64,000 nt of DNA from NCBI GenBank assembly GCA_050251055.1, contig JBFWNL010000001.1, forward strand, positions 203,825 to 267,824, read 5' to 3'. The DNA comes from Bacteriovoracia bacterium (lineage in GTDB: Bacteria > Bdellovibrionota > UBA1018 > JBFWNL01). Both the position numbers and the translations under genes were made by a program. Below are positions 1 through 64,000 of the stretch, in pieces. Below the pieces are notes generated by a model. It was given only the letters and a program-made list of their open reading frames with translations, did no database searches and had not been told where the DNA came from. Position 1 is the first letter of the stretch. Each line of letters begins with the position of its first letter.

Positions 1-2106
1 GCCTCACAGACCATCATCTTGGCCGAGGAGATCCATTTCAACCTGGATACGAGCGCGGGAACCATTGTCGGTGGCAAGGTCACGAACGGACAATTCCTGC
101 TTGTAGGGGAACGAATCAACAAGCTAGGCCAAGGGCGGTACCAGACGCATAAGGCCGAATACACCACGTGCCGTGACTGCCCCGGCAGCTGGTCGTTCAT
201 GGGCGATGACGTGGATATCGAGTTCGAAGGCTACATGCACATGAGCAATGTCTCGGCGAAGGTGAAGGATACGCCAATGCTCTGGTTTCCCTATCTGATC
301 ATTCCCGTGAAGACGAAGCGCCAGTCGGGCTTGCTTTTTCCCAAGCTGCGCTTCAGTAAATCTTATTTTCGCTACGTGCAGCCTTTCTTCTGGGCCACGA
401 GCCGCAGTACGGACATGACCATTGGGCTTGGAGGCTACTCCGACCGCGGATTTCGCGCGGAGTGGGAGGGGCGTTACGCCCTCTCGCCGACAAGCAGCGG
501 GGTGGCGCGGGTGTTTTACCTGAGGGATCGGGAAACCGCGGACGACTTCAATGCCCAGCAGCTGGGCCACGCGAATAATCGGTGGGCAATCGACTTCACC
601 CAGAAGCAGGATCTGCCGCTGGATGTACGCCTGAAGTTTCGGTTTCTCGACATCAGTGATCGCAACTACCTGTTGGAGTTTTCGGATGACGTGCCCGGGC
701 GTGGGGAGTCGGTGCTGGCCTCCGATCTCATCCTCTCGCACGCGACGCCGACGGTAAGCACGAACGTGGCGTTCCGCCGGTTTCGGAGTCTGCTTAATTT
801 CGAGCAAAACCCCACGACCTTCGACGATCGGACCGTGCAGCTCTATCCGAAGGTGGATGTCTCGACGAATAACCGCTTTCTTTTTGGCACGCCTATCGCG
901 GCGGGCCTGTCGGTGGGGCTGTATAACTTCATGCGCTCGGGAGACGCGAACTACGGCTCTTTCGATGGCGCATACGATTTTGACCCCGATCGACCGACCC
1001 AAACGGGTATCCCGACCGCGATCCCGGGGCTGGATCCCTTGCGACGGGCGGTGCGCTTCTCCGTTTTCCCAACCGTTTACACCACGCTCCGGCCCGGCGA
1101 CGTGTTTTCACTCGTCCCCTCGGTGCAGTACCGGGGTTATTTTTATTCGTTTAACGGCGCGGAAGAGCCGCTGGGCCGCGGCTACCTGCTTTTTCAGACG
1201 GAGCTCTCCACCCAGTTCGAGCGCATCTATGACATGGACGATCCGGATATCCCCAAGCTCAAGCATCTGGTTCGGCCATTCGTTCGCTATTCCCGTATCG
1301 GCGCGCGATGGGAAGACGAAAGCCACCCCTTTATTCAGCAGATCGCTCGCCGGGACGGATACAAATTCGACAATAACGATATCGTCCCCTATGGCGGCAA
1401 CGTAAGCTTGGTAAACTACTTCACCCCCTTGGGGAACTCTCTGACCTATGGCTTCACCACCCAGTGGATTCGCCGCAAGGGCGCGCTGAATGCCACGGAT
1501 CCGTCTTATCAACGCATCGTGGAGTTTCGTGCCGGCCAGACCTTGGACTTGGTAGAGCTCGACAAGCCGGACGAGAACAAACGCATCCCGTTTACCCGCC
1601 TGGAAACCGGCTTGGGCCTGAATTTTGACCGGTGGACTTCTTCCACCCAGTACAATTTCTATCCTTTTTTGAGTCGGCTGTTTCCGGTCACGGGCGGCCC
1701 GAGCCTGCAGTCACCCCATGAGTTCTCCACTCACTTTTCCTATTCGCTTATTCAGGAGATGCACCAAGAGATCCTGCTTTTCCAACGTAGCTTGTGGGCC
1801 GCTTATTCTTTTCAGCGTATCAGCGGCAATACCTCAAACCTACGCGCCGGCATCACGTACTCGCTTAGTGATTACGTCATGCCATCGCTCTCCGGATCCT
1901 ATGATTTTACCCAGCACTATTTCAACAGCGCGACGTTAGAAGTGAAGTTCCAAAGCCCGTCGCGTTGTTGGGCCTTTAGCATCAAAGCGGATTTTCGTAT
2001 CGACCGCATCGGTTCGGAGTGGGAGTTTCCGCCCGATTTGTCGCTCAATCTCGTAGGTACGGGATTCGACGGCGTGAGCGGCGTCACCAATCGCGTGATT
2101 CGGTAG
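1..2106 (+). CDS. lptD: LPS-assembly outer membrane protein LptD (5'-partial)
   Basis: Frame is open from base 1. Contains YTTC..CP.SW, 'P..WFPYL..P...KRQSGLLFP' and a C-terminal beta-barrel with 'SPSRCWAF', typical of LptD. Confidence 0.85.
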   Translation, partial: ASQTIILAEEIHFNLDTSAGTIVGGKVTNGQFLLVGERINKLGQGRYQTHKAEYTTCRDCPGSWSFMGDDVDIEFEGYMHMSNVSAKVKDTPMLWFPYLIIPVKTKRQSGLLFPKLRFSKSYFRYVQPFFWATSRSTDMTIGLGGYSDRGFRAEWEGRYALSPTSSGVARVFYLRDRETADDFNAQQLGHANNRWAIDFTQKQDLPLDVRLKFRFLDISDRNYLLEFSDDVPGRGESVLASDLILSHATPTVSTNVAFRRFRSLLNFEQNPTTFDDRTVQLYPKVDVSTNNRFLFGTPIAAGLSVGLYNFMRSGDANYGSFDGAYDFDPDRPTQTGIPTAIPGLDPLRRAVRFSVFPTVYTTLRPGDVFSLVPSVQYRGYFYSFNGAEEPLGRGYLLFQTELSTQFERIYDMDDPDIPKLKHLVRPFVRYSRIGARWEDESHPFIQQIARRDGYKFDNNDIVPYGGNVSLVNYFTPLGNSLTYGFTTQWIRRKGALNATDPSYQRIVEFRAGQTLDLVELDKPDENKRIPFTRLETGLGLNFDRWTSSTQYNFYPFLSRLFPVTGGPSLQSPHEFSTHFSYSLIQEMHQEILLFQRSLWAAYSFQRISGNTSNLRAGITYSLSDYVMPSLSGSYDFTQHYFNSATLEVKFQSPSRCWAFSIKADFRIDRIGSEWEFPPDLSLNLVGTGFDGVSGVTNRVIR

Positions 2107-2140
2107 TATTTTGACGGCAAGGGCGGCAAGGTCGTCCGCT

Positions 2141-2169
2141 TTGATTCGCTTTGGTGCGGGGTGTATTCT
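2141..2169 (+). promoter_or_regulatory. sigma70-type promoter for surE, probably giving a leaderless mRNA
   Basis: TTGATT-17 nt-TATTCT, with ATG 6 nt after the -10 box and no SD sequence. Confidence 0.5.
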
Positions 2170-2175
2170 ATTACC

Positions 2176-2973
2176 ATGCGCATCCTGATCTCCAATGACG
2201 ATGGTGTTTACGCTCCCGGAATCCAAGCCTTGCAGCGCGCTTTCGCGAAGCTGGGAGAGACCTGGGTAGTGGCGCCGCTGGAGGAAAAAAGCACCACTGG
2301 TCATTCGCTCACGCTTCATAAACCTCTGCGCGTGCTGAACCTGGAGCGCGAGCTCGGCAAGCGTTACTTCGGCGTGAGCGGATCGCCCGCCGATTGCATT
2401 TACCTGGCCACACGCCACCTATTACGGGCAAAACCCGATCTCGTGGTTTCGGGGATCAACCGGGGCGCAAATTTGGGCCAGGACATCTATTACTCGGGCA
2501 CGGTTTCCGCCGCCCGTGAAGCCGCCATGCTCGAGATTCCGGCGCTAGCGGTGAGCCTGGTGATCAATTTCAAACGCCAGCAGAAGCGCGGTCAAGATTT
2601 TCATTATGCGACGGCCGCGCGCTACGCCGTGGAACTGGCGCGCCGCTGGAAAACGCTCGCCGTGCCGAATCACACGCTCTTGAACCTCAACGTGCCGGAC
2701 GCGCCCTACGCGAAGGTAAGGGGGCTCAAGAGCGGTCACCAGGGGTTTCGCTACTACGAGGGCACGGTGCTTAAGCGTCGCGATCATCGGGGGCGCGATT
2801 ACTACTGGGTGGGCGGGATGTACCAGGGGCATGATCGACGAGACGAGACCGATTGTGATTGGGTGGAGCGGGGCTACGCCGCCGTGACGCCGATCAAGAT
2901 CGACGCGACCGATACGCTGTGTTTGGCGCGGCTGCAGGAAAGAATCGCGGCGAAACCCGGGGGGCGAAGGTGA
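2176..2973 (+). CDS. surE: 5'/3'-nucleotidase SurE
   Basis: MRILISNDDG, GSPADC and SGINRGANLG..IYYSGTV motifs. Confidence 0.97.
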   Translation: MRILISNDDGVYAPGIQALQRAFAKLGETWVVAPLEEKSTTGHSLTLHKPLRVLNLERELGKRYFGVSGSPADCIYLATRHLLRAKPDLVVSGINRGANLGQDIYYSGTVSAAREAAMLEIPALAVSLVINFKRQQKRGQDFHYATAARYAVELARRWKTLAVPNHTLLNLNVPDAPYAKVRGLKSGHQGFRYYEGTVLKRRDHRGRDYYWVGGMYQGHDRRDETDCDWVERGYAAVTPIKIDATDTLCLARLQERIAAKPGGRR

Positions 2974-3596
2974 GCCGGGGGTGGTCACGGGCGGTTTCCG
3001 TCGTGCTCGTCGGCTTGGCGCTTGCGTCGGGCTGTGCCACGCGCGGGGGACAAAACAGGCGCGGGTGGATGGATCACTGGTCTCGGAACTCAGAGCCTTC
3101 GATCAGTTCGCGTGACCTTCGCGAAATTCGGGCCGAAGCGGCGACTTGGCAGTGGCCGGTGGCGCGCCCGCAGGTGACCTCGATTTTTGGGCCGCGCAAC
3201 GGGACCGCCCACGAGGGCATTGACTTGAGGGCGAAGATGAAGACGAAGGTGTTAGCGGCCGATGCCGGCACGGTCGTCTATTCCGATTCTCGCATCGGCG
3301 GTTACGGACGCATGGTCGTCATTAAGCATGACCGCGAGTTATTCACGGTGTACGCGCATCACTCGCGCAACTTGGTGAAAGCGGGGCAAAAGGTGAAGCG
3401 AGGCCAGCAAATCGCGCTTTCGGGTAAGTCCGGCAACGCGAGCGGTCCGCACCTGCACTTCGAAATCCGCCGCGGAACCGTGGCCATTGACCCCATCGCC
3501 GTGCTGCCCGATCCGCTGCCTCGTCCGGCGCGCACGAAACGCGGGGGCGCCAAGCGGGATCGGCTGCTCGCGGACAGCCAGAAAAACCAAGGGTAA
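2970..3596 (+). CDS. M23 family metallopeptidase lipoprotein (NlpD-like, no LysM)
   Basis: GTG start overlaps the surE stop. Lipobox LASGC; HEGID and GPHLHFE zinc motifs. Confidence 0.9.
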   Translation: MSRGWSRAVSVVLVGLALASGCATRGGQNRRGWMDHWSRNSEPSISSRDLREIRAEAATWQWPVARPQVTSIFGPRNGTAHEGIDLRAKMKTKVLAADAGTVVYSDSRIGGYGRMVVIKHDRELFTVYAHHSRNLVKAGQKVKRGQQIALSGKSGNASGPHLHFEIRRGTVAIDPIAVLPDPLPRPARTKRGGAKRDRLLADSQKNQG

Positions 3597-3608
3597 GCGC
3601 TAGCCGGG

Positions 3609-4295
3609 TCAGTTAGTATTAAGCAGGATTTTTGCTTTCTGTTCGGTGATTCGGCAAGCGTGCTCGCGGACGATCGAATTGTAGTCCCACATTTTAGCGG
3701 TGCAGCCAAACCTCGACACGGGCGAGGTCTCCTGCAGCTCGAAAAAGTCTTCGTGGTCGTACTCGTACATTTCCGCGCCGAAGAATCCTGTGCCTTTTCC
3801 AAGCAGTCGTTTGCCGTGGTGCGATCTTTCGATGGCGAATCTGCCATTGATGACTCGGGAGCGTTCCGAGACATCCCTCAATTGCAAGAAGCAAACTCCC
3901 AGGTCGCGGTAGGCGGTTTGGTAGGCATCAAACGCTTGCGGATTCACCCCACTATTGCCCGGCTGCACGTGCAACAAACCGTAGATGATTTGCGTCTTCG
4001 CATTTTTCAGCTCATGCCAAGTTGGGTTCGGATCAATTTTGGGATTCAGCATCGCTTCGCAATAGCGTTTATTGGTTAGCTCCTGCGGCCTCCCCTTGTC
4101 GCCGACAAAGAGGATGGCGCAAGCGCCCGGGCCCACCGTGAGGTTGTCTAGGCTCACGGAAGACTCCGCGCCAATGCCGCTGAGGGGCGTCTGGTCGCAG
4201 CCTCCATTGTCTTCGGATGCGTTCGCCTGGAAGGAGGTACCCCTAGCCAGGATGCTCAAGGTCAGCAGGACGGTAGAAAATCGTAGAATCGGCAT
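3609..4295 (-). CDS. hypothetical secreted protein
   Basis: 228 aa ORF with signal-peptide-like N-terminus and AGGAG SD; several Cys; no recognised family. Confidence 0.65.
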   Translation of the reverse strand: MPILRFSTVLLTLSILARGTSFQANASEDNGGCDQTPLSGIGAESSVSLDNLTVGPGACAILFVGDKGRPQELTNKRYCEAMLNPKIDPNPTWHELKNAKTQIIYGLLHVQPGNSGVNPQAFDAYQTAYRDLGVCFLQLRDVSERSRVINGRFAIERSHHGKRLLGKGTGFFGAEMYEYDHEDFFELQETSPVSRFGCTAKMWDYNSIVREHACRITEQKAKILLNTN

Positions 4296-4470
4296 AATTG
4301 CTCCTTTGTGAAGCGGGGAGAATGTGACTCATTGCGTTATAGCTGTCCACCTCTTCTCACGGCAGCAGGAAAAGAGCTTACTCATCCGCGCGGAAGGCGA
4401 ACGGGATGCGCACGTCGGGATCGTTTGCTATAGTCCAGCTATCCCGCCGGTATCGTTGTAGTTGTCGAGG

Positions 4471-4545
4471 GGAGCCGTAGTTAAATGGATATAACGGGTG
4501 TTTCCTAAACATCTATTACAGGTTCGATTCCTGTCGGTTCCACCA
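4471..4545 (+). tRNA. tRNA-Arg(CCT)
   Basis: Acceptor stem GGAGCCG/CGGTTCC, anticodon loop TTCCTAA, T-loop TTCGATT, encoded CCA. Confidence 0.95.
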
Positions 4546-4612
4546 TCTTTCCACAAAAACAAAAGACGCGTCCCCCTCAAGACGCGCCTTTTGTTTTTGT
4601 GGAAAGATGGTG
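4541..4612. repeat. 32-bp inverted repeat overlapping the tRNA-Arg 3' end
   Basis: 4541-4572 versus the reverse complement of 4581-4612: 31/32 match, 8-nt loop. Confidence 0.9.
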
Positions 4613-4657
4613 AATGCGACGAACAAATCGCGGAGCGAGCGGTACGCCTCTCCGGTA

Positions 4658-5737
4658 TTATTGAGCGATCGAGATCGACCGGCGGAGGCCGAATAAGTTT
4701 ATCGCCGCGGCGCTGAGGGCGAGCGTCGGGTCAAGAAAGGTAAAACCGGTAGCTCGATCCCAGCGAGCCAAGCGGAGCGTATTGCCGACGCCGATCACGG
4801 CGTAGCGATCACTTCGGCTTAGGAAGAGGGCGGCTCCGCTTCCAGCCAAATTGAGGGTGTGAAGAGGACTGCTTGCCAGGCCGGAGGATGAAACTGCGAA
4901 TACGGAAAGCGTTTGCCCTGATTTGTGAGAGACGAAAAGGAGGCTTCCGTCTTCGGAGAGCGCCAAAAAATTCGGCTGAGCCGCTGAGCTTACCTGATTT
5001 AGGAGGGTTAGAGCGCCCTCTTGAATGAGATAGGTGAGGACTACGCCGGCGTTATAACCCGCACCGTAGATGCGATCCCCCGTGGCGTCGAAGACAATGT
5101 CCTGCATGAACGCCGCATTCGTCGTCGACGCATAGACTGTGAGGGCACCAGAACTAGAGTCTAGATCATAGACCGTGAGCTGAGCTGGAACGGAGTCGAG
5201 TATGGCGATTCGCCGGGAATCCGGAGACACCGCGAACTTCCAACATGGAACGTGTCCGGTCGACAATGGGGTAGCGGCGCCGTTAATGAGTCCGTCGGAT
5301 AAGGGAAAGCGGACAATCTCTCCGGCGGTATTGGTGCAGGCAAACAGCCACTTCCCGTCGGGAGTAATCACCGCTTGCGTGGGGTTGTCGGGGAGGGAAA
5401 TGCTTTGGCGTTGTTCGAAGCTTGCGTCGGCCTCCTTGCCGATCGCAAGTCGCGTAATTGTGTCAGTGGCCGAGGACAGGAGGTAGATGTCTTGGTTGTG
5501 CACGGCGGCAGAAGTTAGGGCGGCCGTATAGCTTGCCAATTCAATTAATTCTCCCGATGCATAATTCACCGAGATTTTTCGCACGCGCGCGCTGGTGGTC
5601 ACCGCGACATCCTGCCAATACAAACTGGGTTGATGAAAATGGGCAGTGCAACCGGGGGTCGTCATGAGTACGAGAAGTGTAGTCAGGACTTTTTTGTATC
5701 GCGAGCCCATGGCGGACATTGTATCCAATGTGCCCAC
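4658..5737 (-). CDS. lactonase-like beta-propeller protein, probable lipoprotein
   Basis: Repeated ITPDGKWLFA / VSPDSRRIA / FDATGDRIY / LSEDGSLLF blades. Hydrophobic N-terminus ending TPGC. Start codon uncertain. Confidence 0.7.
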   Translation of the reverse strand: MGTLDTMSAMGSRYKKVLTTLLVLMTTPGCTAHFHQPSLYWQDVAVTTSARVRKISVNYASGELIELASYTAALTSAAVHNQDIYLLSSATDTITRLAIGKEADASFEQRQSISLPDNPTQAVITPDGKWLFACTNTAGEIVRFPLSDGLINGAATPLSTGHVPCWKFAVSPDSRRIAILDSVPAQLTVYDLDSSSGALTVYASTTNAAFMQDIVFDATGDRIYGAGYNAGVVLTYLIQEGALTLLNQVSSAAQPNFLALSEDGSLLFVSHKSGQTLSVFAVSSSGLASSPLHTLNLAGSGAALFLSRSDRYAVIGVGNTLRLARWDRATGFTFLDPTLALSAAAINLFGLRRSISIAQ

Positions 5738-7182
5738 TACGGGCCAGGGGCATCACTGATCCCCGTGCCGGAATGTGTTCCGGCGCCGCCGTCGTCCACG
5801 GTGGTGGGTTCGACGTAGACGCCGTCGCCTGAATCCGTCACCGCGAAGCGGATGCGCTGGCAGATAGTGTGAAGCGAGTAAGTAACGGCGGCGAAATAGT
5901 CATCACCCGAGTGGGGCGTACCCCAATTCGGCATCACGCAATATAGATCTCCGCTCGCGGGATCGCGTCCAACCGTCGGGTCGGTTACATGGGCCCCCCC
6001 GCCGGTGACCGTGCAGGAGCTGAGCACCCATCCGTTAGCGGCGTTACAAGCCATGCCCGCGTAGCCAGGTTTGTCTGGAATGAAATATGCGCGAAAGATG
6101 GAGTTGGCTGCGATTCCCTTGGGAGTGTCGATGGGGGTGATCCCGCATCGGCCTTCTTCGCCCATGTGGTTTTGATTACCGAAATTTTTATGCAGTAATG
6201 GCCATTGGGGGCGGTGATTCTCGTGGTAGCTGGGCAAAAGGTACAAGCGATAGTCAGGATCGCCGCTCGAAGCATCGGGGGGGATTGTGGTAATTCCGGG
6301 AGGCAGAGAGCCACCAGGATTCGCGCCGGGCACCGGGGCGGGATCGATGCTGCCGTCAGGGGCGATGAGATGCAGCCCGTCCGGCCAGATCACGTATTTG
6401 GTTTTGCTGCCGTCGGACATGACGCCGGTGACTTTCGTGCCGTATGCCGGCTTGTATCGACGGGCTAGGTCGAGATCCGCATCATCCACTCGTCGGTCAC
6501 AGCCCACCTTGTGTAACGCGAGCGCCTTTCGTTTGGCGATGGCGACTTCGTTGATGAGTTGCGGTCCCAAGAAAGCGTTGGGATCCGCGCAACTCACGAC
6601 TTCGCCGCCCTGGCTGGGGTCGGTCAGCAGGGCGACCGGAAGATGTCTTTCCCATGCCTGGGTTCCCAAAGAATTTCCGGCCGCCGCCTTCACGGAAAAT
6701 AGCGCGAGGTGTCGTTTCAGAAGCCGATTGATGCCGGGGGCTCCGCTCGGATCGGGAACCTGCACGGTGTCTGGCCGCAGCCCGATCCGGGAGTTAAGCG
6801 TCATCGAGACCACGCTTTGGTGGGAGCCCACGACCGAACCGAGTTTGAGAACGGCTTGCTCGCCTGCCCTCACTTCTTCAACTGCGGTCGTATAGACGTT
6901 ACTGGGGTTGCGGGGGTTGAACCGGACGTAGGTGCCGTCGGCGGCGCGAAATGCGCGCCCACAAGCTTCGGGTGTCGAGAAGATTTGCTGCAAGGAAGCG
7001 GTTACATTGTTTAGATCGGTTTTTCCGGTAACGCTTTGGCTAAACCTAGCGCTGTGAACCAGGCCATCCGCGAGAGCGAGTAGGACTATGGAAATACACG
7101 CCATCGCGAGCAGGACGGTGACCAAGGAAAATCCCCGTCTCGTGTAAAACAAGCGCAAACCCGGTATTGGACTAGGGGCCAT
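5737..7182 (-). CDS. large prepilin-type (type IV pilin/pseudopilin N-terminus) protein
   Basis: RRG|FSLVTVLLAMACISIVLL class III signal, followed by a pilin-like domain and a Cys/Pro-rich C-terminal domain. Start placed at MAPSP (uncertain). Confidence 0.7.
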   Translation of the reverse strand: MAPSPIPGLRLFYTRRGFSLVTVLLAMACISIVLLALADGLVHSARFSQSVTGKTDLNNVTASLQQIFSTPEACGRAFRAADGTYVRFNPRNPSNVYTTAVEEVRAGEQAVLKLGSVVGSHQSVVSMTLNSRIGLRPDTVQVPDPSGAPGINRLLKRHLALFSVKAAAGNSLGTQAWERHLPVALLTDPSQGGEVVSCADPNAFLGPQLINEVAIAKRKALALHKVGCDRRVDDADLDLARRYKPAYGTKVTGVMSDGSKTKYVIWPDGLHLIAPDGSIDPAPVPGANPGGSLPPGITTIPPDASSGDPDYRLYLLPSYHENHRPQWPLLHKNFGNQNHMGEEGRCGITPIDTPKGIAANSIFRAYFIPDKPGYAGMACNAANGWVLSSCTVTGGGAHVTDPTVGRDPASGDLYCVMPNWGTPHSGDDYFAAVTYSLHTICQRIRFAVTDSGDGVYVEPTTVDDGGAGTHSGTGISDAPGP

Positions 7183-7294
7183 GACATTGGGGGCCGGGTT
7201 TGCGCTTGTTGCTTGCCATCCCGAATGGGGCTTATTTCGAGAACTTTGTTTTTTTTCCGTCCCGCGCTCCGTCATGCAGAAACAATAACGCACA

Positions 7295-7589
7295 GAGTTA
7301 TATTAATCAACAAAAATATGAAAAATAAATATCCTCTATTTTTATTATAATTATCTGTAATTATTTATTATTTTTATTAATTTTATTTTTATATAAAAAT
7401 ATTTAAATAAAATATGAAAAATAAATTTCAGATTAAGTGAAAAAGTGGGTTTCATTTTGATTTAAGAGGATAAATTTTCATTTTTTTATTGATTTAATTT
7501 GTATGAAAGCAAAATGTAATCATAACTATTTAATAATAATAATTATTTTAATATTATAGTTTTTCATTATTATAATATATAATTAGTGT
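7295..7589. promoter_or_regulatory. extremely AT-rich divergent intergenic/promoter region
   Basis: About 295 bp almost devoid of G/C, between divergent genes in an otherwise GC-rich window. Confidence 0.7.
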
Positions 7590-8468
7590 ATGGATTCGAT
7601 TCCCTCGTTGCGTGGAGCGCCGGACATTTATCAGTTCGATCGTTATACGCAGTACCTAAACGCTTGGGTGGAGTTTTTGCGAAGCTCAGGAGCAGCCACG
7701 CCGAAGGCGGAACTCGCAAAGATCGCCCGGATTTCGCTCCCTTATTTTTCTTTAATCCTCTCCGGGAAACGAAAGCTCAATTCGCAGGTGAGGGATGCCT
7801 TGAGTGAAAACTTGCGCTTGGACGAGCGGGAGGTCCGGTTTTTTCAGGCCCTCGTTCGTTTGAATACCGAAAAAGACATCGACGCACGGGTGCAGGCGTT
7901 GGATGAAATGCGCTCCCAATGGCGCTTTCGGAGCCAAAAACCAGCGGAAAGCGAGGCTTTTGGATATTTGTCGAAGTCTTATATCCCCACTATTCGGGAG
8001 ATGGCGGCTTTCGATGATTTTCGGCTCGACGCGGATTGGATTCGCTCCCGATTGGTCGAAGACGTGCCGAAGTCGGAAATCGAAAAGGCCGTGAAGTTTC
8101 TGCTGAAACATCAGCTTATCGAGCGTGTCCCGGGAGGAAGAATACGGCCGTCAAAGAAGGTGATTCGCTGTGATCCTGAGCTATATCGGGTTTCGTTGGC
8201 GGCTTACCACAAAAAGATGTTAGGGCGCGCATCCGAAGCCATTTTCCAGACTCCGCGGCGCGAGCGTAATATCACCGGACTGACCGTGGCGATCAATGAG
8301 GAGGCATTCGACGAGGTGCGGGATATCATTGATACGGCTGTCGCCCAAATCGTAGAGGTAGCGCGCCGCCAAGAGACTCGCAACGCCGTCTATCACGTGA
8401 ATTTGGTTCTGTTTCCCACCGCAACGTCAAAGCCGAGTAAGGCCGACGACGGCTCCCAGGAGGTTTAA
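7590..8468 (+). CDS. TIGR02147/DUF4423-like HTH-containing protein
   Basis: 'DIYQFDRYTQYL', HTH-like 'ELAK.A.IS..YFSLILSGKRKL', 'IREMA..DF..D..WI', 'RERNITGLTVAI' and 'VYHVNLVLFP' match this family. Confidence 0.8.
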   Translation: MDSIPSLRGAPDIYQFDRYTQYLNAWVEFLRSSGAATPKAELAKIARISLPYFSLILSGKRKLNSQVRDALSENLRLDEREVRFFQALVRLNTEKDIDARVQALDEMRSQWRFRSQKPAESEAFGYLSKSYIPTIREMAAFDDFRLDADWIRSRLVEDVPKSEIEKAVKFLLKHQLIERVPGGRIRPSKKVIRCDPELYRVSLAAYHKKMLGRASEAIFQTPRRERNITGLTVAINEEAFDEVRDIIDTAVAQIVEVARRQETRNAVYHVNLVLFPTATSKPSKADDGSQEV

Positions 8469-8581
8469 CTATTTATAAAATAAGGATTTTATCCGTTATT
8501 GATGCGCGTCTTAATATCATAGTAAAATGGTACACTAATAATGGGGGGCGCTTTCTGATTCGTCGATTTTGCTTCATCGGA

Positions 8582-9226
8582 ATGCTTACTTTATTATCCA
8601 CTGGCTGTCTGCCTCGGGGCGACGGAGCTACCGTGTTCCCCAATCCTCAATACCCCGATCTTCAGCTATTGGTCGGTGAGTTCGCAAAGGTGGATGGAGC
8701 GGGGTCCGGCCTGGGGGGATTCGTGGACTTCGGGGTTTGTGTGCAGGGGATTCGCTTTACTTACTCCACCGCCGGGCTTTTAGCCCCCGAGACCTACACG
8801 CAGGAGTTTGAGGCGACTTGGATCCAGCTGAAAGCGGAAGGACAGACCCGCGATGCCGTGGCCGTGGCTCGAGTGCCCTGGAAATTGGGAGATGCCGACA
8901 TCCTTGGCACCGAGCTGTTGCTGGGGAGTTGTCAGTCGCGAAGCATCGCGTTCACTCAGACGCAAGGTTCGTTTCAGTGGGAAAGCGCCGGTCTTTCTGT
9001 TTATTCCCCCGTCCACTATGAATTCTTGGGCGACGGGGGAGCGCTTGCCGCGGATACGAGGGCGTCTCGGGAGCTGGGTTTCGGGTTGCGGGATCTCATT
9101 AGCCGAGCAGTTAAAGTTCAATCCGATCAGGAGATTGCCCCTTTGCTGGAGCGCGTGCGCGAAGGAGTTTTCGTGAACGGTGGATTTCAGTTTCCGCTTG
9201 GCAAGCAGATCCACCCCCTGCAGTAG
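8582..9226 (+). CDS. hypothetical lipoprotein
   Basis: Lipobox-like LSTGC followed by GATVFPNP; the true start is probably slightly upstream. Confidence 0.6.
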   Translation: MLTLLSTGCLPRGDGATVFPNPQYPDLQLLVGEFAKVDGAGSGLGGFVDFGVCVQGIRFTYSTAGLLAPETYTQEFEATWIQLKAEGQTRDAVAVARVPWKLGDADILGTELLLGSCQSRSIAFTQTQGSFQWESAGLSVYSPVHYEFLGDGGALAADTRASRELGFGLRDLISRAVKVQSDQEIAPLLERVREGVFVNGGFQFPLGKQIHPLQ

Positions 9227-9326
9227 CAAACGTCTGCGCTTCTTGCCGAGTGACCGCCCGGCTTGTCGATTGTCGGAAGTAGCAAAGCCCCTTATACTGC
9301 TGGAGTACGATGCCTACGGATGACGA

Positions 9327-9449
9327 TCACGAAAGGTCTTCAAAAAAAGTACCGAAACGGCGCTGCGGGTCATTCACCTGCAGATCCAACACCCAAACCG
9401 CACCTGCGCTTCGAAATCCGCCGCGGAACCGTGGCCATTGACCCCATCG
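9327..9449. repeat. chimeric duplication junction (M24 gene 3' end fused to an M23 gene fragment)
   Basis: 9327-9401 matches 10862-10936 (69/75). 9398-9449 matches 3447-3498 (51/52). The two pieces overlap at CCGC. Confidence 0.9.
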
Positions 9450-9588
9450 TCAGATATCGGCGGTTTGCCCAGATTTCGTTTTAAATTTCAGGCGGCCGGA
9501 GTGGGCGAGGTGGCCTATGCCACTCCGGTTTGCGATGCTGGCGGGAAGTAGTCTTTCTGGTTGCGTCCGTGTCCCTGGAGTTCAGTCC

Positions 9589-9978
9589 CTACTGGATTCG
9601 GCACGTGGCCATTTTGATGATGTGCGGATCCAAATTGGTGGTGAGTGTAAAACCAAACGCGTCTGCTTCTGGACCGTAGAAGTACGCTACCCACTCGCTC
9701 ATGCTGGGCTCGGTCATGTTGGAGGCTTCTTTTTCGCTTAGTCCGAAATGTTTACAAATGAGCCAGGGATATTTCGGATTTGCCCAGAGAGGAAAGTTCG
9801 TTCCGAACCCCATATCTCGATCGAGTGAGATCGAGATGTCGGTGATGTACGCGATGTTCTGCTCAGGGGATTTAAAGATCTTCGCTATCAGGGTTGCCTG
9901 AACGCTTTCGGCTTGAACGTGCCCGGCAAGGCCCAGGAGCATAAGGATTGGAATCAAGAATGTTTGGGGGATTTTCAT
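9589..9978 (-). CDS. small secreted hypothetical protein
   Basis: Signal peptide ending VQA|; AGGAG SD. Confidence 0.65.
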   Translation of the reverse strand: MKIPQTFLIPILMLLGLAGHVQAESVQATLIAKIFKSPEQNIAYITDISISLDRDMGFGTNFPLWANPKYPWLICKHFGLSEKEASNMTEPSMSEWVAYFYGPEADAFGFTLTTNLDPHIIKMATCRIQ

Positions 9979-9989
9979 GTGGATACTCC

Positions 9990-10430
9990 TTAGAAACCCA
10001 TTTGTACGACGCAGCTTAGATCTTCGCGCAGGGACGGATTTGGTGGTCCTTTGAAGGTCAACTGCAGCTCAAGTTTGCCCTGGGCATAGCCGTTGCCGGC
10101 GGAGAGTGTGACCTTGAGCTTCTTGGTGGGAGCGCCGAATTGCCAGTCCATCGATTGCCCGTTCAAGACGATATCCCGGGAAGCGGGATCGACGTTCTTA
10201 GAGGTGACTACGAACCTTTCAAGGCCGAAGAGCTCATTGATCGCGTAGGTGCGAAGCTCAATCTGCTGCGGAGAGGTTTCGGGAATTGATTTCAGTGCAT
10301 AATGGAAGTTCGGCGCCAAGGTTTGGCAGTCGAGGATAGTCTCATTTCGGGGATGAGCTTGGGCGGGCGTGGTTGCCAGGTATGTGGCGATCACGCCGCT
10401 CAGGATCGAGGATAGGTAACGGGTACTCAT
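9990..10430 (-). CDS. small secreted hypothetical protein
   Basis: ATG at 10430 with AAGGAG SD; signal peptide ending AQA|; Cys near both termini. Confidence 0.65.
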   Translation of the reverse strand: MSTRYLSSILSGVIATYLATTPAQAHPRNETILDCQTLAPNFHYALKSIPETSPQQIELRTYAINELFGLERFVVTSKNVDPASRDIVLNGQSMDWQFGAPTKKLKVTLSAGNGYAQGKLELQLTFKGPPNPSLREDLSCVVQMGF

Positions 10431-10672
10431 GACTTCAGTCTCCTTACGGGTTTGAGTTCTACTCCGCCTGGGTGGAGCGGGCACAGCCATATAGTGCGAT
10501 ACGGTCGATCGCAAAGAAATGGCTCCTTGATCGCGGTATACCGTATTCTAGCGTATTCTGATTTTAGGGCTAAACTGTCAGATGAGTAGGAATGTTCAAG
10601 GTGGAGAGGTACCGCTCGCCCGTGGCTAGCGCAGGCGGTTTTATTATAGTTCGAACGGCATTCCTGCCGGTT

Positions 10673-10690
10673 GGAGCCGCAGTTAAATGG
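10673..10690 (+). pseudogene. remnant of the tRNA-Arg 5' end
   Basis: GGAGCCGCAGTTAAATGG is 17/18 identical to 4471-4488. Upstream TATAGT...TTCCTGCCGG echoes the tRNA leader TATAGT...ATCCCGCCGG. Confidence 0.6.
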
Positions 10691-10861
10691 CCTTTGCCTA
10701 ATAGCCTTACCTAAGTATTCGCCTAAGGCCAGTGGCGTAGAATCTACGGATTCGACGACGGCGGCATCGCCAAGTGCCGACGAGGCTTCGATCTCCCCCA
10801 AAAAAAACACGAAGAAGAAGCGGGTTAATTCTAAACGTTCTTCCGCCCAGAGACGGTGACC

Positions 10862-11569
10862 TCACAAAAGGTCTTCAAAAAAAGCGCCGAATCGGCGCTG
10901 CGGGTCATTCAGCTGCAGCTCCAACACCCAAACCGCGGCCGAAGGAAAAAACGGCACGGTCGCTAACTGCGCTTTGGAATAGCGATGATGCGGGAAATCG
11001 GCAACCCGGTGGCCTTCGACCCCATCCACCAGCAAGTACCCCATTTCGTGCGAGCGTCGTCTTAAAAACTCATAAAGTCCTTGCCCCGAAAGACTTTGGG
11101 ACCGCCACGCGGACTTCGCTTCTCCAAACAATTGTCGGGCGGTTGCGGCGCACTTTTCGGCTTCGGCGTTTTCTCCGAAGACAAAGGTGTCGCCGTAGTC
11201 GCCCTCGTACTCGAGGCCCAGCTCGGGGTCGCTCCATACGGGGCCGAGGTCGATGTAGTAGGGATCGCCCGTCTGAAGCCGGTAGTCGGGTTGCAGCGGA
11301 TCGTTGAAGGTGAGGGTCGTACCCGCGCCGAAGCGAATATAGGGTTTGTGCCAATGTTTGGTAACCCCCTGTTCGCGAAATACCCGCAAGGCAAGTTTGC
11401 GGGCTTCGTCTTCCGTCATGCCCTCCTTCAGCTCCCCGCGGAGGGTGGCCAAACCCGCGATCGTCTTTTCACGCGCACGAAGCAGGCCTTCGGTCACGAA
11501 CTTTGGATCGACGGCTTCCATTGCCTCTCGCGAGGGCGCTAAAATCCCTACCGGGTGGGGTTCATTCAT
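10862..11569 (-). CDS. M24 family metallopeptidase
   Basis: Pita-bread fold motifs GMTE, GDPYYIDLGP, EGDYGDTF, GHRV and a conserved LE. Confidence 0.8.
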   Translation of the reverse strand: MNEPHPVGILAPSREAMEAVDPKFVTEGLLRAREKTIAGLATLRGELKEGMTEDEARKLALRVFREQGVTKHWHKPYIRFGAGTTLTFNDPLQPDYRLQTGDPYYIDLGPVWSDPELGLEYEGDYGDTFVFGENAEAEKCAATARQLFGEAKSAWRSQSLSGQGLYEFLRRRSHEMGYLLVDGVEGHRVADFPHHRYSKAQLATVPFFPSAAVWVLELQLNDPQRRFGAFFEDLL

Positions 11570-11621
11570 GCGGGGACCATAGACGAACTCGAGGAACTTG
11601 GCAAAAGGTGTCGGGGACTGA

Positions 11622-13394
11622 TCACCTTAGGCGTTCATCGGTAATCTGAAGGGCGGCAGCCGGGTTTTTAGCGGCAAGCGGCGCGAGGTGGAAGCGTAAC
11701 TCGTCGAGGTGTATCGTCCCGGCGGTGGTGCCATTGAAAATGAAGCGCAGTCCGCGCACGCGCTTTAGGGAGATACTCCCGAAGAATTCCAGGGGTATCA
11801 TCACGGTATTGAGGACGGGGTGAGGCCAGCCGTAACCCCCCACGGGATCAAGAACCTGCGCGAAATCTCCGATTCGACGCTCGCTGGAGAGATGCCCTCC
11901 GGCGTCGACGAGCCTAATTCCGATGTCTAAGGGCTCGCCGCTCGGGGCGTTCACGGCGGCTCGCGAGATTCGGAAGCTGATATATCCGCCGCTTCTCATG
12001 TCGATCCCGCCGCCTGGTTCGGCCCACTCGGTTTGAAAATAGACGTTCTCACCTGGAGTCTCCCACCCAATGATGCCGGCCTCTAGCTCCGACCAGTATT
12101 GGGGCACCCGTCCGTAGCTCACGGTGACGTTTTCATGTACGTGGGCGGGCCCGTATAAATTAAATCCCGGCGGTCCCTGGAAGTTCTCGAGTACCGGATG
12201 GTAGCGCGTATCGGGGGTGGAAAGGTAGGCCCGCTCGATTTTAGTGAGCGCGCTCAGCGCGGGAGGAATCGCGTAGCGCGGATCAAATAGCTGGTTGAAG
12301 CGCACGTCGGCGTTGGCTCCCAGATTGGCGCGAAATAGCGCGAGTACGGCGCTCGAAGCGATTTGACGTTGAGCCGGCGATCCATTCAACGAGGGTTGAT
12401 CGATGGGAAACAACGGTGCATGACCGAAACAGCCAAACCCATCGGCGACGTGCCATTCCGTATTGAAGTAGTTATGGTTCGCGCCCCACACGTACAGCAG
12501 TGATTTGAGTTGAGGCGAGCTTTCACGATGAATGTTCATCGCCCGGTCAAACGGACGAACCCCCAGCAGCAGGGCGTTGTCGTCGTCGCAAGCGGGAAGA
12601 ATCTGGGCCCACGCTAAGCCATCGACGTTAAACAAACGGGTATATCGGCTGTCCATGCCGGCGATTTCGAATACGGCCCGCACTCGCAGGGGGTCGGGGA
12701 TAACGCCGGGCCAGATGCTGCCCGGATCCCGGTACAAGGTGGGCACGGCCCGCATCGCCTCGCCGCCGCGAGAGTGGCCTAGGAGCCCGACTTGCTGGAA
12801 GTCGATCCGACCGCGCAAGTCGATCCCGAAGTCGGCGGGAGTGGGGGCGTCTCCCCGATTCCAATGGCTAAGATACGCCAAGTGTTTGAGTACGAGGCGA
12901 GCCCGAGCCTGGACAAGTCCTTCGTCATCCTCAGGCGATTCCATGCAGTTGATGCCGCGGTTGGAGTTCACCGACACAACGAAGTATCCCCACGAAGCAA
13001 GCTGGTTGGCCAGATAGTCGAAGCCACGATGGCTCGGGATGACGACTTCACCGGGGCCGCAGGTGCCAGTGCTTGCGTACTGACAGGAACCTGGCTGCCG
13101 ATACGCGGTTCCCTGCCAGATTCCGCAGGTCGGGTGATTCCCATGTAGGAAGACAACCAGCGGTAAGGGCGCCGGGGGGGCTTGCTTGGGCCAGTAGAAC
13201 TCACCCCAGATTTCCGTAATCCGGTTGGGGAGGACCTGCGGGTCGAGTGCGGGAGGGAGCCGGTATTCAGCGTGGCGTGCCGTGTAGGGGCCGAATCCCG
13301 CGGCGTCAGGCGCCAGGGGCGGAGCCGACCAGGCCAGCGGGAGCGAAAGCCAAGTCAACGCCACTAAAGAAATGAATGGATGCTGCCCCCACAC
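11622..13394 (-). CDS. secreted alpha/beta hydrolase
   Basis: Signal peptide; PLVVFLHGNH, nucleophile elbow GHSRGG, GANHNYFN; extra C-terminal beta-sandwich-like domain. Confidence 0.8.
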   Translation of the reverse strand: MWGQHPFISLVALTWLSLPLAWSAPPLAPDAAGFGPYTARHAEYRLPPALDPQVLPNRITEIWGEFYWPKQAPPAPLPLVVFLHGNHPTCGIWQGTAYRQPGSCQYASTGTCGPGEVVIPSHRGFDYLANQLASWGYFVVSVNSNRGINCMESPEDDEGLVQARARLVLKHLAYLSHWNRGDAPTPADFGIDLRGRIDFQQVGLLGHSRGGEAMRAVPTLYRDPGSIWPGVIPDPLRVRAVFEIAGMDSRYTRLFNVDGLAWAQILPACDDDNALLLGVRPFDRAMNIHRESSPQLKSLLYVWGANHNYFNTEWHVADGFGCFGHAPLFPIDQPSLNGSPAQRQIASSAVLALFRANLGANADVRFNQLFDPRYAIPPALSALTKIERAYLSTPDTRYHPVLENFQGPPGFNLYGPAHVHENVTVSYGRVPQYWSELEAGIIGWETPGENVYFQTEWAEPGGGIDMRSGGYISFRISRAAVNAPSGEPLDIGIRLVDAGGHLSSERRIGDFAQVLDPVGGYGWPHPVLNTVMIPLEFFGSISLKRVRGLRFIFNGTTAGTIHLDELRFHLAPLAAKNPAAALQITDERLR

Positions 13395-13514
13395 GCGAGA
13401 ATGCCTTTCACGATCCGACCCGAAAAGGGGGCACCACTCCGGGCGGATCTATTTCTTCTAAGGTACCAGTCCCCGGCGTCGCGGAGAATGTGTCAAATAT
13501 TACTGGACGGGTTG

Positions 13515-14861
13515 CTACTTTGTGCGTCCGCCCCGCCGACCACGCCCTCCCCGGCGCCGCTTCCGACGGCCATTGCCGGACGGAGCATCTCTTCCCGGCG
13601 CCGCGGCCGAGCCGCTTCGTGCGTCCGCCAGGTTCCGAACGGACTGGCGGTTGCCGCCGCTGCGTTGTTTACCCCGCCGAGTTTGTACGGCGAGGCCCGG
13701 TGGCGTGGCGATCACGCTGAGTTTTCGGCGGATCGTGCGCTCGATGTTGGCGAGATTCGTTTTCTCGTCGGGCGCGCAGAACGCGACCGCGATTCCGCTA
13801 TGGCCCGCGCGCGCGGTGCGGCCAATGCGATGGACGTAGTTTTCGGCCACGTCCGGGATGTCGTAGTTATAGACGTGCGTGACTTGGTCGATGTCGATGC
13901 CGCGCGAGGCGATGTCCGTCGCCACCAACACTTGCACGTCGCCCGACTTCAAGCTGTCGAGCGCCCGTTCGCGCGCGCCCTGGGACTTGTTGCCGTGGAT
14001 CGCCGCCGCTCCGAAGCCCGCAGCCTCCAGTCCTTCGGCCACCCGGTTGGCATCTCGTTTGGTCCGCGTGAAGACCAGGGTGCGTTTCGCCGTCGGATCC
14101 TTGAGGAGATGGATCAAGAGCGAGAGCTTCTGGTTTTCGTTAACGAAGAAGATCGCCTGGGCGATTTTTTCCGCGGTCGTTGCCGCGGGCGTGACTTCCA
14201 CTTTCAAGGGGTCCGTCAGGATCTGGTGCGCGAGCTTGCCGATCTCGGGTGGCATCGTCGCCGAGAAAAATAGCGTCTGGCGTTTCGTGGGGAGCATCGC
14301 GATCACGCGTTTCACGTCATGGATAAAGCCCATGTCGAGCATTCGGTCGGCTTCGTCCAGCACGAAAATCTCCAGGTACTGGAAGTTCAGCGCGCGCTGC
14401 TGGAGCAGGTCGAGCAGGCGCCCCGGCGTGGCGATCAAGATATCCACGCCTTTTCGTAGTACGGCAACCTGGGGGTTTTGGCCCACGCCCCCGAAGATGA
14501 CGGTATTACGAAGGTGTAGCCCGCGGCCGTAATTGGAGAAACTGTCGCCAATCTGGGTCGCCAGCTCGCGCGTTGGGGTGAGGATCAGGGCCCGAATGCG
14601 GGGGCGTCCGTCGCGTGTCTGCTTGTGGTTCTGGTCGAGTAACTGAAGAATGGGCAGTGCGAATGCCGCCGTCTTGCCGGTCCCCGTTTGGGCGCAGCCC
14701 AAGAGATCGCGCCCCGACAGCACGATAGGGATAGCCTTTTGCTGGATTGGGGTGGGGGTGGCATACCCCTCCGCCTTTACCGCGTGAAGGATCGGGGCAA
14801 TGAGCTTGAGCTCATCGAAACTGGTGGGGCTCGGGGATGTCACTTCAGAAGGTGTTTGCAT
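13515..14861 (-). CDS. rhlE: DEAD-box RNA helicase RhlE-like
   Basis: AQTGTGKT, PTRELA, DEAD, SAT and HRIGRTAR motifs; RG-rich tail. Confidence 0.9.
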   Translation of the reverse strand: MQTPSEVTSPSPTSFDELKLIAPILHAVKAEGYATPTPIQQKAIPIVLSGRDLLGCAQTGTGKTAAFALPILQLLDQNHKQTRDGRPRIRALILTPTRELATQIGDSFSNYGRGLHLRNTVIFGGVGQNPQVAVLRKGVDILIATPGRLLDLLQQRALNFQYLEIFVLDEADRMLDMGFIHDVKRVIAMLPTKRQTLFFSATMPPEIGKLAHQILTDPLKVEVTPAATTAEKIAQAIFFVNENQKLSLLIHLLKDPTAKRTLVFTRTKRDANRVAEGLEAAGFGAAAIHGNKSQGARERALDSLKSGDVQVLVATDIASRGIDIDQVTHVYNYDIPDVAENYVHRIGRTARAGHSGIAVAFCAPDEKTNLANIERTIRRKLSVIATPPGLAVQTRRGKQRSGGNRQSVRNLADARSGSAAAPGRDAPSGNGRRKRRRGGRGRRGGRTK

Positions 14862-14893
14862 TCTCTTTAGATTCAAGTCAGTAACACACTTGT

Positions 14894-16084
14894 ATGCAGG
14901 ATGTCATTATATTGGGCGCGGGGGGCGCCGGCATGATGTGCGCGATTGAGGCCGGCCGCCGCGGCCGGCGGGTCCTGCTGATGGATCATTATAAGAAGTT
15001 AGGAGGCAAAATCCTCATTTCCGGAGGGGGCCGCTGCAATTTCACGAATTTAGGCGCTAGCCCAGTCAATTACGTGTCCGAAAACCCCCATTTCATGAAA
15101 TCGGCGTTGTCGCGCTACCCGTCTTCTCAATTCATCAAAATGGTCGAATCCTATGGGATCGCCTATCACGAGAAGAAGCTCGGGCAGCTTTTCTGCGATG
15201 AATCGGCCCAGTCCATCGTCGACATGCTCAAGGCGGGATGTGACGGGGTGGGCGCCCAGTTTCGGCTAGAGTGCCGGATTGACCGAGTAGAGACTCGCGA
15301 CGGTGGGGGCTTCCGAGTGGAGACGAGCCAGGGCCCGTTTGAAGCGGAGTCCTTGGTGGTGGCCACCGGCGGCCTGTCCATCCCGAAAATCGGCGCTACC
15401 GACTTGGGCTATCGTCTAGCGGCTCAGTTTGGGTTGCGGGTGACCGAGCGGGCGCCGGCGCTCGATGGGTTCGTTTTTTCCTCGGCGGACCAGCCCGTCT
15501 TCGCCGACTTGGCAGGGATCTCCATCGACTGCGTAATGAGCTGCAAGGGGATGGGGTTCCGGGAAAACCTGCTTTTCACTCATACAGGATTAAGCGGCCC
15601 CGCGGCCCTGCAAGCCTCTTTGCATTGGTATCCCGGGGATGAGGTCAGCGTGAATCTGCTCCCGGAGCTGTCGGCGGGGGACTGGCTGATCGAAAAGAAG
15701 AAGGCCGGATCGCGTTCGCTCACTCGTAACTTGCTCGCCGAGAAGTTGCCCGCGCGCTTCGCGGAGCGTTTTGTCGAACGCCTAAACCTGACCCAGTTTC
15801 CCGCGGAGCTTTCGATGGATCGGGTCCCGGATAAGGCCTTGCAGGACCTTGGTCGCCGCTTGAATGCATGGACGTTCGTTCCTTCGGGAACGGTGGGGTA
15901 CCAAAAGGCCGAGGTCACACGAGGGGGCGTGGATACCCGTGATCTATCTTCCAAGACGATGCAGGCGAATCAGGTGCCAGGTCTGTACTTCGTCGGAGAG
16001 GTTGTAGACGTTACCGGCTGGCTCGGGGGTTACAACTTCCAGTGGGCGTGGGCGTCGGGCTGGGCGGCCGGCCAGGTTGTGTAG
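14894..16084 (+). CDS. HI0933/BaiN (YhiN) family flavoprotein
   Basis: GAGGAG, ISGGGRCNFTN, VTRGGV and GWLGGYNFQWAWASG motifs. Confidence 0.93.
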   Translation: MQDVIILGAGGAGMMCAIEAGRRGRRVLLMDHYKKLGGKILISGGGRCNFTNLGASPVNYVSENPHFMKSALSRYPSSQFIKMVESYGIAYHEKKLGQLFCDESAQSIVDMLKAGCDGVGAQFRLECRIDRVETRDGGGFRVETSQGPFEAESLVVATGGLSIPKIGATDLGYRLAAQFGLRVTERAPALDGFVFSSADQPVFADLAGISIDCVMSCKGMGFRENLLFTHTGLSGPAALQASLHWYPGDEVSVNLLPELSAGDWLIEKKKAGSRSLTRNLLAEKLPARFAERFVERLNLTQFPAELSMDRVPDKALQDLGRRLNAWTFVPSGTVGYQKAEVTRGGVDTRDLSSKTMQANQVPGLYFVGEVVDVTGWLGGYNFQWAWASGWAAGQVV

Positions 16085-16122
16085 GCTTGCAAACTCAAGT
16101 TAAAGGTGTAGCTTATTAAGGA

Positions 16123-16818
16123 ATGGGCACCCTAGACGTACACGCAGACCTGGGCCAGCTGCTGGCCTTTTTCGCCCCCAAGATTTTTTGGGGACTGATT
16201 TGCGGCGGAATTATCGGCCTCGAGCGCGAGCTCAAGCACAAATCCGCCGGCATCAAAACGAACATGTTGATCTGCGTGGGCGCTGTGATCTATTCCGCGA
16301 TTTCCGTGCTCATCTCCGAAGTGCATGCCAAGCAAAGCGGCGCCTTCAGCGATCCTGGCCGCGTGGCCGCGCAGATCGTATCGGGTATCGGCTTTCTAGG
16401 CGGCGGCGCAATTATTCAGTCCCGCGGAACCGTCCACGGTCTGACCACCGCGGCTACGATCTGGGTAGTGGCGGCACTGGGGACCTGCATCGGCTTAGGT
16501 TACTCCATGATCGCCGTATGCGTGGCTTTGCTGGTAGTCGTGGTGTTGACCCTGATTACCTTCATCGAAGGTCGTTTCATGGGGCGCTCCCACCTTTATC
16601 ATTGTGAGATTACGGTCGATGACCCGGCCGGCACCATTCGCAAGAGCGTCAACGACGCCATAGAAGAGAATAATCTTCACCTGAGCGACTTTGACTTCGG
16701 CATGAACGGCGATGACTCCACCATGGTCATTAAGTATCGTGGGTTTGTCACGGACCATAAGAAGTTCCTCATGGATCTCTGGTGCATCTCCGGCATCAAA
16801 GAAGTGAAGCAGCGCTAG
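16123..16818 (+). CDS. MgtC/SapB family membrane protein
   Basis: IGLERE...AGIKT, DPGRVAAQIVSGIGFLGGG and GLTTAATIW motifs. Confidence 0.92.
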   Translation: MGTLDVHADLGQLLAFFAPKIFWGLICGGIIGLERELKHKSAGIKTNMLICVGAVIYSAISVLISEVHAKQSGAFSDPGRVAAQIVSGIGFLGGGAIIQSRGTVHGLTTAATIWVVAALGTCIGLGYSMIAVCVALLVVVVLTLITFIEGRFMGRSHLYHCEITVDDPAGTIRKSVNDAIEENNLHLSDFDFGMNGDDSTMVIKYRGFVTDHKKFLMDLWCISGIKEVKQR

Positions 16819-16928
16819 CTGCTTATTTAATAAATATATAACAATCATAGCTATTATATATTTTCCAAATAGTGGATGCTCGCCTACTTTCCGCTTCGAC
16901 GTAACGATTTAACTCGAAGGGGAAGTAT

Positions 16929-17492
16929 ATGAAGCCAGGATTCATCGGAAAAACGGCGAAACTGACGGCAGCTTTGGGGCTATTGACCTTGGGCTCGGCG
17001 GTAGGCGCTTTCGCGAACGATAGTTATCGCCGGGTGCGGCTGGCAGGGGACACGAAGCAAGCGCTGGAGCGCTGCGTGGAAGGCGTAGAAGCCGGAATGG
17101 CTACGGACGTGGTGGCCTGCCCGGTGGTGAAGCGTTACGAGGTGAAAAATCTCAAGCGAGCGCTCAAAGTGCTACTCGCGGACGAGGGCGTTTCCGACGC
17201 GGTTTTGCTACCGTCCCACTTCGCTTTGGCCAAGCTCATCGATAGCATCAACGCCCAGCAAGCGCAGGTGGAAGAGTCCTGTGAAGGCCATATGGAACCT
17301 GCTCGCGAGGCCCTGGTGAACGTGAAGAAAGAGCTTCGTCAATTGGTTTCTCTGAACGCGCGTGCCGGTGGGTATGCGCTTTTTGAAGCGGATACGTATT
17401 GGGCTCCGAGCGTGAACGCCCGCGCCCTCGTGCTGGTGAATCCAAAGGACCTGACGGTTACCATCGTGATGCATGGAGATACCGACGGCTGA
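16929..17492 (+). CDS. secreted hypothetical protein
   Basis: Signal peptide ending AFA|; SD-like GAAGGGG upstream. Confidence 0.7.
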   Translation: MKPGFIGKTAKLTAALGLLTLGSAVGAFANDSYRRVRLAGDTKQALERCVEGVEAGMATDVVACPVVKRYEVKNLKRALKVLLADEGVSDAVLLPSHFALAKLIDSINAQQAQVEESCEGHMEPAREALVNVKKELRQLVSLNARAGGYALFEADTYWAPSVNARALVLVNPKDLTVTIVMHGDTDG

Positions 17493-17629
17493 GCGAAGGC
17501 CCGGCCGGGTTTAGGGGCCGAGTAAATGCTCGGTAGGGGACCTGCTCCCGGCATCTCCAAAAATCACGCATGCGCGCCCGCCTCGGATCGCTACTAGCGA
17601 ATCGAGGCGGGCGCGGTTATTTTGTCCTG

Positions 17630-17923
17630 ATGGTGACAATGCAAATTTATATTTCCGGACGAGTTCAGGGCGTGGGTTTTCGTGCATTTACGCGGCGACA
17701 GGCGGAGCGTTATCCCTCGCTTCGCGGTTACGTTCGAAACCTTTCCGACGGCCGGGTGGAGGTTCTCGTCAGCGGGTTAGCCGCCGATTTGGAAGCGTTG
17801 GTCCGGGCCTGTCGACAGGGGCCGCCCCACTCCCGGGTGGACGGAGTAGAGGAACGGGAGCTAACGGAGGCTTCGCCGGGCTGGATTTCCCACGCGGAGC
17901 TGCCGAAATTCACGGTCCGCTAA
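17630..17923 (+). CDS. acyP: acylphosphatase
   Basis: ISGRVQGVGFR, GYVRNLSDGRVE and GPP.SRV motifs. Confidence 0.92.
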   Translation: MVTMQIYISGRVQGVGFRAFTRRQAERYPSLRGYVRNLSDGRVEVLVSGLAADLEALVRACRQGPPHSRVDGVEERELTEASPGWISHAELPKFTVR

Positions 17924-17944
17924 CTGCCGGACGCCGTATGCGTT

Positions 17945-18217
17945 CTATTGAACGATGACTTTGAATTCTTTGCCGGGGCGGAAACGTGGCACGGTCATGG
18001 ACGGAATTTCCATTTCCTTGCCCGTTTGCGGATTGCGGCCGACGCGGGCCTTGCGGCGCAGGCGCGTGAAGGTGCCGAAGCCGGAAAGGGTGACGTCGTC
18101 GCCCTTCTTCACGCTCTTTTTGATGATATCGATGGCGGCATTGAGGGTGGCCTCGATGCTCGTTTTGGTTTGTTGGGTGTCTTTGGCAATTCGTTCAACC
18201 AGATCCGCTTTGTTCAT
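17945..18217 (-). CDS. HU family DNA-binding protein
   Basis: MNKADL, GFGTF and RVGRNPQTG motifs. Confidence 0.93.
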   Translation of the reverse strand: MNKADLVERIAKDTQQTKTSIEATLNAAIDIIKKSVKKGDDVTLSGFGTFTRLRRKARVGRNPQTGKEMEIPSMTVPRFRPGKEFKVIVQ

Positions 18218-18275
18218 CTTCTGCGCTCAGCCTCCGAGATAGAAAACCTGTAATGGGTTGAAATGGAATGGGGCG

Positions 18276-18304
18276 AAGATAGTTTTTCTAGGTGCGTTAG
18301 TCAA
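18276..18304 (-). promoter_or_regulatory. sigma70 promoter for the HU gene
   Basis: TTGACT-17 nt-TATCTT on the minus strand. Confidence 0.55.
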
Positions 18305-18367
18305 TCGGGTTTCCTGTCAAGCTAAATAATCCGAATTCGTCTCGGCGCTTTTTTTGCCGATTTCTCC

Positions 18368-18396
18368 TTGCCAAAGCCAAGGGCGGTCTTTAGCTT
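18368..18396 (+). promoter_or_regulatory. sigma70 promoter for ihfB
   Basis: TTGCCA-17 nt-TAGCTT. Confidence 0.5.
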
Positions 18397-18438
18397 TAAT
18401 ATAAATAGGGCATTGAATTGACAGGGAGAAATCTAGTC

Positions 18439-18729
18439 ATGACCAAAGCTGATCTGATCGCGGTGGTTTCCGAAAAAGCACATCTTCAACACAAGCAAGC
18501 GGAGATGGTCGTTAACATGGTTTTCGATATGATGGCCGACGCTTTAAAGAAAGATGACCGCATCGAAATTCGTGGCTTCGGCTCCTTCGTCAACCGCAGC
18601 TACGGCAGCTACCAAGGTCGTAACCCTAAAACCGGCCAAGTTGTGAATGTTCCACCCAAGCGCGTGCCTTTCTTTAAGGTTGGCAAGGAGCTTAAGGAAA
18701 TGGTGGACTACCCGGAAGGCAAGAAGTAA
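18439..18729 (+). CDS. ihfB: integration host factor subunit beta
   Basis: RIEIRGFGSF, GRNPKTG and VPFFKVGKELKE motifs. Confidence 0.85.
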   Translation: MTKADLIAVVSEKAHLQHKQAEMVVNMVFDMMADALKKDDRIEIRGFGSFVNRSYGSYQGRNPKTGQVVNVPPKRVPFFKVGKELKEMVDYPEGKK

Positions 18730-18768
18730 GGGCCGTTCGGGCCCGGCTCCATCCGAAATCGCTATCGC

Positions 18769-19590
18769 TTAGCGATTCTTCATCCAGAACCAGCCTAAGA
18801 TCACCGCCGCAAAAAGGCAGCGGTAGAAAAGCGCGCCGGCGAGCCCCTTGTTTTGAATCTGCTTCATGAGGCTACCGATCGCCATCAGCCCACAGAGAAA
18901 GCTCACCGCCACCGCCATGGAAAAAGTCAAGGTGCTGATCCCGCTGACGGACGTCGAACGCAGCTCCAGCAGGGTTTGTACCAAGAGCACCGGCCCGAAC
19001 GTCAGAAACGTGAACTTCGCGCAGGATTCGCGGCTATAGTTACGGAACAGACCTCCCGCAAAAGCCCCGATTTGACGGCCGCCTCCGGGTAGGAGGGACA
19101 CGCACTGGGCGAATCCCACCACGAGCGCGTCCACCCAGTTCCAGCTCAGCATGTTCTTCGTTCGGCGGTTAAGGCGATCGGCCAACCAGACGGGCACGCA
19201 GAGCAAGGCGAGGGAGCCAGCGACCCAGAACGGGGACCAGTTTTCTGGGCTGGGAAGCTCGATCTGCATTTGCCGGATGGTCAGCAGCAGCACGATCATG
19301 GGTAGATTGGCCAGGAGGAGAAAAAGAGGCATGCGCTCGTCGAGCGTCATGGGTTTTTTCCAAAGCAGGGTCACGCGCAGGCAGGATGACACGATGCTCG
19401 CCCAGTCATGCCGAAAATAGATCAGCACGGCGAGGCAAGCGCCTAGGGATAGGGGGCCCATCAGCCCGTCCTGGACGGTCGGCCACTCCAGCAGGGTCGA
19501 GATCGCCCACATATGCGCGGTTTCCCCGACTGGGATGAAGAGGGAGAATCCATAAACGGCGGCATATACGATGGCTTGAAAAGTGGTCAA
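18769..19590 (-). CDS. divergent undecaprenyl-diphosphatase (UppP/BacA-like)
   Basis: Multi-TM protein with 'AVLIYFR.D', 'DALVVGFAQ..SLLPG..R' and 'FYR'; the canonical EFLPISS motif is altered. Confidence 0.75.
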   Translation of the reverse strand: MTTFQAIVYAAVYGFSLFIPVGETAHMWAISTLLEWPTVQDGLMGPLSLGACLAVLIYFRHDWASIVSSCLRVTLLWKKPMTLDERMPLFLLLANLPMIVLLLTIRQMQIELPSPENWSPFWVAGSLALLCVPVWLADRLNRRTKNMLSWNWVDALVVGFAQCVSLLPGGGRQIGAFAGGLFRNYSRESCAKFTFLTFGPVLLVQTLLELRSTSVSGISTLTFSMAVAVSFLCGLMAIGSLMKQIQNKGLAGALFYRCLFAAVILGWFWMKNR

Positions 19591-19609
19591 ACGGGGGCTC
19601 CTCCCTGGC

Positions 19610-20014
19610 TTAGCCTTTCACGGCTTCGAAGAAGGCCAGGATGTCGTCCTGGCGCGAGGAAAAAGTCTTCTGTAGCCTTTCCCAATGCTCTTCCTCGTAC
19701 TGAATCAGGGTTAGGGAGAGTTGGGCGCGCTCGGCATTTAAATTTTCCAGTTCGTCGATCTTGGCGGTCGCTTCAAAAACGAGGTTCGGGGTGGCGCCTT
19801 CGGTTTCGACCTTCAGCAAGACGTGGTGCCCGCGGGCCCCCGTGTTCACCGGAACTTCGACGGAAAGACCCTGCTCCAAGAACTCCACCAGCTGAACATC
19901 ACGCTTCTTGGGGTCCTTAAGATGTCCGCCGACCTCGGTGTTGGTGGTGATGTTCTTTAGCCCGATCTTAAGCGTGATCGATTTGAAGTCGTCGGGATTC
20001 AGGAGGTCTTCCAT
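19610..20014 (-). CDS. hypothetical protein (possibly PilZ-like fold); paralog of 52517-52909
   Basis: Shares 'NP.DFK....KI', 'LVE..EQ', 'A.GH.V.L' and 'QY...W.RL...F..RQ..I..F...KG' with the paralog. Confidence 0.65.
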   Translation of the reverse strand: MEDLLNPDDFKSITLKIGLKNITTNTEVGGHLKDPKKRDVQLVEFLEQGLSVEVPVNTGARGHHVLLKVETEGATPNLVFEATAKIDELENLNAERAQLSLTLIQYEEEHWERLQKTFSSRQDDILAFFEAVKG

Positions 20015-20073
20015 ATCCTCGATATTCTATGCTCCGGCCCTCGGGCCGGGCAACCTCAAAGACGAGGATCAGC

Positions 20074-21606
20074 TTAGCGGTTGCTGATTTCCTGCGCGTA
20101 GGCGTCTTTACCGGCCTGCAAAAGCTTCAGGTAGAGATCCTGGTCGACCACGACGCCGCTCTTCTCGTATTCAAGATAAAGCATGCGAATCAGCGAATAA
20201 GGATGCGCGCAGCCGGAGAGGGTCTGCAAAACCTGGCGGTAGGCTTCCACCACGTCTAGATCCCTGAGTTCTGGGGTGGCCATCCGGATCCGATGGAAGC
20301 GCGCGCCCGGGGTGGCGGAGCGCTCCATTGCTTTCAGTGCCGCGAGCAACGGCTCCATGGCCTTGGCTGTGCATTGGCTAGCCATGCCCGTGAGGTGGGT
20401 GTAAACGCGGTCGGATCCGCCTAGCTTGACGAACTCGATCTCGGCCTTGAGCGCGGGATCGCGCGACGGCTCGACCATGGCCTCCGCATCGTCCAGTGCC
20501 GGGAAAAATGCAAATTCGGTGGAGGGCGCTACATCCTTGGGTAAGAGTTTACGGATGGCCTTGAACTGGCGCGCGATTGCGCGCGCGGTGGAGTCCCGGC
20601 TGCTGTCCAATGCTTTCAAGAACGAGTCGAGCACGAGTTTCGTGTTCGTGGCGGTCAGGTTGGCCGCGGATGGACCGGTGAGGAAGTTCATGTACATCTT
20701 GAACCACAGGGCCAACGTCTGCTTTTGCACCTTCTCCCCGTAGCCTTTGGGCCAAAACTCGTCCGGGTCGATATAGTAGCCGCGAAGGTGATCGGGGATC
20801 GCCTTCCAGTTCAGCAGCCCTTGGGGGAGGGGGTATTTGGAGGTGCCGCCGAAGCGGCAGCCAGTCATCTTAAATCCAAGGCCCGATTTCTTAACGCGGT
20901 AATCACCTAGGCAGATCTGCTCGAAGAAAAAGTCGCGAACGTCGGGTTCGAGTTCCACTGCAAATTTGCCGACCTCGCCCAAGGCGTCGAGCTTTCCCGG
21001 GCACGCGTTCAAGGTGTCTTTTATGGTTTTCTCATTGAAGAAATATTTTTCGAGAAAAGTAAGCCAGGTCGTGGCGTAGTCTTCCGGGGTCGAGAGGTCC
21101 GGCCACGTAAATCCCGTGAAGTTAAAGAGTCCGGCTCGGCTGTTCTGAAAGATGTCGGTTACGCAAACCTGGCCTCGTAAGCAGCCTTCCTTTCGGTAGC
21201 CGACCTTGGCTTCGGCTTCGGTGGCCGCCGGTGAGTTCTTGATCTTCTCGACTGGGCATCCCTGAAACTGCTTTGCTTGCTGGGCTCGCAGGGTATCTTC
21301 GTGCTGGGTGAGTCTTGAACACACCTCGGCGTCGCAACCATTGGTAATTGTCACGGTCTGCATGCGGTGGCACGCCGCCACGAATTCCCGGCATTTTAAG
21401 TCGTCGGGACCTTTGCCATCAAGATCAGTCCAAAGGCGCAAACAATAGTCCCGCGCGGTACTGCCGTAAGACTCGACGCCCGCGTAGTACTGGAAAAAAC
21501 CGTGAAAGTAGATGCCGTCAAAGTCGCAATCAGCGGACGCGGAAACCGGAGTTCCGAGGAGCCCCCAAGCCAAACCGATGGTCATAAGCGTGCCAGATAG
21601 CTTCAT
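20074..21606 (-). CDS. secreted Cys-motif protein E (paralog of 32998-34425)
   Basis: ATG at 21606 overlaps the upstream stop (ATGA). Signal peptide ending ASA|; Cx6C motif; C-terminus aligns with protein A. Confidence 0.75.
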   Translation of the reverse strand: MKLSGTLMTIGLAWGLLGTPVSASADCDFDGIYFHGFFQYYAGVESYGSTARDYCLRLWTDLDGKGPDDLKCREFVAACHRMQTVTITNGCDAEVCSRLTQHEDTLRAQQAKQFQGCPVEKIKNSPAATEAEAKVGYRKEGCLRGQVCVTDIFQNSRAGLFNFTGFTWPDLSTPEDYATTWLTFLEKYFFNEKTIKDTLNACPGKLDALGEVGKFAVELEPDVRDFFFEQICLGDYRVKKSGLGFKMTGCRFGGTSKYPLPQGLLNWKAIPDHLRGYYIDPDEFWPKGYGEKVQKQTLALWFKMYMNFLTGPSAANLTATNTKLVLDSFLKALDSSRDSTARAIARQFKAIRKLLPKDVAPSTEFAFFPALDDAEAMVEPSRDPALKAEIEFVKLGGSDRVYTHLTGMASQCTAKAMEPLLAALKAMERSATPGARFHRIRMATPELRDLDVVEAYRQVLQTLSGCAHPYSLIRMLYLEYEKSGVVVDQDLYLKLLQAGKDAYAQEISNR

Positions 21607-22999
21607 GGTGCGCCGATCTCCGTTTGGAGTTGATCCAGATAGGTTTTTGCTCGGGCGGTCGTATCTTGATACAGAGAAAACCAGCGTACCCGCTCGCCGA
21701 TGACGGGGCGATCGAGCTGTAAAAATTTCGCCAGTGCTTCCGCCGAGAATAGACGCTGTAGGCGCCTCGCCGGGCTCTCTGTGCGGTCGGTGATCACCGC
21801 CTCCATCGTAGCGATATAAACATAGGCGGCAACCGCCTGCCTTTGGGAGGCAATCGCGACCGGCCACCGGGAAGGCTCGCTATCTAAGGTGGACGCAATA
21901 CGAACCAGCGCCGGCAAAATAGCCGGGTTTTCACGCACAGCGGTCTGGATTTTTTCTCCGGCCAGTGGGAGCGAGTCCTTCGTGCGGAAGTTTTCGATCA
22001 CCGCGTGATGCGGAGCGGTTTTAATCTCCGGAAATGTCAATTCCGCAGGCGTGTCCGCGGCGCTGAGCCCTCGGCGTATGGCTTCGTCAACGTAAAGCTG
22101 GGCCAAGGGTTGATAGAGGCGCGCGCGGCTCATGCCTTTGGGGTATCTTTCGCCACTGACATGGGCCAAGAAGTCACGAAGGTCGCGCACAAGTCCGGAG
22201 TCGGATTGGTCACCCGCGGTCACAAGCCGCTCGTGGAGGGTGCGTAGATAAGCTTGCAAAAAGCGATCGTGGTAGAGGTGGGCGTATAATTCGACTTCGA
22301 ATGTGCCCAGCTTAATTTTCTCCGTTCTCCCGAAGAAATTGATTTTTTGAACGATCGGCTTATCGGATTTGGGGTACATGCCGAGAATCACCCGCTCGTA
22401 GTCAGCGAACGAAATTTTTGGATCAAGTCTAGGGATGACGGTGGTCGGGTAAGCATCCCACGGGCGCTGGCCGCCAATAGATGATCCGAAATGGGGATGC
22501 ACGGTGGTGATGAGTTCCTGCCACGCTTCTTGAGCCTCTTTCACCGAAGCCGTGGGCAAGGTACCGCCCACCGACAGCACGGGTGCGCCGCGGTCGGTGT
22601 ATTCCACCCCGCAAGCGTGCCATTCGGGAGGCCCATTTCTGCGTCCCCCGCTCGCGCGGAGAATGGTTCGCAGTATTCTAATGTTTCCTGCCATTCTTTT
22701 GTCCCGAAGTCGACCTTGGGAGCAGGCGGCGTGGGGGGAAGAATCGTCTGGCAAAGCGCGCGATCCTGCTCGTCGTGCGGATAAGGACCGCCGGGCTCTC
22801 CCGGTTTAGTCCTCAGTAGCTGACGGCACACGCGTCGGTAGAGCGCGCATTCGTCCGAAGCCTTCTCCTGGGTTCCTGGACATTGACGTTGCAAATCGGC
22901 TCGGATGAGTTCGGATGCGAAAAATTCATGGGCCTGCGCTGACGTCACGCCACCGAGGAGCACGATCGACGTTAAGGAAAAGAGTCCAAGACGGTTCAC
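21603..22999 (-). pseudogene. secreted Cys-motif protein D, split by a frameshift (ORFs 22541-22999 and 21603-22754)
   Basis: The N-terminal ORF has a signal peptide, Cx6C and DRALC. The overlapping ORF carries the family C-terminus 'LQLDRPV.GERVRW..YQD' seen in B and C. Confidence 0.65.
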
Positions 23000-23988
23000 T
23001 TTTTCTTCTCCTTACCGTTTTTCTTAGGGGTTTCCACGACGCTTTTTCCTTCGAGTTTGGGCCAGAGTTGCTCAATGTGTCCGACGCTAGTGAAGTTTTT
23101 CGCGGCCCCTTCCGTATCAATGCGGATATCCGCAAGCAGCCGGCGGTGGGACTCGGCGACGGCGTCGAGGCTCTTGCCCAAGAAGGCAGCGGGGGTTCCG
23201 CAGACAGCCGATACCTTGCCCACCACATACTCGGTGCCACTGACGACCATGGGCGGGAGTTCTTGGTATATCGACTTGAGGATTCCGATTACTTCGCCAG
23301 AGTTATTGAGCAGGGGGCTGCCGGAATTTCCGGGGCGCGCGGTACAGCCTTTCATATCGACGTTTAGCTTTTCGAAGCCGGTGGTAGAGCACATCTCGAT
23401 GTCGAGCGTGGCGAGATACCCGATGCGGGGTTCGGAAATATAGCGAGCATCGAAAGTGGATGAAATCTTCCAGGGATGCTTCGGAAAGGAATCGGACTTC
23501 GCCGCAATCGGAAGCGGTTCCACGCCTCGGATGGAAACCGGCTCCTCAAGCTCCAAGATCGCGATGTCCTGTTCAGTGCTGTCATAGGTGATCGCGGTCA
23601 TTTGGTACGTTTGGATCTTGCTTACCGCCGCTACGGCGTTTGAGGCGAGATTTGCATCTTGGGGAAACTCACGAAAGATCGCCTGGACGCGGACAAATTG
23701 CTCCGGCCGCCGCGCGATGCAATGGTGGTTCGTCATTACGAACTGTGAGCCGATGAGGAAGCCCGTACACGCGCTGATGTCGTCCATCTTTTCGCCAGCC
23801 GGTGTTTTCATGAGCTTTTCGACGACGAGGGTGGCCACGGCGGCGCGTGCGCGCGCGACGCCCTCGGGCATCACGGTGCTTAAATCGCTCGAGTCCGCGA
23901 GGGCGGCACTCGATGTGAACCCGAGCGCAAGGGCTAGCGGCAGCGCCAGTCCCGCGGGGGAGAAGCCGTCAGTGGATCTCGATCGCAT
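22996..23988 (-). CDS. secreted trypsin-like serine protease (copy 2)
   Basis: Signal peptide ending ALA|; triad TNHHC, QDIAIL, PGNSGSP. Confidence 0.88.
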   Translation of the reverse strand: MRSRSTDGFSPAGLALPLALALGFTSSAALADSSDLSTVMPEGVARARAAVATLVVEKLMKTPAGEKMDDISACTGFLIGSQFVMTNHHCIARRPEQFVRVQAIFREFPQDANLASNAVAAVSKIQTYQMTAITYDSTEQDIAILELEEPVSIRGVEPLPIAAKSDSFPKHPWKISSTFDARYISEPRIGYLATLDIEMCSTTGFEKLNVDMKGCTARPGNSGSPLLNNSGEVIGILKSIYQELPPMVVSGTEYVVGKVSAVCGTPAAFLGKSLDAVAESHRRLLADIRIDTEGAAKNFTSVGHIEQLWPKLEGKSVVETPKKNGKEKKK

Positions 23989-26900
23989 ACCCTTCGTCCT
24001 TCGTGCCTTGCCCCTCTACGACCACGCGCAAAGTTTTTCCGGCCAAGTCGTTTAGCGTCAGCGTAGGCTTGCCAGTCGCCGGGTCCTTGTGCTCAAGCAT
24101 TGCGCCAAGGAGGTCATAAAAGAGCGTATTGAGGAGGTAATCCAATCCGGTTTCCAGGGGACGCGCGCCCGTACTGTCGCGCCCGTAGTTATCCCGTACA
24201 AGCTTCTCGTAAACCGGCTCGGAGAACTCGATCTTGTAAGTCGCCTTGGGGCGCTTGGCGAGCGCGTCCTTGGCCATGAGCTTCGCTAGCGCCAAGCCTT
24301 CTTCTTGATTGAGGTTGGTGTAAACTAGCCAGTTTTCGAGCGGGATACGCCCGATCGTCCAGTCGGGCATCGCGTTCTTGGCCCGCATCTCCCCTTGAAT
24401 TTCTTTAATCAAAGCGTTCTGGGAGACCATCAGCTGTTGTTTATTGTAGTTCCGCCAGTCGGGGTTAGCCTCTTCCCAGGCCTTGATTTTCCCGATACCA
24501 AAGTTCGACGTCATGAAGATCACCCCGCGGTTGAACACGGCTTTGGCGCCGCTCGTGCTTTTGATCCAGCCTTCATCGAAGAGCACGTCAAACGCCGTGA
24601 TGATTTCTCGATTCGCCTTGTCCACTTCGTCAAACAGCACGAGGCCCGTTTTGTTCTGGTTCATGAAGTCGATGAGCGGCGCGCTGCCGTACCCGACATA
24701 CCCATGCGGCGGACCGAGCAGGCCGTCGACCTTGTGCTCTTCCTTGAACTGCTCCATTTGCCAGGACTCCATCTTGACGCCGAAGTAGCCGGAAAGGGTC
24801 TTGCCGGTGAAAGTTTTGCCGGTCCCCGAGCCGCCGAGAGCCAAGAATAGGCAAACGGGTTTGTTGGGCACGATGCCGCCCTGATAAACACGCCGGCGAA
24901 AGCAGTCGACTACCCGGTCCTTCATGCCGCGTTGACCGATGATCTTGGCGTCTAGTGCGGCGCGGAGGGCCATCACTTTTTCCTCGTCCACGTAAGGAAC
25001 GGGGATCGTCATTTTCTTCGTGGCGGCGAGCAGGTCCGGCAGTTCCACTTGCGCGGATCCCGCGACCCCTTGCAGTGACATCTTTTCGGCAAGCGCCGTG
25101 ACCGCTTCTTCCAGAATGACCATGTCCGAGGCGGGGTGTGGCGTTTCCGGGAGCTGAGTGCCGGCGATTTCAATAAGCTTGCTTTCGAGTCCTGCCGCTA
25201 AGCCGACGCCGCGTTCGGCCGCGAAGGCGTCCGCCCGCATGCGGATGAATTGGGGGAGTTCACGCTTCATGTCGTAGTCGGGAAAAGCGTGGTCGTGCAA
25301 GGTAATCCGTAGCGCTTGCTTTTGATTGAGTTCGCTCGTCTGCTCGTTATTGCCCGAGGTGCTGGCGATCACGATTACCTGGCCCGACTGGGCAGCGGTG
25401 AGAAGGTCGTCGATGAGATCCCCGCCGTTACCGCCCATGCCGATCATCCGCTCGAGATTACGGAAAAAGAGGATAACGCGCTTGTAGCGGGCGGCCGCGA
25501 TGATGTTGGACATCTTTTCCTTCGAGAGGTCGGCTTTGCCCTGGGTGCCCAGGCTCGCGATGTCGATTTCGAAGATGTCCCAGGCGGCGGCAGAATCCTC
25601 GGGCGCTTTGGCGAGCTCTTGGGCGAGGCGGATGACGAGATCGGATGCATCCATGGCTTCGCCCGCTCGAATCATAATATTGCGTGGCTTCTCGAAGTTC
25701 ACCCGTTTACGAAACTCTTCGTAACGCACGGGCAGAAGGGGGCCGGGGCCGACCCGTCCTTGGCGCACGCCGGTAACGAGCGAGCGGCCAAATTTCTCGA
25801 TGGAAGCCGAGGCGGTCTCATCGAACGGCGCACGTACGGCCACGATTTCGGCGGCGGCTGCGGGCTTGCCATTCGGCCCGGCGGCTCGCGGACGCGTAAA
25901 GGTTTGCGAGAGGTTTTCCTGACGATTCACCATCTGGATGCCGTTGATATCGAGCACGAACTGATATTTTCGCGCGTAGTCGTTCCAGTCGAGCTTAAGC
26001 TTGTCGTTCAGAACCGTCTGCTGGCCGTCTTTACCCCAGAACTCCAGCGAAATGAGCCCTTCCCGTTGAAGTACGACATAGACACCATCGGCATTGGGAT
26101 AGGCTTGGGCCGGACAGCTGCCGAACGAGCGCGACTCCGTCGCGGATGACCACACGAGGTTGCCCGTAAGAAAGAACATCTTCGATTTGCCGGGTTCGTA
26201 AAGCTCGATTTTATACTGACCGCTCGGATCGAGGATGCGGGAGTTTGGCTCCGGCCAAATTGAGGCCGGCGTCTGTCCGGGAGGAGATACCTGCGGCTGC
26301 GCGGCGAGAGTGCGCGAAGCCGTGGTGGGAAGGGAAGTCGTGGGGCCTCCCTGTTTTCTTTCCTTCTTCTCCTTGGCTTCCGCTTCGGCTTCTTCTTCCT
26401 TGTCTTTTTCGGCGGGCGGCGCGTCGGGCTTTTTGCCGCCGGCAGCTTCCGGCGTTTTCTTCGGACCAGTGGCGTTACCGCCACCGCTGGCAGCCTTGAG
26501 CTCGGTTTGGACGGCCTCCGATTCAACGCTAAAAATTTCCCCGAGAGCCGAGCGTAGATCTTGCGCCTTGGTCTCCGGATTTAAGAAGAAGGTTTTGCCT
26601 TCGTTATCGGCCGTGATCTTATCGAGCTGGTCGGCGTACATTTTGTCCTGGCCGACGTGCACGACGCTGAATCCATTTTTGCAGGCGGACTTATGTTTAG
26701 GCAAGGTGGCCATGAGCCGCTCGGGGCCGGCTCCACCACAGCTATGCTCACCGTCGGTGAGCAGCACGACTTGCAGGCAGCCTCCACCCGCATAGGCGTC
26801 CATTTCCTTGTTCGCCAAGGTCAACGCGCCCGTGATGTCGGTGGCCCCCCCACAGACGATCGAGTTCATGGCCGCCATGAATTCTCCACCGTTGTATTCC

Positions 26901-27226
26901 TTGCCCACTCGAATGAGCACGTTGGCGGTGCCGGGCCCGCATCCGTTAAACGTAATAAGCCCGAGGGAGTACGGGTTTTTTTTCTTATCGAGCTTTGCCA
27001 CGATATCCGCCGCCGTAAGCTGCACCTGGTGCAGCATTCCTTCCGGAGGAGTCATCGAACCCGAGATGTCGAGCACGAACAGGAAATCTTTGCGGGCACC
27101 GCGGACGATTCCGGCGTCGCCTCCGACCGGAGGGTCAGCCAGGGCGTTCAAGTAGGTGAGTCCCAGGAGAAGCGTCGTCACCCAAAAGGATCGAACCAAG
27201 AATGGCAAGTAACGGGCGCGGCTCAT
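23969..27226 (-). CDS. signal peptide + VWA + Clp/Hsp100-like AAA+ protein (degenerate D1, intact D2)
   Basis: N-terminus ends ALA|DPP. MIDAS DISGS..T..LLTDG. D2 has GGSGTGKT, GPPHGYVGY, LFDEVDKA, TSN and GARPL. Confidence 0.85.
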   Translation of the reverse strand: MSRARYLPFLVRSFWVTTLLLGLTYLNALADPPVGGDAGIVRGARKDFLFVLDISGSMTPPEGMLHQVQLTAADIVAKLDKKKNPYSLGLITFNGCGPGTANVLIRVGKEYNGGEFMAAMNSIVCGGATDITGALTLANKEMDAYAGGGCLQVVLLTDGEHSCGGAGPERLMATLPKHKSACKNGFSVVHVGQDKMYADQLDKITADNEGKTFFLNPETKAQDLRSALGEIFSVESEAVQTELKAASGGGNATGPKKTPEAAGGKKPDAPPAEKDKEEEAEAEAKEKKERKQGGPTTSLPTTASRTLAAQPQVSPPGQTPASIWPEPNSRILDPSGQYKIELYEPGKSKMFFLTGNLVWSSATESRSFGSCPAQAYPNADGVYVVLQREGLISLEFWGKDGQQTVLNDKLKLDWNDYARKYQFVLDINGIQMVNRQENLSQTFTRPRAAGPNGKPAAAAEIVAVRAPFDETASASIEKFGRSLVTGVRQGRVGPGPLLPVRYEEFRKRVNFEKPRNIMIRAGEAMDASDLVIRLAQELAKAPEDSAAAWDIFEIDIASLGTQGKADLSKEKMSNIIAAARYKRVILFFRNLERMIGMGGNGGDLIDDLLTAAQSGQVIVIASTSGNNEQTSELNQKQALRITLHDHAFPDYDMKRELPQFIRMRADAFAAERGVGLAAGLESKLIEIAGTQLPETPHPASDMVILEEAVTALAEKMSLQGVAGSAQVELPDLLAATKKMTIPVPYVDEEKVMALRAALDAKIIGQRGMKDRVVDCFRRRVYQGGIVPNKPVCLFLALGGSGTGKTFTGKTLSGYFGVKMESWQMEQFKEEHKVDGLLGPPHGYVGYGSAPLIDFMNQNKTGLVLFDEVDKANREIITAFDVLFDEGWIKSTSGAKAVFNRGVIFMTSNFGIGKIKAWEEANPDWRNYNKQQLMVSQNALIKEIQGEMRAKNAMPDWTIGRIPLENWLVYTNLNQEEGLALAKLMAKDALAKRPKATYKIEFSEPVYEKLVRDNYGRDSTGARPLETGLDYLLNTLFYDLLGAMLEHKDPATGKPTLTLNDLAGKTLRVVVEGQGTKDEGYAIEIH

Positions 27227-30200
27227 TTTTCACCTCCGGCGACGAAGTCCGACGTGATTAGGTTTTTCCGGTCGAGCTGCTTCTGGATTTCGGGATCTTC
27301 GAGGTTGGTGATGACTTCGAGTTTTCCGTTTGGCATCAGCACAATGTAAAAGTCATGGAGATCCGCAAGCGAGTCTTCCGTCAGGGTTTCCTGGATTTGG
27401 TTGAATTTTTCCGCGACCTTGGTGAAGACTTCATTGTCGAGCGTGTTCTTGATCGTGTGTCCGTTGCCGGCGTTCGCGTTGCGGTTCTTGTCGCTGGCGG
27501 CCATGCCTTGGCGGACGACTTTAAGCGCGTAGCCGCGAGAAAGGTGGATCTTCACGGGGCGATTCCAGTTGTCTTTTAGGCGCGTTTCCAGGCGCTTGAG
27601 CTGAAGCGCGAGCACGCCCAAACCTTGATCTTCGGTAAATGGGGTGAAGATGCAAACCTTGCTCGAAATCCGGCTCCAGATGAAGTCGGGGATCTGCCCG
27701 CGCTCGAGATTCTCCTCGTTCGTGCGCACCAGCCCGCCTTGGGCGATGCGGTCGATAAAGAGCGCCTCGTTGTCGGCGTTGACTTCGGCCATGCCGGATT
27801 CGAGTGAAATCGCCTGAATGTCCTTCGCCGCGTAATTGGCGGTGAGGATTACGAGGGTGCTGCGGAAGTCGAGGTAGTCATCGTCGTTCTCGCCGGATAA
27901 GGGGTAGCGTCCTTCCTCGAGAATGGGGTGCAGGGCCTTAATGACGTCGGGCTCGGCCTTGTCGATTTCGTCAAACAACACAATCCGGGGCTTGCTGCCC
28001 ATTTCCTTGAGCTTGGCGGCATCTTTGGACGAGATGAGCTGCGAAGGACCGGCGGCCAAGTTGATTGTATAGAGGGGGAACTTGAGCACATCGGCGAGCG
28101 CGCGAGCGCTTTCGGTTTTGCCCACTCCTTTGGGGCCGATGAAGAGAAACGTCCCGTAGCCGCGCGTCTTGTCGTACATGCGGGTCCGGATCATAGAAGC
28201 CGCCTGGGCGAGGCGCTCGATCGCGCGATCGTGGCCGACGATGCGCTGGTGCATTGCCGCTTTGAAGGAGTCGTCGTCGTGGGAAATTAATTTGACCTGG
28301 TAGGTCGCCTCCGCGAACTGTCCCAGAACCTCGGTGTTTACGAGGGTCGGCTGATTGCCGGAAACGGCGGCTTGCTGGGTGCGGGCGTAAGCGCCAATTT
28401 CCGCGAGCGTGGTGAGGGTCCGCTCAGGTTCGGCGAGTTCCGGGTGAAATTGCGCGGACATTTCGAAGACGCGAGCCAGGACGTCGTCGCGGAATTGGAC
28501 GGCGTGACGCATCTGGATCTGGTAGAGCTGGGATCGGACGATGGCGCGGAGTACGTCGCCCTGGGGTGGCTGTACGTAAATGGTGCGGGCCAGGGTGTCG
28601 AGCACCGGGTTGTTCTTCTTGGCTTGTTCCCAGTGCTTATCTTCCGTAATGGTGACGATGAGCATGGAGCGGCTTTCGAGGTCGCTTACGTCGTTGCCGT
28701 TCGCCAAGCTGTTGAATGCGCCCATGAGCAAAGTCAGCTGTTCGCTCGCTCCCATGTTTCCTTGCTGTTTAAGGAAATTGTCGATCACGAGCGCGGCGCG
28801 CTTGCGCCAGAATACCTTACGCAGCTCGCCCCACGGGTTCGGCGCGGTCTTCGCCGCGTCGTTCGGCCCTGCGCTTGCCCGGGCGTTTTCGATTTTGATC
28901 CCGGCTTCCCAAGTGGATTGGATTTTTTCGGGGGGAATTCCGATCAATTTAAAACTCTCGATCTCGCGCGGCAGGGTCAGCTTGTTAGCCCACGCCAGCT
29001 GGTTCGCTAGGTCTTGGACCACGTCGGCGGCATTCACCCCGCGAGGAGCCACGATATTGATCCAGCCCGTGGAGCCGTAGACGAGGTTGCCTAACAGGGC
29101 CTGTGAGTATTCGGGGCGGTGGACGACATTCATGCTCTCGCCGAGCTCCGCGCGCTGGGTATAGTCGGTGAATTTGTGCTCGCGCAGGACTTTGTGGTCT
29201 TCGTCGCTCAGGCGGTTACGGAGGCTGTAGTTCGCGGTTTCGAGCTCGGACCCGTCGTAGAGCACCAGATAGCGCTCCCATTGCCCGTTGGCATTGCGAT
29301 TCTGCACCGTGGCTTGGTTATTGATGATTGAAAACTTCTTGCTTGCGTTGCCGGGACGGGAAAAGGAAACGCGGACGGATTGGGTGCGCGTGTCGTACTT
29401 CAGGAAAGAGAGCTTCTGCGAGGCGGATTCGCTCAGATCGCCCTCCAGAAAAAAGATGCCTTCGCGGATGATCGAGACGCGCATCGCGAGCTGGGAAAGA
29501 TCGAAGTTCGCGGGGGCGAGTTCGGTTAGCGCTCCCTCTTGGGTGGCATAGTATAAAGCGGCTCGCTTACTCTGCGGGGATTGGCCTACGAAGTAAAAGC
29601 CGGACGAAGATACGTCGCTCGTCACGATCTGGCTAAACGGGGTTACGGGAAAATCCTTCACTTGTTTTCCGTCGTTGCTGGCGTAGGTCAGGATTTTCTG
29701 GCCATTTACCTTGCGGGTGACGAGCACGCCGCCGGCGATGGGGTAGAGATCTCCCGCGGAGGGCGGCGTTCCTGGCAAGATGAGGCGCTTCTCATCGATT
29801 TCGAAGCGTAGTTTGGCGTTCTGGCGAAGTACCCAAGGGAGGGCATTGGGGTTGCCGACTTGAATGCTCACGAAGCCGATTTGGTAGCTGCCGTTTCCGC
29901 TATTTTGCGCTACTTGCGGGATCGCGGGCTTTGGTTCACCGGGGCCCGCGATTTTCACGTCGCGCGTCAGTGTGCCGGGCTGATCGGGGTTGTCGATGAC
30001 ACAAGAAGCGACGTTGTATTGCGCGACGATCCCGCCGTTTCCGCGCTCCAGGGTCAAGGAGGTCTGGTCTTGATAGTAAAGGCCGGGCTTAATCGTCGCC
30101 TTGTATCCGTCTTTTCTGAGTCGCGCCTGAAGGAGCGTGGCCTCGTCTTCGGGGAGCGCGAAGTAATGGTAAGAAGGAGCGGTGCCTTTGGCTGCCTGGG

Positions 30201-30264
30201 CAAGCGTGGCGGAAAAAAGCATGAGACCGCTGATGGCTAAAAAGGAACTCACCTGTGATTTCAT
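27223..30264 (-). CDS. signal peptide + beta-rich domain + Clp/Hsp100-like AAA+ protein (degenerate D1)
   Basis: N-terminus ends AQA|. D2 has 'QRIVGHDRAI', FIGPKGVGKTESARALA, LFDEIDKA and LDFRSTLVILTAN. Confidence 0.85.
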   Translation of the reverse strand: MKSQVSSFLAISGLMLFSATLAQAAKGTAPSYHYFALPEDEATLLQARLRKDGYKATIKPGLYYQDQTSLTLERGNGGIVAQYNVASCVIDNPDQPGTLTRDVKIAGPGEPKPAIPQVAQNSGNGSYQIGFVSIQVGNPNALPWVLRQNAKLRFEIDEKRLILPGTPPSAGDLYPIAGGVLVTRKVNGQKILTYASNDGKQVKDFPVTPFSQIVTSDVSSSGFYFVGQSPQSKRAALYYATQEGALTELAPANFDLSQLAMRVSIIREGIFFLEGDLSESASQKLSFLKYDTRTQSVRVSFSRPGNASKKFSIINNQATVQNRNANGQWERYLVLYDGSELETANYSLRNRLSDEDHKVLREHKFTDYTQRAELGESMNVVHRPEYSQALLGNLVYGSTGWINIVAPRGVNAADVVQDLANQLAWANKLTLPREIESFKLIGIPPEKIQSTWEAGIKIENARASAGPNDAAKTAPNPWGELRKVFWRKRAALVIDNFLKQQGNMGASEQLTLLMGAFNSLANGNDVSDLESRSMLIVTITEDKHWEQAKKNNPVLDTLARTIYVQPPQGDVLRAIVRSQLYQIQMRHAVQFRDDVLARVFEMSAQFHPELAEPERTLTTLAEIGAYARTQQAAVSGNQPTLVNTEVLGQFAEATYQVKLISHDDDSFKAAMHQRIVGHDRAIERLAQAASMIRTRMYDKTRGYGTFLFIGPKGVGKTESARALADVLKFPLYTINLAAGPSQLISSKDAAKLKEMGSKPRIVLFDEIDKAEPDVIKALHPILEEGRYPLSGENDDDYLDFRSTLVILTANYAAKDIQAISLESGMAEVNADNEALFIDRIAQGGLVRTNEENLERGQIPDFIWSRISSKVCIFTPFTEDQGLGVLALQLKRLETRLKDNWNRPVKIHLSRGYALKVVRQGMAASDKNRNANAGNGHTIKNTLDNEVFTKVAEKFNQIQETLTEDSLADLHDFYIVLMPNGKLEVITNLEDPEIQKQLDRKNLITSDFVAGGEK

Positions 30265-30347
30265 TCCAGTCCTTTCCCGTTTTGACGCACCGTATTATAT
30301 TTGCGGCGGTTTCGCAAGTTGGTATTGGATGAAAAAAGTCGGTTTAT

Positions 30348-31640
30348 TTAGGGGCTTACCGTTGATTCGAGGCTGTCGGTAAGCGCCTTGGGCAGCAGGG
30401 CGAGGGCCCGTTCCGAGGCATCCAGATATTCGTTTCTCCAGCGGGGTTGGCCACCGGAGGGCGGTTGATCGAGCTCCAAGCACCCGGATAAGCGCCGAAG
30501 CAGGAAGAGGTACTCTAGGCGCTCGGGGGCCCGGCCCGTGAGGGAGGTGGCTAGCGCGTCAACCGAGCCAATATAGATATGAGCGCCGAGCGCCTGTACG
30601 CTCGCGAAGGAATCCTCTTGGAACGACGCGGGGTCGAGTTTCCGACGCATCTCCAGCGTCTGGATCGCGTAGTTTAATAAGGAACCCCCCGGAGGGTTGG
30701 CGAGCAGATTTCGACTGGCCTCCTCTTGCACCCTCCAGGCGGATGGAGAGACCTCGTTGTCGGCGACCAGTCCCGCGAGGATCTGCCGCTGTACTTCCGT
30801 CTTTCCCCAGTTGGCGATCTGGGCTTTGAGCTGGGCTTGGTTTTCCACCAGCTTGGCCCGCCGATCGAGATACGATTCGATTTCACCGCGAATTCGCATG
30901 ACTTCGGCCAGTAGCCCGGCCGCGCTCGGCATATCCGCATTTTCTTCCAGAGCGGTTTGAAGCTCACGAAGATCCCGTAGAAACTCTTCCGGCTTCGTGT
31001 AGTCTCGTTCGGTGTAACGCCGCTGCGTGAGCTTCACGTAGTGGGTAAAGAGCGCCAGCTCCATCTGGTGCTGGTAGGCATCGAGCTGGTTTTTTGGAAT
31101 CGTCGCTTCGAAGAGATCGAATCCAAGGCGGAATCTATGGCGGTAGTTAGCGGGAAAGCGCACGGCTTCCAAGAGCCGTGAAAAGTCCTTGAACTGCGTC
31201 GCGGTATTGAGGCCGGGTAGCCAACCCCGCAACCGATCGGCCCATTGCATAGGCTGGAGTTCATAATCTTTTTTAAGGGAGCTGAATTTTTTTAAGAGCG
31301 AGGTCACGGTTTCCTCGCCCGTGGGGAGGCGAGGGGACGGGACGCCGATGCTTCCCTTAGGCGCGGGGGCGGGCTCCAAGTAGCCCAATCCTCGCTCCCT
31401 TCGGCTTTTTCGGAGCTGCTCGCAAAGCGCCTGGTCCTCGCTATCGAGCTCCTTGGAGGTTTCGCAGGCGAATGCCAAGCTGTCACAGAGGGCGGCGTCC
31501 CGGCCCGATAGGGTCGGCAAGTGAATGCAAGTATTGATGGTAAAACTCACCAGCCGGGGATCGGAAAAAAACTGATACGCCTCCGCTGGCCTAGGCACTA
31601 GGCTGCCGAGGAGCAGAATCAGGGCGCCCGTTCGTCTCAT
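30348..31640 (-). CDS. secreted Cys-motif protein C
   Basis: ATG at 31640 overlaps the upstream stop. AEA|YQFF, Cx6C, DSEDQALC; C-terminal LELDQP...PRW. Confidence 0.75.
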   Translation of the reverse strand: MRRTGALILLLGSLVPRPAEAYQFFSDPRLVSFTINTCIHLPTLSGRDAALCDSLAFACETSKELDSEDQALCEQLRKSRRERGLGYLEPAPAPKGSIGVPSPRLPTGEETVTSLLKKFSSLKKDYELQPMQWADRLRGWLPGLNTATQFKDFSRLLEAVRFPANYRHRFRLGFDLFEATIPKNQLDAYQHQMELALFTHYVKLTQRRYTERDYTKPEEFLRDLRELQTALEENADMPSAAGLLAEVMRIRGEIESYLDRRAKLVENQAQLKAQIANWGKTEVQRQILAGLVADNEVSPSAWRVQEEASRNLLANPPGGSLLNYAIQTLEMRRKLDPASFQEDSFASVQALGAHIYIGSVDALATSLTGRAPERLEYLFLLRRLSGCLELDQPPSGGQPRWRNEYLDASERALALLPKALTDSLESTVSP

Positions 31641-33001
31641 GGCTTGGCCGCCTCCTGGGAGAGCAATGGCATGAGCGTTTGCAGCTGGGACGAACGATCT
31701 TGATAGTCCGTCCACCAGCGGACTTGCTCGCCTTGAACGGGCTGATCGAGGTTTAACCGGGCCCGAAGCTCCGTGAGCAGGGCAGCGACCTGGATCTTTG
31801 CTTCCGCCGACTCCGCCGGCATCTGCAGAAGCGCGCTTACGGCGCCGATGTACGCGTTGGCGGCCACGCTTTGCAGTCCTCCGAAATCAGGGGAGGTCCG
31901 CAAGTCGGGATCCTGCAGGGTGCGGAGTTCGTAGATGGCCAGCAGGCGCGCGGGGAAAGTATTTTGCGGTTCGCGAATCGAAAGCGTGGTTTGCGCGAAG
32001 GCGGCCTCCCGGATAAAAGTCGCCCCGGGGATTTCCGCGCCGGGGGTGAGGAATGCCTCGTAGAGTGGGCGATGCTCGGGGATCCTGCACCACTTCGTGA
32101 TCTCGGCCCGCAGACGCGCTTCTTCGCGGGCCGCGATCGCCTGCCTTTCCAGGACCTCGTCAATTTCTTGCAGCCATTCGCGCACCGTCCGCGCATACTC
32201 CGCCATCGTGTCGCGGCCCCTGATCGTGGAGTCCGCCAGCTCGAGGTCGGTCAAGAAGTCCGCGAGGTCGGCGCGAAAAACCCCTAGATTCTTGAAGTCG
32301 CGATTCTCGAAGCGGGCTTTCGAGAGCGTGAAATAGAGGCGGAGTCCGGCGGCGGTGATCTGGGGGCGAATCACCTCCAGGTTTCCGGCATACCGAGTCC
32401 CCCCTACCATCATGCCATCGCGCTTCACGCGAAAGGAGTATTCCTTTCCCTGGAGCGGCGAGAGGAGGGTCTTTAAAATCCTTCGCATGTCCTTAATAGT
32501 GATATCGCTGCGCAAGGTTGTTCGTGCCTGGGCCAAGAAGGTCGGCCACTCGTAGGGATCGCAACCGTTGAAGTCTTTTTTTCGGTACGCTTCCCAGCGT
32601 TTCAAAAATTCGTCCACGGTCTCATTCCCTCGCAGGGGCTGCGGTGCGGGGCGAGTGAGCGGAGGACGAGGCCCCGGGGGGGCTGGCGTGGTGCCCGGGG
32701 ACGCACCGCCGGGAGGCACCCAGCCCGCGGGATTGATGATTCCGTCGCAAAGCGCGATATCCTCGGCGTCCATGACCGAGTATCCGCGGGTCAGTTGGCA
32801 GAGAGAGTCGAGGAGCCTGCAGTATTCGCCCCAGATCCGATCGGAGCCGTAGGTCTTCTGAATGCACGCGCCGACGATCGTCGTTACTTCCTTAGCCTGG
32901 AAGTAACGGTAAGCGTGGGCGGGGGGCATGTAGATGAGTGCCGACATGCCGACGAGCGCAAGGATCAGCCTTTGGCGGAAACGGGGCTTTGGGCCGGTCA
33001 C
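31637..33001 (-). CDS. secreted Cys-motif protein B
   Basis: AHA|YRYF, Cx6C, DAEDIALC, Pro-rich linker; C-terminal LNLDQPVQGEQVRW. Confidence 0.75.
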   Translation of the reverse strand: MTGPKPRFRQRLILALVGMSALIYMPPAHAYRYFQAKEVTTIVGACIQKTYGSDRIWGEYCRLLDSLCQLTRGYSVMDAEDIALCDGIINPAGWVPPGGASPGTTPAPPGPRPPLTRPAPQPLRGNETVDEFLKRWEAYRKKDFNGCDPYEWPTFLAQARTTLRSDITIKDMRRILKTLLSPLQGKEYSFRVKRDGMMVGGTRYAGNLEVIRPQITAAGLRLYFTLSKARFENRDFKNLGVFRADLADFLTDLELADSTIRGRDTMAEYARTVREWLQEIDEVLERQAIAAREEARLRAEITKWCRIPEHRPLYEAFLTPGAEIPGATFIREAAFAQTTLSIREPQNTFPARLLAIYELRTLQDPDLRTSPDFGGLQSVAANAYIGAVSALLQMPAESAEAKIQVAALLTELRARLNLDQPVQGEQVRWWTDYQDRSSQLQTLMPLLSQEAAKP

Positions 33002-34425
33002 GGGAACTCCTTCTGGTACGCTTCGGAGCCCGCGCCCATCAGTTGCAGGTAAAGATCCACGCTCACGGAAACCACGCTATCTTCATAGGCCTGGTAAAGG
33101 CGACGCACGAGGGCGTAAGGCTTAGCGCAGTCACGCACGCGCGCGAGCAAGCGGCGATAACCTTCGACCGTGTCCATTTTCAGTAGCCAGTGGTCGTCGG
33201 CGACGATCTTGCCTAACCGGGAGGGGGGAAGCGCCGTCTGCCAAGGCGAAACCTTTCTTTTGGCCGCCAGCGCGTCTTCCAGTAGCCGCAGCGAGCGTAG
33301 AGCGGACTCGAGGTCCTCCATGCGGCAGCTCGTGGCTTTGCTTTCCATGGCCGCGAAAACCGCTTCGGGCGATGGGAGGGCAAGAAGTTCCACCAGCGCT
33401 TGAATTTCTGGGGCGCCGAAAGCCGTGGCCTTCGCGCCGGGCGGAGGAAACTCGAAGAGCCGAAGCTTTAAGTCGGCGTTCGCCATCCCCGGAAGGGCGC
33501 GTTCGAGTTCGGTGAAAACCTTGGAGGCATCCTGTGCAGCGGACGAACGGGAGCGTTTTAGTGAATCGACCAGCGCTGGATAAAGCACGCCTTGCTGGCT
33601 GGGGTCTAATCGTTTGAACGCGCCCTGGAACGCCGCGATCCAGGCTTCCGTGAGATTGCGCTCAAGAGTTTGCGTAATCTCGGTCGTGAAGACCTTGTCC
33701 TTGTTGATCCGATACTGCTCGTAGTTCTTCGGCGGGGAACCAAAGGCGGAGCTACTGTAGCCATTCGGCGTCCAAAGCTTCCAGCCAAGGCCCTTGCGCT
33801 CGAGCCGGTACCCATCGATGCGCATGTTGTCCACGAAAATACTTCGCAGCTTGGTTTCGTCAGACATGGAGCTGACGAAGAGCTCGCCGATGCCGCGCAT
33901 GGTCTGCGGACACTGGCGCATGCCATCGATCAGCATGTCTTCGGAATAAATTTCGTCCCGGTAATGGGAGAAAACTAATTTCGCATATCCTTCGCCGGAG
34001 GAAGTCGCATCCCAGGTATAACCCCCATAGTTGAAGAAGCCGCCGGGGCCGGGCCGGAGCAGGTTCGCGGGGCACTGCGTGCCTTCATACACGCAGGAAG
34101 GTTGCTTGGGGTCGTAGGGACAGCGGGGATTGAGCTTTCTCATCTCACGCGTGAAGGCGCGATCGGCGGCGGTTTTGAGCTCGCGGCAGAGGACCTGGTC
34201 CTCCATGTCCAGGAAGCGCGAGAGTTCGCAGGCGCTCACTAAGTGATGGCATTTGCGCCGATCTTCCACGGACGCGGTGTCGTCCGGCCAGTTCGCTAGG
34301 CAGTCCTGGGCGAGCTTGAACAGCGCCGCATCCGCGAAAATCGTGTAGGCGTGAGCGGCGGGCGGCGCGAGCGAAGTCAGCGCTAGCGCTAAAGTGATGA
34401 GCAGCGGTTTCCAGAAACACTTCAC
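32998..34425 (-). CDS. secreted Cys-motif protein A
   Basis: AHA|YTIF, Cx6C, DMEDQVLC; paralog of E. Confidence 0.75.
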   Translation of the reverse strand: MKCFWKPLLITLALALTSLAPPAAHAYTIFADAALFKLAQDCLANWPDDTASVEDRRKCHHLVSACELSRFLDMEDQVLCRELKTAADRAFTREMRKLNPRCPYDPKQPSCVYEGTQCPANLLRPGPGGFFNYGGYTWDATSSGEGYAKLVFSHYRDEIYSEDMLIDGMRQCPQTMRGIGELFVSSMSDETKLRSIFVDNMRIDGYRLERKGLGWKLWTPNGYSSSAFGSPPKNYEQYRINKDKVFTTEITQTLERNLTEAWIAAFQGAFKRLDPSQQGVLYPALVDSLKRSRSSAAQDASKVFTELERALPGMANADLKLRLFEFPPPGAKATAFGAPEIQALVELLALPSPEAVFAAMESKATSCRMEDLESALRSLRLLEDALAAKRKVSPWQTALPPSRLGKIVADDHWLLKMDTVEGYRRLLARVRDCAKPYALVRRLYQAYEDSVVSVSVDLYLQLMGAGSEAYQKEFP

Positions 34426-35348
34426 TGGCGGCCTCCGGAGGAGCGCGAGCCACGGCGAGCGGGCTTCTCGGTGGGCTTGGCCGGGGCCGGCCAGCTCATC
34501 TCGATGCCTCCGACGGCGTGATAATTAAGGGAGTCGACGGAAAGCTGCGCCTGGAAGCGGCCCAGGGTTTCGGGGTTTTCCCGGATGGAGCTCACGAAAA
34601 AACTCATGGGGGTGGCGAAGATCGCCGGTACGTCGCCGACGATGTACTCGGTGCCTTGTACGGCGACGGGAGGGATTTCCTGGAAGATTGATTTTGCGAT
34701 CGCGACCACTTCACCGGCGTCGTTCACGAGCGGGCTGCCGGAATTTCCGGCGCGCGCGGTACAGGCGACGAGCGTCCAGTTGTGCTTTTCGATGCCGGCG
34801 CCTCCGCAGATTTCCAGATCGATCGTGGGCTCGTATCCGGCGCGCGGCTCGGCGATGTATCGGTTGTCGAAGGTGGACGAGATTTTCCAGGGGTGCTTGG
34901 GCGGTTTTGCGGCGCCGACGATCGGAAGCGGCTGAATCCCCGGGATGTCCACGGATTCCTCGAGGCGTAGAAGTGCGTAGTCTTCGAGGCTGGTTTCAAA
35001 CACGATCTGGGTGGAAAGATAGCTCTGGATGCGTTCGGCGTTGGGGCGGTTGGGTGCTTGCGGCGCGCGAAATAGCACGCGGGTGCGGACCGTTTCTTCG
35101 GGCCGGCGGGCGATGCAGTGCTGATTGGTGAGGACGAGCTGTTTACCAACGAGAAATCCCGTACAGGCGCCCGTGCTCGTGACGCTCCCCTTGGCGTCGA
35201 GCTTTTCCATGATCAGCGTCGCCGTAGCCCGTAAGGCTTGGGTCACGCCGGCGGGGATGGCGCGTCCCAGGTTCGGGTTGGGGTCGGCGGCACAAAGCAG
35301 CGAGAGGCCGAGACTCGGTAGGGTGAGGGTCCATACTTGCCAGTTCAT
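34422..35348 (-). CDS. secreted trypsin-like serine protease (copy 1)
   Basis: Signal peptide; triad TNQHC, EDYALL, AGNSGSP; shares PKHPWKISSTFD.RYI.EPR.GY with copy 2. Confidence 0.88.
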   Translation of the reverse strand: MNWQVWTLTLPSLGLSLLCAADPNPNLGRAIPAGVTQALRATATLIMEKLDAKGSVTSTGACTGFLVGKQLVLTNQHCIARRPEETVRTRVLFRAPQAPNRPNAERIQSYLSTQIVFETSLEDYALLRLEESVDIPGIQPLPIVGAAKPPKHPWKISSTFDNRYIAEPRAGYEPTIDLEICGGAGIEKHNWTLVACTARAGNSGSPLVNDAGEVVAIAKSIFQEIPPVAVQGTEYIVGDVPAIFATPMSFFVSSIRENPETLGRFQAQLSVDSLNYHAVGGIEMSWPAPAKPTEKPARRGSRSSGGRQ

Positions 35349-35459
35349 GACCGGCGAAAATTACTATAATTGATTTAATTAATCAACATAACACTAACGC
35401 AGTGCATATATTTAAAAATCATGTAATTACAAATGATTGTGCGGCTTTTTTCGGGTTGC

Positions 35460-35550
35460 GAGGTGACGGTGAGAATCGCCCTGCGCTTCTTCGCCTCCGG
35501 CTCAGTCGCTGCGGGCTCACCCTCGTCGCTCCTCGGGTTCGATTCTCCCG
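35460..35550. repeat. tRNA-Cys 3'-end-derived repeat/hairpin element
   Basis: 35460-35478 is identical to 35615-35633 (19 bp). An inverted T-arm-like copy (TTCGATTCTCCCG) lies at 35538-35550. Confidence 0.75.
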
Positions 35551-35612
35551 ATGATGGATTCATCGCTATTCGGCTCTGCGGCTATTTTGTGATTTTTTGG
35601 GAAATTTTTATT

Positions 35613-35688
35613 TGGAGGTGACGGTGAGAATCGAACTCACAAAATACGGTTTTGCAAACCGTCCCATTAGCCATTCTGGCACGTCACC
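35613..35688 (-). tRNA. tRNA-Cys(GCA)
   Basis: GGTGACG/CGTCACC acceptor, ACGGT-TTGCAAA-ACCGT anticodon arm, U73, CCA. Confidence 0.95.
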
Positions 35689-35746
35689 CCTTCAAGGAGA
35701 GACCAATCTAGCTCGCGCGGGAGAATTTTTGAACCCCTAAAATCGG

Positions 35747-35784
35747 ACGGGCCAGGTGCCGCATTCGTGCAACACCTGGCCCGT
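35747..35784 (-). terminator. strong hairpin, probable 3' end of the riboswitch-containing RNA
   Basis: 12-bp perfect stem ACGGGCCAGGTG/CACCTGGCCCGT with a weak U-tract. Confidence 0.5.
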
Positions 35785-35864
35785 GAGAATTGAAGAGGAG
35801 GTCCGGGTAGGGGACCCCCCTTTGAAACTGTATTCGGTCATTCCTGACCGCGAGTTCCGCTCCT

Positions 35865-35952
35865 TTGGCAACCTGGCAAGCTTAGACCCTCGGGGTAAAG
35901 GTCGTTAGCCCCATGGCTTTGCGTGTTCAGCCTTTCGACTGACTTGCCTTTT
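35865..35952 (-). ncRNA. cyclic di-GMP-I (GEMM) riboswitch aptamer
   Basis: Minus strand reads AGGCAAGTCAGTC-GAAA-GGCTGAACACGCAAAGCCATGGGGCTAA...GCCAGGTTGCC, the GEMM-I architecture (GNRA loop, GCAAAGC, CTAA, GCC..GTTGCC). Confidence 0.8.
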
Positions 35953-36259
35953 TCAAAGGGGGTATGAGGATTAACCCACCTCTTCAAGCGGCTCCTCCTG
36001 AGCCTATGACTTCCTAAAGCGTCGAGAAATTGTTAAATTCCCTTCTCTGAGTTCAGGATATCTGGAATTGCTGCGGATGGCAAATATTAATATAACTATT
36101 TGATATTAAATGATTTAGTCTTAATATTTGCGTGTGTCTTGGCTTTAATTGTTAATTTTGCTGATGCCTCGGAAGGTGCGGCGTGAGCTAGCCCATTCTT
36201 ATCAGGATCCTCGCGCTTGCGTTGCGTCTGGGGCAGCTCATGGTTAAGATTTGAGGCGA

Positions 36260-37387
36260 ATGAGGGGCTTGGGAACGATAGCGGCCGTTGCGTTGGCCAT
36301 CGGAGGGAGTGGGGGTATCGGGCACGCTACGTCCACGACTCCCGCCGTAACCCAAGACTCCCCGGGATCCTTTTCCCAGAAAACCGTCCATGATTTCCCT
36401 CTACGCTCGATCGGTAAACTGCAGGTTTCCAATCGCCACGGCGCGGTCTCCGTAAAGGGCTGGAGCCAAGACAAAATTCGCGTGACGGTTGTGAAGCTTA
36501 CGCAAGCCACCGACGAAGCGGAAGCCTCGACTCAGTTTCAGCAGCTGGGGCTTTTGCAGCGCGGGCGCGGCGAGCACTTCGAACTCATCGCTCAGTATGG
36601 AAGGGCGATGGGCATCGAGCAGCGGTTGGCCAATACGAAAGCTCCGAAGGTGAGGTTGGATCTGGAGATCCAAGCCCCCGCGAAGCTGCTGCTTCAGGCT
36701 TGGACGACGGGCGATCGGATCGCCGTGAAAAACTGGCACGCGCCGGTGGACGTGCGCACGGAGACGGGGCTGATACAGATTGAAGAAGTGCGCGCCAAGG
36801 AAGTGAAGGCGACGTGCGTTGCGTGCGGCATGAAAATTCGAGCCATTTCCGGCTCCGTTAGGTGTTTAGGAGGGAGTGGCGACATCGATCTGCGCGACCT
36901 TGCATCGGATCAAATTTACGTCGAGACCTCGAGTGGAGCGATCTTGCCGAATCGCACGAACGGTAATCAGCTTTACGTCACGCAGGGCGGGGCGATTCTT
37001 GGCAAGAGTTTAAACGGAAGGGTGGAGTTTCAAACGAAGTCCGGGCGCGTGGATCTTTCGCAGTCGGCGGGTTTTGCTAGCGGCCGGACCACGAGCGGCG
37101 ACGTGCGGGTGGAGATGGCGAAGTGGAAGTTCCTGGATCGGGCCGTGTTCGAATCCGAACTGGGACAGATCTCCTTGAAGCTCCCATCCGACTTTTCCGC
37201 CACCGTGGACCTGCGGACGGAGCGGGGCAAGATGCGATTGGAGTTCCCGCTGCGCGTTTTGCGGGATGACGAGGAAAGCCTCAAGAATTCCGCGACTCGC
37301 CTCAAGGGAGCCATCGGCGAAAACGACCATCACAATCTGACGGTTTACAGCCGGATGGGTAACGTGAGAGTGCTGCGTGGGAGCTGA
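36260..37387 (+). CDS. DUF4097-like beta-strand repeat secreted protein
   Basis: Signal peptide; repeated 'T.SG.I/V' units. Confidence 0.75.
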   Translation: MRGLGTIAAVALAIGGSGGIGHATSTTPAVTQDSPGSFSQKTVHDFPLRSIGKLQVSNRHGAVSVKGWSQDKIRVTVVKLTQATDEAEASTQFQQLGLLQRGRGEHFELIAQYGRAMGIEQRLANTKAPKVRLDLEIQAPAKLLLQAWTTGDRIAVKNWHAPVDVRTETGLIQIEEVRAKEVKATCVACGMKIRAISGSVRCLGGSGDIDLRDLASDQIYVETSSGAILPNRTNGNQLYVTQGGAILGKSLNGRVEFQTKSGRVDLSQSAGFASGRTTSGDVRVEMAKWKFLDRAVFESELGQISLKLPSDFSATVDLRTERGKMRLEFPLRVLRDDEESLKNSATRLKGAIGENDHHNLTVYSRMGNVRVLRGS

Positions 37388-37497
37388 CGAACGCGAGTTA
37401 GTTGGAAACTACGACGAAAGTGACCACGAGAACGAAAAATGTAACGATCGACAGGGCCTTCATTATACCCCCCCTATCGGCATATCAGGCATAATAC

Positions 37498-38559
37498 TTG
37501 AGTAAAAAAGACAGAATTTTAATCATCCGGCTCAGCAGTTTGGGGGACGTGATCCTGTCCACGGCCGCTTTGGGTACTGCCGCCGTCCGCCAGTCCGACG
37601 CTCATTGGCTTACGCGCAAGGAGTACGCCTCTCTGCTCGAGTCCCATCCCGCGCTCTCACGAGTATGGGCATTTGACCGGGCACGGGGCCTGCTCGGATG
37701 GGTCGTGCTTTCTTCCGAGCTCTTCTCCCAGGGCTACGACACGATCTACGACCTGCAGGGAAGTTTACGCACGCGGCTGATGCGAGTTCTTTTCTTTCTC
37801 TTGGGGCTATTCAAAACCGCGCGCGCTCCTCGTTGGCGTAGCTACCGGAAGCCTCGGCTGAAAGCGTATGGGTACTATCTCTTCAAGCGCCGCTGGCCGA
37901 AGGCGTGGCGTCCGGGGCAGCGGGTAGCCGAGTTCTCTCGTGCCGTGGGAGGCACCGGAGAAGAGCGCCCGGATCTTCGCTATCTCTTTGCGAAGCTCCC
38001 GACGGGATGGGATTTGCCCGCGGAGCTGCGCGAGGGCGGGCGTCCGAAGCGTTACCTCGCCGTGATGCCGGATTCTCTTTGGGAGGGAAAGCGCTGGTCG
38101 ATCGATTTCTACGTGGACTGGCTGCGGGCGCATGGGGGCGTGGACTTTGGGCTGCCAGTGGTGCTTGGAACCAAGAATGATGTATTCAGCCGAACCCTGG
38201 TGGAGCGCCTCGCTGACGCGCAGATCCCTCATTATAGTGGGGTAGATCGCTTCACTTGGGCGGAGACCGCCGCGATCCTGGGTGGTGCGCAGGCCTACGT
38301 GGGAGGGGATACGGGGCTTGCTCATCTGGCCGAGGCGGTCGGCACTCCCGCGCTCGTCATTTTTGGCCCCACGGCCGCGGACGCGGGCTTCGGCCCCTGG
38401 CGTGCGGGAAGTCAGGCGATCGGTAGCTCACTCGGTTGCCGCCCGTGTGGAAAAGATGGGCGCTATTGCTATCGTTTTTGGAATCGCCATCAATGTATGA
38501 AAGAGGTATCCCCCTCCCAGGTGCAAGAGGCTCTTCTTCATGTCGTCGCTGCGAAGTAA
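37498..38559 (+). CDS. glycosyltransferase family 9 (LPS heptosyltransferase)
   Basis: ILIIRLSSLGDVIL, DLQGSLRT and GGDTGLAHLAEAVGTP..VIFGPT motifs. Confidence 0.9.
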   Translation: MSKKDRILIIRLSSLGDVILSTAALGTAAVRQSDAHWLTRKEYASLLESHPALSRVWAFDRARGLLGWVVLSSELFSQGYDTIYDLQGSLRTRLMRVLFFLLGLFKTARAPRWRSYRKPRLKAYGYYLFKRRWPKAWRPGQRVAEFSRAVGGTGEERPDLRYLFAKLPTGWDLPAELREGGRPKRYLAVMPDSLWEGKRWSIDFYVDWLRAHGGVDFGLPVVLGTKNDVFSRTLVERLADAQIPHYSGVDRFTWAETAAILGGAQAYVGGDTGLAHLAEAVGTPALVIFGPTAADAGFGPWRAGSQAIGSSLGCRPCGKDGRYCYRFWNRHQCMKEVSPSQVQEALLHVVAAK

Positions 38560-39793
38560 CCTGTATCGAAAAGTTGTTTCCGGCCTTTCGGCCTGCGTGC
38601 CGGGCGCGCTAGCGCCATCTAAGCGTAAGGAGTTACCCGATCTGCCCGCCGCACCCAGGCGCCGAGTGTGGTTTCATGCCGCCAGCACCGGGGAGCTCGA
38701 GTCGCTCGCGCCCGTGATTCAAAAGTGGGGTCAGGATCCCGGTCATGAGTTGATTCTCACGATCTTCAGTCGCTCGGCCGAGCGTTTTCTAAGCCGCCTC
38801 ATCTCCACTCTGCGGGCCACGGGTGTGAATATCCTTCACTACGACTACTCGCCCCGGGAAGGGCAGTGGCAGCGGGCGATTCGGGCCTTGAAGCCCAGTG
38901 CGTTTGTCACCGCCAAATACGAGGCCTGGCCCGAGCTTTGGATGAGCCTCGCGGATCAGGGCATCCCGCTCGTGGTGTTGAGCGCGCGTCCTCGCCAGTC
39001 GTTTAGTTCCGCCAAGGGCATGCTGAAGCTAACCGGCACGCAGCTTCCGCGGATCCTGTTTTTGACCGAGCAAGCGCCCGCGCAATCCGCGCTGCGGGAA
39101 GAGTTTCCTGCCGCATCCGTCGAAATCTGCGCCGATCCGCGCTGGGAGCGTGCGCTAGACCGCGCGCGGGTGGCTACCCTGGACGCCGGTGCGCCGCGAG
39201 TGCAAGCGATTGCGAATCTGCTCGCGCCCGGCGAAAAGTGCGCCGTACTGGGGAGCGTGTGGCAGGCGGACCTGGATTTTTGGGGCGCGTGCTTGAAGGA
39301 AATCCACCAGCGCTTGATCGTGGTGCCGCATGAAATCGATGCCGATCACCTGAGGAAATGCGTCGCTACGCTGGAGGCGCAAGGACTGCGTTGCGCGCTC
39401 ACGAGTCGCTTGCCGGATCTGCTGGATCCCTCCCATTGCTTAGTCGTCGACGAGATGGGATTTCTGGCGGAGCTCTACCGACTAGCCGACTGGGCCTATG
39501 TCGGAGGTGGATTTGGGAAGGGCATCCACAGCACGATCGAACCCGCGGTATACGGCATTCCGGTCTGCGTCGGTCCCGAAGGCACGGCCCGATTCGCGGA
39601 AGTGGAAGAGCTCAAGGAGACGGGGCAGCTGGCGATTTTAAACACGAGCGCGGATCTCCGCGGTTGGCTGGATTTCGTCGTGGACCCCGGACTCCGCGCG
39701 CGACGGCAGGAGTGGCGGGCGCACGCGGAATCTAAACGCGGCACGTCGGATCGGGTGTTGCATCTATTGGCCGACGTGTTAGCTTCGTCCTAA
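38540..39793 (+). CDS. waaA: Kdo transferase WaaA/KdtA
   Basis: WFHAAS.GE, D.MG.LAELY..AD.AYVGG and H..IEPA.YG.PV..GP motifs. Confidence 0.85.
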   Translation: MSSLRSNLYRKVVSGLSACVPGALAPSKRKELPDLPAAPRRRVWFHAASTGELESLAPVIQKWGQDPGHELILTIFSRSAERFLSRLISTLRATGVNILHYDYSPREGQWQRAIRALKPSAFVTAKYEAWPELWMSLADQGIPLVVLSARPRQSFSSAKGMLKLTGTQLPRILFLTEQAPAQSALREEFPAASVEICADPRWERALDRARVATLDAGAPRVQAIANLLAPGEKCAVLGSVWQADLDFWGACLKEIHQRLIVVPHEIDADHLRKCVATLEAQGLRCALTSRLPDLLDPSHCLVVDEMGFLAELYRLADWAYVGGGFGKGIHSTIEPAVYGIPVCVGPEGTARFAEVEELKETGQLAILNTSADLRGWLDFVVDPGLRARRQEWRAHAESKRGTSDRVLHLLADVLASS

Positions 39794-39800
39794 CGCCCCC

Positions 39801-41423
39801 ATGCAACAAAAAGATCACCTCAAGGATCAATATGACTGGGTAGTGCTCGGGGACCACCCGGCCGCGCTTTTGAGCGCGGGACTCCTTTCAAAGCTGGGCT
39901 ATTCCACCTTGATTCTACCGATGGCGCCGAGCCTGCTCGCCAACATTTCCAGCACGGCCCAGTGCCTGGATCCGGAGCCGAGCTTCCTAATGGGCTTAGG
40001 CAGGCCGGAGTCAGCGGCGGGATTGTTGGGTGAGTGCCTGAGTTTCCTAGGCAGTCCCGTTAGCGCCTTGAAGTTTATTCGGATGACGGACGCGTATCTG
40101 CCCCAGGCGCTCACGCCGCGCGCCAAGATTCAGCTCTTCGCCGCTCATGATCGCTGGATCCAGGAGTTTGACCGTGAGTTGCCGAGCGCGGAGCTTCCCC
40201 ACGCAAAGGGACTCGTCAGCACGGTCGATCAGATCGAAGGAGTGGCGCACACGTACTGGAAGCGGCTCCCAGACCGAATCGCGCGGCAACCCGTGGCTCC
40301 GATCGTGAAGGGGCTACGGGGCTGGCGGCCGCGCCCAGGCGCGGGGCGGGTGGATTTTCGCGAAGGGCTTTGGCGGGGTTTGAAGTTGGCGGGTGGATCC
40401 ACCCGGGACTGGGGAAGCCTTTCGGAGAGCTGGAAACGGCGACGTCTCCCCGGCGGTGCGTTCGGCCCGGCGTTGGAGGCGTTTCTGTACGGGATGACCG
40501 GCGCCAACGACGCGCGCCTGACTCCTTTTGATTGCGCGCATATCCTGGCGCTGGGAAAATCCGGTGGATCTTTTCAAGGGGGGTTGACCGCGTATCGTCA
40601 GTTCCTTTTGCATCTGGCGCAGAAATGGGGTGCGCAGGTGCCGCGGGAAACCGAATGTCGTCGGCTTTTCATCGAAAATGGCCGTCTGATCGGCGCCCAG
40701 GTCTCCCACCGGGGAAAGATGGTGAGCGTGAATGGCGGCGCGATCGGTTGCGCGTCCTCGCATTTGAAAGAGTTCCTCTATTACTCGGGCCAAGAAAGCA
40801 AAGCGCCGTTGAAGTCCGCGCGTGCGCCCGCGGGCTGGCGCTTCACGCTCGCGCTCACGGTGCATCGAGAAGCCATCCCGCCCGGCATGAACCGCCGCGC
40901 GATCTGGAAAGACCAGGACGCTCCGGCGCTCGAAATCGAAACGGCGGATCCCTCGGACTACAATTTGGGACAGCCGGAACATCAGCTGGTGTTCCTGCGC
41001 ACGACTTTACCCTTCACGCAGGAGAGCTTGACGGTTTCTTATCAGCGGCTCATTGCTAGCCGCATGTTCCGGCAGCTTTGCGACCTGTTTCCCTTCCTCG
41101 AGTTCCATGTTTCCAAAGTTTTCCCCGACTTTCGGGCAGGCGTGGGAACCGAGCGGGAGGAGTTCTCGGAGATGTACGGATTCGTCACGCCCGAGCTCGT
41201 GCCTGAAAATTTGCGGGTTTACGCGGACGAAGGCGCAGGAGCCGATTCCGGGATTGAAAACCTGTACGTCACCAACGGCGAGGCCTATCCGCAGTTCGGC
41301 TCGTTCGGCGGGACCGTGGCGGCCGTGCAAGCCGTGTCAGCCTTCGTGCGGCGGCAGACGCAGTCGCAGAGCACCGGGGTGGCCGGCGCGAAAGAAAGCG
41401 CGCCGCCGTTGTTATGGCAGTGA
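39801..41423 (+). CDS. phytoene-dehydrogenase-like FAD-fold protein with a degenerate dinucleotide motif
   Basis: 'YDWVVLGDHPAALLSA..L.K.G', 'FQGG' and 'IENLY..GE..P..G..G' follow this fold. Confidence 0.55.
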   Translation: MQQKDHLKDQYDWVVLGDHPAALLSAGLLSKLGYSTLILPMAPSLLANISSTAQCLDPEPSFLMGLGRPESAAGLLGECLSFLGSPVSALKFIRMTDAYLPQALTPRAKIQLFAAHDRWIQEFDRELPSAELPHAKGLVSTVDQIEGVAHTYWKRLPDRIARQPVAPIVKGLRGWRPRPGAGRVDFREGLWRGLKLAGGSTRDWGSLSESWKRRRLPGGAFGPALEAFLYGMTGANDARLTPFDCAHILALGKSGGSFQGGLTAYRQFLLHLAQKWGAQVPRETECRRLFIENGRLIGAQVSHRGKMVSVNGGAIGCASSHLKEFLYYSGQESKAPLKSARAPAGWRFTLALTVHREAIPPGMNRRAIWKDQDAPALEIETADPSDYNLGQPEHQLVFLRTTLPFTQESLTVSYQRLIASRMFRQLCDLFPFLEFHVSKVFPDFRAGVGTEREEFSEMYGFVTPELVPENLRVYADEGAGADSGIENLYVTNGEAYPQFGSFGGTVAAVQAVSAFVRRQTQSQSTGVAGAKESAPPLLWQ

Positions 41424-41442
41424 AGAAGCGGGAGAGGAATCA

Positions 41443-42759
41443 ATGATCGAACGATATTCACGGCCGGAGATGAAGCAGGTTTGGGATGATCGGAATAAGT
41501 ACCTGACCTGGCTCAAGGTGGAGCTGGCCGTCTGCGAGGAGCTGGCGAAGACGGGGTTGATTCCGCGAAAGGACTGGCAAGCGTTGAATCGCCGCGCGCA
41601 AGCGCTCATCGCGCGCGGAGGGGTTGATCCCCGCCGTGTGGACTTTCACGAGCGGACAACCCGACATGACGTCATCGCGTTCACGACGGCGGTCGCCGAA
41701 AAGATCGGTCCGCTGGCGCGCTACATCCATTTCGGACTGACTTCCTCGGACGTGGTGGATACCTCGACTTCTCTGCTCGTGCAGCAGGCGGGCGCGATCC
41801 TGATTCGCGACGTGCGCGAGCTACTCTCCGTCCTGCAAAAGCGTGCCCGTGAGTTCGCGCGGTTGCCCACCATCGGTCGTTCGCACGGTATCTACGCGGA
41901 GCCGACCTCGTTCGGCCTTAAGTTCTTGGGGTGGCACGCGGAGTGGAAACGCAATCTCGGGCGCCTGGAGGAAGCCGTGGCTCAGCTGCGCGTGGGCAAA
42001 CTTTCCGGAGCCGTGGGCGTGAACTCCCACTGGTCTCCCGCTTTCGAGGCGCGCGTGCTGAAGCGATTGGGCCTGCGGCGGGAACCGGTCAGTACGCAGG
42101 TTATCCCACGCGATCGGCACGCCCAGTATCTTTCTACGTTAGCGGTTTGCGGGGCATCGCTCGAACGGATTGCCGTGGAGCTGCGGCACCTGCAGCGCTC
42201 TGAAGTGGCGGAAGTCCAGGAAGGCTTCGCCAAAGGGCAAAAAGGTTCGAGCGCGATGCCGCACAAACGAAATCCCATCTCGAGCGAAAACATCACGGGC
42301 CAGGCGCGGTTGCTCCGTGCATACGCGGCGGCGGGACTCGAGAACGTCGCGCTTTGGCATGAGCGCGACATCAGCCATTCTTCGGTGGAGCGCGTGGCGC
42401 TGCCGGACGCGAGCCTCGTGCTCGATTACGCGCTCTCGCGCATGACTAAGCTGCTCCAGGAACTCGTCGTGAACCCCGCACGGGTAGCCCGACACCTGAA
42501 GGAGGCTGGCAGCAGCGCGTTCTCCGGGCATTATCTGCTGGCGCTTGTGAAGGCAGGAGCATCGCGTGAGCAGGCTTACTATTGGGTGCAGCAGTGCGCG
42601 CATCAAAGTATCGATACGGGCGCCGACTTCGTGCGCTTAATTCAGGCCCATCCGCAAGTGAGGAGATACCTTTCGCCTGCGGAAGCCCAGCGGCTTGGCT
42701 CGCTCGCCCATCAGCTGCGCTCGGTTCCGGAAATCTACCGGCGCGAAAAAAAATCCTGA
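41443..42759 (+). CDS. purB: adenylosuccinate lyase
   Basis: MIERYSR, HFGLTSSD and GSSAMPHKRNP motifs; GGAGAGG SD. Confidence 0.97.
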   Translation: MIERYSRPEMKQVWDDRNKYLTWLKVELAVCEELAKTGLIPRKDWQALNRRAQALIARGGVDPRRVDFHERTTRHDVIAFTTAVAEKIGPLARYIHFGLTSSDVVDTSTSLLVQQAGAILIRDVRELLSVLQKRAREFARLPTIGRSHGIYAEPTSFGLKFLGWHAEWKRNLGRLEEAVAQLRVGKLSGAVGVNSHWSPAFEARVLKRLGLRREPVSTQVIPRDRHAQYLSTLAVCGASLERIAVELRHLQRSEVAEVQEGFAKGQKGSSAMPHKRNPISSENITGQARLLRAYAAAGLENVALWHERDISHSSVERVALPDASLVLDYALSRMTKLLQELVVNPARVARHLKEAGSSAFSGHYLLALVKAGASREQAYYWVQQCAHQSIDTGADFVRLIQAHPQVRRYLSPAEAQRLGSLAHQLRSVPEIYRREKKS

Positions 42760-42799
42760 CCTCGATGCCGAGGTGCCGTCTTTCTTTTTTGGTTTTTAG

Positions 42800-42883
42800 G
42801 GAAAAAAGAAAAACGGATTAGCTAACTAGGGGACGTTAGGGGGTTAGGGGGGGATAGCGTTAGCTAATCCGTTTTGTTTGTTA
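42800..42883 (-). ncRNA. candidate sigma54-dependent hairpin sRNA with a C-rich loop
   Basis: 17-bp perfect inverted repeat (42810-42826 / 42859-42875), C-rich loop and U-tract, directly downstream of a sigma54 box. Confidence 0.6.
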
Positions 42884-42893
42884 CTTACTATAA

Positions 42894-42910
42894 AGCAACC
42901 CATATGCCAA
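42894..42910 (-). promoter_or_regulatory. sigma54 (-24/-12) promoter
   Basis: TTGGCATATGGGTTGCT matches TGGCAC-N5-TTGCW with exact spacing. Confidence 0.75.
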
Positions 42911-43035
42911 CGCATTGCGTCAAAAAAACGAATAAAAATGCTCCCGTCGGGAGGCGGGGTCTAGGTGCTGTACTGACAATAGACAAGAAACGTCAGGCGA
43001 TGACCATGTTTTTGACGCAGATCATAGGTAAAAAA

Positions 43036-43057
43036 CGAAGTTATTCCAATAACTTCG
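43036..43057. promoter_or_regulatory. palindromic operator candidate
   Basis: CGAAGTTATT-CC-AATAACTTCG, a perfect 10-bp inverted repeat in the intergenic region. Confidence 0.45.
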
Positions 43058-43311
43058 AAATAAAATGATCAGTAATTTGACGCGTGATATAAAAATTTCC
43101 CGGTGTCGAGGCGGCCGCACCGCCGATAACCCCGTTTGTCCTCTCCGCTAATGACGGTTTTCTTGCTACTGATTTCGTTTAAGGAGGCCGTCTAACTCTT
43201 TGAAATTCAGCCTAAAACGCCGTCCTAGATAACTGTAGTGTTTCGGAATCTCTTTTGTTATACGGACTTACAAGTTCAAGTTTAGGGAATTCAATTAAAG
43301 GAGTGTTAGGG

Positions 43312-44457
43312 ATGAATCTAAGACTTTCGGCTTATGCCATGGGGATAGCACTGTTGAGTTTCGGGGCGACGGCCGTCGCTGCCGATGAAACTTCAATCAC
43401 GAGCGCTTCGTCGTCGACCCACGAGACGACCGAAACGGTCACGAAAACCACGAAGCCCGCTACGCGTACCAAGAAAAAGACCACGGCCACTTCGACGAAG
43501 ACGACGGCGCCAGCCGCGACGTCGAACGACAACGCCGCGTTGACGACGAAAGATCATCTCGAGATGGTTCGCCGCGAGCGTCTCCGCGAAGAATTAAAGA
43601 ATGAAGACCTTCTGCAAGCCCGAATCGAAGAGATGCGCCTGCGTGACGAGCGCCGCCGCACGCAGGAACTCATGAATTCGGATTCCAACTACTACCGCTC
43701 CCGTGGCCGCGTTCGCTCCGATAGCGACGAGGTTCGTACCGGTCAGGCGTCCGCCGAAACTGCGGCCGCACTTTCCCGCTCCGAGTCGGAGTGGGAAGGT
43801 TACCGCGACGAAGATTCGCGCGAACGCGTTCGCCTCGTGATCAGCCCGCGCGTCGGCGTGGCCTCGATGTCGGGCGGCACCTACTCAGTGGGCTCGCGGG
43901 TCAGCGTGGGCGGGAACCTCGGGATTCAGGCGTCCAGCCTCGTTACCCTTCAGGTGGGTTATGCTTTCAACGAGTACGGCGTGAACGTCTCGAGCACGAA
44001 CCCTGTCATCTACAACCAGCAGTATTACAACAACCTGCCCGGCCGTGATTCTATCGTCATGAAGCAGAATGTCTTTTCGGCCGACGTGAAGCTGAATCTC
44101 CTGCGGGAGTCGAAGGTCCGTCCGTTCGTGACCGGCGGGGGAGCTTATTCCAAGAGTTACATCAACTACGACCAGGCGCTTTTGAACTACGTGGCGACCT
44201 ACCAAGGCACCTCGTACGCCCGTGACTACGAAGTGGGCTCCTGGCTCGCCAACGTAGGCACCGGCGTGGATTTCGAGCTGAGCCGCTCGATCTCGCTCGG
44301 CGCCGCGTTCAACTTCTACAAGGTGCTCTCGGCCAACGAGAACTACGATTTGAACGTGCTGTACTACGGCTACAACTACGACAAGCAGTCGGTGGGTAGC
44401 TCGCTCGCACGCTCGAGCTTCTACACCATTACCGGTGGCGTGAACTTCGCGCTGTAA
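43312..44457 (+). CDS. outer-membrane beta-barrel protein with Thr-rich and coiled-coil N-terminal region
   Basis: Signal peptide AVA|; 'VRPFVTGGGAY'; alternating beta-strands; C-terminal YTITGGVNFAL. Confidence 0.8.
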   Translation: MNLRLSAYAMGIALLSFGATAVAADETSITSASSSTHETTETVTKTTKPATRTKKKTTATSTKTTAPAATSNDNAALTTKDHLEMVRRERLREELKNEDLLQARIEEMRLRDERRRTQELMNSDSNYYRSRGRVRSDSDEVRTGQASAETAAALSRSESEWEGYRDEDSRERVRLVISPRVGVASMSGGTYSVGSRVSVGGNLGIQASSLVTLQVGYAFNEYGVNVSSTNPVIYNQQYYNNLPGRDSIVMKQNVFSADVKLNLLRESKVRPFVTGGGAYSKSYINYDQALLNYVATYQGTSYARDYEVGSWLANVGTGVDFELSRSISLGAAFNFYKVLSANENYDLNVLYYGYNYDKQSVGSSLARSSFYTITGGVNFAL

Positions 44458-44497
44458 TCGGTAGGCCAGCCTGGCGCTGGCGCACTTGAACCACTTT

Positions 44498-44541
44498 AAG
44501 GCCGCCTGACCTTCATCCCGTCAGGCGGCCTTTTTGTTTTT
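44498..44541 (+). terminator. intrinsic terminator
   Basis: AAGGCCGCCTGAC-loop-GTCAGGCGGCCTT followed by a T-tract. Confidence 0.85.
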
Positions 44542-44617
44542 CGGGATCTTAGGGTGCGATGCGGCATAGAGGTTTCTGCGCTGGCTCATTGCGGGGAAAG
44601 TGCCTTATACTCGTCCC

Positions 44618-46873
44618 ATGCAAAATATGACGACGGAGCCGCGCGTAAGCGGCGCTCGCGAGACCCACGGTGAAGTATTTCGTTTAGAAGATTGCTCGGC
44701 CCGCGCCGGCACGAAGATCTGGCTGCTGCACTTTGATCTGCCCGGTGAAAAAGTGAATAAGTTCAACGAGCGGGTGATGCGCGAGTTTGAAGCGCTTCTT
44801 CCGAAGCTCAAGTCCATGGCGAATCAGATCGACGCGCTCGTCGTGGTCTCGCCCAAACCCGGTATCTTCATCGCGGGCGCGGACATTAAGCTCATTCAGT
44901 CCGCCAAGACTTCGGACGAAGCCGAGGCGCTCGCGAAAGTGGGGCAAAAGCTGCTCAATCAATGGGAAGACCTCCCGTTTCCGCGCGTGGTTGCCATCAA
45001 CGGAGCCGCGCTCGGCGGCGGTTGTGAATTTTCTCTCGCGAGCTCCGCGATCGTCATGTCTAATGACGCTTCGGCCAAGATTGGACTGCCCGAGATCATG
45101 CTCGGCGTAATTCCCGGCATGGGCGGTTGCGTGCGCTTGCCGCAAAAAGTGGGTTTGGCCACGGCGCTGGACCTCATCCTTTCTAGCAAGCAGCTCAACG
45201 GTGAGCGCGCCGTGAAGGCGGGGCTGGCGGAAGCCTGCCTGCCCAAGGAAAACTTCACGCAGTCGGCGCTGAAGTGGACGGCCCTAAACCTCAAGGCGCT
45301 CAAGGCCGGCGGACGGCTCGCGAAACCCCCGGCTTTGGGGGGCATGGGCGGTTTCTTTGGTTCCGTGATGGAGTCCGCTCCGATGCGCGGGGTGATTTTC
45401 AGCAAAGCGCGGCAAGGCGTGATGAGCAAGACCAAGGGCCAGTACCCGGCGCCGCTGGAGGCAATCCAGGTGATGAAGGGCGTGGGGACTCACTATATCG
45501 CTAGTCGCCGAGACTGGCTGAAGGGTGAGCGTAGGCAGAACGCCATGGATCGCGAAGCGCGCGGTTTTGGCAAGATGGCCGCGACCGACGTTTCCAAGAG
45601 CCTGATCCGGATTTTCTTCCTCACCGAGACGATCAAGAAGGCCAACGGGCTCGCCGATGGTCGCAAGGTCGACGCTCCGGCCGTGAAGATGGCAGGCGTG
45701 CTCGGCGCGGGCGTCATGGGCGGCGGGATCGCCCAGCTCTTCGCGGATAAGGGCATCACCACCCGCATGAAGGACATTAACGTGAAAGGGTTGGAGCTGG
45801 GCGAGCACGCGATATCGGGCCTCTTTAAAAAGAAACTCAAGCGCCGCCAGATCAAGGAGCGGGACTACCTGCAGAAGATGAACCTAGTCGCGCCCGTGCT
45901 CGACTATGCGGGTTTCGGTTCGGTCGACCTGGTGGTCGAAGCCGTGATCGAAAAGATGGACATCAAGAAAAAAGTTTTCCAGGAGCTTGAAGGTCATGTC
46001 AGCGAGGACTGCGTGATCGCCTCCAACACGTCGTCGCTTTCCGTGAGCGAGATGCAAACCGCGCTGAAAAAGCCCGAACGTTTCGTCGGCATGCACTTCT
46101 TCAACCCGGTCGCGAAGATGCCGCTCGTGGAGGTGATCCGCGGCGCGAAGAGTTCCGATGAAGCCGTGGTCGCGGTTTTCGAGCTGAGCAAAAAGCTCGG
46201 TAAAACCCCGATCGTCGTGAAGGACGGCGCCGGATTTTTGGTGAATCGTCTGCTCGTGCCTTATATGAACGAGGCGGCCTATCTGTTGGTGGATGGCGCA
46301 CCGATTCCCGAAATCGATCGCGCGCTCTTGGGCTTCGGGATGCCGATGGGGCCGATGGAGCTCGTTGACGAAGTGGGCGTAGACGTGGGCGAGAAGGTGC
46401 TTAAGATTTTGAATGAAGCCTTCGGTGAGCGCATGAAACCCGCGCCGGGTATCGGTAAGGTTGCCGAAGCCGGTCGTCTGGGTAAAAAGAACGGCAAGGG
46501 CCTCTACGTGTATGAGGGTAAAGACGGTCGAGAAAAACGCGTGGACGACGCAATTTATTCTATTATCGGTATCCAGCCTCGGTCGGGCGCGCTGACGGAG
46601 TCCGAAATGGTCGAGCGTTGCATCCTGCCGATGATCAACGAGGCCGCGCGCTGCCTGGAAGACGGCATCGTCGCTACGCCCGAGGACGTGGATTTGGGTA
46701 TGATCTTCGGTACGGGCTTCCCGCCGTTCCGCGGCGGGCTGCTTCGTTATGCCGATACGATTGGCGTGAGCCACGTGGTCGAACGTTTGCGGCACTACGA
46801 AAAACGTTTCGGCGAGCGGTTTAAGCCGTCCGAAGCCCTGATCAAGCGCCGGAAGTTTTATCTCGACGCGTGA
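44618..46873 (+). CDS. fadJ: fatty acid oxidation complex alpha subunit (FadJ/FadB-type)
   Basis: FIAGADI, ALGGGCE, GAGVMGGGIA, ASNTSSL, GMHFFNP and GFPPFRGG motifs. Confidence 0.9.
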   Translation: MQNMTTEPRVSGARETHGEVFRLEDCSARAGTKIWLLHFDLPGEKVNKFNERVMREFEALLPKLKSMANQIDALVVVSPKPGIFIAGADIKLIQSAKTSDEAEALAKVGQKLLNQWEDLPFPRVVAINGAALGGGCEFSLASSAIVMSNDASAKIGLPEIMLGVIPGMGGCVRLPQKVGLATALDLILSSKQLNGERAVKAGLAEACLPKENFTQSALKWTALNLKALKAGGRLAKPPALGGMGGFFGSVMESAPMRGVIFSKARQGVMSKTKGQYPAPLEAIQVMKGVGTHYIASRRDWLKGERRQNAMDREARGFGKMAATDVSKSLIRIFFLTETIKKANGLADGRKVDAPAVKMAGVLGAGVMGGGIAQLFADKGITTRMKDINVKGLELGEHAISGLFKKKLKRRQIKERDYLQKMNLVAPVLDYAGFGSVDLVVEAVIEKMDIKKKVFQELEGHVSEDCVIASNTSSLSVSEMQTALKKPERFVGMHFFNPVAKMPLVEVIRGAKSSDEAVVAVFELSKKLGKTPIVVKDGAGFLVNRLLVPYMNEAAYLLVDGAPIPEIDRALLGFGMPMGPMELVDEVGVDVGEKVLKILNEAFGERMKPAPGIGKVAEAGRLGKKNGKGLYVYEGKDGREKRVDDAIYSIIGIQPRSGALTESEMVERCILPMINEAARCLEDGIVATPEDVDLGMIFGTGFPPFRGGLLRYADTIGVSHVVERLRHYEKRFGERFKPSEALIKRRKFYLDA

Positions 46874-46874
46874 G

Positions 46875-48185
46875 ATGAAGACGGATGTAAGCCAAGGGAG
46901 TTCCGATCGCAGACTGGGCTGGACGCTGTGGGTGGGCTTTCGCTACCTGAAGTCCAAAAAAAGCTCCCGGTTTTTGAGCTTCATCACGCTTCTGTCCATT
47001 GGCGGCGTTGCCCTGGGCGTGACCGCGATGATCGTCGTACTTTCGGTCATGGATGGCTTCGAAGCCGAGCTTCGCAAGCGTCTCATGTCGACTGACCTGC
47101 ACGTGCTGATCACCCCTAAGCCCGAGGTTCCGGAATTCAATCAGGGCTTCGTGCCCGCGGCCGCGCTGCAGTCGGTGGGAGCGGCGGATCGACTGGCCCA
47201 GGATCCGCGGGTGGTGCACGTCTTTCCGATGATTTCGACGGAAGCGATCTTTAAGACCCAGCGCCGGGTCAATGGCGTGACCGTCAAAGGGATCGACGAA
47301 GCCCGAATGGAGAAGCTGCGCTCCCAGGTCATCGAAACGGCCGATCCGAAAATGCTGACTCGCGAGGAAGGCCCGCCGGGGGCGGCGAGCACGGTCCGGC
47401 TGCCCGGCGTGATCGTGGGCGAGGAGCTGGCGCGCATGATGGCACTCGCTCCGGGAGATCTCGTGACGCTGATTTCGCCCACCGAGACCGAAGGGCCGCT
47501 CGGCGCGGTACCGCGGCTAAAACGCTTCGTGATCGAGGCGATTTACCGCTCCGGCTCGGCCGATCAGGAGCTGCATACGATCTTTGCCAAGCGCGAGGCG
47601 ATCGAGTCGTTCCTGCGCCGTCGCGCCGTCGTCACCCAGTGGGAGGTCGTCGTGAAGAATTTCGACGAAGCCCCGCGGCTGGCCGCCGAGCTCTCCTCGC
47701 AGCTTCCCCAGTTCAAGGTGCGGGACTGGGTGCAGCTCAACTCCCATCTCTTCGCGTCGCTGAAGCTTGAGCGTGCGGCCATGTTCGTGATCTTGGCGTT
47801 CACGATCGTGGTGGCGAGCTTCAATATCGTGACGACCCTAACCCTCATGGTGCTCGAGAAGAAGCGGGAGATTTCGATTTTGCGCGCGATGGGCGCGTCT
47901 CGCCGCGAGGTCGGAGCGATCTTCTTTTCCGAGGGGCTCCTGATCGGGTTCGTGGGTGTCTCCGTCGGGATGCTCCTGGCCTGGGGGGTGTGCCTAATCC
48001 TGGGGACGAACACCTTTTTTAAACTTCCAGACATTTACTACGACCAGTCCATTCCGGTGACCTTCGACCCAGACTATTATTGGATGGTCGCGGTTTGCGC
48101 GATCGTGATTGTCGTACTGGCTTGTATTTACCCAAGTCGACGCGCCGCGCAGCTATCGCCCTTGGAGGGAATCCGGGCGGGGTAG
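46875..48185 (+). CDS. lipoprotein-releasing ABC transporter permease LolC/E
   Basis: 'RFLSFITLLSIGGVALGV.AMIVVLSVMDGF' and 'V.EK.REISILRAMGA' motifs. Confidence 0.92.
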   Translation: MKTDVSQGSSDRRLGWTLWVGFRYLKSKKSSRFLSFITLLSIGGVALGVTAMIVVLSVMDGFEAELRKRLMSTDLHVLITPKPEVPEFNQGFVPAAALQSVGAADRLAQDPRVVHVFPMISTEAIFKTQRRVNGVTVKGIDEARMEKLRSQVIETADPKMLTREEGPPGAASTVRLPGVIVGEELARMMALAPGDLVTLISPTETEGPLGAVPRLKRFVIEAIYRSGSADQELHTIFAKREAIESFLRRRAVVTQWEVVVKNFDEAPRLAAELSSQLPQFKVRDWVQLNSHLFASLKLERAAMFVILAFTIVVASFNIVTTLTLMVLEKKREISILRAMGASRREVGAIFFSEGLLIGFVGVSVGMLLAWGVCLILGTNTFFKLPDIYYDQSIPVTFDPDYYWMVAVCAIVIVVLACIYPSRRAAQLSPLEGIRAG

Positions 48186-48280
48186 GATTTAAGCGGCTTT
48201 CAGGCCTGCCTTGCGTTTGTGACGCGCCGGGTCTAACGCTAGTGCTTGCGCCAGTTTTGGCGTCGCGTTAGTCATCCCAC

Positions 48281-49450
48281 ATGTTGAGGTGGGTGGGTTT
48301 TCTCGTCAGTTTGGCTTTGTTCGGGGGAAGTGAAGCGAAGGCCGAGGCGGTATTCGATCGGCTGGAGGCGCATGCGCTGGAGCGCTATTTCCCGGACGGG
48401 AATTTTCAGGCGCTGATCAATCAAGCGGACTGTGGGGCTTTGGATAACGCCGATGCGGAGCTCCCGTTCTCGTTTTGTCATCAAATGGACTCACCCGGAC
48501 ACGCGGCCCGAGTCTTCGTACGCAAGAAAGCTGGCTCCGTCGACGTGACGCTTTCGGGTGACGAAGGCGTTCGCCGTTTTTTTCTCCCTCGATTTTTACG
48601 GCTTTGGCGCCAGGGAGAAGCGGTCGATGTCGCCGCCCAGCAGGCGCTCACACATGCGCAAGCGCTGTTTGACCGCTTGACCCGCGTGCGGGTTCGGGCG
48701 GCGGAAAATGGGGTGAGCTCGCTTCAGAATCTCCTAGGTACTTTGCTCGGTGGTCTCGTGCCCCCCGCCGGAAATGCACCGGGAGGAGCTACGGCTTTTC
48801 AGAGCATGGACGAATTTAACGAGCTGGGTACGCTCGGGCTTTGGGATTACTGGCGTGACAGCTTAGCCACGCCGGACGCGCCGGATGCCGACGACGACGT
48901 TATTGAAATCGACGGCGAAGCCATTCGCTATATGTTCGAGTCGTTGAAGGACTGGTTGGGGCCGTCTTTCGGGGTCATCTACGACGGGCTGGCGCGCGTG
49001 GAGATTCGGCGCTATCAGGGGAAAGAGCGGGAAGAAGCGCGGATTATCCTGACCTCTGCCAGCCCCCACGATATCAAGATCAAGCCCAAGTCTGAAAGCA
49101 AACGCTTCGAACTCTACGGAGCCGCGATCCCACAGACGATGGAGTTCCGGCTTCGGGCCAAAGGTACGAGGGTTTGGTTCACCTCCGCGCCCGAGAAGGT
49201 TTTGGCCCCGACGTTCTTCGTGAATATTCCGGTTTTGAAAGATGAAGTTCGCTTTCGCGAGCTGAAGCTCGACCTTTTGACCGGAAACTTCTCGGCCAAG
49301 GTCCGCGCCGGTGGGTTGATCAGCGCGGTAGCCGACGGGAAGCTCTACGCGCAGCATTTGAAGGGTTTGAACCTTTGGAAGACATTCTGGGCCTCCTTGC
49401 TCGATCTCTTTAATCCGCGTTCAAAGTGGAAAACCAAGGAAGAAAAATAG
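48281..49450 (+). CDS. secreted hypothetical protein
   Basis: 389 aa ORF with a signal-peptide-like N-terminus. Confidence 0.65.
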   Translation: MLRWVGFLVSLALFGGSEAKAEAVFDRLEAHALERYFPDGNFQALINQADCGALDNADAELPFSFCHQMDSPGHAARVFVRKKAGSVDVTLSGDEGVRRFFLPRFLRLWRQGEAVDVAAQQALTHAQALFDRLTRVRVRAAENGVSSLQNLLGTLLGGLVPPAGNAPGGATAFQSMDEFNELGTLGLWDYWRDSLATPDAPDADDDVIEIDGEAIRYMFESLKDWLGPSFGVIYDGLARVEIRRYQGKEREEARIILTSASPHDIKIKPKSESKRFELYGAAIPQTMEFRLRAKGTRVWFTSAPEKVLAPTFFVNIPVLKDEVRFRELKLDLLTGNFSAKVRAGGLISAVADGKLYAQHLKGLNLWKTFWASLLDLFNPRSKWKTKEEK

Positions 49451-49456
49451 CGCCGC

Positions 49457-49720
49457 TTAGGTCGTAGGCTTCGGCGCGCGCGCGGCACGCTTATAGTGGG
49501 TGCTCTTGATCGCCGCTTGTCTTTGGAGGGAGAGGGGCCGGGACAGCAGGACCGGCCCCTCTTTTTCGCCGCCCCTCTGGGCGGTCGATGGGTACATGGG
49601 ATTGAACTTGGAACCGGGCTTCAGGGGAGAAGGGAAGACCGTTACGGCCAGCAGGGTGGCCATCACAGTGAGCAGGTAACCGAGCTCAAGCCCTTTGTTC
49701 CGTGTTCTTTCCACCCGCAC
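49457..49720 (-). CDS. small membrane-anchored hypothetical protein
   Basis: One TM segment; lies downstream of the kinase gene and of a CTTAAG direct repeat. Confidence 0.4.
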   Translation of the reverse strand: MRVERTRNKGLELGYLLTVMATLLAVTVFPSPLKPGSKFNPMYPSTAQRGGEKEGPVLLSRPLSLQRQAAIKSTHYKRAARAPKPTT

Positions 49721-49736
49721 ACAGTATCCAGGCGGG

Positions 49737-49764
49737 CTTAAGACGACCTTAAGACGGGATTAAA
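49737..49764. promoter_or_regulatory. OmpR-family (PmrA/QseB-like) binding box
   Basis: CTTAAG-N5-CTTAAG-N5-ATTAAA with an 11-bp period. Confidence 0.5.
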
Positions 49765-49769
49765 AAAAA

Positions 49770-51203
49770 TTAATTTTTGGGAAGCTGCACCATAAAAGTG
49801 CTGCCTTGGTCCGGCACGCTCTCCACGGAGATCTTGCCGCCGTGGATCTCCGCAATTCGCTGCGCGATGGCTAAGCCCAGGCCCGTGCCGGAAGAGATCG
49901 ACTTGGTGGATTCGGCCCGGAAAAAACGGTCAAAGATGCGCGGGACGATATCCGCAGGGATGCCGTAGCCGCGATCTTTCACTTGCACGCCGACGGCCCC
50001 AGGTTCCGCGCTCAGTTTGACTTCGACTAGGCAGTCGCGAGGGGAGAACTTGATGGCGTTTTCGATCAGGTTTTGGAAAATGCAGGTCAGCAGATCGGCG
50101 TCGCCTTGGACTTCAAAGTCCCCGATCTCCGGAATATCCAGGCGGATGGTCACGCCACGCGACTCGGCGAACTTGCTCATGAGCGAAACGGCTTCCAGCA
50201 CGGCCTCGGAAACTTGCACGGGCGCCACGCTGAGCGAAGTCACGCCCGCGTCCACCCGGGCCAGGAGTAGCAGGTCCTGCACCATCCGCGAGAGGTGGTC
50301 GATCTCTTGCCGGGCGCTCTTCATGAACTCCTTCATTTCCTCGGGCGAGCGTTCGCGGCTGAGCAGGACTTCAAGTTCTCCTTTAAGGATGGAGAGCGGA
50401 GTCTTGATTTGATGGGAAGCATCCGCGATGAAGCGCTCCTGGCTCTCGAACGCCTTTTGATTGCGGTCGAGAAACTCGTTGAGGGTCAGCGCGAGCCGAC
50501 TGATCTCGTCGTGCACTTCCGGTACCGGCACTCGCTCGGAGAGTCGCCCTGCATCCAGCCCCTTGGCCTTGTTGATGATTGCCTTGACCGGGGCGAGCGC
50601 CCGGGCCGAGAGAAAGAAGCCACCCAAAGTCGCGATGATGAGCACGAGCGGGATGCCGACGGCGAAAAACGTGATGAGCGCGGCCTTTTCCCGCTTCAGG
50701 GACGTGAGGGGCACCGCGACCTGCAGGATCAGCTTGGGAAGTGGGGGCTTATCCACGAGATAGTTGAGCAGGCGATAGTTTTCGCTGAAGTTCGTCTTCA
50801 CGGGAGCGATTTCGGAGCCCTTGATGGTCTTGATCTGATTGCCGTGGCTTAAGATCAGCGAAAGGTCGCTCTCCTGGAAGGGGAGCGAGCTGCGCGCGAG
50901 CGTGTTGGAGCGCGCGACCACCGATCCTCGCAGATCCCGAATCTGCAGGAACGAACGGCCGACGGAGAACGGAAACAGCTTCGTGCTCTCCGAAAGGACT
51001 GCGGGCGGGATGGAGAGGTCGCCGAAGAAGTTGAAGTCGAGGCCTTGGACGATGTCGACGGTGTGGTTGTAGAGCTGGGCATCGAACTCGCGCTGCTGAT
51101 TTTCGGCGAAGTAGCGGTACAGCATGAGACTAAAGAGCGTGAGCGTGGTGCCGAAGATGCTGACAAAGAGCAAGGTGAGGCGGGTGCGGATGCCGGCTTT
51201 CAT
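49770..51203 (-). CDS. HAMP-domain sensor histidine kinase
   Basis: Two TM segments, HAMP, H-box DASHQIKTPL, N-box NLIENAIKF, GTGLGLAI. Confidence 0.93.
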   Translation of the reverse strand: MKAGIRTRLTLLFVSIFGTTLTLFSLMLYRYFAENQQREFDAQLYNHTVDIVQGLDFNFFGDLSIPPAVLSESTKLFPFSVGRSFLQIRDLRGSVVARSNTLARSSLPFQESDLSLILSHGNQIKTIKGSEIAPVKTNFSENYRLLNYLVDKPPLPKLILQVAVPLTSLKREKAALITFFAVGIPLVLIIATLGGFFLSARALAPVKAIINKAKGLDAGRLSERVPVPEVHDEISRLALTLNEFLDRNQKAFESQERFIADASHQIKTPLSILKGELEVLLSRERSPEEMKEFMKSARQEIDHLSRMVQDLLLLARVDAGVTSLSVAPVQVSEAVLEAVSLMSKFAESRGVTIRLDIPEIGDFEVQGDADLLTCIFQNLIENAIKFSPRDCLVEVKLSAEPGAVGVQVKDRGYGIPADIVPRIFDRFFRAESTKSISSGTGLGLAIAQRIAEIHGGKISVESVPDQGSTFMVQLPKN

Positions 51204-51224
51204 CGGCGCAGTCCCCGGGGCGGG

Positions 51225-51911
51225 CTAGGCCCGCTCCGGATCTTCCTTCATGACGTAACCCACGCCGACGACGGTGTGGATGAGTTTATGTCCCTTGAAC
51301 GGAGCGTCCACCTTCTTGCGCAAGGAGTTGATGTACACGTCGATCACATTGCTTTCGGTGTCGAAGTGGACGTCCCAGACATGCTCGCTGATGCTCGTGC
51401 GGGTGAGGGGGCGGTTGGGGGAGCGTAAAAAGAGTTCCAGCAGCGCGAACTCCTTGGGCGTGAGTGAAATCGACTTCCCGGCCCGCGTCACCTCGCGGGT
51501 CACCAAATCCATCTCCAGATCCGCGAAGCGGAGACGCGGCTGGGAGTGCGGGGAGTTCCGCCGTAAGAGCGCCCGCACGCGCGCCAAGAGCTCGTCAAAC
51601 GCGAACGGCTTGGTGAGGTAGTCATCCGCGCCCGCATCCAGGCCGTGCACCTTGTCTTTCGTGCCCGCGAGCGCGGTGAGCATGAGAATGGGGCCCCCGT
51701 ACCCGTCGCGGCGAAGGTGGCGCGCGGTATCGAAGCCGTTTTGATCGGGCAACATCACGTCGAGGACGATCAGATCGTACTCAGAGCCCGCCACCAGGGA
51801 CTCGGCGGCTTGCCCGGATTCGGCGACATCCACGCTATAGCCCGCCTCCGCCAGGCCCTTTTTCAGGAAGCCCGACATCTTCTTCTGATCTTCCACCACC
51901 AAAATGCGCAT
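51225..51911 (-). CDS. OmpR-family response regulator (CusR-like)
   Basis: MRILVVED, LDVMLP, GADDYLTKPF, SNVIDVYI..LRKK and TVVGVGY motifs. Confidence 0.95.
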   Translation of the reverse strand: MRILVVEDQKKMSGFLKKGLAEAGYSVDVAESGQAAESLVAGSEYDLIVLDVMLPDQNGFDTARHLRRDGYGGPILMLTALAGTKDKVHGLDAGADDYLTKPFAFDELLARVRALLRRNSPHSQPRLRFADLEMDLVTREVTRAGKSISLTPKEFALLELFLRSPNRPLTRTSISEHVWDVHFDTESNVIDVYINSLRKKVDAPFKGHKLIHTVVGVGYVMKEDPERA

Positions 51912-51913
51912 AA

Positions 51914-52432
51914 TTACTTCGCGGGGGCTGGTTCCGGACGAGTGGTTTCGGTTTCAGCTTTTTGCGGGACGAGCAGTAACCCGATTCCGAGCATGATCGC
52001 CATGTCGGCGACGTTGAAGATCCCCGTGCGGAGCCCTCCGATGCCCATGTTCATGAAGTCCACGACGGCGCCGTTCTCGCGGAAGACGCGGTCGATCAGG
52101 TTGCTCAGGCCGCCCGCGATGGCGAACGTGAGTCCCGCCGTGCCGATCGCCGGCATGCGGCGAAAGAAAAGCGCGTACAGGCCAACAACGAGGACAATCG
52201 CCACGGCCACGACGAGGAGCCAAAAACGCATCGACTCGGAGAGGCCCGCGCCCAGGCTTAGGAAGGCGCCGCGATTCTCGGAATACTCGAATCGAAAGAA
52301 GTTGTTCCAATAAGTGCGGGGAAGCTGGCCGCGGATATGCTCCTGCGCCAAAACCTTGGTCCACTGATCCAAGGCGATGCAGAGAAGAAGGGTCGAGAGG
52401 ATCCAAACGCGTCGGGAGAGTGCCAATTTCAT
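51914..52432 (-). CDS. lspA: lipoprotein signal peptidase II
   Basis: LDQWTK, NRGAFLS, GGLSNLIDR, VVDF and FNVAD motifs. Confidence 0.93.
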   Translation of the reverse strand: MKLALSRRVWILSTLLLCIALDQWTKVLAQEHIRGQLPRTYWNNFFRFEYSENRGAFLSLGAGLSESMRFWLLVVAVAIVLVVGLYALFFRRMPAIGTAGLTFAIAGGLSNLIDRVFRENGAVVDFMNMGIGGLRTGIFNVADMAIMLGIGLLLVPQKAETETTRPEPAPAK

Positions 52433-52516
52433 GACGTGCCAAGCGTAACTCAAAGCGTGGGGATATTGAAGGGGGTTGTTTATCTGCCGACGCTTTTGGG
52501 CTACACTTTTAGGGAG

Positions 52517-52909
52517 ATGAGCGGACTAGTCAATCCGGAAGACTTCAAAACCATGGAGTTCAAGATCTCCGTGGATAACTCGGTGAACCGAGACCCCAGC
52601 CGTAAGCAGGCCGTCTTCGACGCCCAGCATGCGGCGGAGTTAGTCGAGGTGAACGAGCAACGCCTGGTGCTCGACGCTCCGGCGCGGATGTGCGCGCTTG
52701 GCCATAACGTCATGCTCGGCATCCGTACGGATAAGATTCAGTTCCTCAGCACCGCGAAAGTCGTGGCTATGGAAAGCCAAGGCGAACGCGATCGTCTGGG
52801 TATCTTGCTCATGCAGTACGATAAAGATACCTGGCTGCGGCTGCGCGCGCTTTTCGTGCGGCGGCAGGAAGAGATCGCCGGCTTCCTCAAGGATGCCAAG
52901 GGGATTTGA
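52517..52909 (+). CDS. hypothetical protein; paralog of 19610-20014
   Basis: ATG after AGGGAG; motif-level similarity to the paralog over its full length. Confidence 0.65.
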   Translation: MSGLVNPEDFKTMEFKISVDNSVNRDPSRKQAVFDAQHAAELVEVNEQRLVLDAPARMCALGHNVMLGIRTDKIQFLSTAKVVAMESQGERDRLGILLMQYDKDTWLRLRALFVRRQEEIAGFLKDAKGI

Positions 52910-52928
52910 TCTCCCAAAGGGGTTGTCT

Positions 52929-54278
52929 ATGGAAGGACCAGTGTTTACGCCCAAAGGGGTGAGTGTGGAACGGACGGAGACTTCGGTACCGGACGCGAGT
53001 GATCCCGCCGATCTGCGGATGCTCGCCGAATACCTCGCCAAACAAAAGATATTAGTGGCCGACCCGCTCAGCGTCTCCCGCGTGGGCATCGCCAAGGCGC
53101 TCGTCGGCATGGGCGCGCAGACAAAGCTCATTACCACGGTGGACTCGTTCGAGTGGGCCATGACCACGATCAAGAAGGATCGTCCGACGGTGGTCGTGTC
53201 CGATTACAATATGGGCACGCGCTGCGGGTTGGAGCTATTTGAAACCGAGGTCAGCGAGTTTGTTTCTCAGCCCGATCGCTTAACCGTCATCGTCACCAAG
53301 AACACCTCTCAGGCTGCGGTAGCCAAGGCGGCCGAAGGCGACGTGGACGTCTACGTAACGAAGCCTTACAGCCTCGATTCGTTTCAAAAACTCATGATCG
53401 AGGCCGTGAAGCACAAGGTGCACCCGACGCCCTATGTGAAGGCGATCACGGAAGGGCGCGCGTATCTCGCATCCTCCGACTTTGAACGAGCGGCTTCGGT
53501 CTTTGAGCGGGCGATCCAGTACGACGAGAAACCGGCGCTCGCCTGTTACTACCTAGGCCACGCGCACGAACTCAACCGCGCCTTGGAGCAGGCACAGGCC
53601 AGCTACAACCGCGGCCTGACTTACAACCGCATTCATTACAAGTGCCTATTGGGCTTGCACGATGCGCTCATGAAGCAGAACAAGTTTCCGGAAGCGTACA
53701 ACGTGCTCAAGCGAATCATTCGCGACTTCCCGATTAACCCGTCACGTTTCAATACGGCGCTAAAGCTCGCGGTGCGTACGGCGGACTTCGCCGATATGGA
53801 AGACTTCTACGATCTTTACGTGCAGATGGATGATAAGAGTGAAGAGCTCGTGAAGCACATTTGCGCGGCCCTCATCGTGGCGGGCAAGGTGAGCCTGCAG
53901 CAAGGCAAGACGGATCGCGCGTTCTCGCTTTTTCGGCGCGCGGGCGTGACGGCGGCGGGTAAAACGGCTTACCTTAAGCAAATTATCTCCATCCTGTGCG
54001 AGTACGGCCACGGGGATGAGGCGGACAAGTTCCTGAGCCGTTTCCCGAAGGATGTTCGCGAGACGGTGGAGTTCCTAGCGATCGATTATCTGGTCATTTC
54101 GAAAGTGAAGACGATCGGGCAGATCATCGAGCATGGGCGCAAACTCTTAAAGGGCGGGCATCATGACCCGCTCATCTATCGCATCCTGGCCGAGGCTTCG
54201 ACCCAGGCCGGGCACGGGGAGACGGCGGAAATGCTGCGGGCGGAGGCCCGGCGGCGGTGGCAGGACGCGTTCGTTTAG
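52929..54278 (+). CDS. receiver domain + TPR protein
   Basis: KILVAD, VVVSDY and YVTKPY, followed by TPR-like helices. Confidence 0.75.
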   Translation: MEGPVFTPKGVSVERTETSVPDASDPADLRMLAEYLAKQKILVADPLSVSRVGIAKALVGMGAQTKLITTVDSFEWAMTTIKKDRPTVVVSDYNMGTRCGLELFETEVSEFVSQPDRLTVIVTKNTSQAAVAKAAEGDVDVYVTKPYSLDSFQKLMIEAVKHKVHPTPYVKAITEGRAYLASSDFERAASVFERAIQYDEKPALACYYLGHAHELNRALEQAQASYNRGLTYNRIHYKCLLGLHDALMKQNKFPEAYNVLKRIIRDFPINPSRFNTALKLAVRTADFADMEDFYDLYVQMDDKSEELVKHICAALIVAGKVSLQQGKTDRAFSLFRRAGVTAAGKTAYLKQIISILCEYGHGDEADKFLSRFPKDVRETVEFLAIDYLVISKVKTIGQIIEHGRKLLKGGHHDPLIYRILAEASTQAGHGETAEMLRAEARRRWQDAFV

Positions 54279-54333
54279 CCTAACTGGAAAAGAAGCTCCG
54301 CCGTGCAGGCGAGTCCGCAAAAAGACATGAAAG

Positions 54334-54410
54334 TGGTGGCTGAGGGCAGGATCGAACTGCCGACCTGCGGGTTATGAATCCGCCGCTCTAACCATCTGAG
54401 CTACCCAGCC
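54334..54410 (-). tRNA. tRNA-Met(CAT), probably elongator
   Basis: GGCTGGGTAGCTCAG...GCGGA-TTCATAA-CCCGC...TTCGATC...CAGCCACCA. G1-C72 is paired, so it is not the initiator; Ile2 is not excluded. Confidence 0.9.
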
Positions 54411-54438
54411 GGACCAAATTGAAAAACGAGTAAAAAGG

Positions 54439-54467
54439 TTTGTATTCCCAAAGGGGTAGGCGGTCAA
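54439..54467 (-). promoter_or_regulatory. sigma70 promoter for tRNA-Met
   Basis: TTGACC-17 nt-TACAAA. Confidence 0.5.
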
Positions 54468-54509
54468 GTGCGTTGTCATCCCGGCCCCTGCGCTATAGGG
54501 TAGGGAGTG

Positions 54510-55463
54510 ATGGATGCTTATCCTAAACCCAAGGAAACCGGGGGGCGGTTAATCCGGCAGGTGATTTCGGGCCTACGGGTCGCCGAGGCCCCCCTCCCCA
54601 TAAGTTCGCATATCCTATGCGCGGTCTCCGGAGGCTTGGACTCCATCGCCCTCGCTCATTTACTCGCAAAATACGGCCGGCGAGTGGGGGGGCAGATCGC
54701 GATTTTGCACATCAACCACCATTGGCGAGGGGAGCAGTCCAACGCCGATGCCCGGTTCGTGGAAGCGTTCGCCCGCGACCGGGAGTTGGAGTTCCTGAGA
54801 TTCGACCTATCTCCGCCGCAAGCGCGACCCGGTCAATCACTCGAGGACTTGGCCCGCCAAGGCCGCAAGCAGATCTTCGAGCAAGTGGCGAGGGAGCGTC
54901 CGGGTGCGCTGGTCTTCACTGCCCATCACGCCGACGATGTGGCCGAGACGATGGTCTGGCGACTCTTCACCGGCGCTGCGGATACCCACGGGGGAGGGAT
55001 CTTGCGGCGACACGGACACGAAGTTCGACCTTTACTTGAGGTTCGCAAAGCGGCGCTCGAAGCGTTCCTTCGGGAGGAAGATGTCGAGTGGCGTGAAGAC
55101 ACGAGCAATCAGAACACTCGGTTTTTGAGGAACCAGGTCCGGCACGAGCTGATGCCCGTCATCGAACGGATCTTCCCGCGAGCAGTCGAGCGACTTGTAG
55201 AAGCCGCCCTGAAAGCCCAGGGGCCCCGCCTTGAAGCGAATCACTCCACTAAATCAGCTGATTCTCTAGATCCCTTAATTCAGGCCGTTTTCTCGGCCCA
55301 AACCAATGTCATTGGACAACGGCTGAAACGAGCCCATATTGAAAACATCGGCCGGATTCAAGAACGAGCCGACGAGAGTCACTCCGTAGAAATTACGTTA
55401 CCCGGTGGATGGACCCTCAACCGCACCAAAACAGCGGCAAAAATGACACGCCAAAAGCCGTAA
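54510..55463 (+). CDS. tilS: tRNA(Ile)-lysidine synthase (short C-terminus)
   Basis: AVSGGLDS, TAHHADDVAET, VRPLL and D.SN...RFLRNQVR motifs. Confidence 0.92.
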   Translation: MDAYPKPKETGGRLIRQVISGLRVAEAPLPISSHILCAVSGGLDSIALAHLLAKYGRRVGGQIAILHINHHWRGEQSNADARFVEAFARDRELEFLRFDLSPPQARPGQSLEDLARQGRKQIFEQVARERPGALVFTAHHADDVAETMVWRLFTGAADTHGGGILRRHGHEVRPLLEVRKAALEAFLREEDVEWREDTSNQNTRFLRNQVRHELMPVIERIFPRAVERLVEAALKAQGPRLEANHSTKSADSLDPLIQAVFSAQTNVIGQRLKRAHIENIGRIQERADESHSVEITLPGGWTLNRTKTAAKMTRQKP

Positions 55464-55550
55464 AAGGCGCTCGGCGGTTTCGGGGTTTTTGCCTGTTTTT
55501 TTGGATCTTTCGTGTGCTACTCTAAAAGTGGAGAGGAACCAGGTTTTTCG

Positions 55551-57488
55551 ATGAAACCATCCCATAAAACAGTCGCCCTTTGGCTCGTATTGATTCTGCT
55601 TTTCGCCGGTTTGTTCAAGGTCTTCGACCCCGGCAATCGCCATAGCCGCAAGGTGAAGTTCAGCCAATTCGTAGAGTACGTCAAAGAAGGCAAGGTCGAA
55701 GAGGTGACCTTCAAAGCCGACAACCTCATCGTCGGCACCTTCAAGGACGCCGGACCCGACGGGAAAAAGTTTTTTCAAACCGTGGGCGATACTTCCAACG
55801 CGAAGGTTTTTGAAATCCTGCAGCAGAACAACATCATCCCCAACTATGAGCAGGCGGAGAAGACCCCGATCTGGCAGCAAGTCCTGATCTCTTGGTTCCC
55901 GATGCTCTTGCTGTTTCTATTTTTCTTCTTATTCATGCGCCAGATCCAGATCGGCGGCGGCAAAGCCATGTCTTTCGGCAAGAGTAAAGCGCGATTACTC
56001 ACCGAGTCAAATAATCGGATCACGTTCAAAGACGTGGCTGGCGTGGAAGAAGCCAAAGAAGAGCTCCAAGAAATTATCGCGTTCCTCAAGGACCCCAAAA
56101 AGTTCACCCGTCTGGGCGGCCGCATCCCCAAGGGCGTGCTTTTGATGGGCCCTCCGGGCACGGGGAAGACCTTACTGGCGAAGGCCATCGCGGGCGAAGC
56201 CGGAGTCCCGTTCTTTTCAATTTCAGGCTCCGACTTCGTGGAAATGTTCGTCGGCGTGGGCGCATCGCGCGTTCGCGACCTCTTCGAACAAGGAAAGAAG
56301 CACGCACCCTGCATTATCTTCATCGACGAAATCGATGCCGTGGGCCGCCACCGCGGCGCGGGATTGGGCGGCGGTCACGACGAACGCGAGCAGACTTTGA
56401 ACCAGCTACTGGTCGAGATGGACGGCTTCGAATCGAACGAAGGCGTGATCCTCATCGCCGCGACCAACCGTCCCGACGTATTGGACCCGGCGCTGTTACG
56501 CCCCGGTCGCTTCGACCGCCGCGTGGTGGTTTCGGCGCCCGATGTGAAAGGACGCGAACAAATTCTGAAAGTCCACACCCGCAAGGTACCGCTCGTGGAA
56601 CACTTGGATCTTTCGACGATCGCCAAGGGCACGCCCGGTTTCTCCGGCGCGGACCTCGAAAACCTCGTGAATGAAGCGGCGCTTCTGGCCGCGCGCTCGG
56701 ACAAGAAGATGGTCGAACTCTCCGATTTGGAAAACGCCAAGGACAAGGTCCTGATGGGCGTTGAGCGCAAGAGCATGGTGCTTTCCGATAGCGAGCGCAA
56801 GACGACGGCCTATCACGAGGCCGGCCACACGCTCGTGGGCAAGTTCCTGCCGGGCACCGACCCGATTCACAAGGTCACAATCATCCCGCGCGGCCGCGCG
56901 CTGGGCCTCACCCAGACCCTGCCGACGGAAGATCGCCTCAGCATGGAGCGTGAGAAAGCCGAAAATCTTATCGCTTTCTTGATGGGCGGCCGGATCGCCG
57001 AGGAACTCATCTTCAATCAAAAGACCACGGGCGCCGGCAATGATATCGAGCGCGCGACCGATCTCGCCCGGCGCATGGTTTGTGAGTGGGGGATGAGCGA
57101 CGTTTTGGGGCCGCTCTCGTTCGGCAAGAAAGACGGCGAAGCCGTGTTCCTAGGCCGCGACATCGCCCAGAGCCGCGACTATTCGGAGCAAACCCAGCAG
57201 ACGATCGACCGGGAAATCCGCGACATCGTCGAACGCAACTATCGCCGCGCGAAGGAAATTCTTTCGGCGAAGCTCGATATCCTGCACGCCCTGGCGGGCG
57301 CGCTGCTCGAGCACGAGACCATCGATGGCGCCGAAGTCGAGCAGATCGTCCAAGGCCAGAAGATCGTCCGCACGAAGCCAACCGAAGGCTCGGCCGCTTC
57401 CACGACGCCGGACAAGGTTACCGATAAGAAAAAGGCAGTGAACCCCGGGACCGAAGGAGGCACCACGCCCGCGCCGGCGCCCGCTTGA
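55551..57488 (+). CDS. ftsH: ATP-dependent zinc metalloprotease FtsH
   Basis: Two TM segments, [21 protein letters not shown] and HEAGH. Confidence 0.98.
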
Positions 57489-57511
57489 ACGTTTGATCGG
57501 AGTCTTTTTCG

Positions 57512-58381
57512 TTGACCGAATGGTTCGCTAATTTCCATACCGGCCTACGTCTACTCGACTTGATGGACGTAGTGATCGTCGCGTTCATCGTCTATCGCGT
57601 CCTGCTTCTCATCAAAGGCACCCGCGCGATGCAGATGCTCACCGGCTTGGGCATTCTGGGCATCGCTTTTTTCGCCGCCCAGCGCTTCGCGCTCTTCACC
57701 AGCTATTGGATGCTGTCGTATTTCTTCGACTACCTCATCCTGATCGTGATCGTGCTGTTTCAAGACGATCTGCGCCGAGCCCTCACGAATGTCGGCAAGA
57801 ACCCTTTCTTTCCCGGCACGTCCGAAGAAGAGCAGGAGATGATCAGCGAGATCGCGCGCGCTTCCTCGCGCCTGGCCCGCGAAAAAATCGGAGCGCTCAT
57901 CGTGATCGAGCGGGAAACCGGCCTTAAAAACTTTATCGAGACGGGGTCCAACCTAGACTCGCGAGTGAAGGCTGAGCTGCTCTACTCCGTGTTCGTGCAT
58001 AACTCTCCAATCCACGACGGCGCGGTTATCATCACGGGCGGGCGCATCGCCGCCGCCGGCTGCTTCTTGCCGCTTTCGATGGATCCGAATATTGATAAAA
58101 AGTTCGGCACGCGCCACCGTGCCGCCTTGGGCCTCACGGAGGAGACCGACGCGATCGTGATTTTGATTTCCGAAGAGGCGGGACAATGCCACCTCGTGAA
58201 AAACGGCAAGATCACCTTGAACTTATCCGAGCGTGAGCTCCGCCAGAGCCTGAAAGCGCTGCTTGATGTTTCTAAGGCCCAGCTTGGCCTGTTCCGCCGT
58301 TTCCGCGCCTGGGTGGAGTCGCATCGGGTCGCCGGAGTGCGTGATGGCACGATCGCCGAAGTGGCCGAAGGTGACGAATGA
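57512..58381 (+). CDS. cdaA: diadenylate cyclase CdaA
   Basis: Three TM segments, HDGA and GTRHRAA motifs. Confidence 0.95.
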   Translation: MTEWFANFHTGLRLLDLMDVVIVAFIVYRVLLLIKGTRAMQMLTGLGILGIAFFAAQRFALFTSYWMLSYFFDYLILIVIVLFQDDLRRALTNVGKNPFFPGTSEEEQEMISEIARASSRLAREKIGALIVIERETGLKNFIETGSNLDSRVKAELLYSVFVHNSPIHDGAVIITGGRIAAAGCFLPLSMDPNIDKKFGTRHRAALGLTEETDAIVILISEEAGQCHLVKNGKITLNLSERELRQSLKALLDVSKAQLGLFRRFRAWVESHRVAGVRDGTIAEVAEGDE

Positions 58382-59298
58382 TCTACTTGCGCGCGCTCCT
58401 CAGCCTCGTCACGCATAACTTCGGCACGAAAATGATCTCAATCCTCATCGCGTTCGTGCTTTGGTCGATCGTGATGGGGTCCCGGCCCGCCGTCCGCGAT
58501 AAAGAAGTCGCCTTGAAGGTCATCACTGCAGAAGACATGGTCGTAGTGAGCCGCGTGCCCCCGTCCGCGCATTTCCGGATCTCCGGCCCAAATACCCTTT
58601 TACGCTCGATCTTGAGCCGTAACGACGCGCCCATCGAGATCGACCTGCGGAATTCCAAACCCGGCATGATCTCCTATCATCTCGACACGGACAGCATCCA
58701 GCAGTACTCCGGCGTGAAAACTATTTCCGTAAACCCGTCCAGTATCGACTTCGTGCTGGAAGAAGTGACGTCGAAATCGGTTCCGGTGCGCCTGGAAACC
58801 CGCGGGACACCCGAGGAAGGCTTTCATCTCGTCGCCAGTACCTTTTTCCCGCCCGAGGTGATGATCCGCGGCGCGCGATCGCAGGTGGAAAAAATCGGGG
58901 AAGTGGCGACGATGCCGGTCGACATCTCGAAGATGAAGCAATCGGACAACCGCCCCTATAAACTCGACCTGCAAAGCTTCCCGCACGTCCAGTCCGTCGG
59001 AGAAATGCCGAAGCTGACCCTTACGCTCGAGGCGGTCTCCGCGAATTTCAAGATACGGAACGTGCCGGTGCGAGTCATCAGCCCGCTACAAAGCTCCGTA
59101 AATGAGAAATCGGTCACCGTCTTCGTCCGGGCCAGCCAGGAAGCCTTAAACACCCTGGACCAAACCAAGGTGTTCGCCGAGGTGGATTTAACGGGCAAAG
59201 CGAAGGGCGCCCATACGGCCCCGGTCACCGTCAAGCTTCCCACCAACATCTCCCTGGTCCGTACCCAGCCAGAGCGGGTCCAGGTTAAGCTCTTTTAA
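58378..59298 (+). CDS. cdaR: CdaR/YbbR-like regulator
   Basis: 'N...K.IS..IA..LW' TM segment and YbbR repeats; lies between cdaA and glmM. Confidence 0.85.
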   Translation: MIYLRALLSLVTHNFGTKMISILIAFVLWSIVMGSRPAVRDKEVALKVITAEDMVVVSRVPPSAHFRISGPNTLLRSILSRNDAPIEIDLRNSKPGMISYHLDTDSIQQYSGVKTISVNPSSIDFVLEEVTSKSVPVRLETRGTPEEGFHLVASTFFPPEVMIRGARSQVEKIGEVATMPVDISKMKQSDNRPYKLDLQSFPHVQSVGEMPKLTLTLEAVSANFKIRNVPVRVISPLQSSVNEKSVTVFVRASQEALNTLDQTKVFAEVDLTGKAKGAHTAPVTVKLPTNISLVRTQPERVQVKLF

Positions 59299-59327
59299 AT
59301 CAAGCGCTTCTTTGCTAGAAAGAGGCC

Positions 59328-60683
59328 ATGACCCGACTCTTTGGGACCGACGGTATTCGTGGCATGGCCAACGAGTTCCCCATGACTGGCGAAATCGCCA
59401 TGGCCGTGGGGAAGGCGGTCGCGCATGTTTTCAAAAAGACGCACATCGGCCGAAAGCCACGCATCGTCGTGGGCAAAGACACTCGCGTCGCCAACTACAT
59501 GATCGAGACCGCGCTCGTGTCGGGTATCTGCTCGATGGGGGCGGATGCAGTGATTTTAGGTCCGCTTCCCACGCCCGGGGTGGCCTTCGTCACCCAGAGC
59601 ATGCGTGCCGACGCTGGCATCATGATCTCGGCTTCGCACAATCCCTATTATGACACCGGTATCAAGATCTTCTCCGCCGATGGGTACAAGCTGCCTGACG
59701 CCGTGGAAACCGAAATCGAGCAGCTCGTCTTTTCGAAGGAGACAGACAAGTTTCGCCCCACACACGACAAGATCGGCAAGGCCACCCGAATCGAAGACGC
59801 CATTGGGCGTTACGTCGTTTTTCTAAAGAGCCTCTTCGCCCGTGATCTCGACCTCCAGGGCATGCGTATCGTACTCGACTGCGCCCACGGCGCCGCCTAC
59901 AAGGTCGCACCCATGGTGTTCGAAGAGCTGGGCGCCGAAGTGATCCGCCGGGGCGTAACCCCAAACGGGATGAACATCAACGAAAAGTGCGGCGCGCTCC
60001 ATCCCGAGTACGTCGCCGCATCCACTATGGAGGCCCAGGCTGCCGTGGGGATCGCCCTCGATGGGGACGGCGACCGATGCATCCTTTCAGACGAAAACGG
60101 CGAGATCGTCGACGGCGATCAGATCATCGGGCTCTGTGCGTTGCAGATGTGCCAGGAACAAACCCTCGCACAAAACACGGTGGTGACGACACCGATGTCC
60201 AACTATGGCTTGGAAGTAACGCTGAAAAAGCATGGCATCTCAATGGTCCGCGCCCAGGTGGGGGACCGCTACGTAGTGGATACCATGCGCAAGAATGGAT
60301 TTAACCTGGGCGGCGAACAATCGGGCCACGTCGTCTTTCTCGATCAGTGCACCAGCGGCGATGGAATCGTGGCCGCGCTGAAGGTCCTCGAAACCGTGCG
60401 CCGAACCAAGAAGCCTCTTTCGGAGCTCAAGCAGGCCATCCAACTTTTCCCGCAGGTCCGCAACGACGTCCGCGTTTCAAAGAAAGAGCCCTTCGAGAGC
60501 GTCGGTGAAATCCAGAAGATGATAGAAAAGGCGGAGAAGGCCCTGAAGGACCGCGGCCGCGTTTTTGTCCGTTATTCCGGCACCGAGCCCTTGGCTCGAG
60601 TCATGGTAGAAGGGGAGGATTTACGGCAAATCCAGACCCTCTCCCAGGACATCGCTGCCTCCATCCAGCGACACTTAGGTTGA
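59328..60683 (+). CDS. glmM: phosphoglucosamine mutase
   Basis: FGTDGIRG, ISASHNP, DGDGDR, GGEQSGH and RYSGTEP motifs. Confidence 0.97.
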   Translation: MTRLFGTDGIRGMANEFPMTGEIAMAVGKAVAHVFKKTHIGRKPRIVVGKDTRVANYMIETALVSGICSMGADAVILGPLPTPGVAFVTQSMRADAGIMISASHNPYYDTGIKIFSADGYKLPDAVETEIEQLVFSKETDKFRPTHDKIGKATRIEDAIGRYVVFLKSLFARDLDLQGMRIVLDCAHGAAYKVAPMVFEELGAEVIRRGVTPNGMNINEKCGALHPEYVAASTMEAQAAVGIALDGDGDRCILSDENGEIVDGDQIIGLCALQMCQEQTLAQNTVVTTPMSNYGLEVTLKKHGISMVRAQVGDRYVVDTMRKNGFNLGGEQSGHVVFLDQCTSGDGIVAALKVLETVRRTKKPLSELKQAIQLFPQVRNDVRVSKKEPFESVGEIQKMIEKAEKALKDRGRVFVRYSGTEPLARVMVEGEDLRQIQTLSQDIAASIQRHLG

Positions 60684-60689
60684 TTGATC

Positions 60690-61484
60690 ATGGCCCGCGC
60701 GACCTCCCCGTCCACTTTCGATAAGCATTCCGTGCCCCGATTAGGGGTAAATATCGATCACATCGCGACCCTGCGCCAGCTGCGCGGCACGCCTTATCCG
60801 GATCTACTCGAGGCCGCCCGCATCGTCGAAGACGCGGGCGCCCAGCAGATCACCGTTCATCTGCGGGAAGATCGACGTCACATTCAGGATCAAGACGTAA
60901 AGGATTTGCGCGCGAAACTACGCGTGCCGCTGAATCTGGAGATGTGCCTCGCCGACGAAATCGTGCGTTTCGCCAAAAAAATCCGACCCGATTGGGCCTG
61001 CCTGGTGCCGGAAAAGCGCGCCGAGGTCACTACCGAGGGCGGGTTGAACCTGCTGAAGACCAAAAAACGCGCAGCGAAGGTAATTCAAGACCTCAAGAAG
61101 CAAGGCACGAAGGTCAGCCTGTTCATCGAGCCCTCCGTGCAGGCCGTGAAGCTGAGTCAGGCGCTCGGCGCCGACGCCGTGGAGTTTCACACTGGGCACT
61201 ACTGCATTCTTTCCCAGATGACCAATCCACCTGCGAAAAAAATCGAAGCCGAGTTAAAGAAGCTGGAGACCGCCGCCAAGCTTGCCTTGCAGCTCGGCAT
61301 CCATCCTCACGCCGGGCATGGACTGGACTACGACAACGTTCGGCCCGTGGTCGTCATGGACCGCGGAGGCGGCGCACCGCTAATTGAAGAGTACAACATA
61401 GGGCACGTGATCGTTTGCCGGGCCGCCCTCGTGGGCCTGGGGCAAGCCGTGCGGGAGATGGTGTCCGCGATCGCGGCGCCTTGA
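60690..61484 (+). CDS. pdxJ: pyridoxine 5'-phosphate synthase
   Basis: LGVNIDHIATLR, HLREDRRHI, TTEGG, HAGHGL and NIGH motifs. Confidence 0.97.
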   Translation: MARATSPSTFDKHSVPRLGVNIDHIATLRQLRGTPYPDLLEAARIVEDAGAQQITVHLREDRRHIQDQDVKDLRAKLRVPLNLEMCLADEIVRFAKKIRPDWACLVPEKRAEVTTEGGLNLLKTKKRAAKVIQDLKKQGTKVSLFIEPSVQAVKLSQALGADAVEFHTGHYCILSQMTNPPAKKIEAELKKLETAAKLALQLGIHPHAGHGLDYDNVRPVVVMDRGGGAPLIEEYNIGHVIVCRAALVGLGQAVREMVSAIAAP

Positions 61485-61512
61485 AATAGGAAGTTAGGAT
61501 AGGGGAGACACG

Positions 61513-63111
61513 ATGGCTTCACCGTTAAGGATTTGCACCAGCAGCGAGATGCGCGAGCTCGACCGGTTAGCCGAAACCGAATACAAAATCGACGCCCAAC
61601 TTTTAATGGAGAACGCCGGCCGTGCGGCGGTGAACGTGCTGTTCGAGTACTTTCCAGACGCCGGCAAGCAGACGGAAATCCTCGTCTTCGCGGGCAAAGG
61701 CAATAACGCCGGCGATGCTTTCGTCGTCGCCCGCCGCCTGCTCTGCCTTGAACGCAAAGTCCGCATCTTCCATCTCGTGGACCCTTCCCAATATAGCGGC
61801 CCCGTCCGAAAGAATTACGAAATTCTCAAGCAAATGAAGGCGAAACTCATCCACCTGGATACCGCCGCCGATCTGGAGTCCTTCTTTAAGAGTTCCTCGG
61901 GACCCTTTACGGTCATCGACGGCATCCTCGGCACCGGGCTAAAGGGGAATCTAGAAGGCATCTTTTATGACGTGGTGGAGATCATCAATCACCAACGATT
62001 CTCCCAAGTCGTGGCCCTCGATATGCCCACGGGCGTAAACGGCGATTCGGGCGCCGTCCACGGCACGTCAATCTTGGCAAATCTCACCGTTTCGTTCGGT
62101 TTCCCCAAGCTAGGGCATTTCTTCCCCCCGGGAGCGGGCCGCCGCGGGGAGCTTGTCAACGTTGACATTTCGCTCCCGCCACGCTTCCGTAAGGAGGGCG
62201 ACAAATTTCTCCTCCGCCGCCAACCCATGGCGAAACTCCTGAAGCGCCGCGATCGCTACGGGCACAAGAATTCCTTCGGGCACACCCTGCTGGTGGGAGG
62301 AAGCCCCGGGCGGCTCGGCGCGATCGTTATGGCCGCGCGCACCTGCCATAAAATGGGAACGGGTTTGGTGACGGTCGCCTCCTGGAAGGACTCCATGGAT
62401 ATCCTGCTCATGAAACTGCCGGACGAGACGATGGCGGTACCCATCGAGCTGGAAGGCCCCGAGCTCGAGACCTACATGAAAGCCCTGAAGGGGTACTCCA
62501 GCATTGTTGTTGGCCCAGGCTTGGGCACGCGTCCAGATGGGAAAATCCTGATGGAACATCTGCTGGGTGCCTACAAAGGCCCGCTGGTGATTGACGCCGA
62601 TGGCCTCAATTTGATTTCAGATTACAAGATGCACGCGCTCCTACAGGGACGCGCGGCCCCGACCGTGATTACACCCCATCCGGGAGAGATGGCTCGCTTC
62701 CTAGATGTAGATAAGCGGGAAGTGCTCGAGGATCCCATCGGCAGCGTTAAGCGGGCCGTAAAACTCACTCACGGAGTCGTGATGCTCAAAGGCGCAGCGA
62801 CGATCATCGGCTCCACCGACGACGTCATTTATTTCAACCACTATCCCAACGACGGCATGGCCACCGCGGGGAGCGGGGACGTGCTCGCCGGGATGATCGG
62901 CGGCTTACTTGGACAAAAGATGGATCCTTTCAAAGGGACGCAGCTAGCGATCTACTTGCACAGCTTGGCCGGAGATTTCGCGGCCAACTCTCAGGGACAC
63001 CGCTCCATGACTGCACCGGATATTATCGAGAACATCGGCAATGCCTTCAAAGAACTCAAAACGCCGCGCAAAGAAGCCTTCCCCGAAGAAGGCAAAGCGC
63101 GCCTCGTCTAA
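61513..63111 (+). CDS. nnr: bifunctional NAD(P)H-hydrate epimerase/dehydratase
   Basis: LMENAG, GKGNNAGD, HKNSFG, DADGLN, TPHPGE and ATAGSGDVLAG motifs. Confidence 0.95.
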   Translation: MASPLRICTSSEMRELDRLAETEYKIDAQLLMENAGRAAVNVLFEYFPDAGKQTEILVFAGKGNNAGDAFVVARRLLCLERKVRIFHLVDPSQYSGPVRKNYEILKQMKAKLIHLDTAADLESFFKSSSGPFTVIDGILGTGLKGNLEGIFYDVVEIINHQRFSQVVALDMPTGVNGDSGAVHGTSILANLTVSFGFPKLGHFFPPGAGRRGELVNVDISLPPRFRKEGDKFLLRRQPMAKLLKRRDRYGHKNSFGHTLLVGGSPGRLGAIVMAARTCHKMGTGLVTVASWKDSMDILLMKLPDETMAVPIELEGPELETYMKALKGYSSIVVGPGLGTRPDGKILMEHLLGAYKGPLVIDADGLNLISDYKMHALLQGRAAPTVITPHPGEMARFLDVDKREVLEDPIGSVKRAVKLTHGVVMLKGAATIIGSTDDVIYFNHYPNDGMATAGSGDVLAGMIGGLLGQKMDPFKGTQLAIYLHSLAGDFAANSQGHRSMTAPDIIENIGNAFKELKTPRKEAFPEEGKARLV

Positions 63112-63571
63112 GCGCCGCCAGCCCATACGCAAGCCCGCGGGGTTAACCGAGGTCGGCTTGCGCTCCTACGCCGGCAAACTTGCCGCGGATCTTAAGCCAG
63201 GAGACTGTGTGTTACTGGAGGGACCGCTCGGCGCTGGTAAATCCACCTTCGCGCGCTTCCTCATCGCGGCGCTGGGGGGACCGGAAGCGTCGGCCGGTAG
63301 TCCTACCTTCTCCATCGCTCACGAGTATGCCACGCCCCGGGGCGAAGTCATTCATGTCGACCTCTATCGCCTGGAGGACGAAATGGAGCTCGAAGCCGCC
63401 GGAATCGAGAGCTATTTCCTCGAGCGCGCCGCGATTGTGATTTGCGAATGGGCTTCTCGCTTCCCGCAGTGGGTGGAGCGGGTGGCTCCGCCTACCTCTC
63501 CGAACTCTCTTCGAATTCAGCTCGAATTCGTCCCCGGGCGGCCAAACCTTCGAAAGCTGCTTAGGTTTTAA
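63041..63571 (+). CDS. tsaE: tRNA threonylcarbamoyladenosine biosynthesis ATPase TsaE
   Basis: LEGPLGAGKS, SPTF, HVDLYRL and EW motifs; start uncertain. Confidence 0.92.
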   Translation: MPSKNSKRRAKKPSPKKAKRASSKRRQPIRKPAGLTEVGLRSYAGKLAADLKPGDCVLLEGPLGAGKSTFARFLIAALGGPEASAGSPTFSIAHEYATPRGEVIHVDLYRLEDEMELEAAGIESYFLERAAIVICEWASRFPQWVERVAPPTSPNSLRIQLEFVPGRPNLRKLLRF

Positions 63572-63790
63572 ACAGCCGGGAAATATTTACAGGGAATCGC
63601 CCCGCCGCAATCCCCATACCCGTGCGCTTACTCGGCGTCATGATCGCTCTTCGTTTTCACTAAGCCCAGAAGGTACTCGTGGTTCGCAGCTCTCCTACGC
63701 AGTAAGCGGATTTTTTTTATCCAGCCGGCAACCGGTACGGCGGTTGCTCTGGTGGAAAGTCGAAATCTCTGTAATCGGAAAGGACTTGCC

Positions 63791-64000
63791 ATGCTACTTT
63801 CATTTCTGCTTTCAATTGCGACTGTCCAGGCGGATCCCACGTTGGCCTATCTGTCGAAAACGGTCTCCGCCGCTCTTAATCGCGTAGAAATTCAGCTCGG
63901 AAACGAAGCCCAGGTGGTCGCCGGCGAGGACCGCGTTCAAATGTGGGGACCCATGCCCTACACGGTCGAACAGCGCCACTATACTTTCGGCTTTGGCACC
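63791..64000 (+). CDS. secreted hypothetical protein (3'-partial)
   Basis: AGGA SD; MLLSFLLSIATVQA| signal-like start; frame open to the window end. Confidence 0.5.
   Translation, partial: MLLSFLLSIATVQADPTLAYLSKTVSAALNRVEIQLGNEAQVVAGEDRVQMWGPMPYTVEQRHYTFGFGT

Follow-up and report, generated by a model that had tools for sequence, protein, structure and literature searches.

A cluster for putatively exported Clp-like ATPases and S1 proteases, possibly elaborated from a rare bacterial module

The window, the whole stretch of 64,000 nucleotides that was analysed, contains nine co-oriented genes for two Clp-like ATPases, two S1 serine proteases and five Cys-motif proteins, best read as encoding an extracytoplasmic machine for ATP-dependent unfolding and proteolysis of an unspecified substrate. 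We estimate a probability of about 45% that the cluster is a version, elaborated in this lineage, of a rare and conserved module with Sec export, consisting of an AAA1-like ATPase, a VWA protein, an AAA2-like ATPase and an S1 protease. In the textbook view, Clp/Hsp100 machines are cytoplasmic and quality control in the envelope is ATP-independent. A conserved operon that combines two exported-type Clp ATPases retaining catalytic residues with a VWA domain and an S1 protease with disulfide-type cysteines is at odds with this view. Searches of Pfam, NCBIfam, PADLOC and the literature returned no described system matching the cluster, in line with the proposal of the first-pass annotation that it is an undescribed one. 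PADLOC gave only domain-level matches (DolB and PDC-M37B to the AAA parts, RT-Protease to trypsin) and none to the Cys-motif proteins or the VWA domain.

Layout of the cluster and its upstream RNA elements

The genes occupy positions 20074-35348 on the minus strand in the order P1-A-B-C-AAA1-AAA2-P2-D-E, preceded by three RNA elements:

35864..35958, minus strand: c-di-GMP-I riboswitch aptamer (Rfam RF01051), upstream of the cluster on the same strand
35749..35782, minus strand: 17-bp hairpin, then GUCCGAUUUUA; terminator or expression platform in appearance
35613..35688, minus strand: tRNA-Cys (GCA), between riboswitch and P1
34422..35348, minus strand: P1, S1 (trypsin-fold) serine protease, 308 aa, signal-like N-terminus
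32998..34425, minus strand: A, type I Cys-motif protein, 475 aa, signal-like N-terminus
31637..33001, minus strand: B, type II Cys-motif protein, 454 aa, signal-like N-terminus
30348..31640, minus strand: C, type II Cys-motif protein, 430 aa from the ATG at 31640
27223..30264, minus strand: AAA1, 1013 aa; signal-like N-terminus, beta-rich N-domain, degenerate D1, AAA_2-type D2 without GYVG
23969..27226, minus strand: AAA2, 1085 aa; signal-like N-terminus, VWA, charged linker, N-domain, D1 without P-loop, D2
22996..23988, minus strand: P2, S1 serine protease, 330 aa, signal-like N-terminus
21603..22999, minus strand: D, type II Cys-motif gene, interrupted by a frameshift
20074..21606, minus strand: E, type I Cys-motif protein, 510 aa from the ATG at 21606

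Six junctions are 4-nt overlaps, AAA2 and P2 overlap by 20 nt, and C is separated from AAA1 by 83 nt; the coordinates confirm the co-oriented arrangement and the overlaps given in the first-pass annotation. Gene D, taken there as one intact gene, is frameshifted: its N-terminal part with signal and Cys motif lies at 22541-22999 and its C-terminal part at 21603-22754 in a different frame, with homology placing the switch between ~22545 and ~22605. The frameshift stretch has zero differences in contigs of sequencing runs X1 and X2, both from a single study; the window DNA may derive from these runs. The earlier statement that the window has neither clpP nor T6SS genes agrees with the searches: contigs C3 and C2, outside the window, carry the clpP matches, and TssC/VipB was not found anywhere in the genome (93.5% complete), while a control genome was matched.

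The riboswitch scores 70.2 bits with RF01051 (gathering score 35, E 1e-11, model positions 1-87 of 87) and is the single match to this family in the whole genome. The tRNA was called by ARAGORN and scores 63.3 bits with the Rfam tRNA model, and the predicted fold of the hairpin region, 35700-35965, has a z-score of -4.1. Judged from the sequence, expression of the cluster may be under c-di-GMP control via this upstream riboswitch. It may instead be a stand-alone RNA, since a terminator-like hairpin and a tRNA gene precede P1 and no riboswitch was found at the other module loci. Such a stand-alone c-di-GMP riboswitch RNA, merRNA, is described for Bdellovibrio in the available part of PMC3627812. 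Like merRNA as described there, the window element occurs as a single c-di-GMP-I riboswitch that is not immediately followed by an ORF, and the two lineages may be related; it differs from merRNA in being followed on the same strand by the hairpin, tRNA-Cys and a protease operon. The riboswitch is absent from the first-pass annotation, as are the paralogous modules found elsewhere in the genome.

Recurrence and composition of the module

AAA1-like, VWA, AAA2-like and S1 protease genes in this order, each with a signal-like N-terminus, recur beyond the window, so that the neighbourhood is indeed seen in other genomes: one occurrence is in a MAG labelled Bdellovibrionales, two are in "Proteobacteria bacterium SG_bin7", one is in a further genome of the same phylum and one is on a metagenome contig. 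The genome of the window (G000) itself contains a second copy on contig C10, which encodes a 1208-aa AAA1-like protein, a 288-aa VWA protein, an 821-aa AAA2-like protein and a 312-aa protease. The gene order is the same at loci L025, L026 (identical to L030), L053 and L029, and divergent in L054. The module is rare. Analysis of 1.84 billion representatives with HMMER yielded four further protein clusters at 377-635 bits, with generic Clp proteins next, at no more than 267 bits. Of 401 genomes sampled across the phylum, 3 gave a match, and the module was seen in none of 40 same-order relatives. With one relative labelled Bdellovibrionales and SG_bin7 in the phylum of this genome, the earlier guess at the lineage is plausible.

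Compared with this core, the window adds the VWA-AAA2 fusion, a second protease and the five helical four-Cys proteins A-E. The latter were not found outside this genome, and the conserved unit is therefore AAA1-VWA-AAA2-protease and not the nine-gene set. Co-oriented, signal-bearing orphan ORFs also lie 3' of the protease at other loci (x503 and x925 at both L025 and L053, x354 and x324 at L026, x367 at L054). No similarity is detectable among those of different loci, and the C10 copy has none after its protease.

Export of the products is suggested by their N-termini, by the conservation of these N-termini and by disulfide-type cysteines. The first-pass annotation had seen Sec-type N-termini on all nine products, including the ATPases, and a crude script of our own, used in place of SignalP, agrees: 9 of 9 pass (D by its first frame), against a background of 21% of the 2848 frames of at least 250 aa in this genome when the first start is taken, rising to 40% when any start within 120 codons is allowed. 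The h-regions are short, with basic residues before them and small-residue cleavage motifs after them; P1, the least canonical of the nine, has no basic n-region. 19-mers exceed KD 1.6 only marginally, in B and P2, and no product has a hydrophobic 19-residue stretch of TM strength past its N-terminus. The signal-like start is kept in distant orthologues: all module proteins of the other loci pass the same test except an over-extended frame of the L026 AAA2, whose 1158-aa version (P0015) again starts with a signal-like N-terminus. At loci where VWA and AAA2 are not fused, both genes retain one of their own. The canonical ClpA and ClpB of the genome have a Clp_N-like start and no signal.

Pfam matches to AAA_2 (AAA1 61.8 bits, AAA2 76.5 bits) and to Trypsin and Trypsin_2 bear out two Clp-like ATPases and two trypsin-like proteases. 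That the ATPases are of Clp/Hsp100 type is further supported by their D2 motifs and by PDB matches, ClpB being closest to AAA1 (E 6e-21) and ClpE, ClpB and ClpA matching AAA2. In AAA2, D2 contains Walker A, Walker B, GYVG (pore loop GYVGY at residues 842-846), sensor 1, the Arg and the sensor-2 GAR. Across the AAA2 family (n=6, 22-37% identity), D2 Walker A, DE, GYVG, sensor-1 N, GR and GAR are invariant in 6/6, and D1 is intact in 5/6. In D1 of the window AAA2, RAGEAMDAS replaces the P-loop and FFRNLE replaces Walker B. The AAA1 family (n=5) has invariant Walker A and sensor 1 in D2 (5/5) and lacks the pore-loop (GYVG) segment there; D1 is degenerate in 3/5, and the D2 Walker B Glu is Asp in 2/5. 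Window AAA1 retains Walker A and B, sensor 1 and SRI in D2, has a degenerate D1 (APRGVNAAD, VIDNF) and is without the sensor-2 GAR, which 4 of 5 relatives keep in an altered form. The window copy may thus be a weakened derivative, given the loss of P-loop and Walker B in D1 of AAA2 and the absence of the sensor-2 GAR from AAA1. The N-domain of AAA1 is modelled as propeller-like at low confidence (pLDDT 53). VWA, fused to AAA2 in the window (residues 47-224, Pfam 44 bits) and encoded separately at the other loci, has conserved MIDAS residues (DxSxS, T, D) and four conserved Cys in 7/7.

P1 matches Trypsin_2 (55.3 bits) and Trypsin (49.9 bits), and P2 matches Trypsin (61.3 bits), the scores with both models lying above the respective cut-offs. 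The catalytic-type residues H77, D123 and S203 (P1 numbering) and four Cys are invariant in 7/7 members of the protease family. The Cys-motif proteins fall into type I (A, E) and type II (B, C, D), and all seven N-termini of the A-E family have a four-Cys motif right behind the signal. A Pfam search of A-E returned no family. A and E share 23% identity over 470 aa (E 2e-40), and C and B share 27%. The AF2 model of B is all-alpha from residue 120 (pLDDT 73) and matches no PDB fold at E 0.001 or better. A paralogous locus on contig C8 encodes a fusion of protease and type I protein, and A is 42% identical to the C-terminal part of this fusion. The predicted complex of P1 and A scores 0.43 (runs 0.39, 0.43 and 0.44; best of three controls 0.00), with at least 48% of contacts in common between runs and partner pLDDT of at least 73. 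In a set of 80 solved complexes, 58 attain the mark for this score, as do 2 among 110 mismatched pairs; both of these mismatches, together with 7 of the 80 solved complexes, pass at 0.60 or below. The model is a weak hint that P1 binds A. The two fusions, VWA-AAA2 and protease-type I protein, indicate which parts belong in a joint study.

Proposed mode of action and competing explanations

In the preferred reading, all products would cross the inner membrane as unfolded chains. AAA2, ClpA-like with GYVG and a complete D2 site, would by homology form the ring that threads and unfolds the substrate, while VWA, with its intact MIDAS, and the AAA2 N-domain would hold substrate or partner. AAA1, with its beta-propeller-like N-domain, degenerate D1 and D2 without pore loop, would act as a regulatory or adaptor ATPase and not as a threading motor. 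The S1 protease would cut the unfolded chain or mature a component, although S1 proteases are not known to partner with Clp rings, and the helical A-E would be lineage-specific protease partners, serving as adaptors, inhibitors or substrates. Expression could be c-di-GMP-controlled through the upstream riboswitch. As the ATPase motifs are under conservation, the machine would have to work where ATP exists outside its own cytoplasm. Such a place could be a periplasm supplied with ATP, or else the interior or surface of a host cell or of prey; the first-pass annotation had suggested prey, should the organism be a predator. The more specific proposal that some Bdellovibrio-like bacteria deploy an exported Clp motor, a VWA receptor and an S1 protease for ATP-dependent unfolding, with ATP brought into the periplasm by a TLC-family exchanger or drawn at the prey interface, is rather unlikely; if true, it would break with the rule that the envelope of bacteria has no chaperone or protease machinery of its own that is driven by ATP.

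The periplasm is generally considered to lack ATP, and one solution would be a module in the cell's own periplasm that is fuelled by an inner-membrane TLC-family exchanger, exporting ATP for ADP. TLC-family genes, encoding proteins with 9-12 hydrophobic segments, do lie downstream of the protease in three loci: two at L025 (the first with 37.6 bits to PF03219, cut-off 21), one at L053, and one at L029 that is truncated where the contig ends and shares 37% identity with the first L025 gene. In G041 and G042 the sole genomic PF03219 matches adjoin the module, and G000 has a single TLC-like gene (40.3 bits). This last gene, however, lies on another contig (C7), none is found near L026, and in G133 (93% complete) the module is present and a PF03219 match was not found; TLC-like genes also occur in 7 of 40 same-order relatives without the module. 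The match to the NTP/NDP exchanger model TIGR00769 scores 33.5 bits (cut-off 387), and the L053 gene has no Pfam match at E 0.01; the TLC2-type genes have marginal family-model scores. The TLC-type carriers of predators are usually read as ATP importers in the available part of PMC13755416. Such fuelling of the periplasm is distinctly unlikely. Also distinctly unlikely is a PTEX-like translocation motor, in which an exported ring unfolds cargo (A-E in the window, other orphan secreted proteins elsewhere) and pushes it across an outer or prey membrane, with the protease maturing the cargo. Plasmodium HSP101, an exported ClpB relative, is among the PDB matches, and most loci have their own co-oriented, signal-bearing orphan ORFs after the protease (A-E in the window). 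The HSP101 similarity, however, does not go beyond what Clp D2 modules share in general, the module has no conserved pore or membrane component beside it, and the orphans have no detectable similarity between loci and are absent after the C10 protease.

The ATP problem would vanish if the N-termini were anchors or non-functional and the proteins formed a cytoplasmic, membrane-tethered Clp/VWA chaperone in the MoxR-VWA manner; NorQ/NorD is a known cytoplasmic AAA+/VWA pairing in the available part of PMC9976466. This is very unlikely in view of the short h-regions flanked by basic residues and cleavage motifs, the conserved disulfide-type Cys pairs in S1 proteases and VWA domains, the separate signals on split VWA and AAA2 genes, and an AAA module of AAA_2 and not MoxR type. 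Exported AAA pseudo-enzymes that only bind or hold substrates for the proteases, as an ATP-independent scaffold, would account for the degenerate D1 in both window ATPases and in 3/5 AAA1-family members and for the Walker B Asp in D2 of 2/5 AAA1-family modules. Such a scaffold is highly improbable, however, with the D2 Walker A/B, sensor 1, Arg and GAR of the AAA2 family invariant in 6/6 at such low identity and D1 intact in 5/6. Should the machine of the preferred reading be exported and active, ATP would have to enter the periplasm, or else the machine would have to be passed on to a different cell; in the second case it would, if true, be the bacterial equivalent of the PTEX motor of Plasmodium or of the torsins. 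Either outcome would offer an entry point to extracytoplasmic energy use and to protein processing outside the cytoplasm in Bdellovibrio-like bacteria.

Comparison with known AAA+ and protease systems

The window proteins match ClpB, ClpC, ClpA and ClpE in the PDB at E 1e-20 to 1e-25, and P0016 matches Clp proteins there at E 8e-68. They share with ClpA, ClpB and ClpC the two-tier D1+D2 layout and, in the AAA2 family, GYVG and the D2 sensor and Arg residues. They differ in the signal peptide, in new N-domains without a Clp_N (PF02861) match in Pfam, in an S1 protease instead of ClpP as neighbour, and in the inactivated D1 of the window copies; the ClpB middle domain is also missing, the alignment skipping ClpB residues 406-529. 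Scores with the NCBIfam equivalogs of ClpB, ClpA and ClpV are 85-118 bits (cut-offs 885-1232).

The HSP101 of the Plasmodium PTEX is a signal-bearing ClpB-type ATPase that works outside the cytosol of the producing cell. Its structures (6e10, 6e11) are matched at the generic Clp D2 level only; PTEX is eukaryotic, and nothing in the cluster corresponds to the HSP101 partners EXP2 and PTEX150. Torsins are likewise signal-bearing AAA+ proteins, located in the ER lumen; they are relatives of Clp D2 whose motifs are weakened and which depend on partner proteins. They have a single AAA module, while the AAA2 family keeps pore loop and GAR; AAA2 and the AAA1 proteins of L026 and L054 score 17.6-19.6 bits with Pfam Torsin (cut-off 27).

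MoxR-VWA pairs such as NorQ/NorD and RavA/ViaA resemble the cluster in having an AAA+ protein beside, or fused with, a MIDAS-bearing VWA domain. MoxR proteins, however, are cytoplasmic and form another AAA+ clade, whereas the cluster is of AAA_2 type and both partners have signals and disulfide-type Cys. Identity with such pairs was rejected: the VWA MIDAS is present, but Pfam matches of the ATPase part are to AAA_2, AAA_5 and AAA, with no MoxR-type partner. HtrA/DegP-type models in NCBIfam score 16-21 bits (cut-offs 335-470), and Pfam gives no PDZ match in P1 or P2. Like P1 and P2, HtrA/DegP are S1-fold serine proteases of the extracytoplasmic space; they turn over envelope proteins without ATP, whereas the cluster protease is translationally coupled to ATPases.

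Gene array and recurrence of the module

The cluster at 20074-35348 on the minus strand is a co-oriented array in the order P1, A, B, C, AAA1, AAA2, P2, D, E, containing two S1 proteases (P1 and P2), two Clp-like ATPases (AAA1 and AAA2) and five four-Cys proteins (A-E). The six 4-nt start/stop overlaps reported in the first-pass annotation are present, AAA2 and P2 overlap by 20 nt, and 83 nt separate C from AAA1. The array of nine genes thus stands, but D is not a single frame: one part lies at 22541-22999 and the other, in a different frame, at 21603-22754, and the homology to its paralogues passes from one to the other somewhere between about 22545 and 22605. The identical split sequence is also present in contigs from X1 and X2, two sequencing runs with the label landfill metagenome. 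Because they belong to the same study and this DNA may originate from them, the two runs are not independent. Pfam recognizes Trypsin/Trypsin_2 in P1 and P2 and, towards the C-terminal end of both ATPases, a single AAA_2 module; AAA2 also has a VWA domain (residues 47-224), while A-E matched no Pfam family. G+C is even over the cluster and its flanks. The flanking genes are envelope housekeeping genes, encoding BacA/UppP, a heptosyltransferase and a Kdo transferase, which indicates that the organism is diderm. The window contains no clpP, as had been stated.

A module of four components, AAA1-like protein, VWA, AAA2-like protein and S1 protease, recurs in this order in all module loci found; the nine-gene set does not recur, as A-E were not detected outside the genome of the window (G000). 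On contig C10 of G000, the module consists of four tightly packed genes for an AAA1-like protein (1208 aa), a VWA protein (288 aa), an AAA2-like protein with an intact D1 (821 aa) and a protease (312 aa), each with its own signal-like N-terminus. These plus-strand genes are flanked by ORFs on the minus strand, 19351-21300 (-) and 29790-31793 (-), which by eye resemble rpoD and dnaG. These two genes are usually adjacent, and the splitting of the putative pair therefore suggests an insertion. The C10 AAA1-like protein (L002, 370-3996) carries a ~290-aa N-terminal insertion that is not found in the four other family members.

AAA2 and its paralogue on C10 were used as queries in a full HMMER search of 1.84 billion representatives. 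The 27116 proteins returned at E <= 0.001 include only four further members, P0015, P0016, P0017 and P0018 (635, 488, 410 and 377 bits), all four with a signal-like start; the next matches are generic Clp proteins with 267 bits or less. A profile built on D1 and the N-domain specific to the family was used to scan genomes and metagenomes. Among 185,579 species genomes, 132 stretches matched the pattern and two were confirmed: L025, in an "uncultured Bdellovibrionales" MAG, and L026, in "Proteobacteria bacterium SG_bin7". The scan of metagenome contigs gave 11 loci, of which L029 alone adds a module; L030 repeats L026, L031 consists of a single gene on a contig of 3 kb, and the other eight (L032-L039) were dropped as signal-less Clp-like genes in unrelated contexts. 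Five of the latter (L032-L036) are ClpA-like genes of ~748 aa on low-GC contigs, unrelated to the module and each preceded by a ~280-aa gene with a DnaJ-like N-terminus.

Within the phylum of the window, three of 401 sampled genomes match the module, G000 included. SG_bin7 (G293) has two copies, L026 and L053, and G133 a divergent copy, L054, in which an extra ORF is followed by a weak Trypsin_2 match below the cut-off (23.6 vs 27.6 bits). L025 and L053 share 64-76% identity, which together with the Bdellovibrionales label of L025 makes Bdellovibrionota the probable phylum. None of 40 same-order relatives of G000 contains the module, and only ClpA- and ClpB-sized proteins matched its AAA part. 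RpoB identity to G000 is 76-82% in same-order genomes and 63-69% in the module-bearing G041 and G042, and the module thus spans deep branches of one phylum with a patchy distribution. RpoB replaced a DEAD-box helicase as placement marker, because paralogues made the helicase comparison uninformative. Word-indexed searches retrieved AAA2 itself plus nine generic Clp proteins (whole AAA2), the query alone (AAA1 residues 25-660) and two proteins, both from G000 (type II alignment; see below); these are weak evidence of absence, as scoring was limited to the 8000 candidates with the most shared words.

The four-Cys proteins form two subfamilies, type I (A and E) and type II (B, C and D), which have only the N-terminal Cys motif in common; type II members also share a C-terminal block. 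Contig C8 of G000 encodes a 712-aa protease/type I fusion followed by a type II gene, and C9 a single type II gene on its own. Judging by the C8 fusion, the protease and the type I proteins probably function together, and the complex prediction for P1 with A (0.43; best control 0.00) weakly supports such a pairing. The model of B is all-alpha and confident from residue 120 (overall pLDDT 73.0, pTM 0.55); its fold search of the PDB gave nothing at E <= 0.001, the best match being the Munc13 MUN domain (E 0.19). The ESM Atlas gave no usable match for A. A type II profile found no A-E match in G041 and G042, an empty result that shows little for such a scan. In other loci, the protease gene is followed by different signal-bearing orphan ORFs, unrelated to A-E. 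In L029, the gene between those for the protease and a TLC-like protein encodes a 478-aa RCC1-repeat protein (12992-14428; RCC1_2, 90 bits) whose N-terminus is signal-like.

Domain architecture and putative export signals

The closest PDB matches of both ATPases are ClpB, ClpC, ClpA and ClpE (AAA1, E 6e-21; AAA2, E 4e-25), and AAA1 and AAA2 are classed, by sequence, as Hsp100/Clp relatives. Their scores are far below the NCBIfam equivalog cut-offs for ClpA, ClpB and ClpV, and Pfam detects no Clp_N domain in either. D2 of AAA2 is complete (GGSGTGKT, LFDEVDKA, the pore loop GYVGY, TSN, GRI and GARP); in its D1, both P-loop and Walker B have been lost. D2 of AAA1 retains both Walker motifs (A and B), sensor 1 and the SRI arginine and has neither GAR nor the ~17-residue segment that bears GYVG, and its D1 is degenerate. 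For the AAA1 N-domain, the model obtained is poor (pLDDT 53.1 overall); the stretch 150-320 is rich in beta structure and similar to acylaminoacyl-peptidase propellers (best match 1ve6, E 7.2e-5, TMq 0.29; 34 chains at E <= 0.001), and the N-domain had no usable match in the ESM Atlas. The AAA2-type proteins P0015, P0016, P0017 and those of L025 and L029 have an insertion of ~15-20 residues relative to ClpB, directly after the sensor-1 TSNFG, which contains L-G-[IL] or L-N-I and is absent from AAA2 of the window. This position presumably corresponds roughly to the site of the ClpP-docking loop in ClpA and ClpC.

In all nine N-termini of the cluster, a short h-region without charged residues precedes a small-residue motif (AQA, ALA, AHA, AEA or ASA), and an additional segment of TM strength was found in none of the nine products. 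The Sec-type signals initially assigned to every product are in line with a crude in-house signal test (not SignalP), which all nine pass. As background, 2848 long G000 frames, spurious ones included, pass at a rate of 21% if only the first start counts and of 40% if any start within the first 120 codons is accepted. Canonical ClpA (C11) and ClpB (C14) of G000 have a Clp_N-like start without a signal. Four invariant cysteines are kept in the proteases, including the HC pair at the catalytic histidine, the VWA domains contain four conserved cysteines, and the four-Cys motif directly follows the signal in all seven A-E-type N-termini. These cysteines point to a putative extracytoplasmic location.

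The crude test flagged nine of the 149 proteins P0014-P0162, including three core family members; the others are the Clp-like proteins P0019, P0022, P0023, P0050, P0080 and P0095. P0019 contains three D2-type modules in tandem. Predicted exported Clp-like ATPases may extend beyond the AAA2 family. Contig C2 of G000 encodes a third kind of AAA protein (L007, about 128.9-129.6 kb), a 768-aa frame with a signal-like N-terminus that weakly matches AAA1 and AAA2 in their D2 region.

Upstream RNA elements and TLC-like carriers

Upstream of P1, three elements follow each other on the same strand, with no ORF between them and P1.

Elements upstream of P1
35864-35958, minus strand: c-di-GMP-I riboswitch (RF01051, 70.2 bits vs 35)
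35749-35782, minus strand: 17-bp hairpin with short U run, from its fold, between riboswitch and tRNA-Cys
35613-35688, minus strand: tRNA-Cys, between hairpin and P1

The riboswitch is the single RF01051 match in G000, and none was found at the other module loci. Scans for promoter and terminator consensus sequences gave no excess over shuffled sequence. For Bdellovibrio bacteriovorus, a stand-alone riboswitch RNA that is massively expressed and has no ORF behind it is described (PMC3627812). The riboswitch of the window may likewise be a merRNA-like stand-alone RNA, or it may be a leader gating read-through into the cluster.

In L025, genes for two polytopic membrane proteins start 12 nt after the protease gene. 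The first of them matches the Pfam TLC (ATP/ADP transporter) family PF03219 with 37.6 bits (cut-off 21) and reaches only 33.5 bits with the NCBIfam NTP/NDP exchanger model (cut-off 387). L053 has the second of these types in the same place, and the contig of L029 ends in a homologue of the first. In G041 and G042, the module-adjacent genes are the only PF03219 matches per genome; G000 has one TLC-like gene, on C7 and away from the module. A tight link between carrier and module is disfavoured by the lack of any PF03219 match in the module-bearing G133, by the lack of a TLC-like gene near the module in L026, and by the presence of such genes in seven of the 40 relatives without the module. TLC-family carriers of predators are usually interpreted as ATP importers (PMC13755416). 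The adjacency fits either a module and carrier that both work where outside ATP exists or a carrier that supplies ATP, and proves neither.

Comparison with known systems

A role in anti-phage defence was rejected, the PADLOC matches being at the domain level only. A T6SS ClpV was likewise rejected: the ClpV equivalog cut-off is missed by far, and no T6SS sheath gene was detected in G000. A bacterial Clp-type ATPase that is exported is not described in the literature searched, which did not extend to subscription journals and supplements.

By sequence, the AAA2 family is part of the Hsp100/Clp superfamily. In contrast to ClpA, ClpB and ClpV, it lacks Clp_N, the middle domain and equivalog-level scores, and its predicted location is not cytoplasmic. 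In functional terms, the module would resemble an AAA+ unfoldase combined with a receptor and a protease. The closest parallels to such a function are found in eukaryotes, namely HSP101 of PTEX and the torsins, and the AAA+/VWA pairing recalls MoxR systems.
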